62,111 nucleotides of DNA from Myxococcota bacterium (GCA_041288095.1 JBGGMJ010000090.1:1-62111), one strand, 5' to 3'. Counted from the stretch's first letter, positions 1 through 62,111 are shown. Notes: generated by a model from the letters alone, not told the origin. Made by a program: numbers and translations.

Positions 1-653
1 GCGATCTGCATGATGAGCTTGTCGCCCTCGATACGGTACAAGCCGGTGAAGCCCGCCATCGCCATGGTCCCGTTCGGGTTGAGCTGCAGGACGGTGGTGC
101 GGTCGTCCTCCATGCGCCACACACCGACGAGCACGAGCCGCGATGCGTTGGCCTGCTGCGCCTGTGACGGACCCTGCTGCCCCGCGGGGCGAAAGGTGTC
201 GATGAAGTGCGTGAAGTCCATCGCGAAGCTGTCGAAGGTTTGCTCGAGGCTCTCGGCGTGGATGACGTAGCCGATGCCGTTGATGACCACCATGCGGTCC
301 TCGGCGGTCTTCTTCATCTTGCCCTCTTCATCGATGTCGAGGGCATAGCGATGCCGGTACGCGGCCACGCCGGCCAGCTTGTCGATGCCGGCGGCGAGGC
401 GTCGATACGACTTCTGCTTTTCGGTCTGGCTGACGATGCTCTTCGCGTAGGCGTCGAGAGAGATCTTCTTCACCTCGGTGACGCGGATCGACACGATGGC
501 GAGCGCCTGCTCACGCGTGCGCCGGAAGGTCACGCCGCCGGTGTCGCCAGGCATCGGCGCGAGCTGCCATTGATCGGGCAAGTCGACGGTGAAGCGCTGG
601 TGAATGTCCTCGTATTGGACACCCAAGGTGAGAGCGAGAACGAGTGACAGCAT
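1..653 (-). CDS. Exported protein, PsbP/DcrB-like N-domain plus small beta-rich C-domain (3' end runs off the window)
   Basis: Manually translated minus-strand frame from ATG at 653, open to the window edge: MLSLVLALTLGVQYEDIHQRFTVDLPDQWQL...; hydrophobic N-terminus; 'FTVDLPDQW' pattern recalls PsbP-like folds. Absent from the ORF track because it has no stop. Confidence 0.6.
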   Translation of the reverse strand, partial: MLSLVLALTLGVQYEDIHQRFTVDLPDQWQLAPMPGDTGGVTFRRTREQALAIVSIRVTEVKKISLDAYAKSIVSQTEKQKSYRRLAAGIDKLAGVAAYRHRYALDIDEEGKMKKTAEDRMVVINGIGYVIHAESLEQTFDSFAMDFTHFIDTFRPAGQQGPSQAQQANASRLVLVGVWRMEDDRTTVLQLNPNGTMAMAGFTGLYRIEGDKLIMQI

Positions 654-672
654 GTTTTCACTCTACGCGGAA

Positions 673-1527
673 CTATTCGACATTGGCCACCTGTTCCTTG
701 AAGCGCTCGACCTCGCTCTTCATCTCGATGACCAACCGACCTAGCTCTGAATCGACGCTCTTCGAGCCGATGGTATTCACCTCGCGCAACATCTCCTGCG
801 CGACGAAATCGAGGGTCCGGCCGATGGGCTCAGCCGAGGCGAAGAGCTCACGCGCCTGCTTGAGATGCGAGGCGAGACGGTCGAGCTCTTCCGTGACGTC
901 ACTGCGGTCGGCGAGGACCGCCACTTCGCGCGCCAGCGTCTGCGGGTCGAGCGTCGTGCCGCTACCGGCGAGCAAGGTGTCGACCCGCTCCTTCAAGCGC
1001 GCACGTTGATCGTTCACGACCACCGGGATGCGCGCCGCGACCTGCTCACGCAAGCTGGCGAGCTTGGCCACGCTCTTGTCGAGCACGTCCGCTAAAGCAG
1101 CGCCCTCACGCTCGCGCATGCCGACGAGCTGTTCCAACGCCCGCTTCAGAGCCCTACGAACGGCGCCGACCTCGTCCTCACTCGCCTTCTCCGGCGCGCT
1201 ATTGACCAGGACCCCCGGCAACTGGGGGATAGCGGTCTCGGGCAGCCCGAGCCGGCGAAACACCGCCTGGTAGGCCAGCACCACGTCCTCGTTGATGGTC
1301 ACGGGCGTCACCGCGCCACGCCCGCGCAGCGAAACCGACAGCGCCACGTTCCCCCGCTTCACCGCCTTCAACGCCTGCGTCTCGAGGTCGCTCTCGTAGG
1401 CGCCGAGTGTCGATGGCGCCTTGATGCTCACCTTCGAGAATCGCGCGTTGACGGTACGAACCTCAACATCCGCGACGACGTTCTCGCCCTCTTCCCGCGC
1501 GGTACCGTAGCCGGTCATGCTTCTCAT
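673..1527 (-). CDS. yicC: YicC/YloC family endoribonuclease
   Basis: MRSMTGYG start, 'RTVNARF', C-terminal 'DVTEELDRLASH...GRTLDFVAQEMLREVNTIGSK...KEQVANVE'. Confidence 0.95.
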   Translation of the reverse strand: MRSMTGYGTAREEGENVVADVEVRTVNARFSKVSIKAPSTLGAYESDLETQALKAVKRGNVALSVSLRGRGAVTPVTINEDVVLAYQAVFRRLGLPETAIPQLPGVLVNSAPEKASEDEVGAVRRALKRALEQLVGMREREGAALADVLDKSVAKLASLREQVAARIPVVVNDQRARLKERVDTLLAGSGTTLDPQTLAREVAVLADRSDVTEELDRLASHLKQARELFASAEPIGRTLDFVAQEMLREVNTIGSKSVDSELGRLVIEMKSEVERFKEQVANVE

Positions 1528-1922
1528 GATTTCCCTCGAGCCGTTTCGGGATCGCAGTCGTCCCCACGGTTGCCGGTGATCTGTTCGCGCAAGCTCTCGG
1601 TGTGCGTCAGCAACGCGTCACGGAGATCCTCGGGCACGCCATGGGCAATCATGGTTTCCTCGAGAATGCGCTTGCGCCGCGCGAACTGTCCGCCCATGAT
1701 CGGATGCGCCTTGTGGGCGTCGCGCAGGGCTCGTCCGCGATAAACGACTGGACCGCCGAAGAACACCGCGGCGTGCTGATATTCGAGCTCTTTGATGTGT
1801 TTCCTGGTGACCTTGCGAAAGAAGAAGCCAATCATGACGTCGTCGAACATGCGGTCGACGAAGTCGTCGATGATCGGCCGTAGACCGGCTTCGCCTCCGA
1901 GGCGCTCGAATGCAGTCGGCAT
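1524..1922 (-). CDS. Group I truncated hemoglobin
   Basis: 'FERLGGEAGLRPIIDDFVDRMFDDVMIGFFF...GGPVVYRGRALRDAH'; start reassigned to MPTAF at 1922. Confidence 0.88.
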   Translation of the reverse strand: MPTAFERLGGEAGLRPIIDDFVDRMFDDVMIGFFFRKVTRKHIKELEYQHAAVFFGGPVVYRGRALRDAHKAHPIMGGQFARRKRILEETMIAHGVPEDLRDALLTHTESLREQITGNRGDDCDPETARGKS

Positions 1923-2427
1923 GTGCGCCCTCTGGCTACTCTGCGCGCAGCTCGCGTGCAACGAGGCGCAGCCCGACACCCATGCCACGCCGCCGAAGCA
2001 GTTCGTCCTGCACGGCGTACGCATCGACGAGAAGCGCGCCGACGGCACCCGCTGGCAAGGAACCGCGAGCACCTCGGAAGGCGACCTGACGGTGAACGAC
2101 TTCAAGGACGCCGAGCTCACAGTGACGACGCCCGAGGCGCGCCGCTATCTGGTGCGCTCCCCGACCGGCACCTTCGACTTCGACGGCGACACCGGCACCT
2201 TCGAGGACACCAAGGTCACCGACGAGGGCGGCGGCATCGTCCACGGTGGCAAAGCGCGCTACCAGGGCGCCGACCACGTCATTCGCGGCGAAGGACCGAC
2301 GCGCTTTCTCACTCCGGACATGCGCACCACCGCCGCCGGCTCGACCATCCACCTCGACACCGGCACGGTCGATGTCACCGGGCCGGTGATGGGCCGTTAC
2401 GACCCAGGCAAGATCCAGCGCGACTGA
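1921..2427 (+). CDS. lptC: LptC-like LPS export periplasmic protein (possible lipoprotein)
   Basis: Hydrophobic N-terminus ending LAC, followed by beta-jellyroll-like sequence ('GTRWQGTAST', 'IHLDTGTVDVTGPVMG'); start codon uncertain. Confidence 0.55.
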   Translation: MCALWLLCAQLACNEAQPDTHATPPKQFVLHGVRIDEKRADGTRWQGTASTSEGDLTVNDFKDAELTVTTPEARRYLVRSPTGTFDFDGDTGTFEDTKVTDEGGGIVHGGKARYQGADHVIRGEGPTRFLTPDMRTTAAGSTIHLDTGTVDVTGPVMGRYDPGKIQRD

Positions 2428-3282
2428 TCACTCGCTCTCGACCCGCACCTCGGCGACCTTCAGTCCGCGTTCGCTCAAGCGGACACGGAGCTTGCCCGCT
2501 TCGGCTTCGAGCAGACGGCGCGTGTTGACGTCCGGCGCGCGGAAGGTGGCGATGATGCCGGCCGGACCGACCGTGATGCTGCAAGCGAGGTTCTGGAAGA
2601 CCTCGTCATCGAACGCAATCTCGAAGGCCGCGGTGCCGTCGGGGTTGGCGATCAGCATGGTGGTGTCGACCATCGAGGCGAGCGACGCCTCGTCGACGGA
2701 TTCGGGACCGCGCCGCGGCGGTGGTGATGGGCGCACCATGGGCGCGAACGGTGGCGGACGGTGCGGCAGCTCTGCTGCCGTCGGATTCGCGAGCTCCTCG
2801 AGACGCGCCAGCTCGTCGTCGTCGACCTGGGTGCCCTCGTCGTCGTCGTAGGGAGCAAATGCCGGAGGTAACGCGCTCACGCCCGAGTCCGGGTCGCTCG
2901 CGTCCATGCCGCGTGGCGGCGGGTCCACTGCCTGCTCGAGCGGACCAGCCATGGCCTGAATGAACGCGATGATGTCATCGTAGCGGCGGCCACTCGAAAA
3001 CCTCATCGCGGGAAAAGCGCGTTGAGAGCGCGTCGGCGACTCGTCGTCGCTCATCGCCAGCGGCGCCGCGACCACCGCCGAACGGCGGACCACGCGCGTC
3101 GGCTCATCGTGTGGTGTCGGCGCCCAGTCGGTCTGACCTTCTTCGCTACGCTCGGCCGACGGGTCCGAGCGGCTTTCCGCGAGATAACGCGTGAACAAAG
3201 GGTGCGCGCGGCGTTGCGCGCCGGGAGACGGCACCGGGAGCACTGGCTTGCCGCCCAGCGGCTCGTCTTCAGGATTGCTCAT
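2428..3282 (-). CDS. FliK/SctP-like (hook/needle length control) protein: Pro/acidic disordered N-part plus C-terminal T3S4-like domain
   Basis: C-terminus 'LACSITVGPAGIIATFRAPDVNTRRLLEAEAGKLRVRLSERGLKVAEVRV' matches the FliK C-terminal pattern. Confidence 0.6.
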   Translation of the reverse strand: MSNPEDEPLGGKPVLPVPSPGAQRRAHPLFTRYLAESRSDPSAERSEEGQTDWAPTPHDEPTRVVRRSAVVAAPLAMSDDESPTRSQRAFPAMRFSSGRRYDDIIAFIQAMAGPLEQAVDPPPRGMDASDPDSGVSALPPAFAPYDDDEGTQVDDDELARLEELANPTAAELPHRPPPFAPMVRPSPPPRRGPESVDEASLASMVDTTMLIANPDGTAAFEIAFDDEVFQNLACSITVGPAGIIATFRAPDVNTRRLLEAEAGKLRVRLSERGLKVAEVRVESE

Positions 3283-3365
3283 GCGATCGCCAAAGCGATC
3301 CTTGGCGCGTGTTACAGCGTACTCCTTCGTGATAGCCCATGTCAGCAAATTCGAGGGTCCCCACC

Positions 3366-4142
3366 ATGCGCTCCTTGACCATCGCAGCTCTCTCCGTGAT
3401 TGCAGTCACGTCGTGCAACAGCCAACAGCCCGACGGTGAATGGAAGCCGAAGGAGGAAACGGCAGGCGCGGATGCGACCGCTATCCCGGACAAGGGCGAC
3501 GGCTCGGCCGAGGCCCTACCAGCGGGCACACAGCCCCCCACAAGTCCCGAGACCGCCGCGGCGGGCGGTAGCGACGCCGCCGCGAAGCCCGGCGCGCCCG
3601 TCGTCGGCGCCGTCGAAGCCATCGAAGCCAGGCCGGTCATCCTGCGCGACACCGTCCCGGTGGACGCCGTGGTCGGCACGCAGGTGCTCGCCGGTGACCG
3701 CGTTCAAACCGGCGACAAGACGAAGATCCGCATCAAGCTCACGGATGGCTCGGTGCTCGCGCTCGGCCCGCGCTCGTCGATCACCATGGTCAAATACGAG
3801 ACCGCGAACGGCAAACGTAATGGCTCGCTGCGTGTCGCCATCGGCGCTTTCTGGATGGAAGTCTCCAAGTGGGCGACGCCCGCCGACAGCTTCGTCGAGG
3901 TCGAGACGCCAAACGCCGTCGCTGGCGTCCGCGGCACGACACTCTGGGGTGACACCCAGCGCCAAGTGGTCTGCGCTCTCGACGGCGAGGTCAGCGTCCG
4001 CAGCGTCAGCAACAAGAAACTGAAGGCCGCGAGTCTCAAAGCCGGTCAGTGCGTCGGCAAGCTCGGCGCCGGCAAGCTCGCCCCCGTGAAGCCTGACGGC
4101 AAGACGGTGCAAAAGTACCTCGACGAAGTGCACATCAAGTGA
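3366..4142 (+). CDS. FecR-domain lipoprotein
   Basis: Lipobox VTSC; 'GDRVQTG...DGSVLALGPRS...VETPNAVAGVRGT...LDGEVSV'. Confidence 0.85.
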   Translation: MRSLTIAALSVIAVTSCNSQQPDGEWKPKEETAGADATAIPDKGDGSAEALPAGTQPPTSPETAAAGGSDAAAKPGAPVVGAVEAIEARPVILRDTVPVDAVVGTQVLAGDRVQTGDKTKIRIKLTDGSVLALGPRSSITMVKYETANGKRNGSLRVAIGAFWMEVSKWATPADSFVEVETPNAVAGVRGTTLWGDTQRQVVCALDGEVSVRSVSNKKLKAASLKAGQCVGKLGAGKLAPVKPDGKTVQKYLDEVHIK

Positions 4143-4190
4143 GCTAGGCTTGACTTAACGGGGGCCTGCCTAGCATAGACAGCCCCTCCC

Positions 4191-4263
4191 GGCGCGATAC
4201 CCAAGTGGCTAAGGGGACGGTCTGCAAAACCGTTATGCACGGGTTCGAATCCCGTTCGCGCCT
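4191..4263 (+). tRNA. tRNA-Cys (GCA); CCA not encoded
   Basis: Acceptor stem GGCGCGA/TCGCGCC, anticodon arm ACGGT-CTGCAAA-ACCGT, T arm ACGGG-TTCGAAT-CCCGT, U discriminator. Confidence 0.96.
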
Positions 4264-4276
4264 CTCACATCTCGCG

Positions 4277-7200
4277 CTAGCCGCCCGGCCGCCTCCCGTA
4301 GATCACCGGCGATTGCCCGACGAGCCGCCCCCCCTGATAGACGAGAAAGTTGCTGCCGCGTGCGTAGATGTTCGGGTCGACGTACTGCGTTCCCGTGACC
4401 GGGTTCGAGCGGGTCTCCTCGGGCGCACCAAGGATCGGATTGGGCAACAGCTGGCTCAGCTGCTGGGCCACACCGTAGGGAAGCCCCGTGTAGCAGGCGG
4501 CGAGCACGATGACCGTCGTCGGATCGTAAGTGGGGCTGCTGATGATCATCTGCGCGAGCTCGGCGGCTCCGAGGGTGCGGCCCGGCGTGTCGTAGTTGTC
4601 GGTCGGGTAGCTGGAGATACCCACCGGGGTGCCGTGGCCGGAGATCACCATCGTGCCGTCCGCCATAGCGAACGCCAGAGGGTTGTCGATGTAAGCTTGC
4701 AGATGGAATTGCGTCCAGCTCGGGGTGATGTCGGTGCCGAAGAGCTGGTTGAACTGACTGACGATCCAGTTGGGGACGGTCGCGACGCCGCTGCTTTGAC
4801 TCGAAGGCAACAGATTCAGGTAGACGCCGGGCTGTCCGGGTGTGCCCGGGGCGCCGGTGATGAACTCGCCGTGCGGTGACCCATCGTTGGGAGTCGGATA
4901 GCTCGCGGTGAGCGGCGGATTGGGGTTCACCCACAACGGCACGGTGCTGAAGTCGGTGGGCACCGTCATGCCCGCGGGCGCACCGCTCGGCGTGCCGGCC
5001 GGAGGAGACGATGGGGCGGCGCCGGCCGCGGCAGCGGCTCGATCGCGCGCCGCCAGCACGTCGATCATGGCGCGGATGCGCGGCAGGTTCGCGAGGTTGT
5101 ACTCCAGCTCGTGCTCGCGTTGCTGCGTCAAACGCTCGCGCTCGTCGGCGCGCAGGGCTTCGAGCTCTATCTCGAGCGCGTGGTACAGCTCCGGCGTACC
5201 GACGGCCGAGAAGTTGTCGACGTCGAAATTGTTGGCCCGTACGTCGACCGACACGCGGTCCCCATCACGCTCGAGCTGGACCTCCCATTCGACGCCGTCG
5301 ATCAGATACGTCCGCGTTAGCGGTTCGCCTTCGGTGACGAGGTCCGCGAGATTGTCGCCGCGGATGCGCGCGCCGAGCTCGTGCCATTGCTCGGGCGTCG
5401 CGCCCGGTGCCCAGGCCTCACGGCGCACGTCCCAGGCTCTGGTCTCGATCGTCCCGGACGGTAGCTGCTCGGCTCCCGTGACGGTGACCCGGCCGTCCTC
5501 GCGGTGCAGCTGCAGCTCCCACTCTGCGCCGTCCTCCGTAAAGAAGGTCTGGGAGTAATCACCCTCGACACCCACCTCGCGACCTCGCGTGTCGGCGAGC
5601 TCTCCGAGCTCACTCCACTGCTCGGGCGAAACCTCGAGGTTCAAGCCCGGTAGCTGAGCGAACCAAGCGCTCCCGGGGCCAAACCCCTGCGTCGCGGCGG
5701 GGCCGCTGGTACCCGAGGGGAAGAGGACGCTCCCGAGAGGACTGCCATTGCCCTGCGGATCGTAGGGCCCCACCGTGAATGAGCCGTCGGCGTTGCGCGT
5801 CGCGCTGGTGAAGGTGCCGTCCGGGTTCATGGTGACGATGGTGTTCCCATCGAGCGAGCGCATGAGCACACTCGTGCCGTTCTGACCCTCGACGATGAGG
5901 ATGTCGGTGCCGTCCTCGGTGTGGATCCACGGGTCGCTCGGTGAGGGTCCGGCGACGACGCCGAGCGCCGAGATGAGGTCCGCCGGGCTCAGGCGTCCGC
6001 CATTGAGGACGAGCGCTCGCGCGAGACTGCCCATGATGCCGGCGCCGCGCTGATCACCGAAGAATTCGCGCATCGTCTGACCGAGCGAGGAGGTCGCGGT
6101 GAAGCTCGTGACGAAGCCACCGGCCGCCCCGCTCAAGGCCGCCGCGAGCAGGCCCCTGCCGTCGAGCTGTCCGTCGCTGATGAGCTGGCGTACCACCGCC
6201 GAGCCGAAGTTGTTGACCGCGCCCACGAGCGCGTTGGTCACGGCGGGCGTCAAGGCGTCGCCCAGGGCTGCCTCCGCCCAGGCACCGAACTGCGCTCCCA
6301 CCATGCCGCCGAGATAGGTTGCGAGCCCCGCGCGCAGCGCGTCGTTCAGATCGCCACCCGCGGCGACCGTCAGGGCCGCGTTCACGCCCGCCGCGGCCGC
6401 TGGACCGCCGTAGATCGAAACCACCACCGTGATGATGGCGCGGAAGACGGGATTGACCGCGAGTCGCTCGAGGAAGCCCTGTCGGCGGTTGTTGTTGGTC
6501 TCGACCGCCGCTTCGATGAAATCGCGCCGGGCGACGATCCCGAAGCGTTCGTCATAGCGGAAGAAATAATTACGGATCGCTTCCTGCTGCTCGGGAGTCT
6601 TGGCGCCGTAGTCGTCGTAGATCTTCCCGAGCATCTGGCCGATGTCGTCGCCCAGCGGCCCGATGTCGCCGATCTGCACCCAGTCTTCAGCGAGGTTGTC
6701 GTCGACGAGCGCTACGTAGGCGCGCTCCAGAGAGCCGGTGCGCGCGATGCCACCGTCGGCGTGCGACTGGTCGAGCCATGCGTCGCCGTCGCCCGACCCC
6801 GAGTTGTTGAACGAGATCTGCAGATCGAGGGGCACATCATCCGGCAGGCCGATCGCCTGGAGGTACTGCGCGCGTGTCCCATACGTGGGGCCGTAGTCGC
6901 CGCCGCCGTCGCCGCCCGAGTTGCCGCCGGGGGCGAGCATGAAGCGTTCGTGCTCGCTGAGGTAGGCCTCGATCTGCGCGGCGCTTTGGCCCGCGTCGGC
7001 GAGGTGGGCGATCGCTTCTTCGCGAGACACGAGCACCGCGCGCATCCCGGTGCCGCCGCCACCGTCGTCGGACCACGAGTACTCCTGCATGATCTCGTAG
7101 ACGGCGACGTCATAGAGGTGCCGCTCGACGGTTACGACCTCGTCGCTCGCCGCGAGCAGATAGTGGCCGTGGGTGCTCTCCTGGCCGCGCGCCGTGACCA

Positions 7201-8290
7201 GTGCCGAGAGCCACTCGTAAATCGAGTCCTGACCGGTGCGGCCGTGGTCACCTACGCCGTAGAACCAGCCGCCTGGAGGCGGGTTGGCAAAGGTGCCGTC
7301 GAAGTGGGGGTTGGGCGGCAGGAAGTCGGGCGGCTCAATGACTGGTGCCGAGGTGCTCGCCGCTGGGCTGCCGCTCGAGCCTCCGGCTTCCTCGACGTGC
7401 ACCCCGAGGTCATCGAGGAGCGTCTGGATCACCGACTCCCACCCGGCGCGCATGTTCGCAGCCACGGTGGAGAGGCCCTGCGCGGCCAGCGTGTCGGCGG
7501 CGGCCAGCGCTTCGCGCACCTGGTCCACACGCGCTTGCAGCTCCGGCGGGATGGTCACGCCATCGAGCAGCTGCAAGAGCTCAGCCTGGTATTGCCCGAT
7601 GTGGTCGTCGTCCGGAACGTTGACTCCAAGCGGACCAGCGGTGACGTGCTCCCCCTCCTCTTCCGGCAATAGGACGAGCGCGTTGTTCTGCCCGTTGGCC
7701 GGGACCGCTGGTTGCGACTGCGCGAGCGCCATCGCGAGCTCGGCGTCGCTCCATAGGGCACTCACGCGTGCCAGCAACGCCGAGTCGAGCCCGAGGTCGA
7801 TGTGCATCGCGGCCATGTCGAGCACGAGCTTCTTGGCGTCCTGCATCAACTGCTCGGCCGCCAGCTGCTGCTTCGCCGCTTCGTCGTGCGCTACTTTGAG
7901 CGCCGCGACATCGGTGCTGCCCTCGAGCGATTCGACGAGCGACGAGGCGCTCTCTGCGGCCGCTTTAGCGGACTCAGCGGCGTCGAGCACCTTGTCGAGC
8001 GCCTGCTGGGCGTTCTCCGCGGCCCTCGCCATCTCGGCTGCCTGGCCCTGCGCCGCTTTCATGGCCTCCTGGGCTTGCTGCATCGCCGCCAGGGCCTGAT
8101 CTCGGGCTGCCTTGTACTCCTCCCTCGCACGCTGGACCTTGGCCATCACGTCCAGGAGGCGCACGGAGGCATCCGCGGCGCGCGTGCGCAGGTCTTCGGC
8201 CTGCTCGAGCTCCGCTTGGGCAATGACGGTATCGACGTCGACCTGGGGCTCTACGGGGATGTACGGCTTCCACGCGGGATTGATCGCCAT
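4277..8290 (-). CDS. 1337-aa polymorphic-toxin-like protein: N-terminal coiled coil, Gly/Ala-rich hydrophobic region, C-terminal clan CD (caspase/C80-like) cysteine protease domain
   Basis: Ala/Gln/Glu-rich heptad N-terminus; 'TVVVSIYGGPAAAAGVNAAL..AGGD' segment; C-terminal 'VISGHG...IVLAACYTG...AQQLSQLL'. Confidence 0.65.
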   Translation of the reverse strand: MAINPAWKPYIPVEPQVDVDTVIAQAELEQAEDLRTRAADASVRLLDVMAKVQRAREEYKAARDQALAAMQQAQEAMKAAQGQAAEMARAAENAQQALDKVLDAAESAKAAAESASSLVESLEGSTDVAALKVAHDEAAKQQLAAEQLMQDAKKLVLDMAAMHIDLGLDSALLARVSALWSDAELAMALAQSQPAVPANGQNNALVLLPEEEGEHVTAGPLGVNVPDDDHIGQYQAELLQLLDGVTIPPELQARVDQVREALAAADTLAAQGLSTVAANMRAGWESVIQTLLDDLGVHVEEAGGSSGSPAASTSAPVIEPPDFLPPNPHFDGTFANPPPGGWFYGVGDHGRTGQDSIYEWLSALVTARGQESTHGHYLLAASDEVVTVERHLYDVAVYEIMQEYSWSDDGGGGTGMRAVLVSREEAIAHLADAGQSAAQIEAYLSEHERFMLAPGGNSGGDGGGDYGPTYGTRAQYLQAIGLPDDVPLDLQISFNNSGSGDGDAWLDQSHADGGIARTGSLERAYVALVDDNLAEDWVQIGDIGPLGDDIGQMLGKIYDDYGAKTPEQQEAIRNYFFRYDERFGIVARRDFIEAAVETNNNRRQGFLERLAVNPVFRAIITVVVSIYGGPAAAAGVNAALTVAAGGDLNDALRAGLATYLGGMVGAQFGAWAEAALGDALTPAVTNALVGAVNNFGSAVVRQLISDGQLDGRGLLAAALSGAAGGFVTSFTATSSLGQTMREFFGDQRGAGIMGSLARALVLNGGRLSPADLISALGVVAGPSPSDPWIHTEDGTDILIVEGQNGTSVLMRSLDGNTIVTMNPDGTFTSATRNADGSFTVGPYDPQGNGSPLGSVLFPSGTSGPAATQGFGPGSAWFAQLPGLNLEVSPEQWSELGELADTRGREVGVEGDYSQTFFTEDGAEWELQLHREDGRVTVTGAEQLPSGTIETRAWDVRREAWAPGATPEQWHELGARIRGDNLADLVTEGEPLTRTYLIDGVEWEVQLERDGDRVSVDVRANNFDVDNFSAVGTPELYHALEIELEALRADERERLTQQREHELEYNLANLPRIRAMIDVLAARDRAAAAAGAAPSSPPAGTPSGAPAGMTVPTDFSTVPLWVNPNPPLTASYPTPNDGSPHGEFITGAPGTPGQPGVYLNLLPSSQSSGVATVPNWIVSQFNQLFGTDITPSWTQFHLQAYIDNPLAFAMADGTMVISGHGTPVGISSYPTDNYDTPGRTLGAAELAQMIISSPTYDPTTVIVLAACYTGLPYGVAQQLSQLLPNPILGAPEETRSNPVTGTQYVDPNIYARGSNFLVYQGGRLVGQSPVIYGRRPGG

Positions 8291-8418
8291 GCGATCTCCA
8301 TTCTACCCGCGGGACGCGCGTCGAGCGGCGCGAGAAAGCCTGCCGCGGCGCCACGCTCGGTGGCCGACCCGAGAGAATGCGTGTTTTTCAGTAGTTGGAC
8401 GGACACCTACCTGCCCCC

Positions 8419-9657
8419 CTAGGTGCCCGAGCTGAGGAGCTTGCCGTAGATCTCGGCCGTCCCGTCGCCCGTCGACTGCAGCCAAAGGACGACGATGTCG
8501 TCTTCCGGGGTGAGGGCGAGCCCCGGCCAGGTCGCGTCGAACGACGTGTCGGATATGTTTCCCGAGGGGCCGTCTATGCTGCTCCAGGCCAATCCGTTCC
8601 AGCGGACACCACGGATCTGTCGGGTAGCGCCACCTGGATTCGACCATACGATGACGGGGTTACCCTGCGTGTCGAGGGCCATGGCCGCTTGCTGGCCGCC
8701 GGCGGTGGTCGCGGCCGGCAGGCGTTGCCAGGAGCCAGCCTCGTAGCGGGCGACCTGTGTGCGGCCGACGGGGTCGTCGGCGTCTGCCCACGCCACGACG
8801 AGCGCGTTGCCGCGGGAGTGGATCATGGGCCTGGACGAGCTCGACGCCGAGGTGCCCACTGTGCCAGCCAACGCCGTCCAGTTTGCGCCATCACTGGTCG
8901 CGACGTGGAGACTCCCGTTCTGCTCGGTCCAGGCCGCGGCGACGCCGCCGCCGCCGGGCGCGCGGGCAACATGGATGAGGGCCGCGGTGTTCGAGACACC
9001 GGTCATGCCGGGCGCGGTGTCCGAACCGTCGACACCGGCCCAGCTCGTGGTCCAGCGCTCGACGTAGGCATCCGAAGCGCTGGTATAGGAGACCCAAGGG
9101 GTACCGCTCTCGTCTACGATAACAGACGGCCACCAGCTATTCGTCACCAGCCCGTTGGAGATGCCGTCCCCCGTCGCCGAAGCGCCAAGCTCGCTCCAGC
9201 TCGCGTCATCCCACACTCTAAGGTGGACCGACTGCTTGATGCCGTTGAACTGGTGCCAGCTGACGTAGACGCGGTCGGCGGCGTCGACATCGATGCCGCC
9301 TGGACAGGTGGAGCCTCCGACGACCGCGGTGCCCCGCGAGATCCCGCCGCCGTCGCCCGAGCCCTGGAGCGACGACCAGGCGCCGTCGAAGCGCCGTACA
9401 TAGATCTGCCCGCTGCCAGCGTGGTCGTCAGCCCAGGCGACATAGACGCGCCCCAAGGTGTCGACGATGACGGCGATGCAGCTGGCGCCACCGCCGTGCG
9501 CACTGATGCCGCCGGCGGTCGCCGAGTCACCGAGCTCGACCCACAGGTTGTCGTCCGCCGGCGTCTCCTCGGGCGGAACGTCCAGCTTCGCCAGCTCGGT
9601 GCGTCCGCAGGCCGCGACCGCGGCTAGCGCAAGTGCGATGACGACGCCGCGTTGCAT
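8419..9657 (-). CDS. Lipoprotein with beta-propeller-like repeats
   Basis: Lipobox VAAC after MQRGVVIALAL; repeated 'YVAW...IYVRRFDG.W' / 'GISN...WPS' units. Confidence 0.75.
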   Translation of the reverse strand: MQRGVVIALALAAVAACGRTELAKLDVPPEETPADDNLWVELGDSATAGGISAHGGGASCIAVIVDTLGRVYVAWADDHAGSGQIYVRRFDGAWSSLQGSGDGGGISRGTAVVGGSTCPGGIDVDAADRVYVSWHQFNGIKQSVHLRVWDDASWSELGASATGDGISNGLVTNSWWPSVIVDESGTPWVSYTSASDAYVERWTTSWAGVDGSDTAPGMTGVSNTAALIHVARAPGGGGVAAAWTEQNGSLHVATSDGANWTALAGTVGTSASSSSRPMIHSRGNALVVAWADADDPVGRTQVARYEAGSWQRLPAATTAGGQQAAMALDTQGNPVIVWSNPGGATRQIRGVRWNGLAWSSIDGPSGNISDTSFDATWPGLALTPEDDIVVLWLQSTGDGTAEIYGKLLSSGT

Positions 9658-9792
9658 GTCGGGCTCTAGCTTACCGCTTTCTGATACCCGGGCGCACGTC
9701 GTCCCTGGACGAGGGACGTCCACTAAGACGCAGGGTTCCACATGTTCGCGTCTATCTTCTCTCGCGCCGGATTCGCTCGTACACTCGAGCTC

Positions 9793-10740
9793 ATGCGAAG
9801 AGCCCCCTTTGCCTTTCTCGCCGCCTTGTCTTTCACCGCCTGCGGTGACCCCCCATGGGTAGGAAAGTTCGCGGCCACCTCGACCTGGAACATCAGCGGC
9901 CCACTCGCCGACGGTAGGACGGTTGGGGACGCTGTAGCGGACGTGCTCGTCGGCCAGCTCGTCAGCGTCGCGCCGGTTCCCGGCCCGCTCGAAGGCAGCG
10001 TGCACGAGCTCGTCGATAGTCTACTGCGCGTCCATGTGAAGGGGCTCGTCGATGCGAACGTCCCCGACACATTGAAGCCGACGGGTGCATTGACTCAGGC
10101 GCTCGCGGGGTCGCTCGGCGCGGTCCACGTGGAGAGCACCATCGACCTCGAGGAAGCGACCTTCGACGACATGGAAGGCACGGAGACCCTCGAGCTCGTC
10201 ACCTTCGACATCGCGGGGAGCACCCACGAGCTCGACATCGTCAATCTGCTCGGAACCAGCGGTGCGATGCGCGCCGAGTGGGGTGGTGACGAGGGCGACG
10301 ACGATACCCTCGAGATCGAAGAGCACGACGTGCCCCTGAGCTTCGGCGCGCTGGTGCTGAACATGGCGTCCAAGCTCGTGGATGCCGCGGAGCTCGAGGA
10401 TCTGCAGGCCGGCGTCACCAGCGCCATGAACTGCGGCGATATCGTCGATGCCGTGCTCGGTGGCGATGCGGGGCTCACACTATCGGTGTCGAGCTGGAGT
10501 CACACGATTCCGGCGTCGACCTTCACCGGAGCATGTGACGCCGTGAAGAGCCTCGCCGGCGAGAAGGCGCTCGGCGTCTTCGCGCTCGACGCCGCGGTGA
10601 CCATCGGAGGCAATGTCGGCTTCAGAGAGAGAGGCGATGGCGCGGAGCTCACCAGCAAGCCCGGTTTCGGCGGCATCGTGAACATCGCGCCCGAAGTGAT
10701 CGCGCCGCGGCTCACGGTCGAGATGCGCGCCACGCGCTAG
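9793..10740 (+). CDS. Hypothetical lipoprotein
   Basis: MRRAPFAFLAALSFTAC lipobox; typical codon usage. Confidence 0.75.
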   Translation: MRRAPFAFLAALSFTACGDPPWVGKFAATSTWNISGPLADGRTVGDAVADVLVGQLVSVAPVPGPLEGSVHELVDSLLRVHVKGLVDANVPDTLKPTGALTQALAGSLGAVHVESTIDLEEATFDDMEGTETLELVTFDIAGSTHELDIVNLLGTSGAMRAEWGGDEGDDDTLEIEEHDVPLSFGALVLNMASKLVDAAELEDLQAGVTSAMNCGDIVDAVLGGDAGLTLSVSSWSHTIPASTFTGACDAVKSLAGEKALGVFALDAAVTIGGNVGFRERGDGAELTSKPGFGGIVNIAPEVIAPRLTVEMRATR

Positions 10741-10816
10741 CGGCACGTCTCCTCGCCACGACGTCCCTCACGATTTCAGCAACGTAGCCGCCCTCTCTCA
10801 CGAAGATTCTGGCGGC

Positions 10817-11764
10817 ATGTTGTCGCCGCTTCACGGTTCGTCGTCTTCCCCGGCTTCTTCACCCGCGCCGGTGGCCGTTCCCGAGCCTCCCCAAGCTCCC
10901 ACGGTCGTTCCACCCCCACCCTCACGGGCTCGTGCGCTCTGGCCGCAGGCGGCGATGTTCGGCGGCGGCGCACTCGGGCTCTTCGGGGTCTTCGAGGGCG
11001 CGGCGCCGCTCATCCAACTCGCCGGCACCGTCGATCCACACTTGGTCTTCCCGGCGCGCATGGGCGCCGCCGCGGTGATCGGCGCCGGCGGTGCGACCTC
11101 GATCATCCTCATGGAAACCTCCTACACGGCGACGACCAAGGCGAAGATCGAATCGCTCGATCACGGCACACCGTTCCCCGCCGAGCTCATGCAAGAAGCC
11201 AAGGAGCAACGCGCGCACCTGCCCGGGGAGATCATGAAGGCGGCGGCTATCGCGGCCGGGGTCGGCGCCGCCCTAGGTGGCCTCGTCGCCTATTACCCGA
11301 CGCAGGTTTTGTGGACACTCGCCGGCGCGGTTGCCCTGTCACTCACCTACAGTGTCGGCGGTCTCGCGTTGCATGGCGGCAAGGCCCTCGCGCGTTTCCG
11401 TGACGCCAGGCGGGAAATGGCGGCCGGCAACATGGAGGCCGCCGTCGCAAGCTCCAGCGCTGGACGTCGGAGCCTACAGAAAGCGGGCCTCGCGACGCTC
11501 GACACCGTCACCGTCGCCGCCGTCACCCATCACATGGTCGACGAGGTCAAGCACCTGCTCCATGATAGCGGACACCACAACGGCGCCAAGGTCGTCGCCT
11601 CCTCCGCCGAGCAGATCGGCGGCGCCATGGAATCGGTCGGCGAGGTCGCCGAAGCACTCGGCGTCGGCGCCCGCGAAGCGAGCGAGGCCGCGGTCGCGGT
11701 GCGCCAATCGCGCATCGCCCGAGTCCTGAGCGGCGTCGGCTTACCGCGCGCCAACCGCGACTAG
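10817..11764 (+). CDS. Hypothetical membrane protein with Ser/Pro-rich N-terminus
   Basis: 315-aa ORF; several Gly/Ala-rich hydrophobic segments; no Sec signal. Confidence 0.6.
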   Translation: MLSPLHGSSSSPASSPAPVAVPEPPQAPTVVPPPPSRARALWPQAAMFGGGALGLFGVFEGAAPLIQLAGTVDPHLVFPARMGAAAVIGAGGATSIILMETSYTATTKAKIESLDHGTPFPAELMQEAKEQRAHLPGEIMKAAAIAAGVGAALGGLVAYYPTQVLWTLAGAVALSLTYSVGGLALHGGKALARFRDARREMAAGNMEAAVASSSAGRRSLQKAGLATLDTVTVAAVTHHMVDEVKHLLHDSGHHNGAKVVASSAEQIGGAMESVGEVAEALGVGAREASEAAVAVRQSRIARVLSGVGLPRANRD

Positions 11765-11786
11765 ATCAAATGGTAAGTGTCCCCAA

Positions 11787-13331
11787 TTAGCCTTCGATGA
11801 GGCGGACGATCTGCGTCGGATCGACGGGCTTCACCAGGTGCATGTCGAAGCCCGCGGCGCGGCTCTTGTGGCGGTCTTCGGCGCGGCCATAGCCGGTGAG
11901 GGCGATGAGCACGCACGTTCGGCCGAGCAGCTCGCGCATGCGTCGCGCCAGCTCGTGCCCGTCCATGATCGGGAGTCCGATATCGAGGACGGCCGTGTCG
12001 GGTCTGAACTCGCTGACGATGTTCATCGCTTCGACGCCGTCGTGGGCTACGCGCACTTCGTGGCCGCGGGTGCTCAGGAGCTCCGCCAGGAGGAGCGCGG
12101 CATCGGCGTTGTCGTCGACCACGAGCACACGGCGTTTGCGAGATGCTTCCTTCGCCAATGGGCGCTGGCCCGGACGCTGATCGACGGCGGTGATCTCCGT
12201 CGGCAAGCGAATCACGAACGTGCTGCCATGCCCCGGTCCATCGCTGTACGCTCTGACGGACCCGCCGTGGAGCTGCAGCAAGCTACGCACGAGCGTGAGT
12301 CCGATTCCCAAGCCGCCGCCCGAGCGATCGACGCCGCGCGGAGCCTGTACGAACGGGTCGAAGATACGAGGCAGCAGGTCGGCGGCGATGCCGACACCGT
12401 TGTCTTCGACCCGCAGCACGATGTCGTCACTCTCGCGGCCGCCGCGCACGGCGATGGTGCCGCCCTGGTCGGTGTACTTGGCGGCGTTGGTGAGCAAGTT
12501 GGCGACGACTTGCGCCATGCGCACCGCGTCGCCGCTGAAGTCGAGGCCCGACGGCGGCACGTCGATGGTGAGCGTGTGCTGCCGTGCCTCGATGAGCGGG
12601 CGCGCCATGTCGATGGCGCTGGCCACGACCTCCGCCAGCTCCAGAGGCTGCATCTTGAGGTCGACCTTGCCCTGGCTGATGCGCGAGACGTCGAGCAGGT
12701 CGTCGACCAGGCGCACCATGTGCTGCACCTGACGCTCGATGATGTGCCGTTCCCTAGCGAGCTCGTCGGAGCCCGGCCGCATCTTCATGAGCTGGAGCGC
12801 GGTGACGATGGGCGCGAGCGGGTTGCGCAGCTCGTGGCTGAGCATTGCGAGAAACTCGTCTTTCGTGCGGTTCGTCTCCTCCGCCGCGACGAGCTGGGCG
12901 CGCTCTTCATCGGCGCGGCGCCGCTCGGTGAGGTCGCGGGTCACCTTGGCGAAGCCGAGCAGCCGCTGTTCGCTATCGCGGATGGCACTTATGACGACGT
13001 TGGCCCAGAACCGCGATCCGTCCTTGCGAATGCGCCACCCTTCCTCTTCGAAACGGCCGGTCTCGGTCGCGATTTCGAGCTCGCGCTCGCACTTGCCGGA
13101 CGCGATGTCCTCCGGCGGATAGAACACTGAGAAGTGGCTGCCAATGATCTCGTCGGCGGTGTAACCCTTGAAACGCTGCGCGCCCGGGTTCCACGAAGCA
13201 ACGCGGCCGGTGCGGTCGAGCATGAAGATGGCGTAGTCGCGGATGCTGTCGACGAGCAAACGAAAGCTCGTCTCGCTGACCCGCAGCTCTTCTTCGGTGT
13301 CGATTCGATTCGCGGAGTCGCGCTTGGTCAA
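11787..13331 (-). CDS. PAS-domain hybrid sensor histidine kinase/response regulator
   Basis: PAS 'DYAIFMLD...WNPGA', HisKA 'SHELRNPL', HATPase 'NLLTNAAKY...DNGVG...GLGIGL', C-terminal REC domain. Confidence 0.95.
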   Translation of the reverse strand: MTKRDSANRIDTEEELRVSETSFRLLVDSIRDYAIFMLDRTGRVASWNPGAQRFKGYTADEIIGSHFSVFYPPEDIASGKCERELEIATETGRFEEEGWRIRKDGSRFWANVVISAIRDSEQRLLGFAKVTRDLTERRRADEERAQLVAAEETNRTKDEFLAMLSHELRNPLAPIVTALQLMKMRPGSDELARERHIIERQVQHMVRLVDDLLDVSRISQGKVDLKMQPLELAEVVASAIDMARPLIEARQHTLTIDVPPSGLDFSGDAVRMAQVVANLLTNAAKYTDQGGTIAVRGGRESDDIVLRVEDNGVGIAADLLPRIFDPFVQAPRGVDRSGGGLGIGLTLVRSLLQLHGGSVRAYSDGPGHGSTFVIRLPTEITAVDQRPGQRPLAKEASRKRRVLVVDDNADAALLLAELLSTRGHEVRVAHDGVEAMNIVSEFRPDTAVLDIGLPIMDGHELARRMRELLGRTCVLIALTGYGRAEDRHKSRAAGFDMHLVKPVDPTQIVRLIEG

Positions 13332-13432
13332 CAGAGGTCCCTCATTTGCGCGGTCGATCCCCGGTCCGAGACGCTAGTGGACGCGCTCCGGCTCGTGCAA
13401 CATAGCGATTCCCCGACCGAGTCGCACCCCCA

Positions 13433-14218
13433 ATGCCCGAGATTTCAGACATCGACGATCCGCGAGTAGCAGGCTTTCGGAACCTGCCGAGCCGGGCCGA
13501 TCCCGCGGGTCCCCGCATCATCGTCGAGAGCGAGCTTGCGGTGCGCCGCTTACTCGCGAGCTCGACCCGTGCCCTCGCCGTGCTGGCGGTGGACAAGCGC
13601 GCCGCGCACCTCGATGTCCCCGAAGACGTGCCGCTCTACACATGCAACCAGCGTACCCTCGACGCCATCGTCGGCTTCCCGATGCATCGCGGCGCCATCG
13701 CCCTCGCCGACCGGCCACACACTGGTCTCGATGCCCTGGTCACGGCGCTCGCCGCGCCCGGCATCGTGCTCTGCGCCTCAGGAGTGAGCGACCCGGCGAA
13801 CCTTGGCTCCCTCGCCCGCAACGCCCGTGCTCTCGGAGCCGCCGGCCTGCTCATCGACCCCCGCGGTGGCGACATCTATGCCCGCAAAGCGATTCGCACC
13901 TCGATGGGCAACGTCTTCGCACAGACCGTGGTGGTCACCGAAATCGCGGCCGCGATCGCCGGCCTCGAGCGCGCCTTTCCGGCGCTCCAGGTGGCCGCCG
14001 CGACCCTCTCCGAGCGCGCCATCGACGTCGCGACGTTCACGCCCCCCGATCGCCTCGTGCTCATCGTCGGCAACGAAGGCAGCGGCGTGCCGGCGGATGT
14101 CTTGGCCCTCGCTCATCACGAGCTGACGGTGCCGATGCACAGCGGCGCTGATTCGCTCAACGTCGCCGCCGCCAGCGCCGTCTTCCTCTACGCCTTGGGC
14201 CTATCGCAACCCCGCTAA
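13433..14218 (+). CDS. SpoU/TrmH-family RNA methyltransferase
   Basis: 'DPANLGSLAR', 'GNEGSG', 'DSLNVAAA'. Confidence 0.92.
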   Translation: MPEISDIDDPRVAGFRNLPSRADPAGPRIIVESELAVRRLLASSTRALAVLAVDKRAAHLDVPEDVPLYTCNQRTLDAIVGFPMHRGAIALADRPHTGLDALVTALAAPGIVLCASGVSDPANLGSLARNARALGAAGLLIDPRGGDIYARKAIRTSMGNVFAQTVVVTEIAAAIAGLERAFPALQVAAATLSERAIDVATFTPPDRLVLIVGNEGSGVPADVLALAHHELTVPMHSGADSLNVAAASAVFLYALGLSQPR

Positions 14219-14238
14219 AAACCTCATCCAAAACCGAC

Positions 14239-14265
14239 GAAACGTCCTGGGCCGAACGCCGATAA
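14239..14265 (+). promoter_or_regulatory. Sigma28 (FliA)-like promoter
   Basis: GAAACGTC-N11-GCCGATAA, 23 nt before the ATG at 14289; perfect FliA -10 element with canonical spacing. Confidence 0.6.
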
Positions 14266-14288
14266 CGGCCAAATCCCAAGGACAATTC

Positions 14289-16154
14289 ATGACTATCAAG
14301 CGAACTTCCCCGTCCGCAGGCACCTCTCCGTCCATCTCGGCTCCCGCGGCAGCTCCGGCGAAAGCCGCGTCCGCTAAGCCCAAGGTCGCCCTCCAGGCCG
14401 CCAACAGCGACAAGATCCCGTTCGGGCTGACCTTCAAGCAGGGCATCGAGACCGTCGCCATGGAACGCGCCCGCGAAGCGGTCGCCCGTGGTGCCGCGAC
14501 GCCGGCGCAGGTCGGCATGGTGAACGCGATGGGTGGCGCCAAGTTCGCCGGCCCTAGTGTCAGCCGCATCCGTGAAGACGGCGACAGCGGCCAGCAAACC
14601 ATCGAGAAGAATCCGAAGATCACGGTGTGGACCAAGGAAAACCGTGTCCGCAGCGGCGACCAGACCACCGTCGTCGAGCTCCCGCGCGAAGTCGTCCTCA
14701 CGCCCGAAGGCGTGAAGGTGATGCTCCTCCACGTGAGCGGCGAAAATGCGATCTCCACCGTGCAGGGTCACGCGCCCTTCGCCGAGCAAGCCAACGTTCC
14801 CAGCGACGCCTTCGTGCAGTCGCAGACCGTGCACACTCTCGCGAGCTTCCTCGGCAAGCTCGAGGGCATGAAGCTCGATCTCGCGTCCGTCTACAAGGAC
14901 CGCAGCAACTTCAACGGCGTCATCCGCGTGTTCGTGAACGCGATGGACATCCTCAACGCCGCCTACGTGCCGGGCAAGAACATCTACTTTTTCGGCAATC
15001 ACAAGAAGACCTTCCCGCTCGCGGCCGACAAGGACACCGTCGTCCATGAAGCGAGCCACGGCCTGCTCGAGCATCTCGTGCCCGGACTCGTCCGCGGTAA
15101 CGGAGAGGGCGGCGCCTGGCACGAAGCCTTCGGCGACTTGATGGCGTGCCTCTATCACCGCAACCCCGGCCTCGGTGAGGACCTCGGCACCTTCCTCGTG
15201 CAGCAAGGCGAAGCGCCGGAGGAAATGCGCGGAGGCATCCGCCGCGTCGACAACAAGGATGTCCTGAGCCCAGAGGTCAAGGAAGTCCACGATCGCGGAC
15301 TCGTCTATTCGGGCCTCATGTGGAGCACCGCCAGCAAGCTGGCGAAGATGCTCGGCAACGAAGAGCAGGCCGCGGACATCATGATGGGCGCCATCGTCAA
15401 GGCGAACCTCTACATCACGACGCAGAACCCGACGAGCAGCGACATCGTGCGCGCGCTGGCCGAGGGCATGCGCGCTCACCTCGCCAAGCACGCGCCGCAG
15501 GCCGCGGAGCCGCTCATCAAGGCCATGCTCGCAGAGGCCAAGGAGCGTCAGATGCTGAACGTCGGCTTGACGCAGGCGCTCGAAGGCAAGGCGCAGGCCG
15601 CGAACGGCGAAGACATCGTCAAGCTCCTCAAGCAGGTGCCGCAGATCGCCGAGCGCAAGGACATCCAGTTCGAGATCCTCTCGGACCGCGTCTTCGACAA
15701 TGTCCGCAAGGTCACGGTGCGGCCGGTCATCACCAACGCCACCGGGACGCTCAAGCTCCCAGTCGACGACGCCGCGGTCACCGCGGTCATCGAAGACGGC
15801 CAGGTGTTCTCGATGGACGTCTCCACCCTGAAGATCCCGCCGAAGTACAACCTCGAGAACGGCTTGCCCGAGCTCGCCAAGGGCGTCGAAGCCGCGAAGG
15901 AGATCATCCAGCGCGACCTCATGGCGGCGGCGATGCAAGGGAGCGAAGGCGCCATGCGCATCCTCGAGGCCTTCGATACGTTGTTCGCCGAAGCGAACAT
16001 CCAGGCGGAATGGGTCGTGTCGCGCGGACGCATCTGCATCGTGCTCTCGACGCTGGCTGGCGACTTCGTGGTCGACGTCCAAGAGGGTAAAGTCTGGCCG
16101 CGCGGCGCCCTGACCTTCGAGAGCCGCCACCGTCACATCACCGCGAAGAACTGA
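14289..16154 (+). CDS. Thermolysin-like (M4/M36) zinc metalloprotease without signal peptide
   Basis: 'NAAY', HExxH (HEASH), third ligand 'HEAFGD', 'EVHDRG'; S/T/P/A-rich N-terminus. Confidence 0.85.
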   Translation: MTIKRTSPSAGTSPSISAPAAAPAKAASAKPKVALQAANSDKIPFGLTFKQGIETVAMERAREAVARGAATPAQVGMVNAMGGAKFAGPSVSRIREDGDSGQQTIEKNPKITVWTKENRVRSGDQTTVVELPREVVLTPEGVKVMLLHVSGENAISTVQGHAPFAEQANVPSDAFVQSQTVHTLASFLGKLEGMKLDLASVYKDRSNFNGVIRVFVNAMDILNAAYVPGKNIYFFGNHKKTFPLAADKDTVVHEASHGLLEHLVPGLVRGNGEGGAWHEAFGDLMACLYHRNPGLGEDLGTFLVQQGEAPEEMRGGIRRVDNKDVLSPEVKEVHDRGLVYSGLMWSTASKLAKMLGNEEQAADIMMGAIVKANLYITTQNPTSSDIVRALAEGMRAHLAKHAPQAAEPLIKAMLAEAKERQMLNVGLTQALEGKAQAANGEDIVKLLKQVPQIAERKDIQFEILSDRVFDNVRKVTVRPVITNATGTLKLPVDDAAVTAVIEDGQVFSMDVSTLKIPPKYNLENGLPELAKGVEAAKEIIQRDLMAAAMQGSEGAMRILEAFDTLFAEANIQAEWVVSRGRICIVLSTLAGDFVVDVQEGKVWPRGALTFESRHRHITAKN

Positions 16155-16822
16155 TGAAGCGCGTCGCCCTCCTTCTGGTGCTCGGTCTGCTCACCGCCTG
16201 TGGCGGCGAGAGCAACAACGACCGCACGCCGGGGGATGGCGACGAGGTGCTTGGCGACCACGACGGAGACGGGGATTCGGCCGGCGACGGTGACGAGGAC
16301 GGCGACAGCGGCGATGAGGACGGTGGCGACGATGCCGGCGATGGCGACGGCGCGCCGGGCTGTCCCGCGAACACCTACGGTCCCTCGTGTACGGCGTGCA
16401 ACTGCAACCACGGGACCTGCGACGACGGCATCACCGGCACTGGCACCTGCGTATGCAATGCGGGCTGGGAAGGCGCGAGCTGCGATGGTTGCCTAGCGGA
16501 ACACTACGGCCCGACCTGTGCGCCGTGTCTCTGCCAGAACGGCATCTGTGACGACGGTCTCGCCGGCGATGGCTACTGCATCGCCTGCGACGCGGGCAAC
16601 TACGGACAGACCTGCGCGGATTGCCTCTGCCAGAACGGTGTCTGCAATCAAGGTGTACTGGGCGACGGCCACTGCACCCAGTGCAACCTCAACTATTACG
16701 GCAACGACTGCGCCACGGCCTGCACCTGTGTGAACGGCAATTGCGACTATGGCGTCTCGGGCTCGGGCTCGTGCTCGTGTTTCGCGAGCTGGTCGGGCCT
16801 CAACTGCGACATTCCGGACTGA
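16154..16822 (+). CDS. Lipoprotein with Gly-Asp linker and EGF/laminin-like Cys-rich repeats
   Basis: Lipobox LTAC; DGDGD run; repeats 'YGPxC..C.C.NG.C.DG..G.G.C'. Confidence 0.85.
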   Translation: MKRVALLLVLGLLTACGGESNNDRTPGDGDEVLGDHDGDGDSAGDGDEDGDSGDEDGGDDAGDGDGAPGCPANTYGPSCTACNCNHGTCDDGITGTGTCVCNAGWEGASCDGCLAEHYGPTCAPCLCQNGICDDGLAGDGYCIACDAGNYGQTCADCLCQNGVCNQGVLGDGHCTQCNLNYYGNDCATACTCVNGNCDYGVSGSGSCSCFASWSGLNCDIPD

Positions 16823-16823
16823 G

Positions 16824-17209
16824 CTAGGCGCCGACGCCGGGCAAGATGGCATCGGTGATCTCGACGAGGTCGCCGTTGGTACCGATGCAAACGACGTCGA
16901 CGTCGGCGCGCACCACGATTTCGTTGTCGCGCTTGGCGACTTGCAGGAACGTGACGCGGAACTGCGACGAGCGCTTCATGTCCGTCGTAATGGACAAGAC
17001 GTCGCCGAGCTTCGCCGGCCGCGAGAACTTGATCTTCATCTCGTGAACCACGAAGCGAAAGCCGAGCGACTGCGCTCGTGCGAGCCCTACCCCGCTCTTG
17101 TCGAGCACATCGGTGCGGCCGCGCTCGAAGTACTTGAGATAGTTCGCGTGGTAGACGATGCCCTGCGCATCGGTGTCTTCGAGATAGATTTTGACGCTCG
17201 AGTTGTAGC

Positions 17210-17213
<4 letters not shown>
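16824..17213 (-). CDS. ybgC: YbgC/FadM acyl-CoA thioesterase
   Basis: 'YLEDTDAQGIVYHANYLKYFERGR'. Confidence 0.9.
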
Positions 17214-17916
<703 letters not shown>

Positions 17917-17917
<1 letters not shown>

Positions 17918-18684
17918 CAGGCCACCCCCAAGTACGCTTCGACGACCTTCGGGTCGTTCTGCACCTCGGCGGGCGCGCCCTGGGCGATGACGACGCCGTG
18001 GTCGAGGACGGTGATGCGGCCGCAAATCTGCATGACCAAACCCATGTCGTGCTCGATGAGCAAGACGGTGAGGCCGAAGTCGCGCCGGATGAGATCGATG
18101 AGGTCCCGCAGCGCGACCTTCTCTTGCGGGTTCATTCCCGCCGCCGGCTCGTCGAGCAAGAGCACCTTGGGGCGCGTCGCAACCGCGCGCGCAATCTCGA
18201 GGCGCCGCTGATCGCCGTACGGTAAGCTCGCCGCCGGCTCGTTGGCGCGGTTAGCGAGCCCGAAGATCTCGAGCAGCCGCATGGCCTGCGCCGTCATGTC
18301 CCGCTCCGCGGCGTAGTGCGAAGGCGTGCGCAAGATCGCCGCCGCCATGGTGTGCTTGGCCCGCGGATGACAGGCGACACGCACGTTGTCGACGACCGAG
18401 AGACTCGCGAAGAGACGAATATTCTGGAAGGTGCGCGACATGCCCGCGGCCGCGATCTGATACGGCTTCCTCCCTGTGATCTCTTGTCCGCCCAAGCGGA
18501 TGGTGCCGGCGTCCGGCTGATACACCCCCGTGAGCAAGTTGAAGCAGGTGGTCTTCCCCGCGCCGTTCGGGCCAATGAGCGCCTGCAGGTCTCCTTCAGC
18601 CAGCGACAGACGGAATTCGCTGACCGCGGCGAGGCCGCCGAAGGTCTTCGAGACGCCCGCCACCTCGAGCACCGGAGCGCTCAT
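17917..18684 (-). CDS. livG: Branched-chain amino acid ABC transporter ATPase
   Basis: GPNGAGKTT, RTFQNIRLF, LPYGDQRRLEIAR, DEPAAGMN, IEHDM. Confidence 0.93.
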
Positions 18685-19703
18685 GTCGCGGCTCCGCGGC
18701 GCTTACGGAGGTCCCAGAGCTCGCGCACGCCGAACAGCCCCTGCGGGCGCGACAACATGACGACGATCAGCAAGAGCGCATAGACGATGAGGCGATACTC
18801 CGCGAACGAGCGCAACGCCTCCGGGAGAATAGTGAGGAAAGCGGCCGCGATGACGGACCCTGAGATCGAGCCCATGCCGCCGAGCACGACCATGATGACG
18901 ATGTCGAACGATTTCTGGAAGCCGAGCTCGCGCGGCGTAAGCGTGACGCCAACTTCATGGGCGTAGAGCACGCCGGCGATACCCGCGAAGAACGCGGCCA
19001 GCGCGAAGGCGCGCACCTTCAAGCGCGTGGTGTGCACGCCCATCGCCTCGGCGGCCAGCTCGTTTTCGCGGATCGACAGGAAGGCGCGACCGTAGGTCGA
19101 TTCCTTCAAGCGGTAGGCCACGAGCACGGTCAGGCCGCAAAACACGTAGACCGCGAGCGGCGTCGTGTAGAACGGGACGCCGGTGAAGCCCAAGGCGCCG
19201 CCGACCTTGGTGATGACGGCGAACGGCAACGCCTCGCGCACCGCGACGGCGTCGGTGAGCACGTCGTCACTACGCTGCAACATGACGCGCAAGATCTCTC
19301 CGAAGCCGAGCGTGACGATGGCCAGGTAGTCACCGCGCAGGCGCAACGACGGCAGCCCGACGATGTAGCCGAAGGCCGCGGCGATGAGCCCCCCGGCGAG
19401 ACAGCCGACGATGAACAGTGCCTGGCCGGCGCCGCCCTGCTCCGCCGCCGAGCCCCAGACGGCGAACGAGCCGTAATACGTGACGATGGCGCCGACATAA
19501 CCGCCAATGGCCATGAAGCCCGCGTGCCCAATCGAGAACTGCCCGGTGAAGCCGTTGACGATGTTGAGCGACACCGCGAGCATGGCGTTGATGCCGATGT
19601 CGACGATGACCTTGCCGTAGAACGGGCCGATGAGCGGCACGAGGAGCGTGTGCACCATGACCGCGATGACGAGCACCGCCGCGACGGGCGCTACGCTCTT
19701 CAT
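18681..19703 (-). CDS. livM: Branched-chain amino acid ABC transporter permease
   Basis: 'GQFSIGHAGF', 'RLRGDYLAIVTLGFGEI', 'VVLGGMGS'. Confidence 0.93.
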   Translation of the reverse strand: MKSVAPVAAVLVIAVMVHTLLVPLIGPFYGKVIVDIGINAMLAVSLNIVNGFTGQFSIGHAGFMAIGGYVGAIVTYYGSFAVWGSAAEQGGAGQALFIVGCLAGGLIAAAFGYIVGLPSLRLRGDYLAIVTLGFGEILRVMLQRSDDVLTDAVAVREALPFAVITKVGGALGFTGVPFYTTPLAVYVFCGLTVLVAYRLKESTYGRAFLSIRENELAAEAMGVHTTRLKVRAFALAAFFAGIAGVLYAHEVGVTLTPRELGFQKSFDIVIMVVLGGMGSISGSVIAAAFLTILPEALRSFAEYRLIVYALLLIVVMLSRPQGLFGVRELWDLRKRRGAAT

Positions 19704-21799
19704 ACCTTCTCCACCGTGGCGCGGCCGAGGATGCCGGTGGGCTTGAAGAGCAACACACCGATGAGCAGCGCGAAGACATAGAGGTCACGCAGGTGCGGCG
19801 AGAGATACGCCGCGCCGAAGAGCTCGACGAAGCCGATGAGCAAGCCACCCAAGACCGCGCCCCGCACGTTGCCGATGCCTCCGACGACGGCGGCGACGAA
19901 AGCCTTGAGGCCCAAGAGCACCCAAGTCGCGTGTGCCGGTTGGTTCAGGCCCGGGTACTTCATGGCGTAGAGCAGTCCAGCCGCGGCCGCCAAAGCGGAG
20001 CCAGTCACGAACGTGAACGAGACGATGCGGTCGACGTTGATGCCCATGAGCGCGGCGCTGCGCATGTCGTAAGACACCGCCCGCATGGCACGGCCGAGCT
20101 TGGTGCCGAAGACGAGGTACTGGAGGGCGACCATGAGCAAGACGGCGAAGGTCACGACCAAGAGGTCGACCAAACGCAGCTGGACGCCGGCAAGCGTCGC
20201 GAGAGTGTGGTCATCGATGAGCGCGGGCATGCGCTTGGGCTGGGTGCCGAATACAGCGGGAAGCTGACCGACGTTCTGGATGAGCAACGACACGCCGATC
20301 GCCGTGATCAAGACGTTCAACCGCGGTGCCCGCCGGAGCGGACGATAGGCGAAGCGTTCGATGACGAACCCCATCGCGCCGCAGACCAGCATGGCGGCGA
20401 TGAGCACCACCAGCACGTTGGCATGTCCCATGGTGGCGGCGAGGGTCAGCGAGATCCAAGCGCCGGTCATGAAGACGTCGCTGTGGGCGAAGTTGATGAA
20501 CGTGAGGATGCCGTAAACCATCGTGTAGCCCAGGGCGATGAGCGCATAGAGGCTACCGACCGCGAGCGCATCGAGCAGCGTCTGCAGAAACCGCGAAAGA
20601 CCCGCGCCCGTGGACGAAGCTTCGCCGGCCCTCGCGGTGGTGGTCGGACGCCACGGATTGTTCGGATCCGGCGGCTGTACGCTACCGGCGTAGACGATCT
20701 CGCCCTTCTGGAGCTTGACGATCACCGCCTGCTTCACCGGATTGCGGTTCGCGTCCATGGTGATGGAGCCGGTGACGCCCTTCACGTCCTTGGTGGTCGC
20801 GATGGCCCGCGCCAGCGCCTTCGGCTCGAGTGACGGGGTCCGCTCGAGCGCATCGATGAGCACGAGCGCGGCGTCGTAGCCCAGCGCCGAGAGCCCATCC
20901 GGGGTGTCGTCGTACTTGGCGCGGAAGGCACGAGCGTACGCCTGGACTTCGGGGCGCTCGTCTTCGTTGGCGTACTGACTGGTGAAGTAGCTACCGTCGA
21001 CGGTGTCGCCACCGATGCGTGCGAGCTCCGGGCTGTCCCAGCCGTCGCCGCCGATGAGCGGCTGCGTGATACCGAGCTTGCGGGCCTGCAGGTGAATGTT
21101 GCCGACGTCCGTGTAGTAACCAGGCACGTAGATGATCTCGGGATTCGCGGCCCTGATGCTGGTGAGCTGCGCCGAGTAGTCCGAGTCGCCGCCGCTGTAT
21201 GCTTCAGCGGTCACGATGGTGCCGCCCATCGCTTCGAAGTCCTTGGCGAAGACGGCGTAGAGCTCCTTCGAATATGGAGTCGCCTGATCGTACAACACCG
21301 CGGCGCGACTCAGCGTCAGGTTGTCGCGCGCGAAACGAGCGGCCGCGTAGCCCTGGAAGGCGTCGATGAAACACGCGCGCGAGACCATGTCACCGACCTC
21401 GGTGACGCCGCTCGCGGTCGACGAGGGTGAGATCATCGGCACGCCGTATTGCTGGGCGACACGCGCTCCGGCGATCGATAGCGACGACGACACTTCGCCG
21501 AGCACCGCCACGACGCGGTCGTTGGTGATGAGCCGCGTCACCGCGGTGCCGACCTCTTGCGACTTGCCCTGATCGTCGTAGACGCGCACCTCGAGCATGC
21601 GCCCGTGCACCCCGCCCGCCGCGTTCTTTTGCTCGATAGCGAGCATGATGCCGCGATGGGTGGTCTGCCCGAAGTGCGCCTCGGAGCCGGTCATCGATCC
21701 GTACTCGCCGATCAGAATCGGCGGTGGTTGGGCTTCCGCGCCGGTCGAAAACAGCGCAAGCAGGGCTATGAGGGACACCACGCGCACGGGCGTTGCCAT
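19700..21799 (-). CDS. livH: Fused LivJ/K-type substrate-binding protein + LivH permease
   Basis: Signal peptide (MATPVRVVSLIALL...AEA), periplasmic binding domain, Pro/Thr linker, then 'GSLYALIALGYTMVYG..FINFAH' LivH domain, all in one frame. Confidence 0.88.
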   Translation of the reverse strand: MATPVRVVSLIALLALFSTGAEAQPPPILIGEYGSMTGSEAHFGQTTHRGIMLAIEQKNAAGGVHGRMLEVRVYDDQGKSQEVGTAVTRLITNDRVVAVLGEVSSSLSIAGARVAQQYGVPMISPSSTASGVTEVGDMVSRACFIDAFQGYAAARFARDNLTLSRAAVLYDQATPYSKELYAVFAKDFEAMGGTIVTAEAYSGGDSDYSAQLTSIRAANPEIIYVPGYYTDVGNIHLQARKLGITQPLIGGDGWDSPELARIGGDTVDGSYFTSQYANEDERPEVQAYARAFRAKYDDTPDGLSALGYDAALVLIDALERTPSLEPKALARAIATTKDVKGVTGSITMDANRNPVKQAVIVKLQKGEIVYAGSVQPPDPNNPWRPTTTARAGEASSTGAGLSRFLQTLLDALAVGSLYALIALGYTMVYGILTFINFAHSDVFMTGAWISLTLAATMGHANVLVVLIAAMLVCGAMGFVIERFAYRPLRRAPRLNVLITAIGVSLLIQNVGQLPAVFGTQPKRMPALIDDHTLATLAGVQLRLVDLLVVTFAVLLMVALQYLVFGTKLGRAMRAVSYDMRSAALMGINVDRIVSFTFVTGSALAAAAGLLYAMKYPGLNQPAHATWVLLGLKAFVAAVVGGIGNVRGAVLGGLLIGFVELFGAAYLSPHLRDLYVFALLIGVLLFKPTGILGRATVEKV

Positions 21800-21802
21800 A
21801 CT

Positions 21803-22783
21803 GTGAAAACGACTCCCCGTCACTGGCAGGTTTTGCTGGCGATCTGCGCCACCATCGCCGCGGGTTGGGTGCTCCTCCGCTGGATCGACCTCACGGCCAC
21901 CCTCGCCTTCCTGCGGCCGGAGAACCTCCCCGGGATCGCCACCGCGAGCATCTTCTTCGCCCTCGTGAACGTGGTCCGCGGCGTGCGCATCGCGCGGCTG
22001 ACGACACGCTACGTGAGGATTCCCGTCGACGTGCGCTCCGGCATCGGCCTTGCGACCGTGACCAATCTCGCCAATCACGTGTTGCCGCTGCGCTTGGGCG
22101 AGCTCGTCTACGTCAGCCTATCGCGCTCCGTCTTCCACGTGCCGTTGGCGCAAGGCGCGGGCGTCTTGCTCGCCATGCGCATCTACGACCTCGTGGGGTT
22201 AATCATGCTGGCGCTCCTGGGCCTCACGCAGGCGCCGGGTCTTGCGTCCACCTTCAGCGTGCCGGCCTTTTCGGCGCTCGCGCTGCTCTTGCTCGCGGTC
22301 GCCGTTCGCCTCGACCTCGTGTTCGCCACCGCGGCGCGCGTTCTCCCGGGCAAGCTCGCGGCGAAGCTCCGTGACGCCTTGCCGTTCACCAGAGAGCCGC
22401 GCTTCGTCGCTACCAGCCTGCTCTACGCGCTGGCCATCTGGAGCGTGCAAGCGACGGCCTTCGCTGTCTTGCTGCGCGCCTTCGGCATCGACGTCGGCAC
22501 AGGCCCCATGGTGGTCGCAACCAGCATCGCCAATCTCGCCGCGGTGCTGCCGCTCTCGGCGCTGGGGACCTTCGGCGCGCAAGAAGCAGGATGGACCGCG
22601 GGCTTCGTCGCCATGGGCGTGTCCGCGACAGCGGCCGCGAACAGCGGGCTCGCGGCGCATCTCGTGATGGTCGCGCTGAACGTGCTGATGTCGCTCGCCT
22701 TCGTGCCGAGGCTGCTCAGTAGAAGCGGCGCAGCAAAGAGTCGCGAGCCCGCGGCGCCTCTTCCGAAACACCCCAGGCCGTGA
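21803..22783 (+). CDS. Lysylphosphatidylglycerol synthase TM-region / putative flippase (UPF0104)
   Basis: 'NHVLPLRLGEL', 'MRIYD', 'LPLSALGTFGAQE'; multiple TM segments; GTG start inferred. Confidence 0.8.
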   Translation: MKTTPRHWQVLLAICATIAAGWVLLRWIDLTATLAFLRPENLPGIATASIFFALVNVVRGVRIARLTTRYVRIPVDVRSGIGLATVTNLANHVLPLRLGELVYVSLSRSVFHVPLAQGAGVLLAMRIYDLVGLIMLALLGLTQAPGLASTFSVPAFSALALLLLAVAVRLDLVFATAARVLPGKLAAKLRDALPFTREPRFVATSLLYALAIWSVQATAFAVLLRAFGIDVGTGPMVVATSIANLAAVLPLSALGTFGAQEAGWTAGFVAMGVSATAAANSGLAAHLVMVALNVLMSLAFVPRLLSRSGAAKSREPAAPLPKHPRP

Positions 22784-23303
22784 GCGCGCCGACGACGAAG
22801 CCACCAACCGGCGAGGAGAAAGTCGAAGCCACGGCGCCCGTGAACACACCGGCGACGAGGGCGGACGTGCTCGCCGTGAGGTGGAACGCTGCGGACGTCG
22901 CACCGGTGACGAGCGCTTCGCGGGTCGTCTTGCCGTCCTCGAGCGCCTGACGGGCGTCCCGATAACCTTGGTAGACACCGAGCGCGGTGGCGACGAGCGG
23001 TGTCACCCGCAAACCCTTGCTCAAGAACTCGGCGCCGCGACCATCGCGCGGGACCGCCAAGGCACCGAGCGGACCGGTGAAGTCGGCCGGACCACGCTGC
23101 CGCGGACCGCGCTGCGCCGCCAGCGCTTGATTGCCCGCGTTCTCGACCGCGGCGAACTGGTCCTTCGCCTCGCTGATGGCGACGTAGCCGTTGCCGTCGC
23201 GATCGAGGGCGCGGAGATTCTCCGGCAGGACATCGGCGCGGACCTCGGTGACACGGCCCCAGCGCTCTCGGGTGATCGGATTCACGGCAGGCGGGTTACT
23301 CAT
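22716..23303 (-). CDS. Hypothetical protein: single EF-hand plus Gly-rich hydrophobic C-terminal helices
   Basis: 'DRDGNGYVAISE' canonical EF-hand loop; RBS AAGGAG upstream. Confidence 0.7.
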   Translation of the reverse strand: MSNPPAVNPITRERWGRVTEVRADVLPENLRALDRDGNGYVAISEAKDQFAAVENAGNQALAAQRGPRQRGPADFTGPLGALAVPRDGRGAEFLSKGLRVTPLVATALGVYQGYRDARQALEDGKTTREALVTGATSAAFHLTASTSALVAGVFTGAVASTFSSPVGGFVVGALTAWGVSEEAPRARDSLLRRFY

Positions 23304-23319
23304 GCGGCGGCTCCTTGTG

Positions 23320-23350
23320 TGGAACTACGCCGCCCCGTCGAAGTGGTCAC
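23320..23350 (-). promoter_or_regulatory. Possible third copy of the ECF-type promoter
   Basis: Minus strand GTGACCAC-N17-GTTCCA immediately before the RBS of 22716..23303. Confidence 0.4.
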
Positions 23351-23370
23351 AGGACTCCGAGTCAAACCGC

Positions 23371-23380
23371 GGGGGGGGGG
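23371..23380 (+). repeat. G10 homopolymer tract in a divergent intergenic region
   Basis: Ten consecutive G. Confidence 0.9.
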
Positions 23381-23426
23381 TGACTTGCCAACGCGAAAGG
23401 CCGGCGAGTAGAACTCCGGCCATCCC

Positions 23427-24378
23427 ATGACTCTCCTGGTCACCGGCGCCGCGGGTTTCATCGGCTCGCACCTCGCGGAGCGGTTGCTCGCGACGACGGA
23501 CCAGCACGTCGTGGGCGTGGACAACTTCGACCCGTTTTATGCGCGCGCCGTCAAAGAGCGGAACTTGCGCGAGCTCGTGAAGCACCCGCGCTTCACCTTC
23601 ACCGAGCTCGATCTGCGCGACAGAGCCCGGACCACCGCGGTGTACGCCCAACATGCGCCCGAAGCAGTATTTCACTGGGCGGCGCGCGCCGGTGTCCGGC
23701 CGTCCATCGAGGACCCGGCGGGCTACGTCGACTCCAACGTCGTGGTCACCACCACCCTGCTCCAGCTCGCCGCCGCGCACGCCACCAAACGCTTCGTCTT
23801 CGCGAGCTCGTCTTCGGTCTACGGCAACAACGCCAAGGTGCCCTTCGGCGAAAGCGACGCGACCGACGCGCCCATCTCGCCGTACGCCGCGACCAAGAAG
23901 GCCTGCGAGCTGCTCTGCCACACCTTCCACGACCTCGTCGGCTTGTCGACGGCTTGCCTGCGCCTGTTCACGGTCTATGGTCCGCGACAGCGGCCGGACC
24001 TCGCAATCCACAAGTTCGCGCGCGCCATCCTCGAGGACCGGCCCGTCACCCTCTACGGCGACGGTGGAACCTCGCGCGACTACACCTTCATCGCGGACAT
24101 CGTCGACGGCATCATGGCCGCCGATGCGCACCTTGCGCGGAGCCCTCGCCCAATCCACGACGTATTCAACCTCGGCAACTCGAGTCCGGTGCAGCTAGCC
24201 GAGCTCGTGTCGCTCCTCGAAGAAGCCATCGGGCGTCGGGCGCGTATCGAACGCGCGCCCATGCAGCCCGGCGACGTCCTCAGAACCTACGCGGACATCA
24301 CCCATGCTAGAGACACCTTCGGCTACGACCCCAAAACAGACCTCCGCGCCGGCATCGGTCACTTCGTCCGCTGGCTCC

Positions 24379-24389
<11 letters not shown>
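23427..24389 (+). CDS. NAD-dependent epimerase (UDP-glucuronate 4-epimerase-like)
   Basis: TGAAGFIG, AARAGVRPS, SSSSVYG, YAATK, FTVYGPRQRPD, MQPGDV. Confidence 0.92.
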
Positions 24390-25443
<1,054 letters not shown>

Positions 25444-25490
25444 CGCTTTCCGTGATTGGCACCCGAGCGTGCCTCGAGTAGGGTTCAGCG

Positions 25491-26957
25491 GTGACCACCC
25501 CCATCGCGGCGGTAGGTAGTCAGCTCAGCGCCCTGTCGAGCCTCATCGTCGAGGCGGTGCCGAATGCTATCTTGATGGTCGACCGCGACCGGCGCATCGT
25601 CCTGGTCAACCGCGAGGCGGAAAAGCTCTTTGGTTACTCGCGCGACGAGCTGATGGGCGAGCGCATCGAGGCTCTCGTGCCCGAGCGCTATCGCGCCAAG
25701 CACGGAGACCACGTGGCGGGCTTCTTCGGCGACCCACGCACCCGCGCGATGGGAGCCGGCCGCGACCTGTTCGGACGCCGCAAGGACGGCACCGAGGTGC
25801 CCATCGAGATTGGCTTGAACCCGCTAGCGACCGAGGAGGGCTTGTTCACGCTCGCTTCGATCATCGACCTCACCGAGCGCAAGCGCGCGGACGAGCGCTT
25901 CCGGCTCCTGGTCGAAGCAGCGCCCAACGCGATGTTGATGGTGGACCGCAATCGCCGCATCACCCTCGTCAACCGGAGGATGGAAGAGCTCTTCGGCTAC
26001 ACCCGCACCGAGCTCATCGATCAACCCATCGAGATCCTCGTGCCGGACCGCTTCCGCGCACACCATCCCGGCTTCGTCGAGAGCTTCTTCGTCGCCCCCA
26101 AGGCACGCTCCATGGCGGCGGGCCGCGAGCTCTTCGGACGGCGTGCCGATGGCAGCGAGGTGCCGATCGAAATCGGCCTCAATCCCATCGAAACACCCGA
26201 AGGGGTCTTCACCCTCGCTTCGATCATCGACATCAGCGAGCGCAAGCGCCGTGACGCGGAGCTCCAGCGCAGCAACGCCGAGCTCGAGCAGTTCGCCTAC
26301 GTGGCTTCACACGACTTGCAGGAGCCGCTGCGCATGGTAGCCAACTACACAGAGCTGCTTGCGGAACGCTATCGCGGAAAGCTCGACGAGCGCGCCGACA
26401 AATACATTCACTATGCATCCGACGGCGCACGCCGCATGCAGCGTTTGGTGAGCGATTTGCTCGCCTATTCGCGGGTCGGCTCGCAAGGCAAGCCGCTGGT
26501 GCGAGTCTCGTCCGGCGCGACCCTCAAGAACGTTCTCGATTCACTCCAGAGCCTCATCCGCGAAAGCGGAGCACGCATCACCAGCTCGGAGCTGCCGGCG
26601 GTGCTCGCCGACGAAGTACAGCTCGCGCAGCTCTTCCAGAACCTCATCGGCAACGCCATCAAGTTTCGCGCCGAGGCCGCGCCGCACGTCACCATCAATG
26701 CCGTTCAGCAGGACCGCGTCTACCTCTTCAGCGTCGCCGACAACGGCATTGGGATGGAAATGCAATACGCCGAGCGCATCTTCCAGATGTTCCAGCGCCT
26801 GCACGAGCCCGGCAAATACCCGGGCAGCGGTATAGGCCTGTCGATCGCCAAGCGCATCGTCGAACGCCATGGCGGCCGCATCTGGGTGGAATCGAAGCCC
26901 GGCGTCGGCACGACCTTCTTCTTCACGCTGCCGGCGGCGACGCGAGCCGTGTCATGA
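25491..26957 (+). CDS. PAS-PAS sensor histidine kinase
   Basis: Two near-duplicate PAS domains; 'SHDLQEPLR'; 'NLIGNAIKF'; 'GSGIGL'. Confidence 0.95.
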   Translation: MTTPIAAVGSQLSALSSLIVEAVPNAILMVDRDRRIVLVNREAEKLFGYSRDELMGERIEALVPERYRAKHGDHVAGFFGDPRTRAMGAGRDLFGRRKDGTEVPIEIGLNPLATEEGLFTLASIIDLTERKRADERFRLLVEAAPNAMLMVDRNRRITLVNRRMEELFGYTRTELIDQPIEILVPDRFRAHHPGFVESFFVAPKARSMAAGRELFGRRADGSEVPIEIGLNPIETPEGVFTLASIIDISERKRRDAELQRSNAELEQFAYVASHDLQEPLRMVANYTELLAERYRGKLDERADKYIHYASDGARRMQRLVSDLLAYSRVGSQGKPLVRVSSGATLKNVLDSLQSLIRESGARITSSELPAVLADEVQLAQLFQNLIGNAIKFRAEAAPHVTINAVQQDRVYLFSVADNGIGMEMQYAERIFQMFQRLHEPGKYPGSGIGLSIAKRIVERHGGRIWVESKPGVGTTFFFTLPAATRAVS

Positions 26958-27379
26958 CCCGCCCCTTGCGCATCCTCATGGTCGAAGACAATGCCGGCGA
27001 TGCCGAGTTCGCGCGCGAGGCTCTCGAAGGGGCGGTGCCGACGGTAGCCATCGATGCGGTCACCGATGGCGCGCAGGCGATCGCCTATTTGAAGCGCCTG
27101 CCGCCCTTCGAAAACGCGGACTTACCGGACGTGGTCTTGCTCGATCTCAATTTACCGAAGGTCGACGGCCGGGAAGTGCTCGCCGAGGTTAAACGGGACG
27201 AACGTTTGCGCCGTATCCCCATCGTCGTTCTCACCTCATCGGATTCGGAGCAGGATGTGCGGAAGAGCTACGAGCTCGGCGCCAATTGTTACGTCACCAA
27301 GCCGGTGGGCCTCGCGGAGTCCGTCGAGGCGCTCACCACCATCGCGCGCTTCTGGCTGTCGATGGTGAAGCTGCCATGA
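26954..27379 (+). CDS. Single-domain response regulator (Rcp1-like)
   Basis: 'VEDN', 'LLDLNLPKVDG', 'SYELGANCYVTKP'. Confidence 0.93.
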   Translation: MTRPLRILMVEDNAGDAEFAREALEGAVPTVAIDAVTDGAQAIAYLKRLPPFENADLPDVVLLDLNLPKVDGREVLAEVKRDERLRRIPIVVLTSSDSEQDVRKSYELGANCYVTKPVGLAESVEALTTIARFWLSMVKLP

Positions 27380-28824
27380 GCGCGGTCGCGGTGCGTTCGG
27401 GATCTTCGAGGATCCTGCTGGTCGAGGACAACCCAGGTGACGCGGACCTGACGAGCGAGCGCATCGCCGACGTCGCCGTCGCTCCGTACGAGCTGCGCCT
27501 CGCGACGTCCCTCAGCGACGCCGTGCACACGCTGTCCGCTTTCACGGCCGACGCCATCATCCTCGACCTGAACCTGCCGGACTCGGTGGGCCTCGAGACG
27601 CTTGCCCGCATCAAGCGCTCCGCCGGGAGCGCGGCCATCATCGTCGTCTCCGGCTTCATCGACGAAGAGTTGCGCTCGCGCGCGCTCGAGGACGGGGCCG
27701 AAGAGGTCTTCTCCAAGGACGACGCCGGCAGTCGCCTCTTCGCGCGCAGCGTTCTTTACGTGATCGAGCGCAACATCGAGCGCAACAGCGCCCGCGAACA
27801 GCACCGCGAGCTGGAGCGCCTCCTCGACAGCAATCCAGACGCCATCCTGGTCGTGAATCCAGATGCCGGCGTCCTCTACGTCAACCGCGCCGCGGTGGCG
27901 TTGTTCGGCAAAGGCCGAGGAGAGCTCCTGGGGACCAGCCTACCCTTCGCGTTGGATGGCGACGGCACGGTCGAGGTAAGCGTCCGGCGTCCCGACGGTG
28001 AGCGCCTATGTGAGCTGCGCGCGGTCGCCACGACCTGGCAGCGTGAGCCCGCGACGCTCGCCGCCATCCGCGACATCAGCGAGCGCAAGAACACGGAAGC
28101 GATGCGCGAGGCGGTCCGCCTCAAGGCCGAGTTTCTCGCCAACATGTCCCACGAGCTGCGCACGCCGCTCAACGCGATCATCGGCTTCTCGGAGCTGCTC
28201 GCCGAGCCCGCGGTCAACGCCGACGCCGAGAAGCGCACCACCTATATCGGCCATGTCCTCACTAGCGCACGGCACCTCGTGCGGCTCATCAACGACGTGC
28301 TCGACCTCGCCAAGGTCGACGCCGGCAAGCTGGTGTTCATCGCGGAGCAGACACGGCTCGATATGATCATGCGCGAGGTCGCCGACAGTCTCGGGAGTCT
28401 CGCGGCGCAAGCCGGTGCCGAGATCGTCGTTACCGCCGACGACACCGCCAACGACGTCTATCTCGACCCGGTACGCCTCAAGCAGGTCCTCTACAACTAT
28501 CTCTCGAACGCCCTGAAGGTCGCGCCGAAGGGCACGCGCGTCGTGGTCCGCTCGCTGCCTGACCGCGATGGTCGCGTCCGCATCGAGGTCGAAGACGCTG
28601 GAGCCGGAATTCCACCCGACCAGCTCCCGCGTCTGTTCGCCGAATTCCAGCAGCTCACCACCGGCTCAACGACGGCACACCAAGGCACGGGGCTCGGCCT
28701 CTCCCTCACCAAGCGCATCGTCGAGGCCCAGGGCGGCACCGTCGGGGTCGCGAGCGTCGTCGGCAAGGGCAGCACGTTCTTCGCGGTGTTGCCGCGACGC
28801 GCTACGTCCGCCGCGCCAAATTGA
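27376..28824 (+). CDS. REC-PAS-histidine kinase hybrid
   Basis: N-terminal REC, PAS, 'SHELRTPLN', 'GTGLGL'; start at MSAVAV. Confidence 0.92.
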   Translation: MSAVAVRSGSSRILLVEDNPGDADLTSERIADVAVAPYELRLATSLSDAVHTLSAFTADAIILDLNLPDSVGLETLARIKRSAGSAAIIVVSGFIDEELRSRALEDGAEEVFSKDDAGSRLFARSVLYVIERNIERNSAREQHRELERLLDSNPDAILVVNPDAGVLYVNRAAVALFGKGRGELLGTSLPFALDGDGTVEVSVRRPDGERLCELRAVATTWQREPATLAAIRDISERKNTEAMREAVRLKAEFLANMSHELRTPLNAIIGFSELLAEPAVNADAEKRTTYIGHVLTSARHLVRLINDVLDLAKVDAGKLVFIAEQTRLDMIMREVADSLGSLAAQAGAEIVVTADDTANDVYLDPVRLKQVLYNYLSNALKVAPKGTRVVVRSLPDRDGRVRIEVEDAGAGIPPDQLPRLFAEFQQLTTGSTTAHQGTGLGLSLTKRIVEAQGGTVGVASVVGKGSTFFAVLPRRATSAAPN

Positions 28825-29116
28825 AGCCGCCGTTGCGGGCAGCCGCGACGAACGATGGATCGTTGCGCGGGTCGCTAGCGAGCTGGCGCGCGTTGACCTG
28901 AACAAGGGTGCGCGCGGACTTACCCCGGGCGCGAGCCAAGGCCATCTCGGCGCTTCGCAAAGCCGCTGCCCCGGTCGAAGCGGGGGTCCTGCCTAGGGTC
29001 AGCTGCGCTCCGTCGCGCATCGCCGCCCAAGCCTGGTGCTCGTTCGAAGCGTCAACGGAATCGCGGTGGTTCACGCGATTGCTGTCGAGCTCTAAACGAA
29101 CGTCCTTGAGGCTCAC
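28802..29116 (-). CDS. Small hypothetical protein
   Basis: 104-aa ORF with GTG start, purine-rich RBS-like stretch and upstream GCCGATAA. Confidence 0.5.
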   Translation of the reverse strand: MSLKDVRLELDSNRVNHRDSVDASNEHQAWAAMRDGAQLTLGRTPASTGAAALRSAEMALARARGKSARTLVQVNARQLASDPRNDPSFVAAARNGGFNLARRT

Positions 29117-29141
29117 GGCGCACCTATCCCTTAGGCCCGCA

Positions 29142-29166
29142 TTATCGGCAGGCTAACTCGGCTTGT
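29142..29166 (-). promoter_or_regulatory. Sigma28-like promoter
   Basis: Minus strand ACAAG-N12-GCCGATAA upstream of 28802..29116; perfect -10, but spacing shorter than in the other copies. Confidence 0.45.
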
Positions 29167-29176
29167 CCCGTGATCG

Positions 29177-30049
29177 TCAGGCAGCGCGGCGGCGCCGTGA
29201 CGAAATGACCTTGGCCCGGCGGCGCGCCACCTTGGCGTTGCCGAGTCGCCGCAGGAGACTGGGCAGCAGGGCCTCGAACTCGAGCAGCATCTCGCTCGCA
29301 TCCCGATAGCGCATGGCGTGATTGGGATTGGTGGCGGTGCGCACCATGTCGGCGAACGCGGGGCTGGTCTTGGCGCGCAGCGCCGAGACGTTGTCGAACG
29401 GCCAGAGGAACGGCCAACGCGGCAGCACGCCGGTGATCATCTGATGGATCATGAGCCCCAGCGAGAAGATGTCGGAGGCAAAGCAGGGATAGCCGTGGGC
29501 CTGCTCCGGCGCGCAATAGAGCAAGGTGCCGGAGCCGGTCGCCGAGATCATCGTGTGCTTGGCGACCTTGGCGAGGCCGAAGTCAGCGATCTTGATGATG
29601 CCGTCATCGAAGATCATCAGGTTCGACGGCTTCAAATCGCGGTGGATGATGCGGCGCTCGTGCGCGTGCGCGAGCCCGCGCAGCACCTGGTGGATGTAGC
29701 CGAGAGCAAGTCGCGTACCGAGGCGGCGAGTCAAGCGGTCATCGAGCGACTCACGCGCGAGCTCGATCGCTATAACGTACCGGTCGCCGATACGATCGGC
29801 GTTACGTGGCCGCAAGATCGCGTCGTGGTCGAGCGTCGCGCTCAAGCGGATCTCACGCAGGAGCTCGTCTTCTTCTTCGCTCCCGGCTTTCACCTTCGCG
29901 GGGAGCTTGAGCGCCACCCAGCGATCCTCGATGAGGTCCTTGGCCTTCCAGACCTGGCTGAAGCCGCCCGTGCCGATCTTGCTGGCGAGGCGGTACTTGC
30001 CGAAGGTCGTGCCTCGCGTGAGGCGCGTTGGAACGGGCTTGGCTGGCAT
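29177..30049 (-). CDS. Hanks-type Ser/Thr protein kinase (cytoplasmic, kinase domain only)
   Basis: GTGGFSQV, VALK, HRDLKPSN, DFG, APE. Confidence 0.93.
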   Translation of the reverse strand: MPAKPVPTRLTRGTTFGKYRLASKIGTGGFSQVWKAKDLIEDRWVALKLPAKVKAGSEEEDELLREIRLSATLDHDAILRPRNADRIGDRYVIAIELARESLDDRLTRRLGTRLALGYIHQVLRGLAHAHERRIIHRDLKPSNLMIFDDGIIKIADFGLAKVAKHTMISATGSGTLLYCAPEQAHGYPCFASDIFSLGLMIHQMITGVLPRWPFLWPFDNVSALRAKTSPAFADMVRTATNPNHAMRYRDASEMLLEFEALLPSLLRRLGNAKVARRRAKVISSRRRRAA

Positions 30050-30125
30050 GGGGCGGCGACCATAGCGGGCTGTGCACGTACTTGTCATTGGCCGATCGCA
30101 TGCGTCTTGATACAAGCTGCTGCCG

Positions 30126-31940
30126 ATGCAACGCCTGTACCGCGCAGGGGGGCTCGCCGCGGGCATGACCCTCGGGGGTCTCGCCGTTGGGGTCGCCGAA
30201 GGGGCCTACCGGGGGGTCGATTTGGCCTATTCCGGCATGTTCTACGCCGCTCTCTGGGCGCTCGCGGGCATCGGCTTGGCCCTGGTAACGGCGCGGGCCT
30301 TCGCGCGGACGCCTCCCGGGCTCATCACTTTCGGGGCGGCTCTGGCCCTGGTCAGCTCGACCATCGTGCTCGTCCGTTTCATTCTGCTACGTGATATTTA
30401 TCTCGAGGCTCCGGGAAAGGGGCTCGCGGCGGTCGCCTGGGGGCTCGCGGCCGGGGTCGGCATGCTCTTTCCGGTGCTGATGCTGAGCACCTGGATCCGC
30501 AGGCGCATCTTCTCGCGCTTTGCCCGTAGCCCGGCCTGGTGGGCCTTGCCGTTCGTGGCACTGGCGGCCTTCGGCATCCGGGCGGTCTCCGGACATGACG
30601 ATGACGCGGCGAACCCTGCCCCGCCGCACACGCTGCGCGGCGAGGGCACCATCCTCATCGTGGTCGACGCCCTGCGCGCCGACATGCTGGGTGCCTACGG
30701 GGCGCCACCGCACCGCGACGGCCCGCCGTCACCCGCCTTCGACGACTGGGCGACTCAAGGTCGCCGCTTCGACGACGTGACCGCGCACGCCTCTTGGACG
30801 AAGGCCGCGGTGGCGAGCATCATGACGTCCCGCCACGCCACCGGTCACGACACCATGAGCAAGGTCGCGGTGCTGCCGCAGACCCTGCCGACCATCGCCA
30901 AGACGCTCGGCGACGCGGGCGTGAAGACCGCCGCGGTGGTGACCAACTACAACCTCGAGGAAGGCTACGGCTTCGACAACGGCTTCGCCGAGTACCGCTA
31001 CCTCCCGCCGGCCCGTTATCTCGGAGCACCGGCGCGCGCCAACCGCCTCGCGGCCTACAATGTCTACCGCATCATGCGCGAAAAGCTCTTCACGGCCGGA
31101 CGCAGCCCCAAGGATTTTTTCCGCGATGGAGGAATGGTCAACGCCCACGCCTTCTCCATCTTGGACCGCATCGGCGACGACAAGTTCTTCCTCTACCTGC
31201 ACTACATGGAGCCGCACGATCCATATTTCTCGGTCGACGGCGCCTCGTTCGCCCGCGTGAGCCAACCCAACCCGCCGCTCGAATCCGCCGGCGCCATGCG
31301 CGACGCCTATCGCGACGGCGTCAAACGCTGGGACGGCTACTTCGGCGAGCTCCTCCAGGGGCTGGGCGCGCGCGGCCTCAGCGACCGCGTGCGCATCGTG
31401 GTCACCGCCGATCACGGCGAGGAATTCGGCGAGCACGGCGGCTTCTGGCACGGGACGACCTTGTACGAGGAGCAGCTCCGTGTGCCGCTCGCGATGCGCG
31501 GGCCCGGCATCGCCACCGGAGCGGACCCGCACCTCGCGCGTCAGGTGGACGTCGCTCCCACCATCGCCGGCTTCCACGCGGTCACCGTGCCTCCCACGTG
31601 GGAAGGCCGGGACCTGCGCGCCGACACGCCCGCTCCCGCCGCGGCGTTCGCCGAGGAAAATCACGAGGGCAACGTGCTGACGTCGGTGCGCCAAGCGGGG
31701 CGCAAGCTCATCGTCGCCAACGACGGCAATCCCCGGGGCCTCGCGCCGGTCGAGCTCTATGACCTGAACGCCGACCCGGGCGAGCGCAAAGCCCTCCGCG
31801 ACGACGCCACCACCCTCACCCTCACGACCGCCATGGAACGCCTGAAACGCGAGGCAAAACGCGGTGGTGCCGAAAGCACCGTGCGCCCCGTGGATGCCGC
31901 CGTCGAATCCGAGCTGCGAGCCCTCGGCTACGTGAAGTGA
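30126..31940 (+). CDS. Membrane-anchored sulfatase-like (alkaline phosphatase superfamily) protein
   Basis: About five N-terminal TMs; 'VDALRAD', 'SWTKAAVAS', 'EPHDPY', 'ADHGEEF.EHG..WHG'. Confidence 0.88.
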   Translation: MQRLYRAGGLAAGMTLGGLAVGVAEGAYRGVDLAYSGMFYAALWALAGIGLALVTARAFARTPPGLITFGAALALVSSTIVLVRFILLRDIYLEAPGKGLAAVAWGLAAGVGMLFPVLMLSTWIRRRIFSRFARSPAWWALPFVALAAFGIRAVSGHDDDAANPAPPHTLRGEGTILIVVDALRADMLGAYGAPPHRDGPPSPAFDDWATQGRRFDDVTAHASWTKAAVASIMTSRHATGHDTMSKVAVLPQTLPTIAKTLGDAGVKTAAVVTNYNLEEGYGFDNGFAEYRYLPPARYLGAPARANRLAAYNVYRIMREKLFTAGRSPKDFFRDGGMVNAHAFSILDRIGDDKFFLYLHYMEPHDPYFSVDGASFARVSQPNPPLESAGAMRDAYRDGVKRWDGYFGELLQGLGARGLSDRVRIVVTADHGEEFGEHGGFWHGTTLYEEQLRVPLAMRGPGIATGADPHLARQVDVAPTIAGFHAVTVPPTWEGRDLRADTPAPAAAFAEENHEGNVLTSVRQAGRKLIVANDGNPRGLAPVELYDLNADPGERKALRDDATTLTLTTAMERLKREAKRGGAESTVRPVDAAVESELRALGYVK

Positions 31941-31966
31941 CACGAATCACGCCCCCCGGTGTTCCA
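31937..31966 (+). promoter_or_regulatory. Putative ECF sigma autoregulatory promoter
   Basis: GTGACAC-N17-GTTCCA, ending 17 nt before the sigma ATG; identical boxes and spacing at 35382. Confidence 0.7.
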
Positions 31967-31983
31967 GGTTCCGAGACGAGCTG

Positions 31984-32472
31984 ATGGCTATCGACATCGA
32001 AGACGCCTACCGGCGCTTTGGACCCATGGTGGTTCGACGTTGTCGTGCCTTGCTCGCCGATCAGGAACAGGCGGTGGATGCCATGCACGACGTTTTCGTG
32101 CGTCTCATACAAAGCGGCGACCGGCTCGACGACCGAGGGATGTCGAGCTTGCTCTACCGCATCGCGACCAACGTCAGCTTGAACAAGCTGCGCACGCGCC
32201 GGCGCAAGCCGGAAAACGCGAACGACGACCTGCTGGCCGCCCTTGCCCACGCGACCGACGTCGAAGACAGCACTGGGACGCGCCGTTTGCTGCAACGCCT
32301 GCTCGGCGGCTTGAGCGAGAGCACCACGACGATGGCGGTCATGCACTGGGTCGACGGCATGAGCCTCGAAGAGGTCGCGGCCGAAACCGGCATGTCGGTC
32401 TCGGGGGTTCGCAAGCGATTGCGCATCTTGCGCGAACAGATCGGGGCGCAGACGGTGGAGGCCGCGCCATGA
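31984..32472 (+). CDS. ECF RNA polymerase sigma factor
   Basis: Region 2 'DAMHDVF...LYRIATN.SLN.LR'; region 4 'GMSLEEVAAETGMSVSGVRKRL'. Confidence 0.92.
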   Translation: MAIDIEDAYRRFGPMVVRRCRALLADQEQAVDAMHDVFVRLIQSGDRLDDRGMSSLLYRIATNVSLNKLRTRRRKPENANDDLLAALAHATDVEDSTGTRRLLQRLLGGLSESTTTMAVMHWVDGMSLEEVAAETGMSVSGVRKRLRILREQIGAQTVEAAP

Positions 32473-33182
32473 GCACACGGATCTCCGAGCTCATGCTCGA
32501 GCGCTATTTGGTAGGCGCCGCTACAGCGGACGAGAAGGCGCGCATCGAGGCATCGCCCGAGGCCCTGGAGCGCGTCGAGGCGATGCGACGTGAGAATGAC
32601 GAGCTCCTGGCGCTGCATTCGCCGCGCGTCGTCGCGGCCAAGGTGTCCGCTAGAGCGGCCGACGCGCCGAGGGTCAAGCCGTTCCTCTGGCTGGCGCCGT
32701 TGGTGGCGCTGGCTTGCGCCGTGCTCTTCGTGGTCGTGCCGCGCGGGCCCGACGACGAGGTCATCATCCTGAAAGGCGCAAAGCCGCACATCGCGCTCTA
32801 TCGGCAAGTCGGCAACACCAACGAGAAGCTCACGAGCGGCGCCAGCGCGCGTGCCGGTGACACGGTGCAGGTGTCGTACGTCGCGGCGGAAGCGACCTAC
32901 GGGGCCATCGTCTCGGTCGACGGTCGCGGCAACGTCACCGTGCACACGCCGACGAACGGCGACGGTAAGCTGTCGCAGCGCAACGAGGTCTTGTTGCCCC
33001 GTGCTTACACGCTCGACGACGCGCCGCGTTTCGAGCGCTTCGTGTTCGTCGCCGCCACCAGGCCCGTCGACATCGCCAAGCTCCAGAAGATGCTGCGCGA
33101 CGAGCCTGAGCTCGATGCCGAGAAGCTGCGCCGTGCCCTGGGCGGCGTCGTCGACGTCTTCACCCTGCGCAAGGAGCCCTGA
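32469..33182 (+). CDS. Putative anti-sigma factor (N-terminal helical domain, TM, DUF4384-like periplasmic domain)
   Basis: ATGA overlap with the sigma gene; 'LERYLVG' N-domain; TM 'FLWLAPLVALACAVLFVVV'; 'GDTVQVSY...SVDGRG...AYTLDDAP.FERF'. Confidence 0.75.
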   Translation: MSTRISELMLERYLVGAATADEKARIEASPEALERVEAMRRENDELLALHSPRVVAAKVSARAADAPRVKPFLWLAPLVALACAVLFVVVPRGPDDEVIILKGAKPHIALYRQVGNTNEKLTSGASARAGDTVQVSYVAAEATYGAIVSVDGRGNVTVHTPTNGDGKLSQRNEVLLPRAYTLDDAPRFERFVFVAATRPVDIAKLQKMLRDEPELDAEKLRRALGGVVDVFTLRKEP

Positions 33183-33184
33183 GC

Positions 33185-35380
33185 ATGCGTTTCCTCCTCG
33201 TTGCTCTGTCGCTCGCCCTTCCGCTCACGGCGCACGGCCAAGACACGCCGGTGCGCCGCTTCGCGCTGGTGGTCGGTGTCAGCTCCGGCGGACCATCACG
33301 CACACCGCTGCGCTATGCCACGAGCGACGCCGAAGCCTTCGCGCAAGTCTTGTCGGCCCTGGGCGGCGTGGCTGCCGCCGACAAGGTCGTGTTGGTGAAC
33401 CCGGGTCGGACCCAGTTCGACATGGCCCTGGCGGACATGCAGACGCGCATGGCCGACCGCGGCAACGCCTCGCGCGTCGAGCTCATCGTCTACTTCAGCG
33501 GACACTCAGACGAAAACGGGCTCATGCTCGGCGCCGAGCAGCTCTCCTACCAGTCGTTCCGCGCCGCGTTGGCGACCCTCCCCGCCGACGTGCGCATCGC
33601 CATCGTCGACTCGTGCCAGTCGGGCGCGTTGACCCGCCGCAAGGGTGGCACGATGCGGCCGCCCTTCCTGCTCGACACCTCGAGCAAGGTGCAAGGTCAG
33701 GCCATCTTGACCTCGAGCTCCGAAACCGAAGCGGCGCAGGAATCGGACCGCATCAAGGGCTCGTTTTTCACCCACTATCTCATCTCGGGTCTGCGCGGCG
33801 CCGCCGACGTGACCCGCGACCGCCGCGTGACCTTGAACGAGGCCTACCAGTTCGCTTTCGCGGAAACGTTGGCGCGCACCGAAGGCACGCAATACGGTCC
33901 GCAACACCCGGCCTACGAGATCCAGCTCACCGGCACCGGCGATGTCGTCATGACCGACCTGCGCGCCACCACGGCGTCGCTCACCATCGACGAGCCGCTC
34001 GCGGGCCGCGTCTTCCTGCGCGACAAGAACGGCGTCCTCGTCGCCGAGCTCTTCAAGGTGGAAGGCCGCGCCGTCGAGATCGGCCTCGAGCCCGGCGTCT
34101 ACAATGTCCGCGTCGAGAAGAAGGACGAGATCCTCGAGGGCACGGTGGAGGTTGGCGTCAACGCCAGCGCCAAGCTCTTCCGCTCGAGCTTGAGCCAAGG
34201 GCGCGTCGAGGTGGCGGCGCGACGCGGCGGTGAAGAGCGCGTGGAAGGCGTGGCGACAGCCGAGACGAAGCGCCAGGTCACGCATCCCATCTCGTTCAGC
34301 CTCGTCCCCGACCTGACGTTGCCAACGACGCCCGACGACGTCGTGCTCACCAAGAACCTCAGCATCGAGCTCATCTACGGCGTGACCGACCACTTGCGTG
34401 GTCTGGCGCTGTCGCTGGGCGCGACGCGAGCCAAGCAGTCGATGCGCGGACTGCAGATGTCGCTGGTGCTCAACTTCACCGGCGGCGACAGCGAAGGCAT
34501 TCAAGTCTCGAGCATCATGAACATCGCCGACGGCGAGATGCGCGGCATCCAGATTGGCGCCATCGCCAATCGCGACCGTGGCGTATTCAGCGGCATCGAG
34601 GTCGCGTCCGCGGTCAACTGGAACAGCGGACCCACCACCGGTTTGCAGCTCGCGGCCGGCGTCAACATCGCGGACGACGTCCTCGGTCTCCAGGTAGCGC
34701 CGGTGAATATCGCCGGCGACGTCGCCGGCATGCAGTACGGCATGGTCGGTGTCGGCGACGACGTACAGGGCGCCCAGATCGCGCTCGTCAACGTCGGCGG
34801 CGACGTTCGCGGTGTGCAGCTCGGGCTCGTCAACGTCGGACAAGTGGTCACGGGCGCGCAGATCGGGCTCGTCAACGTCTCGAAAGAGATGCACGGCGTC
34901 CCGTTCGGTCTCTTCAGCTACATCCGCAATCGCGGCCTCGGTGGTGACGTCGGCGCCAGCACCAACGAGCCGCTGCAGCTTGCGCTGCGCTACGACACCG
35001 GTGGGGTCTTCTACGGCTTTCTCGGCGGTGGCATCTTCGCCTTCGACCGCATGGCCCGCGGCGATGCCTACTTGGGCGTCGGCTTCGGCGCACGCCTCGC
35101 CACCTTCACCAACTGGAGTCTCGAAACCGACATCTTGGTCGCGCACGCCACCCTCGACTTCGGCAGCTCCCGCGCCGACATGATCGTGCGCGAGCGCATC
35201 AGCTTCGTCTTTCCCTTCGAGAAGCTGTCCGCTTTCGCGGGCGTCTCGTGGTTCGAGTACATGGGCTGGAACGGCACAGACATCGCGAGCAACGCGGGCC
35301 CGGTGCTCGACACCGTGCACCAGTCGGGCGACTTCACCTTCCGCACTTGGCCGTCGCTGCACGCGGGTGTGCGTTTCTAG
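33185..35380 (+). CDS. Exported caspase-family (C14) protease with beta-solenoid repeats and OM-barrel-like C-terminus
   Basis: Signal peptide ending AHG; 'RFALVVG', 'YFSGH', 'VDSCQSG', 'AAQES...SFFTH'; repeats 'G.Q.G.VN'; ends '...AGVRF'. Confidence 0.88.
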   Translation: MRFLLVALSLALPLTAHGQDTPVRRFALVVGVSSGGPSRTPLRYATSDAEAFAQVLSALGGVAAADKVVLVNPGRTQFDMALADMQTRMADRGNASRVELIVYFSGHSDENGLMLGAEQLSYQSFRAALATLPADVRIAIVDSCQSGALTRRKGGTMRPPFLLDTSSKVQGQAILTSSSETEAAQESDRIKGSFFTHYLISGLRGAADVTRDRRVTLNEAYQFAFAETLARTEGTQYGPQHPAYEIQLTGTGDVVMTDLRATTASLTIDEPLAGRVFLRDKNGVLVAELFKVEGRAVEIGLEPGVYNVRVEKKDEILEGTVEVGVNASAKLFRSSLSQGRVEVAARRGGEERVEGVATAETKRQVTHPISFSLVPDLTLPTTPDDVVLTKNLSIELIYGVTDHLRGLALSLGATRAKQSMRGLQMSLVLNFTGGDSEGIQVSSIMNIADGEMRGIQIGAIANRDRGVFSGIEVASAVNWNSGPTTGLQLAAGVNIADDVLGLQVAPVNIAGDVAGMQYGMVGVGDDVQGAQIALVNVGGDVRGVQLGLVNVGQVVTGAQIGLVNVSKEMHGVPFGLFSYIRNRGLGGDVGASTNEPLQLALRYDTGGVFYGFLGGGIFAFDRMARGDAYLGVGFGARLATFTNWSLETDILVAHATLDFGSSRADMIVRERISFVFPFEKLSAFAGVSWFEYMGWNGTDIASNAGPVLDTVHQSGDFTFRTWPSLHAGVRF

Positions 35381-35381
35381 G

Positions 35382-35411
35382 GTGACACTTTTTTCAAGTC
35401 GCGGGGTTCCA
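35382..35411 (+). promoter_or_regulatory. Putative ECF sigma target promoter upstream of exbB
   Basis: GTGACAC-N17-GTTCCA, same as upstream of the sigma gene. Confidence 0.7.
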
Positions 35412-35433
35412 CGAGGCGAAAGGAACCCCACAC

Positions 35434-36081
35434 ATGGAAATCGTTCAGCACTCGCAAGCCATCCTCCTCAAGCTCGGCGCCGGTTGGGTCCTCTGGGTCT
35501 TGGTCGTCCTCAGCATCGTCTCGGTCGCGGTCGTCGTCGAGCGCCTGCTGGCGTTGCGCGCCCTTCGCGTCCCGGGCTCGTTACTGCGTGAGAGCCTGCG
35601 CGAGGCCCTGCGGGTCGGCGGCTTCGGCAGCGGTGTTTCGAGCATGTCACGCCACCGCCACCCAGCCGCCCGCGTCGCGCTCCGCGGCATGGAGTCCGGC
35701 ACCAAGGTCGTCGCCGAGGCGAGGACCGTGATGGACGCCGAGATCATCGCGCAGCGTCGTCTGCTGGAGCGGAGGTTCGCGTTTCTCGCGACGCTGGGCG
35801 CCAACGCGCCCTTCGTCGGGCTCCTGGGGACGGTCATCGGCATCTTGCAGGCGTTCAACGCGCTGGGCGTCGCCGCGGCGGGCAACGCCAAAGCCGCCCT
35901 CGACCCGAGTCACGTGATGACCGGCGTCGGTGAGGCGCTGGTCGCCACGGCGGTCGGGCTCGCGGTCGCGATTCCCGCCATCGTCGCCTTCAACGTCTTG
36001 CAGCGCGTGGTGAAGGGCGCCCTCGACGACGCGCAAACGCTGGCGCTCGAGGTCGTCGCCTACCTCGAAGGGAAGGCGTGA
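35434..36081 (+). CDS. exbB: ExbB/TolQ proton channel
   Basis: 'LATLGANAPFVGLLGTVIGI...EALVATAVGLAVAIPA'. Confidence 0.9.
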   Translation: MEIVQHSQAILLKLGAGWVLWVLVVLSIVSVAVVVERLLALRALRVPGSLLRESLREALRVGGFGSGVSSMSRHRHPAARVALRGMESGTKVVAEARTVMDAEIIAQRRLLERRFAFLATLGANAPFVGLLGTVIGILQAFNALGVAAAGNAKAALDPSHVMTGVGEALVATAVGLAVAIPAIVAFNVLQRVVKGALDDAQTLALEVVAYLEGKA

Positions 36082-36082
36082 G

Positions 36083-36499
36083 ATGGCCGCCGCCATGCAA
36101 ACCGATAGCGACCTGATGAGCGGCATCAACGTCACCCCGCTCGTCGACATCACGTTGGTGTTGCTCGTGGTGTTCCTGGTGACCGCGAAGATCATCGCGG
36201 CCAGTGCCCTGGCGGTCGACCTGCCGCAAGCTCGGACGGCAACCAGCGAGCAGACCATCTTGCATGTCGCCATCGCCAAGGATGGCACCATCGGCATCGA
36301 CGAGACGGCTGCTTTGGCGGACGAGGCAATCCTCTCACGCGCCAAGGCGGCGCTCGCCAGCGACAGCGAAGTGCGCGCCGTCATCGACGCCGATGGCGCG
36401 GTGGCACACGCGCGGGTCGTGCATGCGATGGATCTCTTGCGCCGTGCCGGCCTCTCGCGGGTCGCGTTCGGCGTCGAGCCCGAGGTGGTGACGCCATGA
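36083..36499 (+). CDS. exbD: ExbD/TolR
   Basis: 'INVTPLVDITLVLLVVFLVT', 'VDLP', 'IDAD..V'. Confidence 0.92.
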   Translation: MAAAMQTDSDLMSGINVTPLVDITLVLLVVFLVTAKIIAASALAVDLPQARTATSEQTILHVAIAKDGTIGIDETAALADEAILSRAKAALASDSEVRAVIDADGAVAHARVVHAMDLLRRAGLSRVAFGVEPEVVTP

Positions 36500-37170
36500 T
36501 GGGCATGCCGCGCAACTGGCTCATCGGCGCCTGCGTGTCGACGTTCGTGCATATCATGTGCGCGCGTGCGGCGCTGCGCATGGACCCACCGCCGCCGCCA
36601 CCACCGCGGCCGATGGAGGTCGAGCTCGCGCCGCCGCCGGCACCTCGCGCACGTGAACCGGAGCCCGAGCCCGAGAAACCGGCGCGCGCCAGAGTAACTC
36701 AGAAGACCGCGGCCAAGGCGGGGCATGTGATCACCGCCGCTCCAGACCAAGCGGATGCCTCGCCGGTCGACTTCAGCATCGTGCAGGGCGCGGCGGACAG
36801 GTACGTCGGCGGCACCACTTCGGCGGTGGGTGCGAGCGATGCGCCGGTGCTGGGCCCTGTCACCCCGGACGCCACGGCGACCAGCAAGCGCGCGGCGGTG
36901 CCGGCGTCGCCGGCAGGCTCGGAGTGGGACTGCTCGGCGCTCTACCCGGCGGATGCCAATGCCCCGAACGCCGCCGCTGTCATGGTGCAGGTGCGCACCG
37001 ACGCCGCCGGCCGACCGCAAGCGGTGAGCATCTTGCGCGACCCGGGCCACGGCTTCGGCACGGCCGCGCGAGCCTGCGCCATGCGCCAGACCTATCAACC
37101 GGCGCGCGACGCCGATGACCACGAGGTCCCGGGCGAGACCCGCCCGTTTCTAGTTCGCTTCCACCGCTAA
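36496..37170 (+). CDS. tonB: TonB-family energy transducer
   Basis: TM with S-x3-H, Pro-rich linker, C-terminal 'YP...PGHGFG.AA..C'. Confidence 0.8.
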   Translation: MMGMPRNWLIGACVSTFVHIMCARAALRMDPPPPPPPRPMEVELAPPPAPRAREPEPEPEKPARARVTQKTAAKAGHVITAAPDQADASPVDFSIVQGAADRYVGGTTSAVGASDAPVLGPVTPDATATSKRAAVPASPAGSEWDCSALYPADANAPNAAAVMVQVRTDAAGRPQAVSILRDPGHGFGTAARACAMRQTYQPARDADDHEVPGETRPFLVRFHR

Positions 37171-37201
37171 AGCGGTCAACGACCAGCAAGGATTTCCCGA
37201 C

Positions 37202-39484
37202 ATGTTTCTCGACGTGCTTGGACTCGTGTGTCTTCTCGCCGCCCCGGTCGTCGAAGCGCCGGAGCTGCGCGAGAGTGTCGAGGCGGACTATCCGCCGGCG
37301 GCTCTCGCCGAGCGGCTCACCGCGCGCGTCGTGCTGCGGCTCGACATCGACGCGACGGGTATGGTGACCGCGGCCGAGGTTACCGAGCCAGTGGGCCACG
37401 GCTTCGACGAAGCGGCGCGCGCTGCCGTGCTGCGCTTCCGCTTCCAGCCCGCGACGCGCGACGGCAACCCCATCGCGTCGCGCATCCTCTACACCTATCT
37501 CTTCGAGCTCGAGCCGGAGCCGGAGCCGGAGCCTACGCCCGCGCTCGCAACTCAGCCTGAGCCCGAGCCCCCCGCGCCCGAAGACGTGGAAGAGGTCGAG
37601 ATCCGCGGCGCGCGCGCCGACCGCGAGGTGACCAAGCGGGAGATGACCCGAGAACAGCTGCGCACCGCCGCTGGCTCGAACGGCGATGCCCTGCGCGCCA
37701 TTCAGAACCTGCCGAGTATCGCGCGCGCTCCGGGCCTCGCGGGTCAGCTCGTCGTCCGCGGCAGCGCACCGGAGGACACCGAAGCCTACGTGGATGGCAG
37801 CTTCGTCCCCTTCGTCTATCACTTTGGCGGACTCGCTTCGATCATCCCCACCGAGATGCTCGACGGCATCGACTTTTACCCCGGCAACTTCGGCGCCAAG
37901 TACGGTCGTGTCGCCGGCGGTATCGTCGACATCCGCATGCGCCCAGGTGAAACCGATGGGGGCTTCCATGGGATGGCGCAGGTCGACTTCATCGACGCGC
38001 GCGGACTCGTGCGTGGCCCATTGGGCCGCGGCTGGACCATCATCGCGGGTGTCCGCCGCAGCCATCTCGACGCTTGGATCGGCGGTCTGCTCCCGAGCGG
38101 CAGCCGTGCGCCCTACTACTTCGACGCGCAGCTGTTCCTCGAGAATCGCCTCACCGAGCGCTCGCGCCTGCGCATCGGAGTCTACGGTGCCTACGACGCT
38201 CTACGGGTCGTCGACGAGGGTGAAGGCGACGCCCCGGTCGGCACCGTCGCGGTCTCGCAGGGCTTCTATCGCATCCAGGCGAACTACGACAATCAGCTCA
38301 CCGACGCGCTCAGCCTGAAGCTCATGGCGAGCTGGGGCCGCGACACGCCCAACTTCAATGTCGGCCCGCAGCGTATCGCCAGCAGCCTCTACACGTATGC
38401 GCTGCGTGGCGAGCTGCAGGCGAAGCTCGCCGACTGGATGACCGTTTCAGCGGGCTACGACGTGGTCACCGTCGACTATGCGACCGACCTGCGCTTTCCC
38501 GACTTCGCGCTACCCGGCGAGAGCGATACGGGCGTCGATGCGACGGCTCGGACGCGTGTCTTGAAGACCGGCGGGTGGTTCAATCGGCCGGCCGCCTACC
38601 TGCAGGCGCGCATCACGCCCATCGCCGGGCTAGAGGTCGTGCCTTCCCTCCGCCTCGACTACGACCACGAAAACGAAAACCTCGACTTCGGGCCGCGCAT
38701 GAATGCGCGCTACGACATCAGGCCGACCTTCCCGCGCACGACGATAAAAGGCGCGGCGGGGCTCTACTACAAGCCGCCGGTGTGGCGCGAAACACTGCCG
38801 GTCGTCGGGCAACCGGGCTTGAATTCCGACCGCGTGCTCGCGAAATCGCTCGGCGTCGAGCAAGAGCTGGCGCGCGGCGTCACCCTCTCGTTCGAAGGCT
38901 TCCACAAGGAACTCGAGCGCCTGGTCTCACGCACGCCGACCGAAGACGGTGGCTACCTCTACGGGAATCGCGGCAGCGGCCGCGCCTACGGCACGGAGCT
39001 GCTGGTGCGTCACGAAGGCGAGCGCCTCTCGGGCTTTCTCGCCTATACGCTATCGCGGTCAACGCGTGTCGACCAACCCGGCGAGCAGCGCCGCCTCTTC
39101 GAATACGACCAAACGCACATCCTCACCGCCCTCGCGAGCTACCGGCTCGGGAGCGGCTGGCTCATCGGCGGCCGATTTCGCATGGTGAGCGGCAACCCCT
39201 ACACCCCGTGCGTCGGCGGCCGCTTCGATTCGTCCTCGGGCAGCTACGCTTGCATCACCGGCCGCGAGTACGGCGAGCGCATGCCGATGTTCCATCAGCT
39301 CGACGTGCGCGTCGAGAAGACGTGGGCGTTCACCTCGTGGAAGCTCTCGACCTACGTCGACGTCATCAACGCCTACAACCACAAGAACGCGGAGGCCCCG
39401 ACCTACAAGTTCGACAACTCGCAGGGCGGCTTTGCCTACGGCCTGCCCTTCTTCCCCAGCATCGGTGTGCGAGGTGAGCTATGA
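37202..39484 (+). CDS. TonB-dependent receptor with N-terminal TonB C-terminal-like domain
   Basis: 'YPPAA...GHGFDEAARAAV.RFRF.PA' domain; plug 'NLPSIAR...VRGS..ED'; barrel 'YDQTH', 'HQLDVRVEK'. Confidence 0.92.
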   Translation: MFLDVLGLVCLLAAPVVEAPELRESVEADYPPAALAERLTARVVLRLDIDATGMVTAAEVTEPVGHGFDEAARAAVLRFRFQPATRDGNPIASRILYTYLFELEPEPEPEPTPALATQPEPEPPAPEDVEEVEIRGARADREVTKREMTREQLRTAAGSNGDALRAIQNLPSIARAPGLAGQLVVRGSAPEDTEAYVDGSFVPFVYHFGGLASIIPTEMLDGIDFYPGNFGAKYGRVAGGIVDIRMRPGETDGGFHGMAQVDFIDARGLVRGPLGRGWTIIAGVRRSHLDAWIGGLLPSGSRAPYYFDAQLFLENRLTERSRLRIGVYGAYDALRVVDEGEGDAPVGTVAVSQGFYRIQANYDNQLTDALSLKLMASWGRDTPNFNVGPQRIASSLYTYALRGELQAKLADWMTVSAGYDVVTVDYATDLRFPDFALPGESDTGVDATARTRVLKTGGWFNRPAAYLQARITPIAGLEVVPSLRLDYDHENENLDFGPRMNARYDIRPTFPRTTIKGAAGLYYKPPVWRETLPVVGQPGLNSDRVLAKSLGVEQELARGVTLSFEGFHKELERLVSRTPTEDGGYLYGNRGSGRAYGTELLVRHEGERLSGFLAYTLSRSTRVDQPGEQRRLFEYDQTHILTALASYRLGSGWLIGGRFRMVSGNPYTPCVGGRFDSSSGSYACITGREYGERMPMFHQLDVRVEKTWAFTSWKLSTYVDVINAYNHKNAEAPTYKFDNSQGGFAYGLPFFPSIGVRGEL

Positions 39485-40374
39485 GAGCGCTTTTCGTCGT
39501 TGTCTGCTTAAGCGGAGTGGCTTGCTCCGACCAATTCCCGCCAGCCTCGCGTCTCGAGGGTGCCCGCGTGCTGGCGGTGGTCGCGGACCCTCCGTTCGCG
39601 GTCCCCGGCGCCACTGTCGCCTTCGACATGCTGGCGGTGTCGCAAGCCGGCGTGCCGCTCGAGGTCGCCTGGTTCGCGGGCTGTGAGAATCCGCCCGGCG
39701 ACCAGGCGGAGCGCTGTCTCGACACGCTCGACACCACGATCGTTCTCGGCGACACCCACTTCGAAACCACGATCTCCGCCGACATCATCAGCCGGCTGCC
39801 GCCGACACCCGGCTCGACGCCCAAATACGGCACCGCCTACGTCTACTTCGCCGTTTGCGCCGGCACCCTCGTCAACCAGGAGCGGCTCGGCTTCGGCGTC
39901 GACTGTGTCGACCGCGATAGTGGCCAGCCGCTCGGCGCCGCGAGCTTCGTCGTCGGCTACACGCCGATCTTCGCGTATGACGACGTCGCGAACACCAATC
40001 CGCTGATCGCCGACGTCTCCGTGCCCGACAGCGTTCCTGCCTGCACGGCGGCCGATGTCGACGACTGCCCCGACATCGACGTGCTGGTGGCGGTCGACCC
40101 CTCGCAGTCCGAGCCCGACTACTCCGCCGTAGCGGTCGGCGACAGCCCGGTCGGTGAGCTCCTCTGGGCGACGTTCTTCACGACCAGCGGCGAGTTCGTC
40201 GCCGACACGCGTCTCATCGCCGATGGCGACGACTTCCGTCCCCTCGATGACAGCAAGGGCACGTGGCACGTCGAGCCAGGCTACACCGGCCCCGTAACCA
40301 TTTACGTGGTGCTACGCGACAACCGCGGCGGCAGCTCCTGGACACGGCGCGAGGTCACGGTAACGGCGGACTGA
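39481..40374 (+). CDS. Cys-containing lipoprotein associated with the TBDT
   Basis: Lipobox VAC; 'RVLAVVADPP'; 'VVLRDNRGG'; ATGA overlap with the receptor gene. Confidence 0.8.
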   Translation: MRALFVVVCLSGVACSDQFPPASRLEGARVLAVVADPPFAVPGATVAFDMLAVSQAGVPLEVAWFAGCENPPGDQAERCLDTLDTTIVLGDTHFETTISADIISRLPPTPGSTPKYGTAYVYFAVCAGTLVNQERLGFGVDCVDRDSGQPLGAASFVVGYTPIFAYDDVANTNPLIADVSVPDSVPACTAADVDDCPDIDVLVAVDPSQSEPDYSAVAVGDSPVGELLWATFFTTSGEFVADTRLIADGDDFRPLDDSKGTWHVEPGYTGPVTIYVVLRDNRGGSSWTRREVTVTAD

Positions 40375-42103
40375 GCGGCGTCTGGATGTGGGACCAGCGA
40401 TAGCCAGTGACGAGGTATGCCTGACCGGTGCGGGATGCGCCGGTGATCACCTGCGCCTCGGCTGCGTCGGTGGCATAGCCGATGTACATGCGCGAGCCGG
40501 GGTTGGAGCGCTGGAACGCCCTGGCAGTGTCGCTATTGGTCGTCACGTAGGCCGAGACCTTGCCGTTCGGCGCGTAATACGAGGCGCGATAGACTGTCGC
40601 CGGTGCATGCTCGGCGAACTGAAAGCGACCGCCGTCCATGTGACGGCCGACCGCGCCGCGCATGCGGGCCCAGTTGCGCGAGACGAGGTTGCGCGGGTCG
40701 ATGCCGTTGGGGAGCACCTCTTCGGCCGAGGCACCCCGCGCCGGCGACTGCGCGACGCGCGGAACGGCGGACCGCATCGTGCGCACGCTCAGCCCCGCCG
40801 CCGGCACCAGCGCGGTCACGCCGCCGCCGACCCGATAGATGGCCTCGACGCGCTCGTCGCGGTCGCGCGCGTTCACGTAGGCGTAGGCGCCGTTGCCCGT
40901 CTCCCAGAGCCCATAGCCGAGACCCGCGGCCGCGAGCACCGAGACAGGGAGAGTCGCCGCGGCGGCGACCGTGCCGCCGGCGACCGCCATCGCGCCCCCG
41001 GGATTGTCCACCGCCCAGTCGAACGCGCTGTCGACCGGCTTGGTCAGCGAGTGCAGGAAGTACTCCCACTCGGGTGTGTTGGTCGCGTCGCGTCCCTCGG
41101 TGAACATGCTCTCGGCGACACGACGATCGACCCAGCTCATCTCGGACGCGATGGTGTGGCGAATGGCGGGAAAGTCGGCGCCTTCGGGCACCGGCACGCC
41201 GTGCACCAGCATCAGGCGATGCAGCTCAGCCTCGGCGCCGGCTTTCGCGCCGCTGAGATGGATCTGCGCGAGGGCGATCTGAGCGGCACGCTCGTCTGTA
41301 CCAGGCCGCCCGAGCGTCGCGTTGAAGAGCGCTTGCGCCATGGCGTCGGCGCCGCCCATGGTCATCGACACTTCCGAGCGCGCGGCGGCCAGCAGACGTT
41401 GCCGCGCGAGGACGTCGCCGGGATTGTTCGCGAGCATCTCCACGACCCGTGGGTCATCCATGCCGCGCCAGCGGCCGATCTCGGCGTCGAGCCTCTCGCG
41501 TAGGTCGACGAGCCCCGCCTGGCTGTTCACGTCGACCGGTGTTCCGGTCGGCAGGTTCAGGCCCTCCACGAGCGCGAGGACGCGATGCTGCCGGAGCTGC
41601 GTAACGCCGACGCGTGCGGCGTCGAGCTGTGGCGTCAACGTGGCGATGCGCGCCTCATCGGGTGGAGTGCGACCGCGCGCCTCGCGGATTTGCCGATCGA
41701 TCGAGGCGGCGTGCTGAATGCCGCTGTCGACGGCCGAGGCGAGCTCGTCGGGGCTGAGGTCGTAGTCCGGCATGCGGCGGCTGTCGACGCGGGTCACCGG
41801 CAGGCCGACCTCCTGTGCCCGGCGATAGACGGCCGTGCGCGCATCGAAGTCGCCCGGCGCATCCAGCCGCGCCCGCAGGTCGCGGAGCTGTCCCAAATGG
41901 CGACGGACGCCGTCACCACCCAAGCGCTCGTTCGGGGTCATGACGGCGATGCGCTCGTCGATCCTGGCGCGAGCTTGTGGCTTCTCCGCCTCGGTGATGA
42001 CGCCGGGGCTCGCGTCGTCACCGGTCTGGCCAGCTTGCGGCCGGCTAGGATCGATGTCGCGGACGATGTGCGCGAACCGATTATTGGGCGGCGGAACCGT
42101 CAC
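40355..42103 (-). CDS. Hypothetical effector-like protein: annexin-like motif, hydrophobic hairpin, possible C-terminal ADP-ribosyltransferase-like domain
   Basis: 'AQALFNATLGRPGTDERAAQIAL'; 'GGAMAVAGGTVAAAATLPVSVLAAAGLGYGL'; 'TVYRA...YVTTNSDTARAF'. Confidence 0.55.
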   Translation of the reverse strand: MTVPPPNNRFAHIVRDIDPSRPQAGQTGDDASPGVITEAEKPQARARIDERIAVMTPNERLGGDGVRRHLGQLRDLRARLDAPGDFDARTAVYRRAQEVGLPVTRVDSRRMPDYDLSPDELASAVDSGIQHAASIDRQIREARGRTPPDEARIATLTPQLDAARVGVTQLRQHRVLALVEGLNLPTGTPVDVNSQAGLVDLRERLDAEIGRWRGMDDPRVVEMLANNPGDVLARQRLLAAARSEVSMTMGGADAMAQALFNATLGRPGTDERAAQIALAQIHLSGAKAGAEAELHRLMLVHGVPVPEGADFPAIRHTIASEMSWVDRRVAESMFTEGRDATNTPEWEYFLHSLTKPVDSAFDWAVDNPGGAMAVAGGTVAAAATLPVSVLAAAGLGYGLWETGNGAYAYVNARDRDERVEAIYRVGGGVTALVPAAGLSVRTMRSAVPRVAQSPARGASAEEVLPNGIDPRNLVSRNWARMRGAVGRHMDGGRFQFAEHAPATVYRASYYAPNGKVSAYVTTNSDTARAFQRSNPGSRMYIGYATDAAEAQVITGASRTGQAYLVTGYRWSHIQTPLSPPLP

Positions 42104-42183
42104 CCGAGGAGCCTAGCAAATCGAGCCTGAACACGCGTCTAAAAGCCTTCTGGGGCGACACCTGACCTCGTGGCACTGCCCGT

Positions 42184-43773
42184 TCAGTCGATGTACCCGA
42201 GCGAACGCAGGCGGTTTTCCACGACTCGCCGCTGCCGCGGGCTGTAGCCATCCGTGACCTTCGGGGCGGCCTGTACGGTGGCGGGCCGCTCCTCGCCGAG
42301 CAGCTCGTACACGAGGGCGCCGGCCTGCTCGATGGTCGTCCGCGCGAGCGTACGCGCCTCGATGCCGTCGCCGTGCACGATGAGGATGCCCTCGGGGCGA
42401 TGCACGCCGGGCATGCCGGCGCCGCGCCCCGCCGCATACTCTTCGCGAGCGAGAGCGCGCACCGGCTCTCCGGGACCATCACTGCGCAGGAACGACGTCC
42501 GATAGCCGCCGGGCCAGGCAGGCTCGATGATGAGGTCGGGAGCGCGCTCGACATGCGGCCCGCGCATCGGCGTGTCTTCGCGCGCGTGCACCGCCGCGAC
42601 CAGCGGCTCGTTGGTCGTAGGATCGCGCAGCGCCAACAACAGCTCACGGATCCGCTCACGCAAGCGCGTCACCGCCGCCTCCGGCACGTGCCCGCGCTCG
42701 AAGGCACTCGCGCGGTGCAGCCAGATCGACGGCGCGTAGTCGAGCTCGTCCGAGAAAGCCTGCGTCCCATCCCAGTCGATGGGGCTCGCGAGCAGCTTTT
42801 GATGCAGGCGAGCGCGTGCTCGTTCGGGCAACGCTCGCACCAGCGGGCCCATGACCTCGGGCGGCAGCTCGCCCAGCGCACGGCGCACGAGCGCTTTGGC
42901 ACCACCGGCGCGTCGCCCGCCAAAGCGCAGCAGCCCCGCGCGTTCGAGCAAGCGGTTCAGGTGCACCGCGGTGATGCCGGCGCCGCCGAAGCCGTGGTCG
43001 CTCACCACCATCACGCGCGTATCCGGACTTGTCTGCTTTAGCAGAGCCCCGACGAGCTCGTCGAGCCGGCGATAGACCCGTGGCAAGTCGTCGCTGCGCT
43101 CGCCCGCTCGCGGCGAGGCCATGTCGTGGGTGTGCCAGAGATGATGCGCGGCGGTGTCCGAAGCCTGCAGGTGCGTGAAGAAGACGTCCCAAGGCTCGCG
43201 CCCGTAGAGCGAGATCAGGAGCTGCTCCTTGCGCGCGATGTCGGCGCACAACGCGTCCGCGGCTTCGGCGAGGCGGCGTGGCCCACGACGCTGCTCGTTG
43301 AAGGTCGCGTAGCGATAGCCACCCAGCTCCTCGAGCATCGAGAAGAAGCTCGGCGGCGACACCGAGGCGCGGGTCGCCCGGTGCACGCCGGGCGCATCGA
43401 AACCGGAAACGCAGACGCCGTTCAAAGGCAGCGGCGGGAAGGTTCCTGGTACACCGATCGAAGCCACGCGCCGTCCTCGACGCGAAAGCACCTCGAGAAA
43501 AGTAGGCAGGGCCCGCAGCGCGCCACTGGCGGGCGTGAGCGTGTAACCGCGCCGCATGAAGATGTCGGTCACGCCGTGCTCGCCGGGAGGTGCGCCGGTC
43601 AGAAACGAGGTCCACGCCGGCATGGTCGCCGGCGGCAAGGTCGAGAGCAGCTCGCCGCGCGCCCCTTCCCGCATCAAGCGCCCGAGATTGGGCAGATCGC
43701 CCGTCGCCACGAGCGGATCGAGCAGCGCGAAGGTGCCGCCATCGAGGCCGATGATGAGCAAGCGGCGGTCCAT
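42184..43773 (-). CDS. Nucleotide pyrophosphatase/phosphodiesterase-type alkaline phosphatase family protein
   Basis: 'IIGLDG', 'STLPPATMPAWTSFLTG', 'VVSDHGF', 'GVHRPEGI'. Confidence 0.9.
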   Translation of the reverse strand: MDRRLLIIGLDGGTFALLDPLVATGDLPNLGRLMREGARGELLSTLPPATMPAWTSFLTGAPPGEHGVTDIFMRRGYTLTPASGALRALPTFLEVLSRRGRRVASIGVPGTFPPLPLNGVCVSGFDAPGVHRATRASVSPPSFFSMLEELGGYRYATFNEQRRGPRRLAEAADALCADIARKEQLLISLYGREPWDVFFTHLQASDTAAHHLWHTHDMASPRAGERSDDLPRVYRRLDELVGALLKQTSPDTRVMVVSDHGFGGAGITAVHLNRLLERAGLLRFGGRRAGGAKALVRRALGELPPEVMGPLVRALPERARARLHQKLLASPIDWDGTQAFSDELDYAPSIWLHRASAFERGHVPEAAVTRLRERIRELLLALRDPTTNEPLVAAVHAREDTPMRGPHVERAPDLIIEPAWPGGYRTSFLRSDGPGEPVRALAREEYAAGRGAGMPGVHRPEGILIVHGDGIEARTLARTTIEQAGALVYELLGEERPATVQAAPKVTDGYSPRQRRVVENRLRSLGYID

Positions 43774-43804
43774 AGGCCTGCGTGCCTCAACCGGGCGTAT
43801 CGAC

Positions 43805-43831
43805 GCAACTTTCGCGGAGAAGCACCGATAC
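43805..43831 (+). promoter_or_regulatory. Sigma28-like promoter
   Basis: GCAACTTT-N11-ACCGATAC upstream of the 43873 gene. Confidence 0.5.
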
Positions 43832-43872
43832 CGACGCTAACGGCGTTCTCTATGCCCGAGGAGCTTCACGCC

Positions 43873-44616
43873 ATGGCCTTCGTCGCGCAAAGAACCTTCG
43901 AGAGTCGCTTCGGCGCCTGTGTCGAAGAGGTCGCAACCACCGCGATGACCCGCGTCAGCCAGCAGCAGGCCCGCGCCAAGTCCATGGTCGGCACCGTCCT
44001 GCCGGTCACCGTCACGATCCCCAAGGGCCAAAGCGGCCTCGTCGCGCTCGCGATGTTCCACAACCCCGTACCCCAAGGCGTCGACGCCTTCTGCGACGCG
44101 GTCAGCAAGGCCATCGAGGCGCGCCTGTATGCCCGTGGTCGCAAAGAGCAGGCCACGGTCTCCTTCCTCGAACGCGGCGGGCGCACACTCCTCGTCAGCA
44201 TCGGCCACGAGCCGAATCCGGCGATGCGCGGCGTTGCCGTCGCCATGCAAGCCCCGCCCGCCAAGCCCGCTCCGGTCATGACCACCGACGAAGGCCGGGT
44301 GGAGGCGATCAACTTGCTCGGCATCGTCGACCGGCTGCGCCCGCACCTTCGAGCCATCGCCGCCTGCGTCACGGCGGTCGAGCAACAGTTCCCTCCTGAG
44401 CACATGGAAGAAGAGCTCGGCATCACACGCGAGCGCCTGCGTGCCTTCAACCACGGCGAGCTCTTCCTGGCCCCGGCCGAAGCGCGCACTCTGCTGCGCA
44501 ACGTCGCGAACGCCGCCCTGCATCAAGACTACCCTGTCATCGCGCGCGGCACGTGTGGCGCGGAGATCCAGGCGCTCCTGGACGCCACCGAGAACAAGGC
44601 GATCTTCTCGCGCTAG
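43873..44616 (+). CDS. Hypothetical two-domain protein, possible C-terminal XRE-like HTH
   Basis: RBS GAGGAG before MAFVAQ; 'PEHMEEELGITRERLRAFNHGE'. Confidence 0.6.
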   Translation: MAFVAQRTFESRFGACVEEVATTAMTRVSQQQARAKSMVGTVLPVTVTIPKGQSGLVALAMFHNPVPQGVDAFCDAVSKAIEARLYARGRKEQATVSFLERGGRTLLVSIGHEPNPAMRGVAVAMQAPPAKPAPVMTTDEGRVEAINLLGIVDRLRPHLRAIAACVTAVEQQFPPEHMEEELGITRERLRAFNHGELFLAPAEARTLLRNVANAALHQDYPVIARGTCGAEIQALLDATENKAIFSR

Positions 44617-46037
44617 TCGATGTAGCCGAGCTCTTTGAGGTCGCGATAGGTCTCGGCGTCGAGGCGCTCGACCACGGTGGCGCTCTGCGCCGCGTGGCGC
44701 TTCTCGTAGGCGCGCAGGCTCTGCATGAGCTTCGCCCAGCGTGGGTCGCGCACGGCCTGTTCGCTATAGAGGTCACGTTGCTCGAGCGGATCCTTCGCCA
44801 TGTCGAAGAGCTTCACGGTCTCGCGGTCGAAAGTGACGCTCGGCAGCAACGACTTCTTCTTCACCGTGGCGAGGAATTGCGCCTCATCGGCCGGGAGCTG
44901 CCACACGACCTTGTCGGCGAGCGTGCGTAACATGCGCCGCTTGATGCCGAAGTTCGTGAACTCCGCGATCACCGAGCGCGTCTTCTCGCTGTTCGCCATC
45001 AGCGCGAACAAGTCGGCCCCGAGTAGGTCTTTGGCGAGCGGCAGACCGAACGCGCGGGCGATGGTCGGGAACAGGTCGATGCTCTGCGCGAGGGCGGGGG
45101 AATAGGCACCGCGCTTGCTCATGTGCGGGGCTTTGACGATGAGGGGCGCGCGGACGATCTCGTCGTAGAGGTGATGCGCGTGCAAGTAGACGCCGTGCTC
45201 GCCGAAAGCCTCGCCGTGGTCGGCGGTGAGCATGATGGTCGCTTTGTCGTAGACCCCGAGCTCCTTGAGGCGGCCGAAGAAGCGGCCGAGCGCGCGGTCG
45301 GTGTAGGCGATGGCGCCGTCGTAGGTCTCCTTCATGCGCTGGACCTGCTCGGGCGAATAGTCGCCGATCTCCCAATGGGGTGTCCGCACGAGCGGAACCT
45401 CCGGATTGGTCACGTAACGCGTCTCGAAGTCGCCGGGCGCGTGATAGGGGTCGTGGGTGTCGACCATGAACACGAAGAGGAAGAAGCGCTCCTTGGCGTG
45501 ACGCTCGACGAACGGCAGCGCCAGGTCCACGACCTCGTCGGCGGTGGGTAAGCCCTTCCAGTGGGTCACGGTGTCGGCGAACTCGGTGAAGCCTTGCGCG
45601 AGACCAAAGGCGCTGGCGGCGTTACCGTTGCCGATGACCGCGCCGGTCGGAACACCTTTGGCCGCCAGGAGCTCGGCGATCGTCGTGAACTGTGGCCCGA
45701 GCTTGTCACCCTCCCCTTGCACCAGGTGGTCACTGGGGAGCAGGCCGGTCAGCATCGAGGCGGTCGACGGCCGCGTCCAGTTGGCGTTGACGAAGTAGTT
45801 GGTCAGGGTGACGCCGTCGTCGGCGAGCGCGCTCATCACCGGCGATGGGTCGCGGGCCGCGCCGTAGGGGCTGAGGCGATCGGGGCGCATGGCATCGACG
45901 ACCAGCACGATCACCGGGCCGTCCCCGGCCTTGGCCGTAAGCTCGGCGACCTTGGGCCGCGCGAGCCCCTTGAAATAGTGGGTCGAGGTGTCTGGGGTGG
46001 CCGAAACGGCGACGGCAAAGCTTAGGGCTAGCCACAT
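44613..46037 (-). CDS. Exported sulfatase-like protein
   Basis: 'VDAMRPD', 'NWTRPSTASMLTG', 'DTHDPY', 'ADHGEAFGEHG'. Confidence 0.9.
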   Translation of the reverse strand: MWLALSFAVAVSATPDTSTHYFKGLARPKVAELTAKAGDGPVIVLVVDAMRPDRLSPYGAARDPSPVMSALADDGVTLTNYFVNANWTRPSTASMLTGLLPSDHLVQGEGDKLGPQFTTIAELLAAKGVPTGAVIGNGNAASAFGLAQGFTEFADTVTHWKGLPTADEVVDLALPFVERHAKERFFLFVFMVDTHDPYHAPGDFETRYVTNPEVPLVRTPHWEIGDYSPEQVQRMKETYDGAIAYTDRALGRFFGRLKELGVYDKATIMLTADHGEAFGEHGVYLHAHHLYDEIVRAPLIVKAPHMSKRGAYSPALAQSIDLFPTIARAFGLPLAKDLLGADLFALMANSEKTRSVIAEFTNFGIKRRMLRTLADKVVWQLPADEAQFLATVKKKSLLPSVTFDRETVKLFDMAKDPLEQRDLYSEQAVRDPRWAKLMQSLRAYEKRHAAQSATVVERLDAETYRDLKELGYID

Positions 46038-46105
46038 CGTAGGGACATGCTCCCTTTCGCGCGGGTCGCTGTCAATTTCGTAGCTTCGCTGCTACCATAT
46101 CGCGC

Positions 46106-47947
46106 GTGACTCGCCCGGCTCACTCGCACACCTTTCGCTACTTGGCCCTCGTGATCGGCTGTGCAGTGCTGGTCACCACGACACCGGCCCACGCCGACGA
46201 TATCGCCCTGTCAGGCGCGCCTTACACGGGCCGCCTGCAGTTCGTCTTCGTCGGGGCGTCACTCGTCGACTCGACAGGCCTCGCCAACGGCGTCAACTGC
46301 ATCTACCGCAGCGCCACCGCCGTCATCCGCACCAGCGACCTGCCGGAGCGGCCGCGGGTGCGCTCGGCGTTCCTGTACGTCGGGGGCTCGCTCTTGGGCG
46401 ACGACGGCCCCGACTATCCCGGCATCGAGATCTTCGACACCGACGGCATCTCCGGTGAAGACGACCCGGTCTTCGTCGAGCAGCGCGCGCGTGAGGCGGC
46501 CGACACCAGCGTCACGTTCGCGTTGCCCGGCCGCGCCGACACCGTGACCTTGAACAACCCGGCGACCCCGGCGGTCACGACCTTCTTCAAGTCCGAGGGC
46601 GTCGAGGAGGGCAACATCGCCTTCTTCGTGTCGCGCTTCGACGTGACCGATCTCATCGCCAACAACGGCAGCCTCGATGGCGCCTATACCGTGGGCGACG
46701 TCCAAGCCGACGTCTGCTCCGGTACCGAGGCCATCTGCGACAGCGGACAGTCGTGCACCACCATGCCGCCGTCGGGGTCTGTGCCCCAGGGCACGCACAC
46801 CAACGCCGCCGCCTCCTTCGCGCTCCTTCTCGTGCTCGAGGACGACGCCCTGCCCTTGCGTACCATCGGCGTCTTCGAAGGCCTCGAGCAGGTGTCCGGC
46901 ACCCGCGACTCGGTGTCGCTCGACACCGTGAATCCGATCTCGACTCCGGCCGCCGGGCGGCTCGCGTTTTACGCGCTCGAAGGCGACCTGCTACTCGCCA
47001 ACACCAGCCCCGCGTCGCTGCCCTGCGGCGGTGACGAGTTCATCGAGGTCAACGGCACCATCAATGGACTGGGGCCGGGCCTCTGCCTGTCCGACGACGA
47101 CAATCCCATCGGCAACATCTTCAACTCGACCATCAACAGCGAGCCCCGGCGCCAGGATGGCCCGACCTGCACGCCACCCACCACCGTGACCTGCTGCGGC
47201 GGCGATGGTCTTTGCGGCGTCACCGGGGTCGACATCGACCGTTTCAATATCTCGGAGGCGCTCGAGCCCAACGCCCGTCGCGTCACCGTGCGCTACGGCA
47301 CCGCGAGCGACCGTATCGCGCTCGGCGTCGTGGCTCTCGAGGTCGACGTCTTCCAACCGTCGCTCATCGTCGACACGCAGATCCGCGTCCTCTCCGCCGT
47401 CAACGAGAAGGTCCAAGTCGGCGGCGAGCTGCTCTACTCGATCGCCATCAGCAACACCGGCAACGTCCCCGCGAACGATGTCCGCGTGCAGATGTCGGCG
47501 CCGCCTGGTGTGACGAACTTCGAGGTGATCAGCGTGCCTCCCGGCTCCACCAACCTCTCGAACGGCGGCGGTGGTGACAACGGCACCGGCGTCGTGTTCG
47601 TGCAGGACTTCGACGTGCCCGCCGGCCAGATCCGCGAGATCCGCGCCCGCATGACCACCGGCTGCGAGCTCCTGGCCCGCCGTCTGGCGCCGGTCGCCGC
47701 GGTGTCTTCGGCCGAGATTCCCGCGTTCAACGTGACCGCTCAAGCGGTCGACGTGAACGGCCCCGGCATCGCGGCATGCGAGGGCGTGGACCCCAACGGC
47801 TCCTTCGGCGACGATCCCGATCTCGCGCCGCAACGTGTCTTGCGCGGCGGCGGCGGTTGCCAGGCCGAAGGCGCGGTTTCGTTGACCGCTATCGCGACAG
47901 CCTTGGCGCTGCTCATGCTCGCGCGCCGCCGCCGAGGTGAAGGATGA
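46106..47947 (+). CDS. Secreted surface protein with DUF11-like domain and MYXO-CTERM-like sorting tail
   Basis: Signal peptide AHA; 'YSIAISNTGN.PA.DV'; C-terminus 'GGGGC...ALALLMLARRRR'. Confidence 0.8.
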   Translation: MTRPAHSHTFRYLALVIGCAVLVTTTPAHADDIALSGAPYTGRLQFVFVGASLVDSTGLANGVNCIYRSATAVIRTSDLPERPRVRSAFLYVGGSLLGDDGPDYPGIEIFDTDGISGEDDPVFVEQRAREAADTSVTFALPGRADTVTLNNPATPAVTTFFKSEGVEEGNIAFFVSRFDVTDLIANNGSLDGAYTVGDVQADVCSGTEAICDSGQSCTTMPPSGSVPQGTHTNAAASFALLLVLEDDALPLRTIGVFEGLEQVSGTRDSVSLDTVNPISTPAAGRLAFYALEGDLLLANTSPASLPCGGDEFIEVNGTINGLGPGLCLSDDDNPIGNIFNSTINSEPRRQDGPTCTPPTTVTCCGGDGLCGVTGVDIDRFNISEALEPNARRVTVRYGTASDRIALGVVALEVDVFQPSLIVDTQIRVLSAVNEKVQVGGELLYSIAISNTGNVPANDVRVQMSAPPGVTNFEVISVPPGSTNLSNGGGGDNGTGVVFVQDFDVPAGQIREIRARMTTGCELLARRLAPVAAVSSAEIPAFNVTAQAVDVNGPGIAACEGVDPNGSFGDDPDLAPQRVLRGGGGCQAEGAVSLTAIATALALLMLARRRRGEG

Positions 47948-48690
47948 AGCGCCTCCTACTCACCGGCGTTACCGCCCTCGCGCTCGCTTGCGCCGAGCGC
48001 TACGACCCGGCCAACGATCCGAACCTCGACCCACCGGTGCGGCCAATCCCCAATGTCGACGCGATTCCCGGCGTCCAGTGCGAGACCAACGACGGCCTCA
48101 TGCGCCGCGTCGTCCTCGCCAACGGTACCGAGTTCTGCATCGACGTCTTCGAGGCCTCGCTCGACGGCGGCAATCGCGGCAACGCCTTCCAGGCGACGCT
48201 CGACACCAGCGATGCCACCGACGGCAGCACCACCGCCGCGGCGGTCGTTGGTCTGCAAGCGCAACCGGCGGCCGGCGTCTCGTTCTATCAGGCGAAAGCC
48301 GCCTGCGAGAACGCGGGCAAGCGGTTGTGCACCCAAGACGAATGGGAGCGCGCCTGCCGCGGTCCCCAGGCGCTGCTCTATCCTTACGGCGACTCCGTCG
48401 AGGAGAAAGCCTGCAACGGCTTCTTCAACTATGCCGAGAGCAACCCCCTGCTCACCGGCTCGCTCGACACCTGCGGCAGCGACTTCGGGATCTACGATAT
48501 GTCCGGAAATCTTTCGGAGTGGACCTCGACGCGCGCCGAGCGCCTCCCCGGCAGCGGCGTGTTCAACGACCGCGCCGTCCGCGGCGGCAGCTTCCAGGGC
48601 AACAACGTCGCCTTGCGCTGCGTCGGCGAGGAGTACCGCGACGCGCCGTTCAACGCTCCCGAAGACCGCGGCTTCCGCTGCTGCCTCTGA
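47944..48690 (+). CDS. FGE-sulfatase (SUMF1-fold) domain lipoprotein
   Basis: Lipobox LAC; 'GKRLCT.DEWERAC', 'YDMSGNLSEW', 'RGGSF', 'GFRCC'. Confidence 0.88.
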   Translation: MKRLLLTGVTALALACAERYDPANDPNLDPPVRPIPNVDAIPGVQCETNDGLMRRVVLANGTEFCIDVFEASLDGGNRGNAFQATLDTSDATDGSTTAAAVVGLQAQPAAGVSFYQAKAACENAGKRLCTQDEWERACRGPQALLYPYGDSVEEKACNGFFNYAESNPLLTGSLDTCGSDFGIYDMSGNLSEWTSTRAERLPGSGVFNDRAVRGGSFQGNNVALRCVGEEYRDAPFNAPEDRGFRCCL

Positions 48691-48709
48691 TGCGGAGGAG
48701 TGCCCGGGC

Positions 48710-49363
48710 ATGAGTCGCGAGCGCGTCGAGAAGCTTCGCGCCGTCATCACCCGCCGCCAGCCCGACCTGACGGTGGTCATGGAGAACGTCCACAAGCCGC
48801 ATAACTTCTCGGCGGTGGTGCGCACCTGTGACGCGGTCGGCATTCTCGATGCGCACGCCGTCGTTCCGCCGGGGCACGTCGCACCCAATGCGGCGGTCGC
48901 CCAGAGCGCCCAAAAGTGGGTTCGCGTTCGCACGCACGCGGCGGTGGCCGACGCCGTGGCGGCCGTGCGCCAAAGCGGACACAAAGTCGTCGCCGCGCAC
49001 CTATCCGAGCGCGCCGTCGATTTTCGTGCCTTCGACTATACACAGCCCACCGCGCTCTTGCTGGGCCAGGAGCTTGGCGGCGTGACCGAGGAAGCGCTGG
49101 CTCTCGTCGACGCCGAGGTGGTCATCCCAATGGCGGGCCTCGTCGCGTCGCTCAACGTCTCCGTGGCCGCCGCCGTGATCCTCTACGAAGCCCAGCGCCA
49201 GCGCGAGGCCAAAGGGCTGTACGCGAAGCCACGCTTGAGCGACGTCGAAGCGCAGCGACTCTTGTTCGAGTATCTGCACCCCGACATGGCGGAGCACTAC
49301 GCCAAGCGCGGCGAGCCCTACCCCGCCTTCGACGACGACGGTCACATCGTCTTCAAGAAGTAG
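48710..49363 (+). CDS. trmH: tRNA (Gm18) 2'-O-methyltransferase
   Basis: 'RRQPDLTVVMENVHKPHNFSAVVRTCDAVG', 'SLNVSVA..ILYEAQRQR'. Confidence 0.93.
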   Translation: MSRERVEKLRAVITRRQPDLTVVMENVHKPHNFSAVVRTCDAVGILDAHAVVPPGHVAPNAAVAQSAQKWVRVRTHAAVADAVAAVRQSGHKVVAAHLSERAVDFRAFDYTQPTALLLGQELGGVTEEALALVDAEVVIPMAGLVASLNVSVAAAVILYEAQRQREAKGLYAKPRLSDVEAQRLLFEYLHPDMAEHYAKRGEPYPAFDDDGHIVFKK

Positions 49364-52300
49364 CTACTGCACGGTGATGAAGTCGTAGGCCGCGGCCCAC
49401 CACTGGTCGTTACCGACGATGAGCGCGATGTCGGCTTGCCCAGCGATGGCGCCGACCATCCAGCTCACGCCGACGGTATGTGCCACGGGGTCGAAGCCCG
49501 TCACCTCGCAGGTGCCGCTGGTCACGACGCACTGTGCGCGCTCGCCGCGGTTGCTATCGAGGTCGGTGAACGTCGCGGTGTAGGTCACGGTCGTGCCGAG
49601 GCCAGCGATCGTCCTTAGGTCGTCGAAGCGCACCGCATCGCGGGCCATCGGGAAGACGCGCAAGCCCGTCGTGGTCCCGAACCAGAGCATGCCGCTCGCT
49701 TCCACGAGCGTGGTGGGAATCAGCGGCACGTCGAAGGAGGCGACCTGCGCCGGCGCGGTGGGGAAAGACACGTCGACGAGGATACCGTGGTAGGCCCAGT
49801 TGCCCTCCATGTAGGCGAGCTCGAGGGCCGCGACCAGGTTGCCGACACGCGCGACGTTTTGGATCGCCCCTTGGTGGCGCCCGAGGTGGCCGGGTGACGA
49901 CGGCGTCTGCAGATCCCAGAGATCGATGCCGAAGCCACTGCCGAGAGTGAGCGCCGTCCCGTCGAGGTCCATATCGAGGGGGGTCGAGTTGCTGTTGTTC
50001 ACGGTACCCACACGGCTCGGCGCGCCGGCGTTCGTCATGTCGACGACCTCGGCGCCGCCGGGCGCGCGCACCACGAAGAGGTTCTCGGAAGCACGCATCA
50101 ACGTCACCGAGGTCACGTCGCTGTCATACTCTCCGACCTTCGACGGCGAGGCGGGGTTTGAGACATCGACGACGTCGACGATGCCGCCGCGGGCGACCAG
50201 GAGGCGGGAACCGGTGGCGGCGATCGCGGTGATGCCGGTCGCCTGATACGCGCCAACGGGGTTGGGTGTCGCTGGAGCGGACACGTCGACCACGACGACA
50301 CGCTCGGGGGCAGGCGTCGCGACCACCGCGAAGACGAGCTGCCCGGCGCTCGCGAGCTTCACGGCTCCGTAGGCGAGGCTCACGCTGCCGAGCGGAGCGG
50401 CTTGCGGCTGGTCGGCATCGTAGAGCTGCAGCGCCGTGGACGTGCGCACGGCGACGAGCGCGCCATCGGCCGCGGCGATGGTGTCCACGACCGTCAGCGC
50501 ATGCGTGCCACGCAGGTCGAGGCCGATGTCACTCGGGACATCGTAGAGCAGCACGTCGTCGCCGAAGAGCACGGCCGCGCGATTGCCCGAGCCCGCCACC
50601 GACGTCGGGTCATCGGTGAGACCGCGCTTGTAGACGAGCTCGGCGCGGTTGCCGGTGATCGCGGCCGCGGCGAAGCCACCGTCCGCCGCGCCGGAGTCGT
50701 CGATGGCGATGTAAATACGCGTCGCGTCCATGTCGACATCGAGTGCGTCTTCGCCGTTTGCGAGGCTGCCAACGTTGGTCGACGTCGGCGCGCCGGCGCC
50801 GGAGAGGTCATAGAGCCGCGGAGACGATTCGAGCACGACCGCGAGGGTGCCGTGGCAGTCGGCGGCGTCGGGCGAGCTGCCGAGGCTCGCGGCGCTGGTG
50901 AGCGCGTCGGTGCGCACCGGACCGACCGAGTTGTAGGTCTCGACGAGCGCGAGGCTCTCGTTGCAGGCGTACGTCCGCAGGGCGGACGAGTAAGGAAGGA
51001 GCTTCAACGGGCGCGGTGACGCGAACGTCGCCAGGTCGAAGATGGCGACACCGTCTTCCGGCTCGTCATACGTCACGAAGAGGCGATTCCCCTTGAGGCT
51101 CGCGCTGATCATCCCAGGAATGGTCGGCAGCGTGTGCGTGACGCTCGGACTCGCGGGGGTCTCGACGTTCACCACGTCGATGAGGTTGACCCCCACCACG
51201 GCGGCAACCCGGTTGCCCCCGGCGCGCGCGAGCCATGGTTGCGACGAGAAGTCGATCGTGCCGACGGTTTGGACGTCGCTGGGGTCGGCGATATCGAGCA
51301 ACGCACCGCTCTCCATCAGCACGTAGCCTCCGACGCGCTGAGCGACGTCGCTCGATTCGAGGGCGTCGCCGATGGGCACCGGCGCCGCCGGGTTCGTAAC
51401 GTCGATGATCAAGGAGCTGCCACTGTTGGCGATCACCGCGAGTGTGCCGATGACCGTGACGTCCGAGGTGGTCGCACCGGGATCGTAGCTGCCAACGACG
51501 CTCGGGGAGTTGCCGTTGCTCGCGTCGACGATGGCCAAGCCGTCGCTGCCGTTGGCGACATAGACCGTCGTACCGACGACCTCCATCCCCCTTGGGTCGC
51601 CGAGCGTCGTCGAGCCCATCTGCACCGGCGCCGCCGGATTGGTGACGTCCACGACCCGCAGCCCGCCGGTAAGACTGGTGATGTAGGCGCGCGTGCCGGA
51701 AACACGGATGAGCCTGTCGAAGCTGCCCCCGACTTGCGGGCCGTAAAGGCGGACAGGGTTCATGCGATCGGTGACGTCGAAGATCTGAAAGCCGCCCGCG
51801 GTGCCAACCGTATACAGGCGATTGCCCACGAGGTGCATGCCCGAGGCGCCGCCCTCGAGCGAGAACACTTTCTGCCGGGCCGGTGACGACGCTGTATCGA
51901 CAGCGATGAGGGCGCGCCGGTTTGCCACGTAGGTGACGCCGTCATCCACGGCGAGGTCCTCGACGTAACCGCCGTCGATGGTCCCAGCCAGCACCGGCGC
52001 GTCGGCGTTGGCGACGTCGATGAGGTGAACGGCCGCGGCGCCGCTGGATCCCGCGGCGATGCCCACGAGGCGGCCGCTATCGACCGCGATAGAGGACATG
52101 GGAAGATCGAGCGTGCCTCGCGGCACGGGCACACTGGCGTCGGTGACGTCGAAGATGCGCAAGCCGTCCGTGCCGTCGGCGACGTAGAGCGTGTTGCCTT
52201 CCATCGCGATGGCGAGCGGCTCGGTGAAGCCGGTGATGGTGCCGCCGCCGGTGAACGTCGAGCCCCCTCCCACGGGCGGTCGTTCACCGCCATCGTGCTG

Positions 52301-52693
52301 GACAACCGAGACGCTGACCGTATCCGCGTTCGAGGACAGCTCCCCGTCGTCGACGACCAGGCTGAAGACCACGGTGCCTTGGGCCGGCGCCATGAAGGTT
52401 GGCGCGGCACTTCCGGCGTTGGTGATCTCGACCGGCGTCCCCGAGATCTGCTGCCAAGCGTAATTGAGGCTCGCGCCTTCCGGATCCGACGACCCTGTCC
52501 CGTTCAGCAGCACCAGGCTGTTCGGCGCTACTTCTTGGTCAGCCCCGGCGTCGGCGACGGGACTACCCGGCAGCACATCGAAGTCGCCGTCATCGTCGTC
52601 GTCGTGATCATCGAGTCTCTGGCCCTTCTTGCCGCTACATGCAGCGCCCACCAACACCACACATGCAACCACAGAGAGGGTTCTGGTCACCAT
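49364..52693 (-). CDS. Large lipoprotein with PKD-like Ig domain and LVIVD repeats
   Basis: Lipobox AAC; 'ADAGADQ...SSDPEG..L.Y.WQQ'; many 'YVA....GL.I.DV..P..P' repeats. Confidence 0.88.
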   Translation of the reverse strand: MVTRTLSVVACVVLVGAACSGKKGQRLDDHDDDDDGDFDVLPGSPVADAGADQEVAPNSLVLLNGTGSSDPEGASLNYAWQQISGTPVEITNAGSAAPTFMAPAQGTVVFSLVVDDGELSSNADTVSVSVVQHDGGERPPVGGGSTFTGGGTITGFTEPLAIAMEGNTLYVADGTDGLRIFDVTDASVPVPRGTLDLPMSSIAVDSGRLVGIAAGSSGAAAVHLIDVANADAPVLAGTIDGGYVEDLAVDDGVTYVANRRALIAVDTASSPARQKVFSLEGGASGMHLVGNRLYTVGTAGGFQIFDVTDRMNPVRLYGPQVGGSFDRLIRVSGTRAYITSLTGGLRVVDVTNPAAPVQMGSTTLGDPRGMEVVGTTVYVANGSDGLAIVDASNGNSPSVVGSYDPGATTSDVTVIGTLAVIANSGSSLIIDVTNPAAPVPIGDALESSDVAQRVGGYVLMESGALLDIADPSDVQTVGTIDFSSQPWLARAGGNRVAAVVGVNLIDVVNVETPASPSVTHTLPTIPGMISASLKGNRLFVTYDEPEDGVAIFDLATFASPRPLKLLPYSSALRTYACNESLALVETYNSVGPVRTDALTSAASLGSSPDAADCHGTLAVVLESSPRLYDLSGAGAPTSTNVGSLANGEDALDVDMDATRIYIAIDDSGAADGGFAAAAITGNRAELVYKRGLTDDPTSVAGSGNRAAVLFGDDVLLYDVPSDIGLDLRGTHALTVVDTIAAADGALVAVRTSTALQLYDADQPQAAPLGSVSLAYGAVKLASAGQLVFAVVATPAPERVVVVDVSAPATPNPVGAYQATGITAIAATGSRLLVARGGIVDVVDVSNPASPSKVGEYDSDVTSVTLMRASENLFVVRAPGGAEVVDMTNAGAPSRVGTVNNSNSTPLDMDLDGTALTLGSGFGIDLWDLQTPSSPGHLGRHQGAIQNVARVGNLVAALELAYMEGNWAYHGILVDVSFPTAPAQVASFDVPLIPTTLVEASGMLWFGTTTGLRVFPMARDAVRFDDLRTIAGLGTTVTYTATFTDLDSNRGERAQCVVTSGTCEVTGFDPVAHTVGVSWMVGAIAGQADIALIVGNDQWWAAAYDFITVQ

Positions 52694-52832
52694 GGGCCCT
52701 TCGACGGAATTCCCGACACGGCTATTTCACCCGACTGCGCGCTCATGGCGCAGCCGCCGCCGTTACCGCGTCAGGTCGTCCGATGATTGGCGTGCGCCGA
52801 TTGTCCGGCGCCGCCAAACTTCGGAGTCCGTG

Positions 52833-53027
52833 ATGACCATCGAGCAAACCCAAGGTTTCGTGCAAGTCGCGTCGATCGAGTCCGCTTTGCAGGACACCAT
52901 GAACGCCGCGTCCGAGGCCTTCAAGACGCGCGACATGCCGCGCATCCTGAGCACGCCCGTGCAACCCGCCGAGGCCGAGAAGGCCCGCCGGCAAATCCGC
53001 AAGCCGACGAGCCCGCGTCAGGGTTAG
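52833..53027 (+). CDS. Small hypothetical protein (64 aa)
   Basis: GGAG RBS, ATG, GC3-rich codons: MTIEQTQGFVQVASIESALQDTMN... Confidence 0.45.
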   Translation: MTIEQTQGFVQVASIESALQDTMNAASEAFKTRDMPRILSTPVQPAEAEKARRQIRKPTSPRQG

Positions 53028-54202
53028 ACCCTGCCGGTCGCCTGTTGCTCGCGCTCGATGCTCTCGAACAAGGCGCGGAAGTTACCCCCGCCGAAGCCTT
53101 GGTCACCCTTGCGCTGGATGATCTCGTAGAAGAACGGGCCGGCCTCCGCCTCTTTGTAGAGAGCCGCCGACTCCTTCAAGAAGATCTGCAGCATGTAGCG
53201 GTTCTTGCCTTCGCCATCGACGAGGATCTCGAGGTCGCGCAAGACCTTGATGTCTTCGTCGATCTTCTCGATGCCGAGCTTGACGATGCGCTCGGGCAAC
53301 ATGTCGTAGTAGCTGCCCGGAGTCGGCATGAAGCTCACTCCGTTTTGGCGGAGCCCACGCACCGTGTCGATGATGTTCGGCACGACGAGCGCCGCGTGCT
53401 GGATGCCGTCGCCGCGAAGGTCTTCGTGGAAGACGTAGATCTGTGACGACTTGAAGAACGGCCGGGCCGGCTCGTTGTTCGCGAACTTCACACCCGACTC
53501 TTTGTCGTACATGACCTCGGACTTGAGGCCCGAGCCGTGGGTCGCCATCGCGCCCGTGGCGCCCTGCTTCTCGCCCTGCACGTCCGTGGTGTGGAACTCG
53601 ATGTGCCAGAACTTCTCGAGGCCGAGGACGTGCTCCATCCACAGGAGCGCCGGCGACATGGTCTGGAAGTTCGACGTGATGTGGTCGATGTGCGTGAAGC
53701 CGAACTTGTTCTTGCCGCCCAACGGCTTCGGGTGCGCCTGGAAGCCGGGGAAGAACGGCGTCTTGCCTTTGCGCTCGACGAAGCGAAAGTTGGTGTCGCC
53801 GAATGGCGTGGTGATGGTGAACCACGCCATCGAGCCGTTCGCATCCTGCCAGCGCTGCACGTCTTCCATCGGCGTGCCGCCGCGCTCCTCGATGAGCTTG
53901 AAGGCGCGCTCGGCGTCTTTGACTCCGAAGATGATGGTGCCGACGCCGTCGGGGTGCTTCCTCATGAAGCTGGCGACGCGACCCTTGGCGCCTTCGAGCG
54001 CCTGCGAGCAGAGCACGTGCACGTTGCCCGCGCTGAACAGCGCCGACTTCTGCTTGGTCTTGGCCTCGAGCTCGTCGCTCGAGACGCCCATCTCCGCGAA
54101 GTCCATATTGCCGGTGTAGAACTTGCGGCTGCGCTCGATGTCGCGGACGTAATAGTGCATCGCCTCGAAACCAAGCAGCCCAATCGACTCAAGCTTCGCC
54201 AT
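53024..54202 (-). CDS. hppD: 4-hydroxyphenylpyruvate dioxygenase
   Basis: 'HIDH', 'GIQHAAL', 'FYEIIQR', 'GFGGGNFRALFESIE'. Confidence 0.95.
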   Translation of the reverse strand: MAKLESIGLLGFEAMHYYVRDIERSRKFYTGNMDFAEMGVSSDELEAKTKQKSALFSAGNVHVLCSQALEGAKGRVASFMRKHPDGVGTIIFGVKDAERAFKLIEERGGTPMEDVQRWQDANGSMAWFTITTPFGDTNFRFVERKGKTPFFPGFQAHPKPLGGKNKFGFTHIDHITSNFQTMSPALLWMEHVLGLEKFWHIEFHTTDVQGEKQGATGAMATHGSGLKSEVMYDKESGVKFANNEPARPFFKSSQIYVFHEDLRGDGIQHAALVVPNIIDTVRGLRQNGVSFMPTPGSYYDMLPERIVKLGIEKIDEDIKVLRDLEILVDGEGKNRYMLQIFLKESAALYKEAEAGPFFYEIIQRKGDQGFGGGNFRALFESIEREQQATGRV

Positions 54203-54214
54203 CGTAGACCTCAA

Positions 54215-54850
54215 CTAGGTTTTATTCGCGTCCGGTTGCCGATCCGGATGCGTGCTCGCAAACGCCGGCTCGGCTGCAACCCGGTCAGCGATCTGCACGA
54301 CCAACGGGCATCCCGTCAAATCCACATCGAACCGCCGGGCGGCGTAAATCTGCGGAATCAGACAAACGTCGGCAAGGGTCACCGCGTCACCAATCAAATA
54401 GCGGCCGCCATGCTCCTGCGCGATCGCCTCGAGGGCGGTGAGCCCGCGCCCCACGAAGTGGCGGGTCCAGGCCTTCTCGTCCATGGTGGCGGCCCGCAAA
54501 CGCTCCAGAACCGCCAAGTTGTGCAGCGGCTGCATGCCCGAGTTCATGATCTCGGCGGCCTCGCGGGTGAAGGCACGCAGCTTCAGGTCCTGCGGCATGA
54601 GGGGCGGCTTGGGGTGCTTCTCGTCGAGGTAGCCGATGATGGCGAGCGATTGGCGCAAGAGCGTGCCGTCCTCGAGCTCGAGCGTCGGGACCTGCTCCAT
54701 GGGGTTTTTGCCCTTGTAGGTATCCTTGTGTTGCTCGCCGCCGTCGCGGACCAGGTGGACGGCCACGTATTCGTAGGCGACGGCCTTCAGCGCCAAGGTG
54801 ATGCGGACCCGCCAGCTCGAGGTGCTGCGCCAGTAGTTGTAGAGCTTCAC
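54215..54850 (-). CDS. maiA: Maleylacetoacetate isomerase (GST zeta)
   Basis: 'LYNYWRSTSSWRVRI', 'NPMEQVP', 'QSLAII', 'QPLHNL', 'HPDRQPD'. Confidence 0.93.
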   Translation of the reverse strand: MKLYNYWRSTSSWRVRITLALKAVAYEYVAVHLVRDGGEQHKDTYKGKNPMEQVPTLELEDGTLLRQSLAIIGYLDEKHPKPPLMPQDLKLRAFTREAAEIMNSGMQPLHNLAVLERLRAATMDEKAWTRHFVGRGLTALEAIAQEHGGRYLIGDAVTLADVCLIPQIYAARRFDVDLTGCPLVVQIADRVAAEPAFASTHPDRQPDANKT

Positions 54851-54891
54851 CGGCCGGCGTCTATCACGCCCCCCAGGCACGGTCACCCCAC

Positions 54892-54918
54892 ACAACCTTG
54901 GGCGTTCCGCGCCGATAT
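54892..54918 (+). promoter_or_regulatory. Sigma28-like promoter
   Basis: ACAACCTT-N11-GCCGATAT upstream of the 54951 gene. Confidence 0.55.
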
Positions 54919-54950
54919 CAGACGCTCACACACAATCTGTGGGGATCCCC

Positions 54951-55673
54951 ATGACTAATCCGAGCGTGACCCGCCCGGCAGGCGAGCTTGCGGCCACAAC
55001 CTTCGGCGGAATGTTCGATAGCGAGATCGGCGATCGCGAGCAGTTCGTCGAGGAAGGCGACCTCATTCGCCTCAATACGCCCGAGCAAGAGCAGCTCTTC
55101 CAGCGCTATCAGGGCCTGCTTACGAACCTCCCCGGCGTCGTCGACCGCTCGACGTTCCGCAATCGCGTTGCCTCGATGCTCTACAACCACCAGGGCAGCA
55201 ACCGGGAGCGCCAGCGCGTCTTGAACCTGGCTGGTCGCCTCGACGGCGCCTTCCAGACCACGCTGCTGCCGAGTGGCGTGCAGCTCGGCCAACAGCAGGC
55301 CACCCAGGCACCGACCGGCTTCGACCTGTCGAACGTCAAGGACGCAGCCAGCGGCGCCGAGGTCTTCCGCGCCATCGTCGGGACCCACCTCGCCGATAGC
55401 CCCGGCTTCAACGTCAACGTGGCCGCCGACCACCAGCACGCCCGCTACAACGGTCAGCGCGTCCGGCTCACCGGCCCCGAGACCAACCGCATCAAGTCGC
55501 TCATCGACGAGCTCTTCCGCGCCGTGCCGCCCGACCAGGTGGTGCCGCTCCGCGCCTCCCTCGCCGAGGTCTTGCAGCAGGCACCGAACGATGGCTACGA
55601 GCGCGACGTGAAGTTCGGCATGGAGCTCACGGGCTACCTCGAGCGCAGCTTCCAGCGCCGCCTCGCGGGCTAA
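54951..55673 (+). CDS. Hypothetical orphan protein, no signal peptide
   Basis: ORF MTNPSVTRP... with typical codon usage. Confidence 0.65.
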   Translation: MTNPSVTRPAGELAATTFGGMFDSEIGDREQFVEEGDLIRLNTPEQEQLFQRYQGLLTNLPGVVDRSTFRNRVASMLYNHQGSNRERQRVLNLAGRLDGAFQTTLLPSGVQLGQQQATQAPTGFDLSNVKDAASGAEVFRAIVGTHLADSPGFNVNVAADHQHARYNGQRVRLTGPETNRIKSLIDELFRAVPPDQVVPLRASLAEVLQQAPNDGYERDVKFGMELTGYLERSFQRRLAG

Positions 55674-56644
55674 GCGCTTCTCACCACATCGTCAGGGAGG
55701 GCTTCGTCCTCCCGGCGTTGCGAGAAGTAATCGACCACCCAGGCATGGAGCTCGGGCTTGTCGCTCGCCCACTCCCAGGCGCCGCTATCGCCTACACGCA
55801 GGTCGGTCTTCGGGTCGTAACCCAGCGCCACCAGCTGTTTCGTGCGCTCGACGTAGCGGCGATTCGCGGCGCTACCGTGCCAGAGGTGCAAGAGGTCGCC
55901 GGGCACGAACCCGAGCGCGCCCTTCACGTCCTCGTGGAAGCGGCGGCCCCAGGCGCGGATGTCGGCGGCGTACGGGTTGTTCACGCCGGCGGTCACGCGG
56001 ATGCACTGCGACGTCCAGTCCCCGAGCGCCGCGTGCGCCATGACATGGTCGGCGCTGCCCAAGATCATCGCGTCGTAGAGGCCGTGCTTTGCCAGCAGAT
56101 CGCGGCGCGCGGCCCAGGCAAAGCCGGTGTCACCGTGCTTCCAGAAGTCGCCTTTCGCGTGCGCGGCGCGGTCATCGACGTAACAAGCGGCGAAGCTCCG
56201 GCAGATGACACCCTCTCCGCTGTAGCGTTCTTGCTCGGGCGGCAGGCGATAGGCGGTCTCGAAGGGCTGGACGACAGCGTGGATGTCGAGCGCTCGTGAG
56301 GTGCGCACGGCCCAGCGTGGGTCCGCGAACAAGATGTCGGCGTCGACCCAGGCTACCTTGGTGAAACGCGCCGGCAAGCGCTCGATCACGAGGTTCAGCA
56401 AGCGCTCCTTCTGGAACATGATGGAGCGGCTGCGCACCTGGACGTGCTCTTCGCCCGCCGGCAGCTCGAAGGGTCGATCCGCGAAAGCGCACTCAATGGT
56501 ATAGAGAGGCAGACCGCCGGCGCGGATGGGCACGAGGAAGCGCTCGTAGTTGCGCCACTTGCTCGCGAACCCCGCCGGGTTGAAGAAGCTGGTCACCAGC
56601 GCCAGATCACCGGCCGGCTCGTAGCGCTCAGCGGGCACACTCAT
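55670..56644 (-). CDS. GT-A fold glycosyltransferase-like protein (paralog 1)
   Basis: 'FQKERLLN', DxD 'WVDAD', 'GFAWA', 'HLWHG'. Confidence 0.75.
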   Translation of the reverse strand: MSVPAERYEPAGDLALVTSFFNPAGFASKWRNYERFLVPIRAGGLPLYTIECAFADRPFELPAGEEHVQVRSRSIMFQKERLLNLVIERLPARFTKVAWVDADILFADPRWAVRTSRALDIHAVVQPFETAYRLPPEQERYSGEGVICRSFAACYVDDRAAHAKGDFWKHGDTGFAWAARRDLLAKHGLYDAMILGSADHVMAHAALGDWTSQCIRVTAGVNNPYAADIRAWGRRFHEDVKGALGFVPGDLLHLWHGSAANRRYVERTKQLVALGYDPKTDLRVGDSGAWEWASDKPELHAWVVDYFSQRREDEALPDDVVRSA

Positions 56645-57630
56645 CAGGGCAGCGCCGCCGCGAGCTCGCCCTGCTCTTCGCTGTCGTCCTCGTCACGCTG
56701 CGCGAAGTAGCCGCGGACCCAGGCGTGCAGCTCGGGCTTGTCGCTCGCCCATTCCCAGGCGCCGGACGGGCCGATGCGCACGTCGACCTTCGGATCGTAG
56801 CCGAAACCAATGAGCGTCTGCGCGCACTCGACGTATTTCCGCCGCGTCATGCTGCCGTGCCACAGGTGCATCAGGTAGCCTTCGGTGACAGCGAGCTTGC
56901 TTTGCGCGTCCTCGTAGAAGCGGCGGCACCAGGCACGGATGTCCGAGGCGTAGGGATTGTTGACGCCGGCAAGGCGTCGGAAACAGGCCGAGCTCCAATC
57001 CCCCAGCACCGCATGGGCGATGATGTGATCGGCGCAGCAAGCGACCATGCCGTCGTAGAGGCCGTGCTTGGCGAGCAGCTCCCGTCGCGCCGCCCAGGCA
57101 AAGCCGGTGTGCCCGTGCTTGTCGAAGCTGCCGCTCAAGAACACCTTCGGGTCGTCGCGATAGACCGCGGCGAAGCTGCGCCACCCCATGCCGTCGCCGT
57201 CGTAGTGGCGGCCGCGGGGCGGCAAGCGGAAGCAGGTCTCGAACGGCTGGATGACCTGCGCGGTCTCGAGCGCCCGCGACGACAGCACCGCCCAGTCCGC
57301 TTTATCGAACAATACGTCGCAGTCGAGCCAAGCGACCTTGGTGACGTGCGCCGGCAGCGCCGCGACCGCGAGGTTGAGCAAGCGCTCCTTCTGGAACATC
57401 ACCGAGTTGCCGCGGAGCTGCACCACCCCCGGCCCAGGCGAGAGCTCGAACGGCGTGTCACCGAAGGCGCACTCGACGGTCACGCAGTCGAGTCCGCCTT
57501 GGCGGATGGGCTCCATGAACAGCTCGTAGTTCACCTTCTTGGAGCGAAAGCCGCCCGGATTGAAGTAGCAGGTGACGATGCCGAAGTCGGGCGCGCGTGT
57601 GTAAGCCTTGGCGGGATGGACGATGAGCAT
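56644..57630 (-). CDS. GT-A fold glycosyltransferase-like protein (paralog 2)
   Basis: Colinear with paralog 1: 'FQKERLLN', 'WLDCD', 'GFAWA', 'HLWHG', 'WEWASDKPELHAWV'. Confidence 0.75.
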   Translation of the reverse strand: MLIVHPAKAYTRAPDFGIVTCYFNPGGFRSKKVNYELFMEPIRQGGLDCVTVECAFGDTPFELSPGPGVVQLRGNSVMFQKERLLNLAVAALPAHVTKVAWLDCDVLFDKADWAVLSSRALETAQVIQPFETCFRLPPRGRHYDGDGMGWRSFAAVYRDDPKVFLSGSFDKHGHTGFAWAARRELLAKHGLYDGMVACCADHIIAHAVLGDWSSACFRRLAGVNNPYASDIRAWCRRFYEDAQSKLAVTEGYLMHLWHGSMTRRKYVECAQTLIGFGYDPKVDVRIGPSGAWEWASDKPELHAWVRGYFAQRDEDDSEEQGELAAALP

Positions 57631-57631
57631 G

Positions 57632-58717
57632 TCAGGCGCTCGCGGTTGGCGGTAACGGAGTGGCGCGCACCGTGTCGTGCTTGCCGCACATACGGGCGCA
57701 GAGCGTGAAGTCCTTGCGCTCTTTCGAGCCCGGCACCCAGGTCGCGGGGATCAGGCTCTGGAAGAACGACCCCTCGATGACCTCCCGCAGCGGCCGGCGC
57801 AGAGCGCTCAGAGCCTGCTTGCCCTCGGGCAGGGCCCGCATGAGTGGCCACATCTCGCCGGTCTCGGCGTTCACGCCCGACGAGTAAATGCCGCCGACCC
57901 AGCAGCAGGGAAAAACCAGCCCCTCGGCGCTGGCGTAGATCTTGGCCTCACCCGTCGCCTTGCAGACGACGTCGGTCTCGCCGGCATAGTCGGTGTACTG
58001 GGTGCCCTGCTTCACCATGCTGTCGACGGCGCGCACCGCGGTGTTCTGGTACTCGGGGCCGACCGGCATCTCGAGCTGGTAGGCGATGCTGCCGTCACGG
58101 TCGTACACGGGCTTTTCGTTGACCAGCTTGCCGCGCGACATGAAGCGGTCGGTGCGCTTGGCGGTGAACTTCTGGAAGCCGAGCTTTTGCGAGAGCTCCC
58201 GCGCCGCCTCGACCTGGTGCTCGTTGTGCTTGAAGACGATGAAGTCCCAGTCGGCTTTGCCGCCGGCGCCGATGTACGCTTCGACGGACCGCATGATCAC
58301 GTCCCAATCGGTGTGGCGGCGATAGAGGTGATTGGTGTCCTCGAGGCCGTCGATCGAAAAAGTCGTGACGTCGACGATCTTGGCGAGGCCCTGCCACCAC
58401 TCCGGCTTGCGACCGCTGCCGTTGGTGATGAGGCGCAGGTGGACCTTGGGGTTTACGGCTCGGAAGTAGGCGAACACCTCGCGGGTGTCGCGGGCCACCA
58501 TGGCGTCGCCGTAGTTGCCGCACATGTACATGCGCTTCAAACGGCCGACGAACTCCTCGGGAAACATTGTGCGAATGTCCGTTTCCGAGAGCTCGGTGAG
58601 GGGCAAATTCGGGTTGGTCGCCCCGCCCTGGAGGTTGCGGGCGCACATCGGGCACGCCGAGTTGCAGCGCGAGGTCATCTCGAGGTGGACGACGCGGATG
58701 TCCTCGTAGGCGTACAT
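57632..58717 (-). CDS. Radical SAM enzyme with C-terminal SPASM/twitch-like Cys domain
   Basis: CxxxCxxC 'CNSACPMC'; 'TNG', 'SIDG'; C-terminal 'C...G.VFPCC...CARMC'. Confidence 0.92.
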   Translation of the reverse strand: MYAYEDIRVVHLEMTSRCNSACPMCARNLQGGATNPNLPLTELSETDIRTMFPEEFVGRLKRMYMCGNYGDAMVARDTREVFAYFRAVNPKVHLRLITNGSGRKPEWWQGLAKIVDVTTFSIDGLEDTNHLYRRHTDWDVIMRSVEAYIGAGGKADWDFIVFKHNEHQVEAARELSQKLGFQKFTAKRTDRFMSRGKLVNEKPVYDRDGSIAYQLEMPVGPEYQNTAVRAVDSMVKQGTQYTDYAGETDVVCKATGEAKIYASAEGLVFPCCWVGGIYSSGVNAETGEMWPLMRALPEGKQALSALRRPLREVIEGSFFQSLIPATWVPGSKERKDFTLCARMCGKHDTVRATPLPPTASA

Positions 58718-58820
58718 CGAGCCGCGAACCATACGATCTTGGCTTCCGAGCCGGCAACAGCGCGCTTGGCACACGTTTGTTGCTTGCCAGCGATTTATCG
58801 CAATTGATAACGGTTCTCAC

Positions 58821-60002
58821 ATGTCCTTCTTCGGCAAGATTCGCGACGCCCTGTTCGGCACGACGCCCGAAGTCCCACCCGCGCCGGCGCCTACCCCGGC
58901 CCCAGAGGCGCAGCCGGCGGCCACCGCCGAGAAGGCGGCTCCCAAGCAGCAGAGCGCCGCGGACCTGTCGCTCGACAAGGCAACGGACAACGACGCCGCG
59001 CGTGACGTCGCGAAGCACCAAGAAGCGCCGCCAAGCAGCGCCAAGCCGCGCAGCGAGCGTGGCGGCAACGCCTCACCGACGGACGCGCTCTACACCGCCG
59101 CGGTCGAGCAGGCGCAACTAGGCGGCAAGGGCGGCGACCTGAGCTCCGCCGAGTTCGTGCAGCTCGGCGAAAGCGCCATCAAGACGCTCAAGGGCGACGA
59201 GGGTGCCATCGACCGGATGGTCGCCGAGCATGTCGAGCGCGCCAACACGATCAAGGGCGACCTCCAAGACGCGCTCGATGACCTCAACGAGGGGCTGCTC
59301 CCCAACCTCGATCGCGCCACGTGGGACCGGCTCGTGAAGCTGACCGGCTTCAACATGAAGAACCCGCCCATTGGCGACCGTTCGCCGGAAGCCCTGGCGC
59401 GCGTCCGCAAAGAGCTCAAGTTGTTCGTCGCCAACAGCGACCGCTTCACCCTGGGGCCGAAGATCGAGCGCGACAAGCGCGCCGGCGACGCCTACAAAAA
59501 GGTCGACGCTCTCAGCTCGAAGCTCGCCTACCTGGGTGAGATCGTCGAGCGCTTCAAGCGCGCCAAGGCGAGCATCGGCAAGCATATTGTCGACATCCAG
59601 AAGCACATTCAAGACGCCAAGGCCAATCCGCAAAAGCGGATCACGCAGCGCGAAGCCGAACAGAAGCTGGGTCGCGAGCCCATGCACCGCCGCCGCGAAG
59701 AGGTTTCGGTGCTCCGCAGAGCCTACGAGGTCTGCTCGCGGCACGTGAAGCTCGATAGCCCGCCCTACAGCCAGCTCCCGTGGTTCTGGTGGTACGTCTT
59801 CACGGGCGCCCAATACGACCGCACCTTCCGGCCCAAAGAGGTCGAGGACTACATGCGCGAGCATCCGGAGTACAAACCGCCGGTGCCGCGGCCGCCCGAC
59901 CCGCCCGAAAATCCCGAGGAGCCATGGCCGAACCCCGAGCCATGGCCCGTGCCGTGGCCCTACCCGGAACCCTGGCCTTGGCCCCACCCGCCCGAGTCAT
60001 AG
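58821..60002 (+). CDS. Hypothetical helical protein with Pro/Trp-repeat C-terminal tail
   Basis: 393-aa ORF ending '...PEEPWPNPEPWPVPWPYPEPWPWPHPPES'. Confidence 0.75.
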   Translation: MSFFGKIRDALFGTTPEVPPAPAPTPAPEAQPAATAEKAAPKQQSAADLSLDKATDNDAARDVAKHQEAPPSSAKPRSERGGNASPTDALYTAAVEQAQLGGKGGDLSSAEFVQLGESAIKTLKGDEGAIDRMVAEHVERANTIKGDLQDALDDLNEGLLPNLDRATWDRLVKLTGFNMKNPPIGDRSPEALARVRKELKLFVANSDRFTLGPKIERDKRAGDAYKKVDALSSKLAYLGEIVERFKRAKASIGKHIVDIQKHIQDAKANPQKRITQREAEQKLGREPMHRRREEVSVLRRAYEVCSRHVKLDSPPYSQLPWFWWYVFTGAQYDRTFRPKEVEDYMREHPEYKPPVPRPPDPPENPEEPWPNPEPWPVPWPYPEPWPWPHPPES

Positions 60003-60014
60003 CGGAGGTCCGAG

Positions 60015-61640
60015 ATGGCTCAGACGATCCGTGTGCTTTCCTACGCGGTAAACGGCACCGGCGTCGGTCATCTCAACCGTTTGATCGGTATCAATCGCTG
60101 GCTGCGTCGCTACGCGGCGCACGCTGGCGCGCGCATCGAGCCGATCTTTCTCACCTCGAGCGAGGCCGACGGTCTCCTGCTCACCGAGAAAATCGCCTCG
60201 TTCAAGATGCCGTCGAAGACGGTGGTCGCCGAGAGCGGCATCTCGCAGGGCACCTACCTGGCGCTGGCCAAGCAATGGGTCTGGCACTCCATCGCCCTCT
60301 TCCGGCCGGACATCTTCATCGTCGACACCTGGCCGCACGGTAGCTTCGGCGAGCTGGCTTCGGCGCTGGACCTCTGCAAGCGCCGCGTCTTCATCTACCG
60401 GCCGGTGAACGATCGCATCGGTGGCGACCCGTCCTTTCAGCACATGCTGCACTACTACGACGCGCTCATCGTCCCGGAGAACCGCGGCGACGTCGAAGTC
60501 GTGTGCGCGCCGGAGCTGCAAGACAAGCTCACTTACGTCGGCCCGATCATGACGCGCGAGCCCGCGGAGCTGTTCTCGCGGACAGAGGCACGTGACCGAC
60601 TTGGCATCTACGGCGACCGTACCGCCATCTACGTCTCCGCCGGTGGCGGCGGCGATCCGACCTCCGAAGAGCACCTGCTCAACGTCTGCACCGCCCTCAT
60701 CGACGATCCGTCGCGCCACATCGTGGTCGGCGCGGGCCCCTTGTATCGAGGCCGCGTGCTCTCGGGTGACCGCATCACCTGGCTCGCGCACGGCGGCACC
60801 TCCGACCTGATGAACGGCATCGACCTCGCGGTCTGCGCCGCGGGCTACAATACCTTCCACGAGCTCATGCATGCCGGCGTGCCGACGGTCTTCATTCCGC
60901 AGGCAAAGCTCGCCGACGAGCAGGCGAAGCGCGCCGAGCGCGCGGTCGCGACCGGCGCGGCCATCATCATCGACGACACACTGTCGGGCGGCGCCGTCGA
61001 AGCCGCTATCGCGAAGCTGTCACCACGTTCCGTCCGCCAAAGCGCATCGCAAGCGGCGCGCGAGCTGGTACCGGTCAACGCCGCGCGTCGCGCCGCCGCG
61101 GAGATCCTCCGCCTGGTGCTGCCCCACGACGCCGTCGAGGCCGCCGAAGCCGCGGTGGACGACAAGCTCCTGCAGGCAGCCTACGAGTGCCGCACGTCGG
61201 TGTACCTGTTCTTCGACACCCTGCGCGCCTTCAAGATGCACCACGAGCTCGCTCGCCACGACGTCGAGGAAGCTCCCGAGCTGATAGCCGAAATCGTGAG
61301 CCTGATTCGCGCGACCACGGACCGCGGCATCCCCGCCAAGGTGGTGCAGAAGATCGCGGGCGTGCTGCGTTACAAGATGCAGAAGACGACGGTCCTCGAA
61401 CGCATCCGCGCCTTGAGCGCCATCATCATGCCGCTCGCGTCGTTCGGCGACTGGGTCGGCGCCACCAGCCTGGTGAAGACCATCGACATTCCAGCCGCCG
61501 AGCTCGCGAACGAGCAGATGGAAGAGCTGGCGACGACGCTGGCGACGCTACGCCGCCAGGGCCGCAGCGTCTACGACGCGATAGCGGTCATCTCCGAGCA
61601 GCAGGAACAAGCCGCCGAAGCGCGGCGCTTGAACGGGTAG
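60015..61640 (+). CDS. GT-B (GT28/MurG-like) glycosyltransferase with helical C-terminal extension
   Basis: 'NGTGVGHLNR', 'SAGGGG', 'AAGYNTFHE', 'DEQAKRA'; RBS GGAGG. Confidence 0.85.
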   Translation: MAQTIRVLSYAVNGTGVGHLNRLIGINRWLRRYAAHAGARIEPIFLTSSEADGLLLTEKIASFKMPSKTVVAESGISQGTYLALAKQWVWHSIALFRPDIFIVDTWPHGSFGELASALDLCKRRVFIYRPVNDRIGGDPSFQHMLHYYDALIVPENRGDVEVVCAPELQDKLTYVGPIMTREPAELFSRTEARDRLGIYGDRTAIYVSAGGGGDPTSEEHLLNVCTALIDDPSRHIVVGAGPLYRGRVLSGDRITWLAHGGTSDLMNGIDLAVCAAGYNTFHELMHAGVPTVFIPQAKLADEQAKRAERAVATGAAIIIDDTLSGGAVEAAIAKLSPRSVRQSASQAARELVPVNAARRAAAEILRLVLPHDAVEAAEAAVDDKLLQAAYECRTSVYLFFDTLRAFKMHHELARHDVEEAPELIAEIVSLIRATTDRGIPAKVVQKIAGVLRYKMQKTTVLERIRALSAIIMPLASFGDWVGATSLVKTIDIPAAELANEQMEELATTLATLRRQGRSVYDAIAVISEQQEQAAEARRLNG

Positions 61641-61711
61641 CGGCCCTACGCGAACACCTGGAATACTTCGCACCTTTGACGGAGCTTCGAAATTTTTTTT
61701 CGCCACACTAC

Positions 61712-61751
61712 GGCGTCGACGAAACCCTTCACAGGTTTCGTCGTCGACGCC
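61712..61751. repeat. Long inverted repeat / hairpin
   Basis: GGCGTCGACGAAACC-cttcaca-GGTTTCGTC(gtc)GACGCC: 15-bp stem with a 3-nt bulge. Confidence 0.7.
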
Positions 61752-61878
61752 ACTTTCGCGCAATGAGCTACCGCGCCCAGTTGGAATGATTTGCCTCACT
61801 GGCGAGCCGCTATCGCGTTGCCTATCGATGGGCTTGTGGTTTGGCACCGAGGGAGTTTGCTTGACCCACTGCCTTCGC

Positions 61879-61905
61879 TTCGAAAATGCACCGGTGCATT
61901 TCGAA
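61879..61905. promoter_or_regulatory. Palindrome, candidate operator
   Basis: Perfect 18-bp core AAATGCACCGGTGCATTT (61884-61901) flanked by TTCGA/CGAA. Confidence 0.5.
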
Positions 61906-62111
61906 CGTACTTTTCTTGATGAAATCGACATTCTGAAGACGAATATTATTGACGCGTCTCCGCGATGACACCGCGTTAGCGGACCGACGCCCACGCTATA
62001 GTGCCCTCTCGTTGCGTAGGCGCGCGCTCAGTTGCGTCCGGCGAAAAGCTCGGGATGTTTTCACATCCGCGTCGGTTTGCGTGCGGCCTTGGCCCTGGAA
62101 AGGGGCAAAAA

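Follow-up and report, generated by a model that had tools for sequence, protein, structure and literature searches.

The DNA analysed here, a window of 62,111 nucleotides from a Myxococcota bacterium, encodes an ECF sigma factor, an anti-sigma-like membrane protein and an exported caspase, which, to judge from gene content and order across genomes, make up a widely conserved, hitherto undescribed three-gene switch; no paper describing such a sigma/anti-sigma/caspase triple was found in the literature. Our preferred reading, to which we give a probability of roughly 0.45, is that of a self-regulated envelope signalling module in which the caspase cuts the anti-sigma factor, and the freed sigma factor directs transcription of its own operon and of the adjoining exbB operon. 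In this module, the one-pass anti-sigma protein would keep the ECF sigma factor at the inner membrane, and an active C14 caspase would be exported, with an 8-stranded barrel as its outer-membrane anchor and a beta-solenoid stalk projecting it into the periplasm. Upon a cue, the caspase would cleave the anti-sigma factor after the invariant lysine of a T-R-x-K-G motif (between K102 and G103 in the window), and K153/G154 in its own inter-subunit loop would mediate autoprocessing or autoinhibition. An RseP-type site-2 protease would then clear the anti-sigma stub and release the sigma factor, which would read TGACAC-N15-G(T/G)GTT promoters, including that of its own operon, leading to positive feedback and more caspase. 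A second copy of this promoter would, in this lineage, place the exbB-exbD-tonB-TBDT-lipoprotein operon under control of the same sigma factor.

Gene calls and profile matches bear out the original prediction of eight co-oriented, tightly packed genes (Table 1), whose intergenic gaps, from the sigma gene through the lipoprotein gene, are -4, 2, 53, 1, -4, 31 and -4 nt. The predicted cluster start at 31937 marks the place where the sulfatase gene upstream stops and the promoter lies, with the sigma gene itself beginning at 31984.

Table 1. Positions of the genes, predicted protein domains and promoter-like motifs of the cluster, counted from the first nucleotide of the window.
Feature	Position	Strand	Basis
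Promoter-like motif P(sig), TGACAC-N17-GTTCCA	31938..31966	+	Exact match
ECF sigma factor, 162 aa	31984..32472	+	Sigma70_r2, Sigma70_r4_2, TIGR02937
Anti-sigma-like protein, 237 aa	32469..33182	+	One TM helix, position after sigma
Anti-sigma juxtamembrane I-I-L-K-G, residues 99-103	32763..32777	+	Equivalent of family T-R-x-K-G
Exported caspase, 731 aa	33185..35380	+	Peptidase_C14 and signal peptide
Peptidase_C14 domain, caspase residues 23-258	33251..33958	+	51 bits (cut-off 21.4)
Caspase T-R-R-K-G, residues 150-154	33632..33646	+	Alignment of 60 caspases
Caspase beta-sandwich domain, residues 264-331	33974..34177	+	AF2 strand pattern, pLDDT >89
Caspase beta-solenoid stalk of LA_2272-type 14-residue repeats, residues 364-585	34274..34939	+	NF047436, structure comparison
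Caspase C-terminal 8-stranded OM barrel, residues 586-731	34940..35377	+	Structure comparison
Promoter-like motif P(exbB), TGACAC-N17-GTTCCA	35383..35411	+	Exact match
exbB (ExbB/TolQ-type proton channel), 215 aa	35434..36081	+	MotA_ExbB 4e-29, 101 bits
exbD (ExbD/TolR), 138 aa	36083..36499	+	2.3e-26, 92.8 bits
tonB-like, 224 aa	36496..37170	+	TonB_C 19.4 bits (under 24.6 cut-off)
TBDT, 760 aa	37202..39484	+	N-terminal TonB_C 7.4e-14, Plug 3e-7
Lipoprotein, 297 aa, lipobox LSGVAC	39481..40374	+	No family match

The product of the first gene matches Sigma70_r2 (1.4e-12; 47.6 bits, cut-off 24) and Sigma70_r4_2 (2.5e-6; 27.5 bits, cut-off 25.7), and scores 67.6 bits against TIGR02937, above the cut-off of 42.9; with sigma-2 and sigma-4 regions alone in 162 aa, it is by domain content an ECF (group 4) sigma-70 factor. 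No NCBIfam subfamily or equivalog model attains its cut-off with this protein, and the portion of the ECF classification supplement used here lists no ECF group that has this promoter or a caspase in its context. The next gene, which shares 4 nt with the end of the sigma gene, encodes a protein with an N-terminal cytoplasmic helical region of ~70 aa, from which a TM helix (residues ~71-90) leads to a DUF4384-like beta domain in the periplasm. Its gene position, single TM helix and N-terminal cytoplasmic domain fit a class I anti-sigma factor, with binding and inhibition of the sigma factor as its putative roles. The N-terminal region matches none of the anti-sigma families searched, as zf-HC2, RskA or similar models match 0/60 members; the zinc-type H...C..C pattern occurs in 0/150 representatives, no solved relatives were found, and the NCBIfam anti-sigmaE model matches at only E 0.007. 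The periplasmic domain scores 17.2 bits against DUF4384 (PF14326), under the 27-bit cut-off, and 16 of the 60 members match this family at E<=0.05, with cut-offs being exceeded in distant paralogues, by zf-HC2 at locus L088 (23.7 bits vs 22.2) and by DUF4384 at L087 (28.7 bits). The anti-sigma profile retrieves 2334 representatives at E<=1e-30. A profile search for the FecR domain (PF04773) gave no match in the anti-sigma protein; such a domain is present in another protein of the window (3339-4139).

The third gene encodes the exported caspase, in which a signal peptide, C14 domain, beta-sandwich, linker, beta-solenoid and outer-membrane barrel follow one another. The protein matches Peptidase_C14 at E 2e-13, and the predicted catalytic residues are found where they had been expected, the His of YFSGH being H107 (codon 33503-33505) and the Cys of DSC being C144 (codon 33614-33616), with both kept in 60/60 caspases aligned. 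The AF2 model has a mean pLDDT of 88, and the top Foldseek matches of the caspase domain are metacaspases (7qp1, E 9.5e-6; 4f6o, E 1.9e-5), with a probability of 1.00 against metacaspases, caspases and legumain. With its invariant His and Cys and its metacaspase-like fold, the caspase looks catalytically active. Putative cleavage after Lys or Arg, and autoprocessing, may be suggested by the conserved D-x-C motif, by analogy to metacaspase S1 pockets, and by a K-G motif in a disordered loop of the model.

While the beta-sandwich is common to long and short forms of the caspase, the alignment of acidobacterial short forms covers residues 1-350 and the stalk is missing from them. In the window protein, the stalk repeats score 33.7 bits against NF047436 (cut-off 25), which identifies them as LA_2272 repeats, and match the VC2662 family at 7e-14, with the VC2662 equivalog reaching 51.6 bits, under its cut-off of 140. 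In structure comparison, the stalk aligns over 200 residues with 3p4g, a beta-helical antifreeze protein (Z 17.9, rmsd 2.1), and with autotransporter/TPS beta-helices at Z 14-15. The C-terminal barrel, of ~146 residues and 8 strands and terminating in ...HAGVRF, is OmpA/NspA/PagL-like and matches OprF (4rlc; Z 14.4, rmsd 2.4 over 114), PagL (Z 13.2) and NspA (Z 13.1), as well as OmpW and OmpA. An autotransporter barrel appears among the matches only at Foldseek E 0.07; type Va autotransporters have a 12-stranded C-terminal barrel with a linker running through the pore. The long loops of the barrel here alternate with turns of 2-5 residues, in the register expected for a periplasmic N-terminus. 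The models place the caspase domain in the periplasm, tethered to the outer membrane by the beta-solenoid and the 8-stranded barrel.

The order of protease, beta-helix and C-terminal barrel recalls protease autotransporters, and the stalk alignments with the autotransporter passengers TibA (Z 15.4) and Ag43 (Z 14.9) could be read in the same way. This would suit protein foraging, in which an autotransporter-like surface caspase digests external proteins, the TBDT and lipoprotein import the resulting peptides, and the sigma/anti-sigma pair sets the expression level only. Gingipains with RagAB in Porphyromonas are a parallel for such an arrangement, and the dedicated lipoprotein partner of the TBDT, along with a caspase paralogue that closes an exbB-exbD-tonB-TBDT operon (L072), can be counted in its favour. 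We nevertheless consider foraging quite unlikely, as the short barrel best fits the 8-stranded type, and its loop/turn pattern places the N-terminus on the periplasmic side. No barrel of the 8-stranded OmpA/NspA/PagL type is known as an exporter of passengers. Foraging is also opposed by the stalkless acidobacterial forms and by the 73/80 loci with no TBDT nearby, and it offers no account of why the anti-sigma protein should have a conserved motif in its periplasmic linker.

This motif, T-R-x-K-G, is common to the anti-sigma and caspase partners. In the anti-sigma proteins, where it lies 9-39 residues (median 19) beyond the TM helix, K and G are found in 60/60 members and an Arg three positions before the putative cut in 52/60, and among independent representatives KG is present in 148/150 and R.KG in 137/150; the window protein reads I-I-L-K-G and is without this Arg. 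In the caspases, R151 and K153 are found in 60/60 and G154 in 58/60, and the T-R-R-K-G sits 6-10 residues past the catalytic Cys, opening a disordered loop (residues 153-166; AF2 pLDDT <50). The motif is retained as basic-Gly in five paralogous triples of ~30% identity, one of which (L088) has lost the Arg from both the caspase and the anti-sigma protein. We propose the anti-sigma K-G as the site-1 cleavage site and the caspase K-G as an autoprocessing or pseudosubstrate site, although T-R-x-K-G could instead be a structural or inhibitory element, as opposed to a cut site. Since the protease is fixed to the outer membrane and the K-G lies near the inner membrane, its reach is uncertain. An unlikely variant of the mechanism is a trans-envelope proximity sensor that induces the importer in this lineage, where the caspase hangs on a rigid stalk and K-G is cut only when the two membranes or an uninserted barrel unite enzyme and substrate; if this were true, sigma release would directly report the envelope's condition and here induce a TonB-powered importer.

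Genome-wide searches substantiate the claim that the same bipartite motif precedes the sigma gene and exbB, as TGACAC-N17-GTTCCA occurs exactly only at these two sites in the 5.85-Mb assembly. With <=1 mismatch, there are 2 matches in the window vs 0.17 expected (2/100 shuffles give 2), and 3 one-mismatch matches are found elsewhere in the assembly, below the 16 of a reversed control pattern. The upstream sulfatase gene has its stop codon in the first three bases of P(sig), whose 3' end is 17 nt from the sigma ATG, and P(exbB) runs from 2 nt past the stop codon of the caspase gene to 22 nt short of the exbB ATG; both sites are kept in the three closest relatives (L001-L003). In its family-wide form, P(sig) is TGACAC-N15-GTGTT, and P(exbB) has GGGTT vs the GTGTT of most sites. 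The family motif, TGACA[C/G]-N15-G[T/G]GTT, is present <=150 nt upstream of the module's first gene in 57/80 loci, where chance would give 0.0016 per 150-nt stretch, and TRACAS-N14-GGTGTT occurs 2, 11 and 9 times in three genomes, with 0 for the reversed control.

In the form AACAC-N15-GTGTT, the motif is a near-palindrome, and in AT-rich genomes (L031, L034, L065, L075) it forms a perfect inverted repeat scoring on both strands, as would be seen for the operator of an unrelated dimeric regulator. Such an operator is highly improbable, in that most sites are asymmetric, with TGACA[C/G] on the left and GGTGTT on the right, and always face the gene at ~20-70 nt before its start codon; moreover, the motif accompanies orthologues of this sigma factor across phyla and is absent before distant paralogous triples. 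The same distribution supports the predicted autoregulation of the sigma gene. The motif behaves as the sigma factor's own promoter, its geometry fits ECF promoters, and it is presumably read by this sigma factor.

The recurrence of the triple was counted at the 72 caspase loci for which 1500 nt or more of upstream DNA was available. An anti-sigma homologue is found directly upstream of the caspase gene in 69/72, and the order sigma, anti-sigma, caspase in 58/72, often with overlapping stop and start codons. The related loci fall under at least 8 phylum-level labels, so that the neighbourhood survey called for by the original prediction extends the triples far beyond the myxobacteria in which they had been said to recur, with both the linkage and the upstream motif conserved. 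Several exceptions were found: L066, L072 and L075 have a caspase gene with no adjacent anti-sigma gene, Fibrimonas having its caspases at L066/L075 and a sigma/anti-sigma pair at L108, and Archangium L082 is a sigma/anti-sigma pair with no caspase within 1.4 kb. Pairing of the caspase with the sigma/anti-sigma genes is therefore not obligatory.

These exceptions are of use to the alternative in which the caspase is produced by the regulon and does not trigger it, being one of several envelope hydrolases, with the sigma/anti-sigma pair sensing through the DUF4384-like domain and the anti-sigma T-R-x-K-G serving as a caspase decoy or inhibitor, a feedback site, or a site cut by another protease. 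This is possible, if doubtful. The caspase gene is always found behind the sigma factor's promoter, even where no sigma gene is linked (Archangium-type anti-sigma+caspase pairs, L066/L075 and L072), and L082 shows a pair that stands alone. In addition, in two complete myxobacterial genomes the motif precedes about ten units, mostly genes for exported proteins, that include lipoproteins, alpha/beta hydrolases, a beta-lactamase-fold protein and another TBDT. However, the anti-sigma and caspase genes stay together in 11/72 loci where the sigma gene lies elsewhere, that the caspase keeps the same promoter when unlinked from the sigma gene also counts for the preferred reading, and the strict conservation of the catalytic dyad and of the motif in both partners goes beyond the needs of a bystander effector. 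A role of the caspase as sensor or site-1 protease is plausible from the shared motif, the predicted periplasmic site and the sigma-less pairs, and on this reading it would cleave the anti-sigma factor.

By gene content, ExbB, ExbD, TonB and the TBDT are a TonB-ExbB-ExbD energised outer-membrane transport set. The tonB product carries a TM helix at its N-terminus and a spacer rich in Pro and Glu; it matches TonB_C weakly, and its location after exbD is conserved. The TBDT consists of an N-terminal TonB_C-like domain, an EP-repeat linker, a plug (31.5 bits, above cut-off) and a barrel (26.9 bits, below cut-off), and over the first 246 residues it is similar to MxcH (132 bits, far under the equivalog cut-off). 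The lipoprotein has an Ig-like fold with Big_9-like structure matches (TM <0.5), its relatives in the Atlas are hypothetical Myxococcota clusters, and its homologues adjoin the TBDT in L001, L003, L024, L038 and L059; on this distribution, it pairs with this TBDT and is restricted to Myxococcota. Only 7/80 related loci carry exbB/exbD, and in 7/7 of these, in three gene arrangements, the motif (L001, L002, L024, L059, L072) or the one-base variant TGACGC (L003, L038) precedes exbB. Because the importer operon carries the same promoter as the switch, the switch probably turns on the adjoining TonB importer. With the triple widespread and exbB linked in so few loci, all of them with the motif, the TonB operon is therefore a lineage-specific output, so that the prediction of an import machine as output holds for the target here, but not as a general rule.

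The cluster encodes, under the sigma factor's promoter, a TBDT that is extended at its N-terminus, which also raises FecA-FecR-FecI-type signalling, in which an ECF sigma factor likewise activates TonB-dependent uptake encoded alongside; here the extension would relay substrate binding to the anti-sigma factor, and the caspase would be incidental. The original prediction had set the locus apart from this type, and we agree that it is very unlikely to apply: the anti-sigma protein is without a FecR domain, the TBDT extension is TonB_C-like with no STN signalling domain among the profile matches, the sigma factor scores 33.7 bits against a FecI model with a cut-off of 185, and no TBDT lies in the flanks fetched for 73/80 related modules.

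Returning to the module in which the caspase acts as site-1 protease, RpoE-RseA is a well-known precedent, where a one-pass anti-sigma protein holds an ECF sigma factor until it is cut at site 1 by DegS and then at site 2 by RseP, and where the operon is autoregulated. The window system is similar in its one-pass anti-sigma protein, proposed dedicated periplasmic site-1 protease, presumably autoregulated operon and available site-2 family genes, but the site-1 enzyme of RseA is an inner-membrane PDZ serine protease as opposed to a proposed OM-anchored cysteine caspase, and here there is no RseB and the anti-sigma protein is unrelated in sequence. Peptidase_M50, the site-2 protease family, has 4 matches above cut-off in the genome; it scores in all 14 control genomes too, and is therefore a permissive, not a specific, feature. 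Dma is likewise an ECF switch with a regulator that spans from inner to outer membrane by way of a beta-barrel, although there one polypeptide crosses both membranes and no protease is involved, whereas here a separate protein, the caspase, makes up the outer-membrane part.

By analogy of their parts, the closest published analogues of the triple are DdvA/DdvS and craspase-Csx30. As described in the sections of the DdvS/DdvA report from Myxococcus xanthus used here (PMC11506125), that system also combines an ECF sigma factor and a one-pass anti-sigma factor with a caspase-fold His-Cys protease on the periplasmic side; the periplasmic CHAT domain has been proposed as the site-1 protease of DdvA itself, cutting in a flexible membrane-adjacent linker before RseP acts. 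In DdvA, however, the protease is a TPR-CHAT fused to the anti-sigma factor and acting within a dimer, as opposed to a separate OM-tethered C14 caspase, and there is a zinc anti-sigma domain, which the anti-sigma protein here does not have. DdvS controls a CBASS/CRISPR defence island, as opposed to envelope and uptake genes, and DdvA-type proteins are reported there to be narrowly distributed, whereas the module here spans many phyla. The window anti-sigma protein was itself ruled out as DdvA-type, as its 237 aa include no protease domain and the caspase is encoded by a separate gene.

In craspase, the caspase-fold protease Csx29 (TPR-CHAT) cuts a flexible linker of Csx30, which binds an RpoE-type sigma factor, much as is proposed for the anti-sigma factor here. 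Craspase is a cytoplasmic, type III-E CRISPR system with a CHAT protease that is RNA-triggered via Cas7-11, as opposed to a periplasmic C14 enzyme with CRISPR genes not nearby. One group of Csx30 proteins has DUF4384 as its C-terminal domain (bioRxiv 10.1101/2022.08.17.504292), the family that the anti-sigma periplasmic domain here resembles; if the proximity-sensor variant is true, DUF4384 could serve more generally for docking and mark sigma regulators, among them this anti-sigma protein and some Csx30, as substrates of caspase-fold proteases. A caspase-like protease conserved beside an ECF sigma factor, and proposed to regulate it, has also been described for ECF54, whose context includes carboxypeptidase-regulatory-like, subtilase and CHAT proteins (PMC8999054; PMC7826278). 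As far as the parts of these sources used here describe it, ECF54 is confined to Actinobacteria and has CHAT and no anti-sigma factor, as opposed to the C14 caspase and anti-sigma protein found in this window.

Because the region is GC-rich (about 0.65-0.71), it contains many long spurious ORFs, and reading frames were picked by family matches combined with third-position GC. The frames chosen in this way bear out the predicted run of eight co-oriented genes on the plus strand, from sigma to lipoprotein, and place the expected YFSGH histidine and DSC cysteine within the caspase. The genes are separated by -4, 2, 53, 1, -4, 31 and -4 nt in that order, and the gap between the caspase gene and exbB holds no terminator-like site (4 across the region against 4.4 expected). 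Chance adjacency of the eight genes was considered and rejected. The stretch containing the cluster is present in two soil-metagenome DNA runs from one study, with no RNA run among the entries of the sequencing-run listing.

Genes of the sigma/anti-sigma/caspase and TonB cluster in the window
Feature	Position	Strand	Remark
ECF sigma	31984-32472	+	family match
anti-sigma-like one-pass membrane protein, 237 aa	32469-33182	+	
exported caspase, 731 aa	33185-35380	+	YFSGH (H107), DSC (C144)
exbB	35434-36081	+	
exbD	36083-36499	+	
tonB	36496-37170	+	
TonB-dependent transporter (TBDT)	37202-39484	+	
lipoprotein	39481-40374	+	

The neighbourhood survey proposed as a check on the original prediction was carried out by scanning one genome per species, where 163 stretches were found to encode caspase relatives; the best 80 of the 163 were kept as loci (L001 onwards), their six-frame ORFs were searched with the window's proteins, and gene starts were modelled. 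Among the 72 loci having at least 1500 nt upstream of the caspase gene, an anti-sigma homologue lies directly upstream in 69, and both anti-sigma and sigma are present in 58. Anti-sigma without sigma was seen at 11 loci (ten of Archangium type and L048), and neither gene at L066 and L075 (Fibrimonadales) or at L072. Record titles place the loci in Myxococcota, Acidobacteriota, Fermentibacteria, Eiseniibacteriota, Latescibacterota, Gemmatimonadota, Spirochaetota, Planctomycetota and Fibrobacterota-type MAGs, bearing in mind that taxon labels of MAGs can be erroneous. The recurrence of the triple, which the original prediction gave for myxobacteria, extends to many phyla, and by its gene neighbourhoods the triple is a widespread module. 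An anti-sigma profile built from 60 sequences and run against 1.84 billion proteins gave 8166 representatives at E<=0.001, 5217 at E<=1e-10 and 2334 at E<=1e-30.

In large myxobacterial genomes (Archangium minus, L082 and L085; a Myxococcaceae strain, L081, L086 and L072) the module is split and multiplied into a sigma/anti-sigma pair, a separate anti-sigma/caspase pair and a caspase paralogue ending a TonB operon, all with the same promoter; other paralogous triples in these two genomes have zinc-type anti-sigmas and do not carry the TGACAC...GTGTT promoter. The window's own genome also encodes a second, more distant triple (L091, contig C188, 3592-4203, 4207-4986 and 4990-6612), whose caspase is 40% identical across the N-terminal 310 residues and in which DUF4384 (E 1.4e-4) and the motifs E-R-V-K-G and T-R-L-K-G were found.

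The claim that one bipartite motif precedes both the sigma gene and exbB holds exactly, and the motif is specific, with TGACAC-N17-GTTCCA matched perfectly at 31938-31966 and 35383-35411. These are the only two matches in the window with up to one mismatch (0.17 expected) and the only exact ones in the 5.85-Mb assembly, where a reversed control pattern gives 16 hits, more than the three further matches with one mismatch; both sites are kept in the three closest relatives. A family-wide form, (G)T[G/A]ACA[C/G]-N15-G[T/G]GTT, was found upstream of sigma orthologues in all phyla sampled; it is asymmetric, always directed towards the gene, and lies about 20-70 nt before the start codon. The strict pattern occurs within 150 nt upstream of the module's first gene in 57 of the 80 loci, where 0.0016 would be expected per 150-nt stretch. 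Several of the 23 loci without a strict match in that distance have near-variants recognised by eye (GTGTC, TGACGC, GTAACGG), and in others the start model was unusable or upstream DNA was absent. Where the sigma gene is missing, the site stands directly before the anti-sigma gene (Archangium type) or the caspase gene (Fibrimonadales), and in Fibrimonas a different contig carries the sigma/anti-sigma pair, which has a separate copy of the site. Counts of TRACAS-N14-GGTGTT were 2 in the window's genome, 11 in Archangium minus and 9 in the Myxococcaceae strain, with 0 for the reversed control in each. The site was not found upstream of the distant paralogous triples L087-L090 or, as TGACAC...GTGTT, upstream of the C188 triple, which fits a different promoter specificity for these. 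With its AAC-like -35 core, spacer of about 16 nt and GGTG, the motif has a layout matching that of the ECF promoters of SigW, SigM and SigX; it behaves as the promoter of the sigma gene itself, and its use by this sigma factor may be inferred.

Position, topology and translational coupling mark the second gene as a putative anti-sigma factor. None of its 60 aligned members matches an anti-sigma family, a profile search against solved structures gave just two designed coiled coils (E 0.055 and 1.3), nothing usable, and close relatives are named 'hypothetical protein' and once 'anti-sigma factor RsiW' in the databases. Independent support comes from the paralogous triples, where the second gene encodes the same DUF4384-like domain (above cut-off in L087, 28.7 bits) together with a classical H-x3-C-x2-C zinc motif (matching zf-HC2 above cut-off in L088).

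The two proteins encoded by the second and third genes share a short basic motif. The 60-row alignments combine the window with 59 of the 80 loci, namely those that allowed both starts to be modelled and had a complete caspase ORF. In all 60 anti-sigmas the periplasmic part opens with an invariant K-G (K102-G103 in the window) in the consensus T-R-x-K-G (T in 32 of 60, R in 52 of 60), lying 9-39 residues (median 19) past the transmembrane helix and followed by a conserved beta domain. In the partner caspases the catalytic cysteine is followed by SG-x-x-[T/A]-R-x-K-G-G, with R and K in 60/60 and the first G in 58/60; the caspase model shows disorder between K153 and residue 166, the region corresponding to that in which caspases carry their inter-subunit linker. 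Outside the alignment, 150 further anti-sigma representatives have KG in 148 and R.KG in 137, and a basic-Gly motif persists in both partners across five paralogous triples of about 30% identity. The arginine is missing from both partners in L088, and L089 has R-G in the anti-sigma and R-G-R-S-K-G in the caspase; these single cases suggest, short of proof, that caspase and anti-sigma co-vary.

An AF2 model of the caspase from the 60-row alignment (mean pLDDT 88) comprises a caspase domain (23-258), a beta-sandwich (264-331), a disordered linker (344-360) and an all-beta C-terminal half. In Foldseek searches the N-terminal domain groups with metacaspases, caspases and legumain, and the whole model gave matches to the caspase domain alone. 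Folded separately to reveal its parts (35-row alignment, pLDDT 89.9, pTM 0.79), the C-terminal half resolves into two folds, namely a beta-solenoid of LA_2272-type repeats (364-585; best match antifreeze protein 3p4g, Z 17.9, rmsd 2.1 over 200 residues) and an 8-stranded barrel (about 583-731) matching OprF (Z 14.4), NspA (13.1), PagL (13.2), OmpW and OmpA. The barrel strands are linked alternately by loops of 10-14 residues and turns of 2-5, in the register expected for a periplasmic N-terminus, and from this fold and register we infer that the caspase would be periplasmic, suspended from the outer membrane by its barrel. A second rival reading, that of a surface-displayed foraging caspase supplying the TBDT, requires a topology that this barrel model does not favour. 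In acidobacterial homologues, which are short forms, the caspase and sandwich are kept and followed by just 150-210 residues.

The best-supported reading of the locus has four steps, in which the anti-sigma would hold the sigma factor, the periplasmic caspase on its outer-membrane tether would cut the anti-sigma after the invariant lysine, a site-2 protease would complete its removal (four genes of the M50 site-2 protease family are present in the genome), and the released sigma would drive its own operon and the importer. In the main rival reading, the caspase would be no more than an output of the regulon. A complex prediction of caspase 20-350 with anti-sigma 92-237, made from the 60-row alignments and without controls, scored 0.01 against a mark of 0.32 and counts neither way. 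The interpretation first proposed is partly supported, the system being a putative case of regulated anti-sigma proteolysis with a separate caspase tethered to the outer membrane.

The importer is the main local member of the regulon in the window. The pair exbB and exbD occurs at seven of the best 80 loci, at six of these together with a TBDT homologue: downstream on the same strand in L001-L003 and L038, divergent and upstream in L024 and L059, and in L072 within a separate exbB-exbD-tonB-TBDT operon with a caspase paralogue at its end. The motif precedes exbB in 7/7 (as the one-base variant TGACGC in L003 and L038), and the lipoprotein gene is a conserved TBDT neighbour in L001, L003, L024, L038 and L059. 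The TonB operon would accordingly be a lineage-specific target of the switch. Of the interpretation first proposed, the recurring triple, the repeated motif and the TonB operon as target stood, and the TonB machine as a general output did not. Further motif sites, ten from two complete genomes and one from the window's own, mostly precede exported proteins or lipoproteins, pointing to a regulon of envelope and uptake functions with variable content; the genes behind them include alpha/beta hydrolases, a beta-lactamase-fold protein, DUF2807, DUF4833 and, behind one site, a second TBDT with its own lipoprotein. Of 16 sites newly retrieved in all, L099, L100, L103 and L105 lack a plausible gene closely downstream, and these four were taken as chance.

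The only other TRACAS-N14-GGTGTT site in the window's genome (L107, C51:21074-21099, minus strand) lies 150 nt before the gene for a secreted protein (281 aa) that belongs to no known family, with a class III adenylate/guanylate cyclase encoded next; the site is possibly a third regulon promoter or chance. At L106 (G002:C1:7976971-7981371, in the Myxococcaceae strain) a TBDT with N-terminal TonB_C, CarboxypepD_reg and Plug domains stands behind the same promoter, with a 439-aa lipoprotein encoded next; TonB_C-like domains at the N-terminus seem to be widespread in these myxobacterial TBDTs.

To our knowledge, bacterial caspases are abundant and almost none has a known substrate or role, and ECF sigma groups of unknown trigger are equally common. 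The module offers a concrete candidate enzyme-substrate pair with a predicted cut site (K/G in T-R-x-K-G) and a predicted autoprocessing site, along with a defined promoter and a readable regulon, in an anti-sigma family of thousands of members in many phyla. The window itself contributes a defined output, the TonB operon, together with the second copy of the promoter; the operon would serve as an easy reporter and a physiological handle. A FecIRA-type reading was rejected, the defining features of that system being absent here; DdvA/DdvS, craspase/Csx30, ECF54, RseA/DegS/RseP and the Dma dual-membrane anti-sigmas are also among the closest published systems. DUF4384 is among the accessory domains listed for cyanobacterial orthocaspases, and a preprint on craspase/Csx30 assigns one group of Csx30 C-terminal domains to DUF4384 (bioRxiv 10.1101/2022.08.17.504292). 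In DdvA/DdvS, a CHAT domain is fused to the anti-sigma and a site-1 role has been proposed, not demonstrated (PMC11506125), whereas the window's caspase is a separate protein; ECF54 has a CHAT protein in its gene context (PMC8999054; supplement of PMC7826278). In the literature searched, no account of an ECF sigma/anti-sigma operon with a C14 caspase was found; 'caspase', 'C14' and 'DUF4384' are absent from the main text of the ECF re-classification (PMC7826278), and the available parts of its supplement contain neither 'caspase', 'Peptidase_C14' or 'metacaspase' nor promoter text with TGACA or GTGTT. If the caspase is the site-1 protease, the DdvA/craspase theme of caspase-fold proteases freeing sigma factors would reach a free-standing periplasmic system on an outer-membrane tether.

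Genes around the cluster encode two sulfatases, a type I phosphodiesterase/NPP and an FGE-type enzyme for sulfatase maturation (30126-31940, 42187-43773, 44616-46037, 47944-48687), a neighbourhood that may hint, as a lead only, at the substrate class of the importer. The upstream sulfatase gene (30126-31940), separated from the sigma gene by 43 nt, is kept in L001-L003, its stop codon forming part of the first promoter element; its annotated start is overlapped by about 40 nt by a Ser/Thr protein kinase gene (29180-30166, minus strand), and the true start is probably further downstream. A FecR-domain protein (3339-4139, plus strand, 1.5e-12), preceded by small ORFs at 1792-2424 and 2492-2848 with no family at E<=1e-5, may form with them a separate sigma-regulator unit. 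A 792-aa ORF (19703-22078, minus strand) joins a periplasmic binding-protein domain (Peripla_BP_6, 4e-60) to a BPD_transp_2 branched-chain amino-acid permease domain (9e-40), followed by a second permease and an ABC ATPase, and is either an unusual fusion or the result of a missed start codon. Two minus-strand ORFs, 4280-8290 (1337 aa) and 40358-42103 (582 aa), resemble coding sequence in their third-position GC and match no Pfam family at E<=1e-5, the latter being convergent on the lipoprotein gene and overlapping its final 20 nt.
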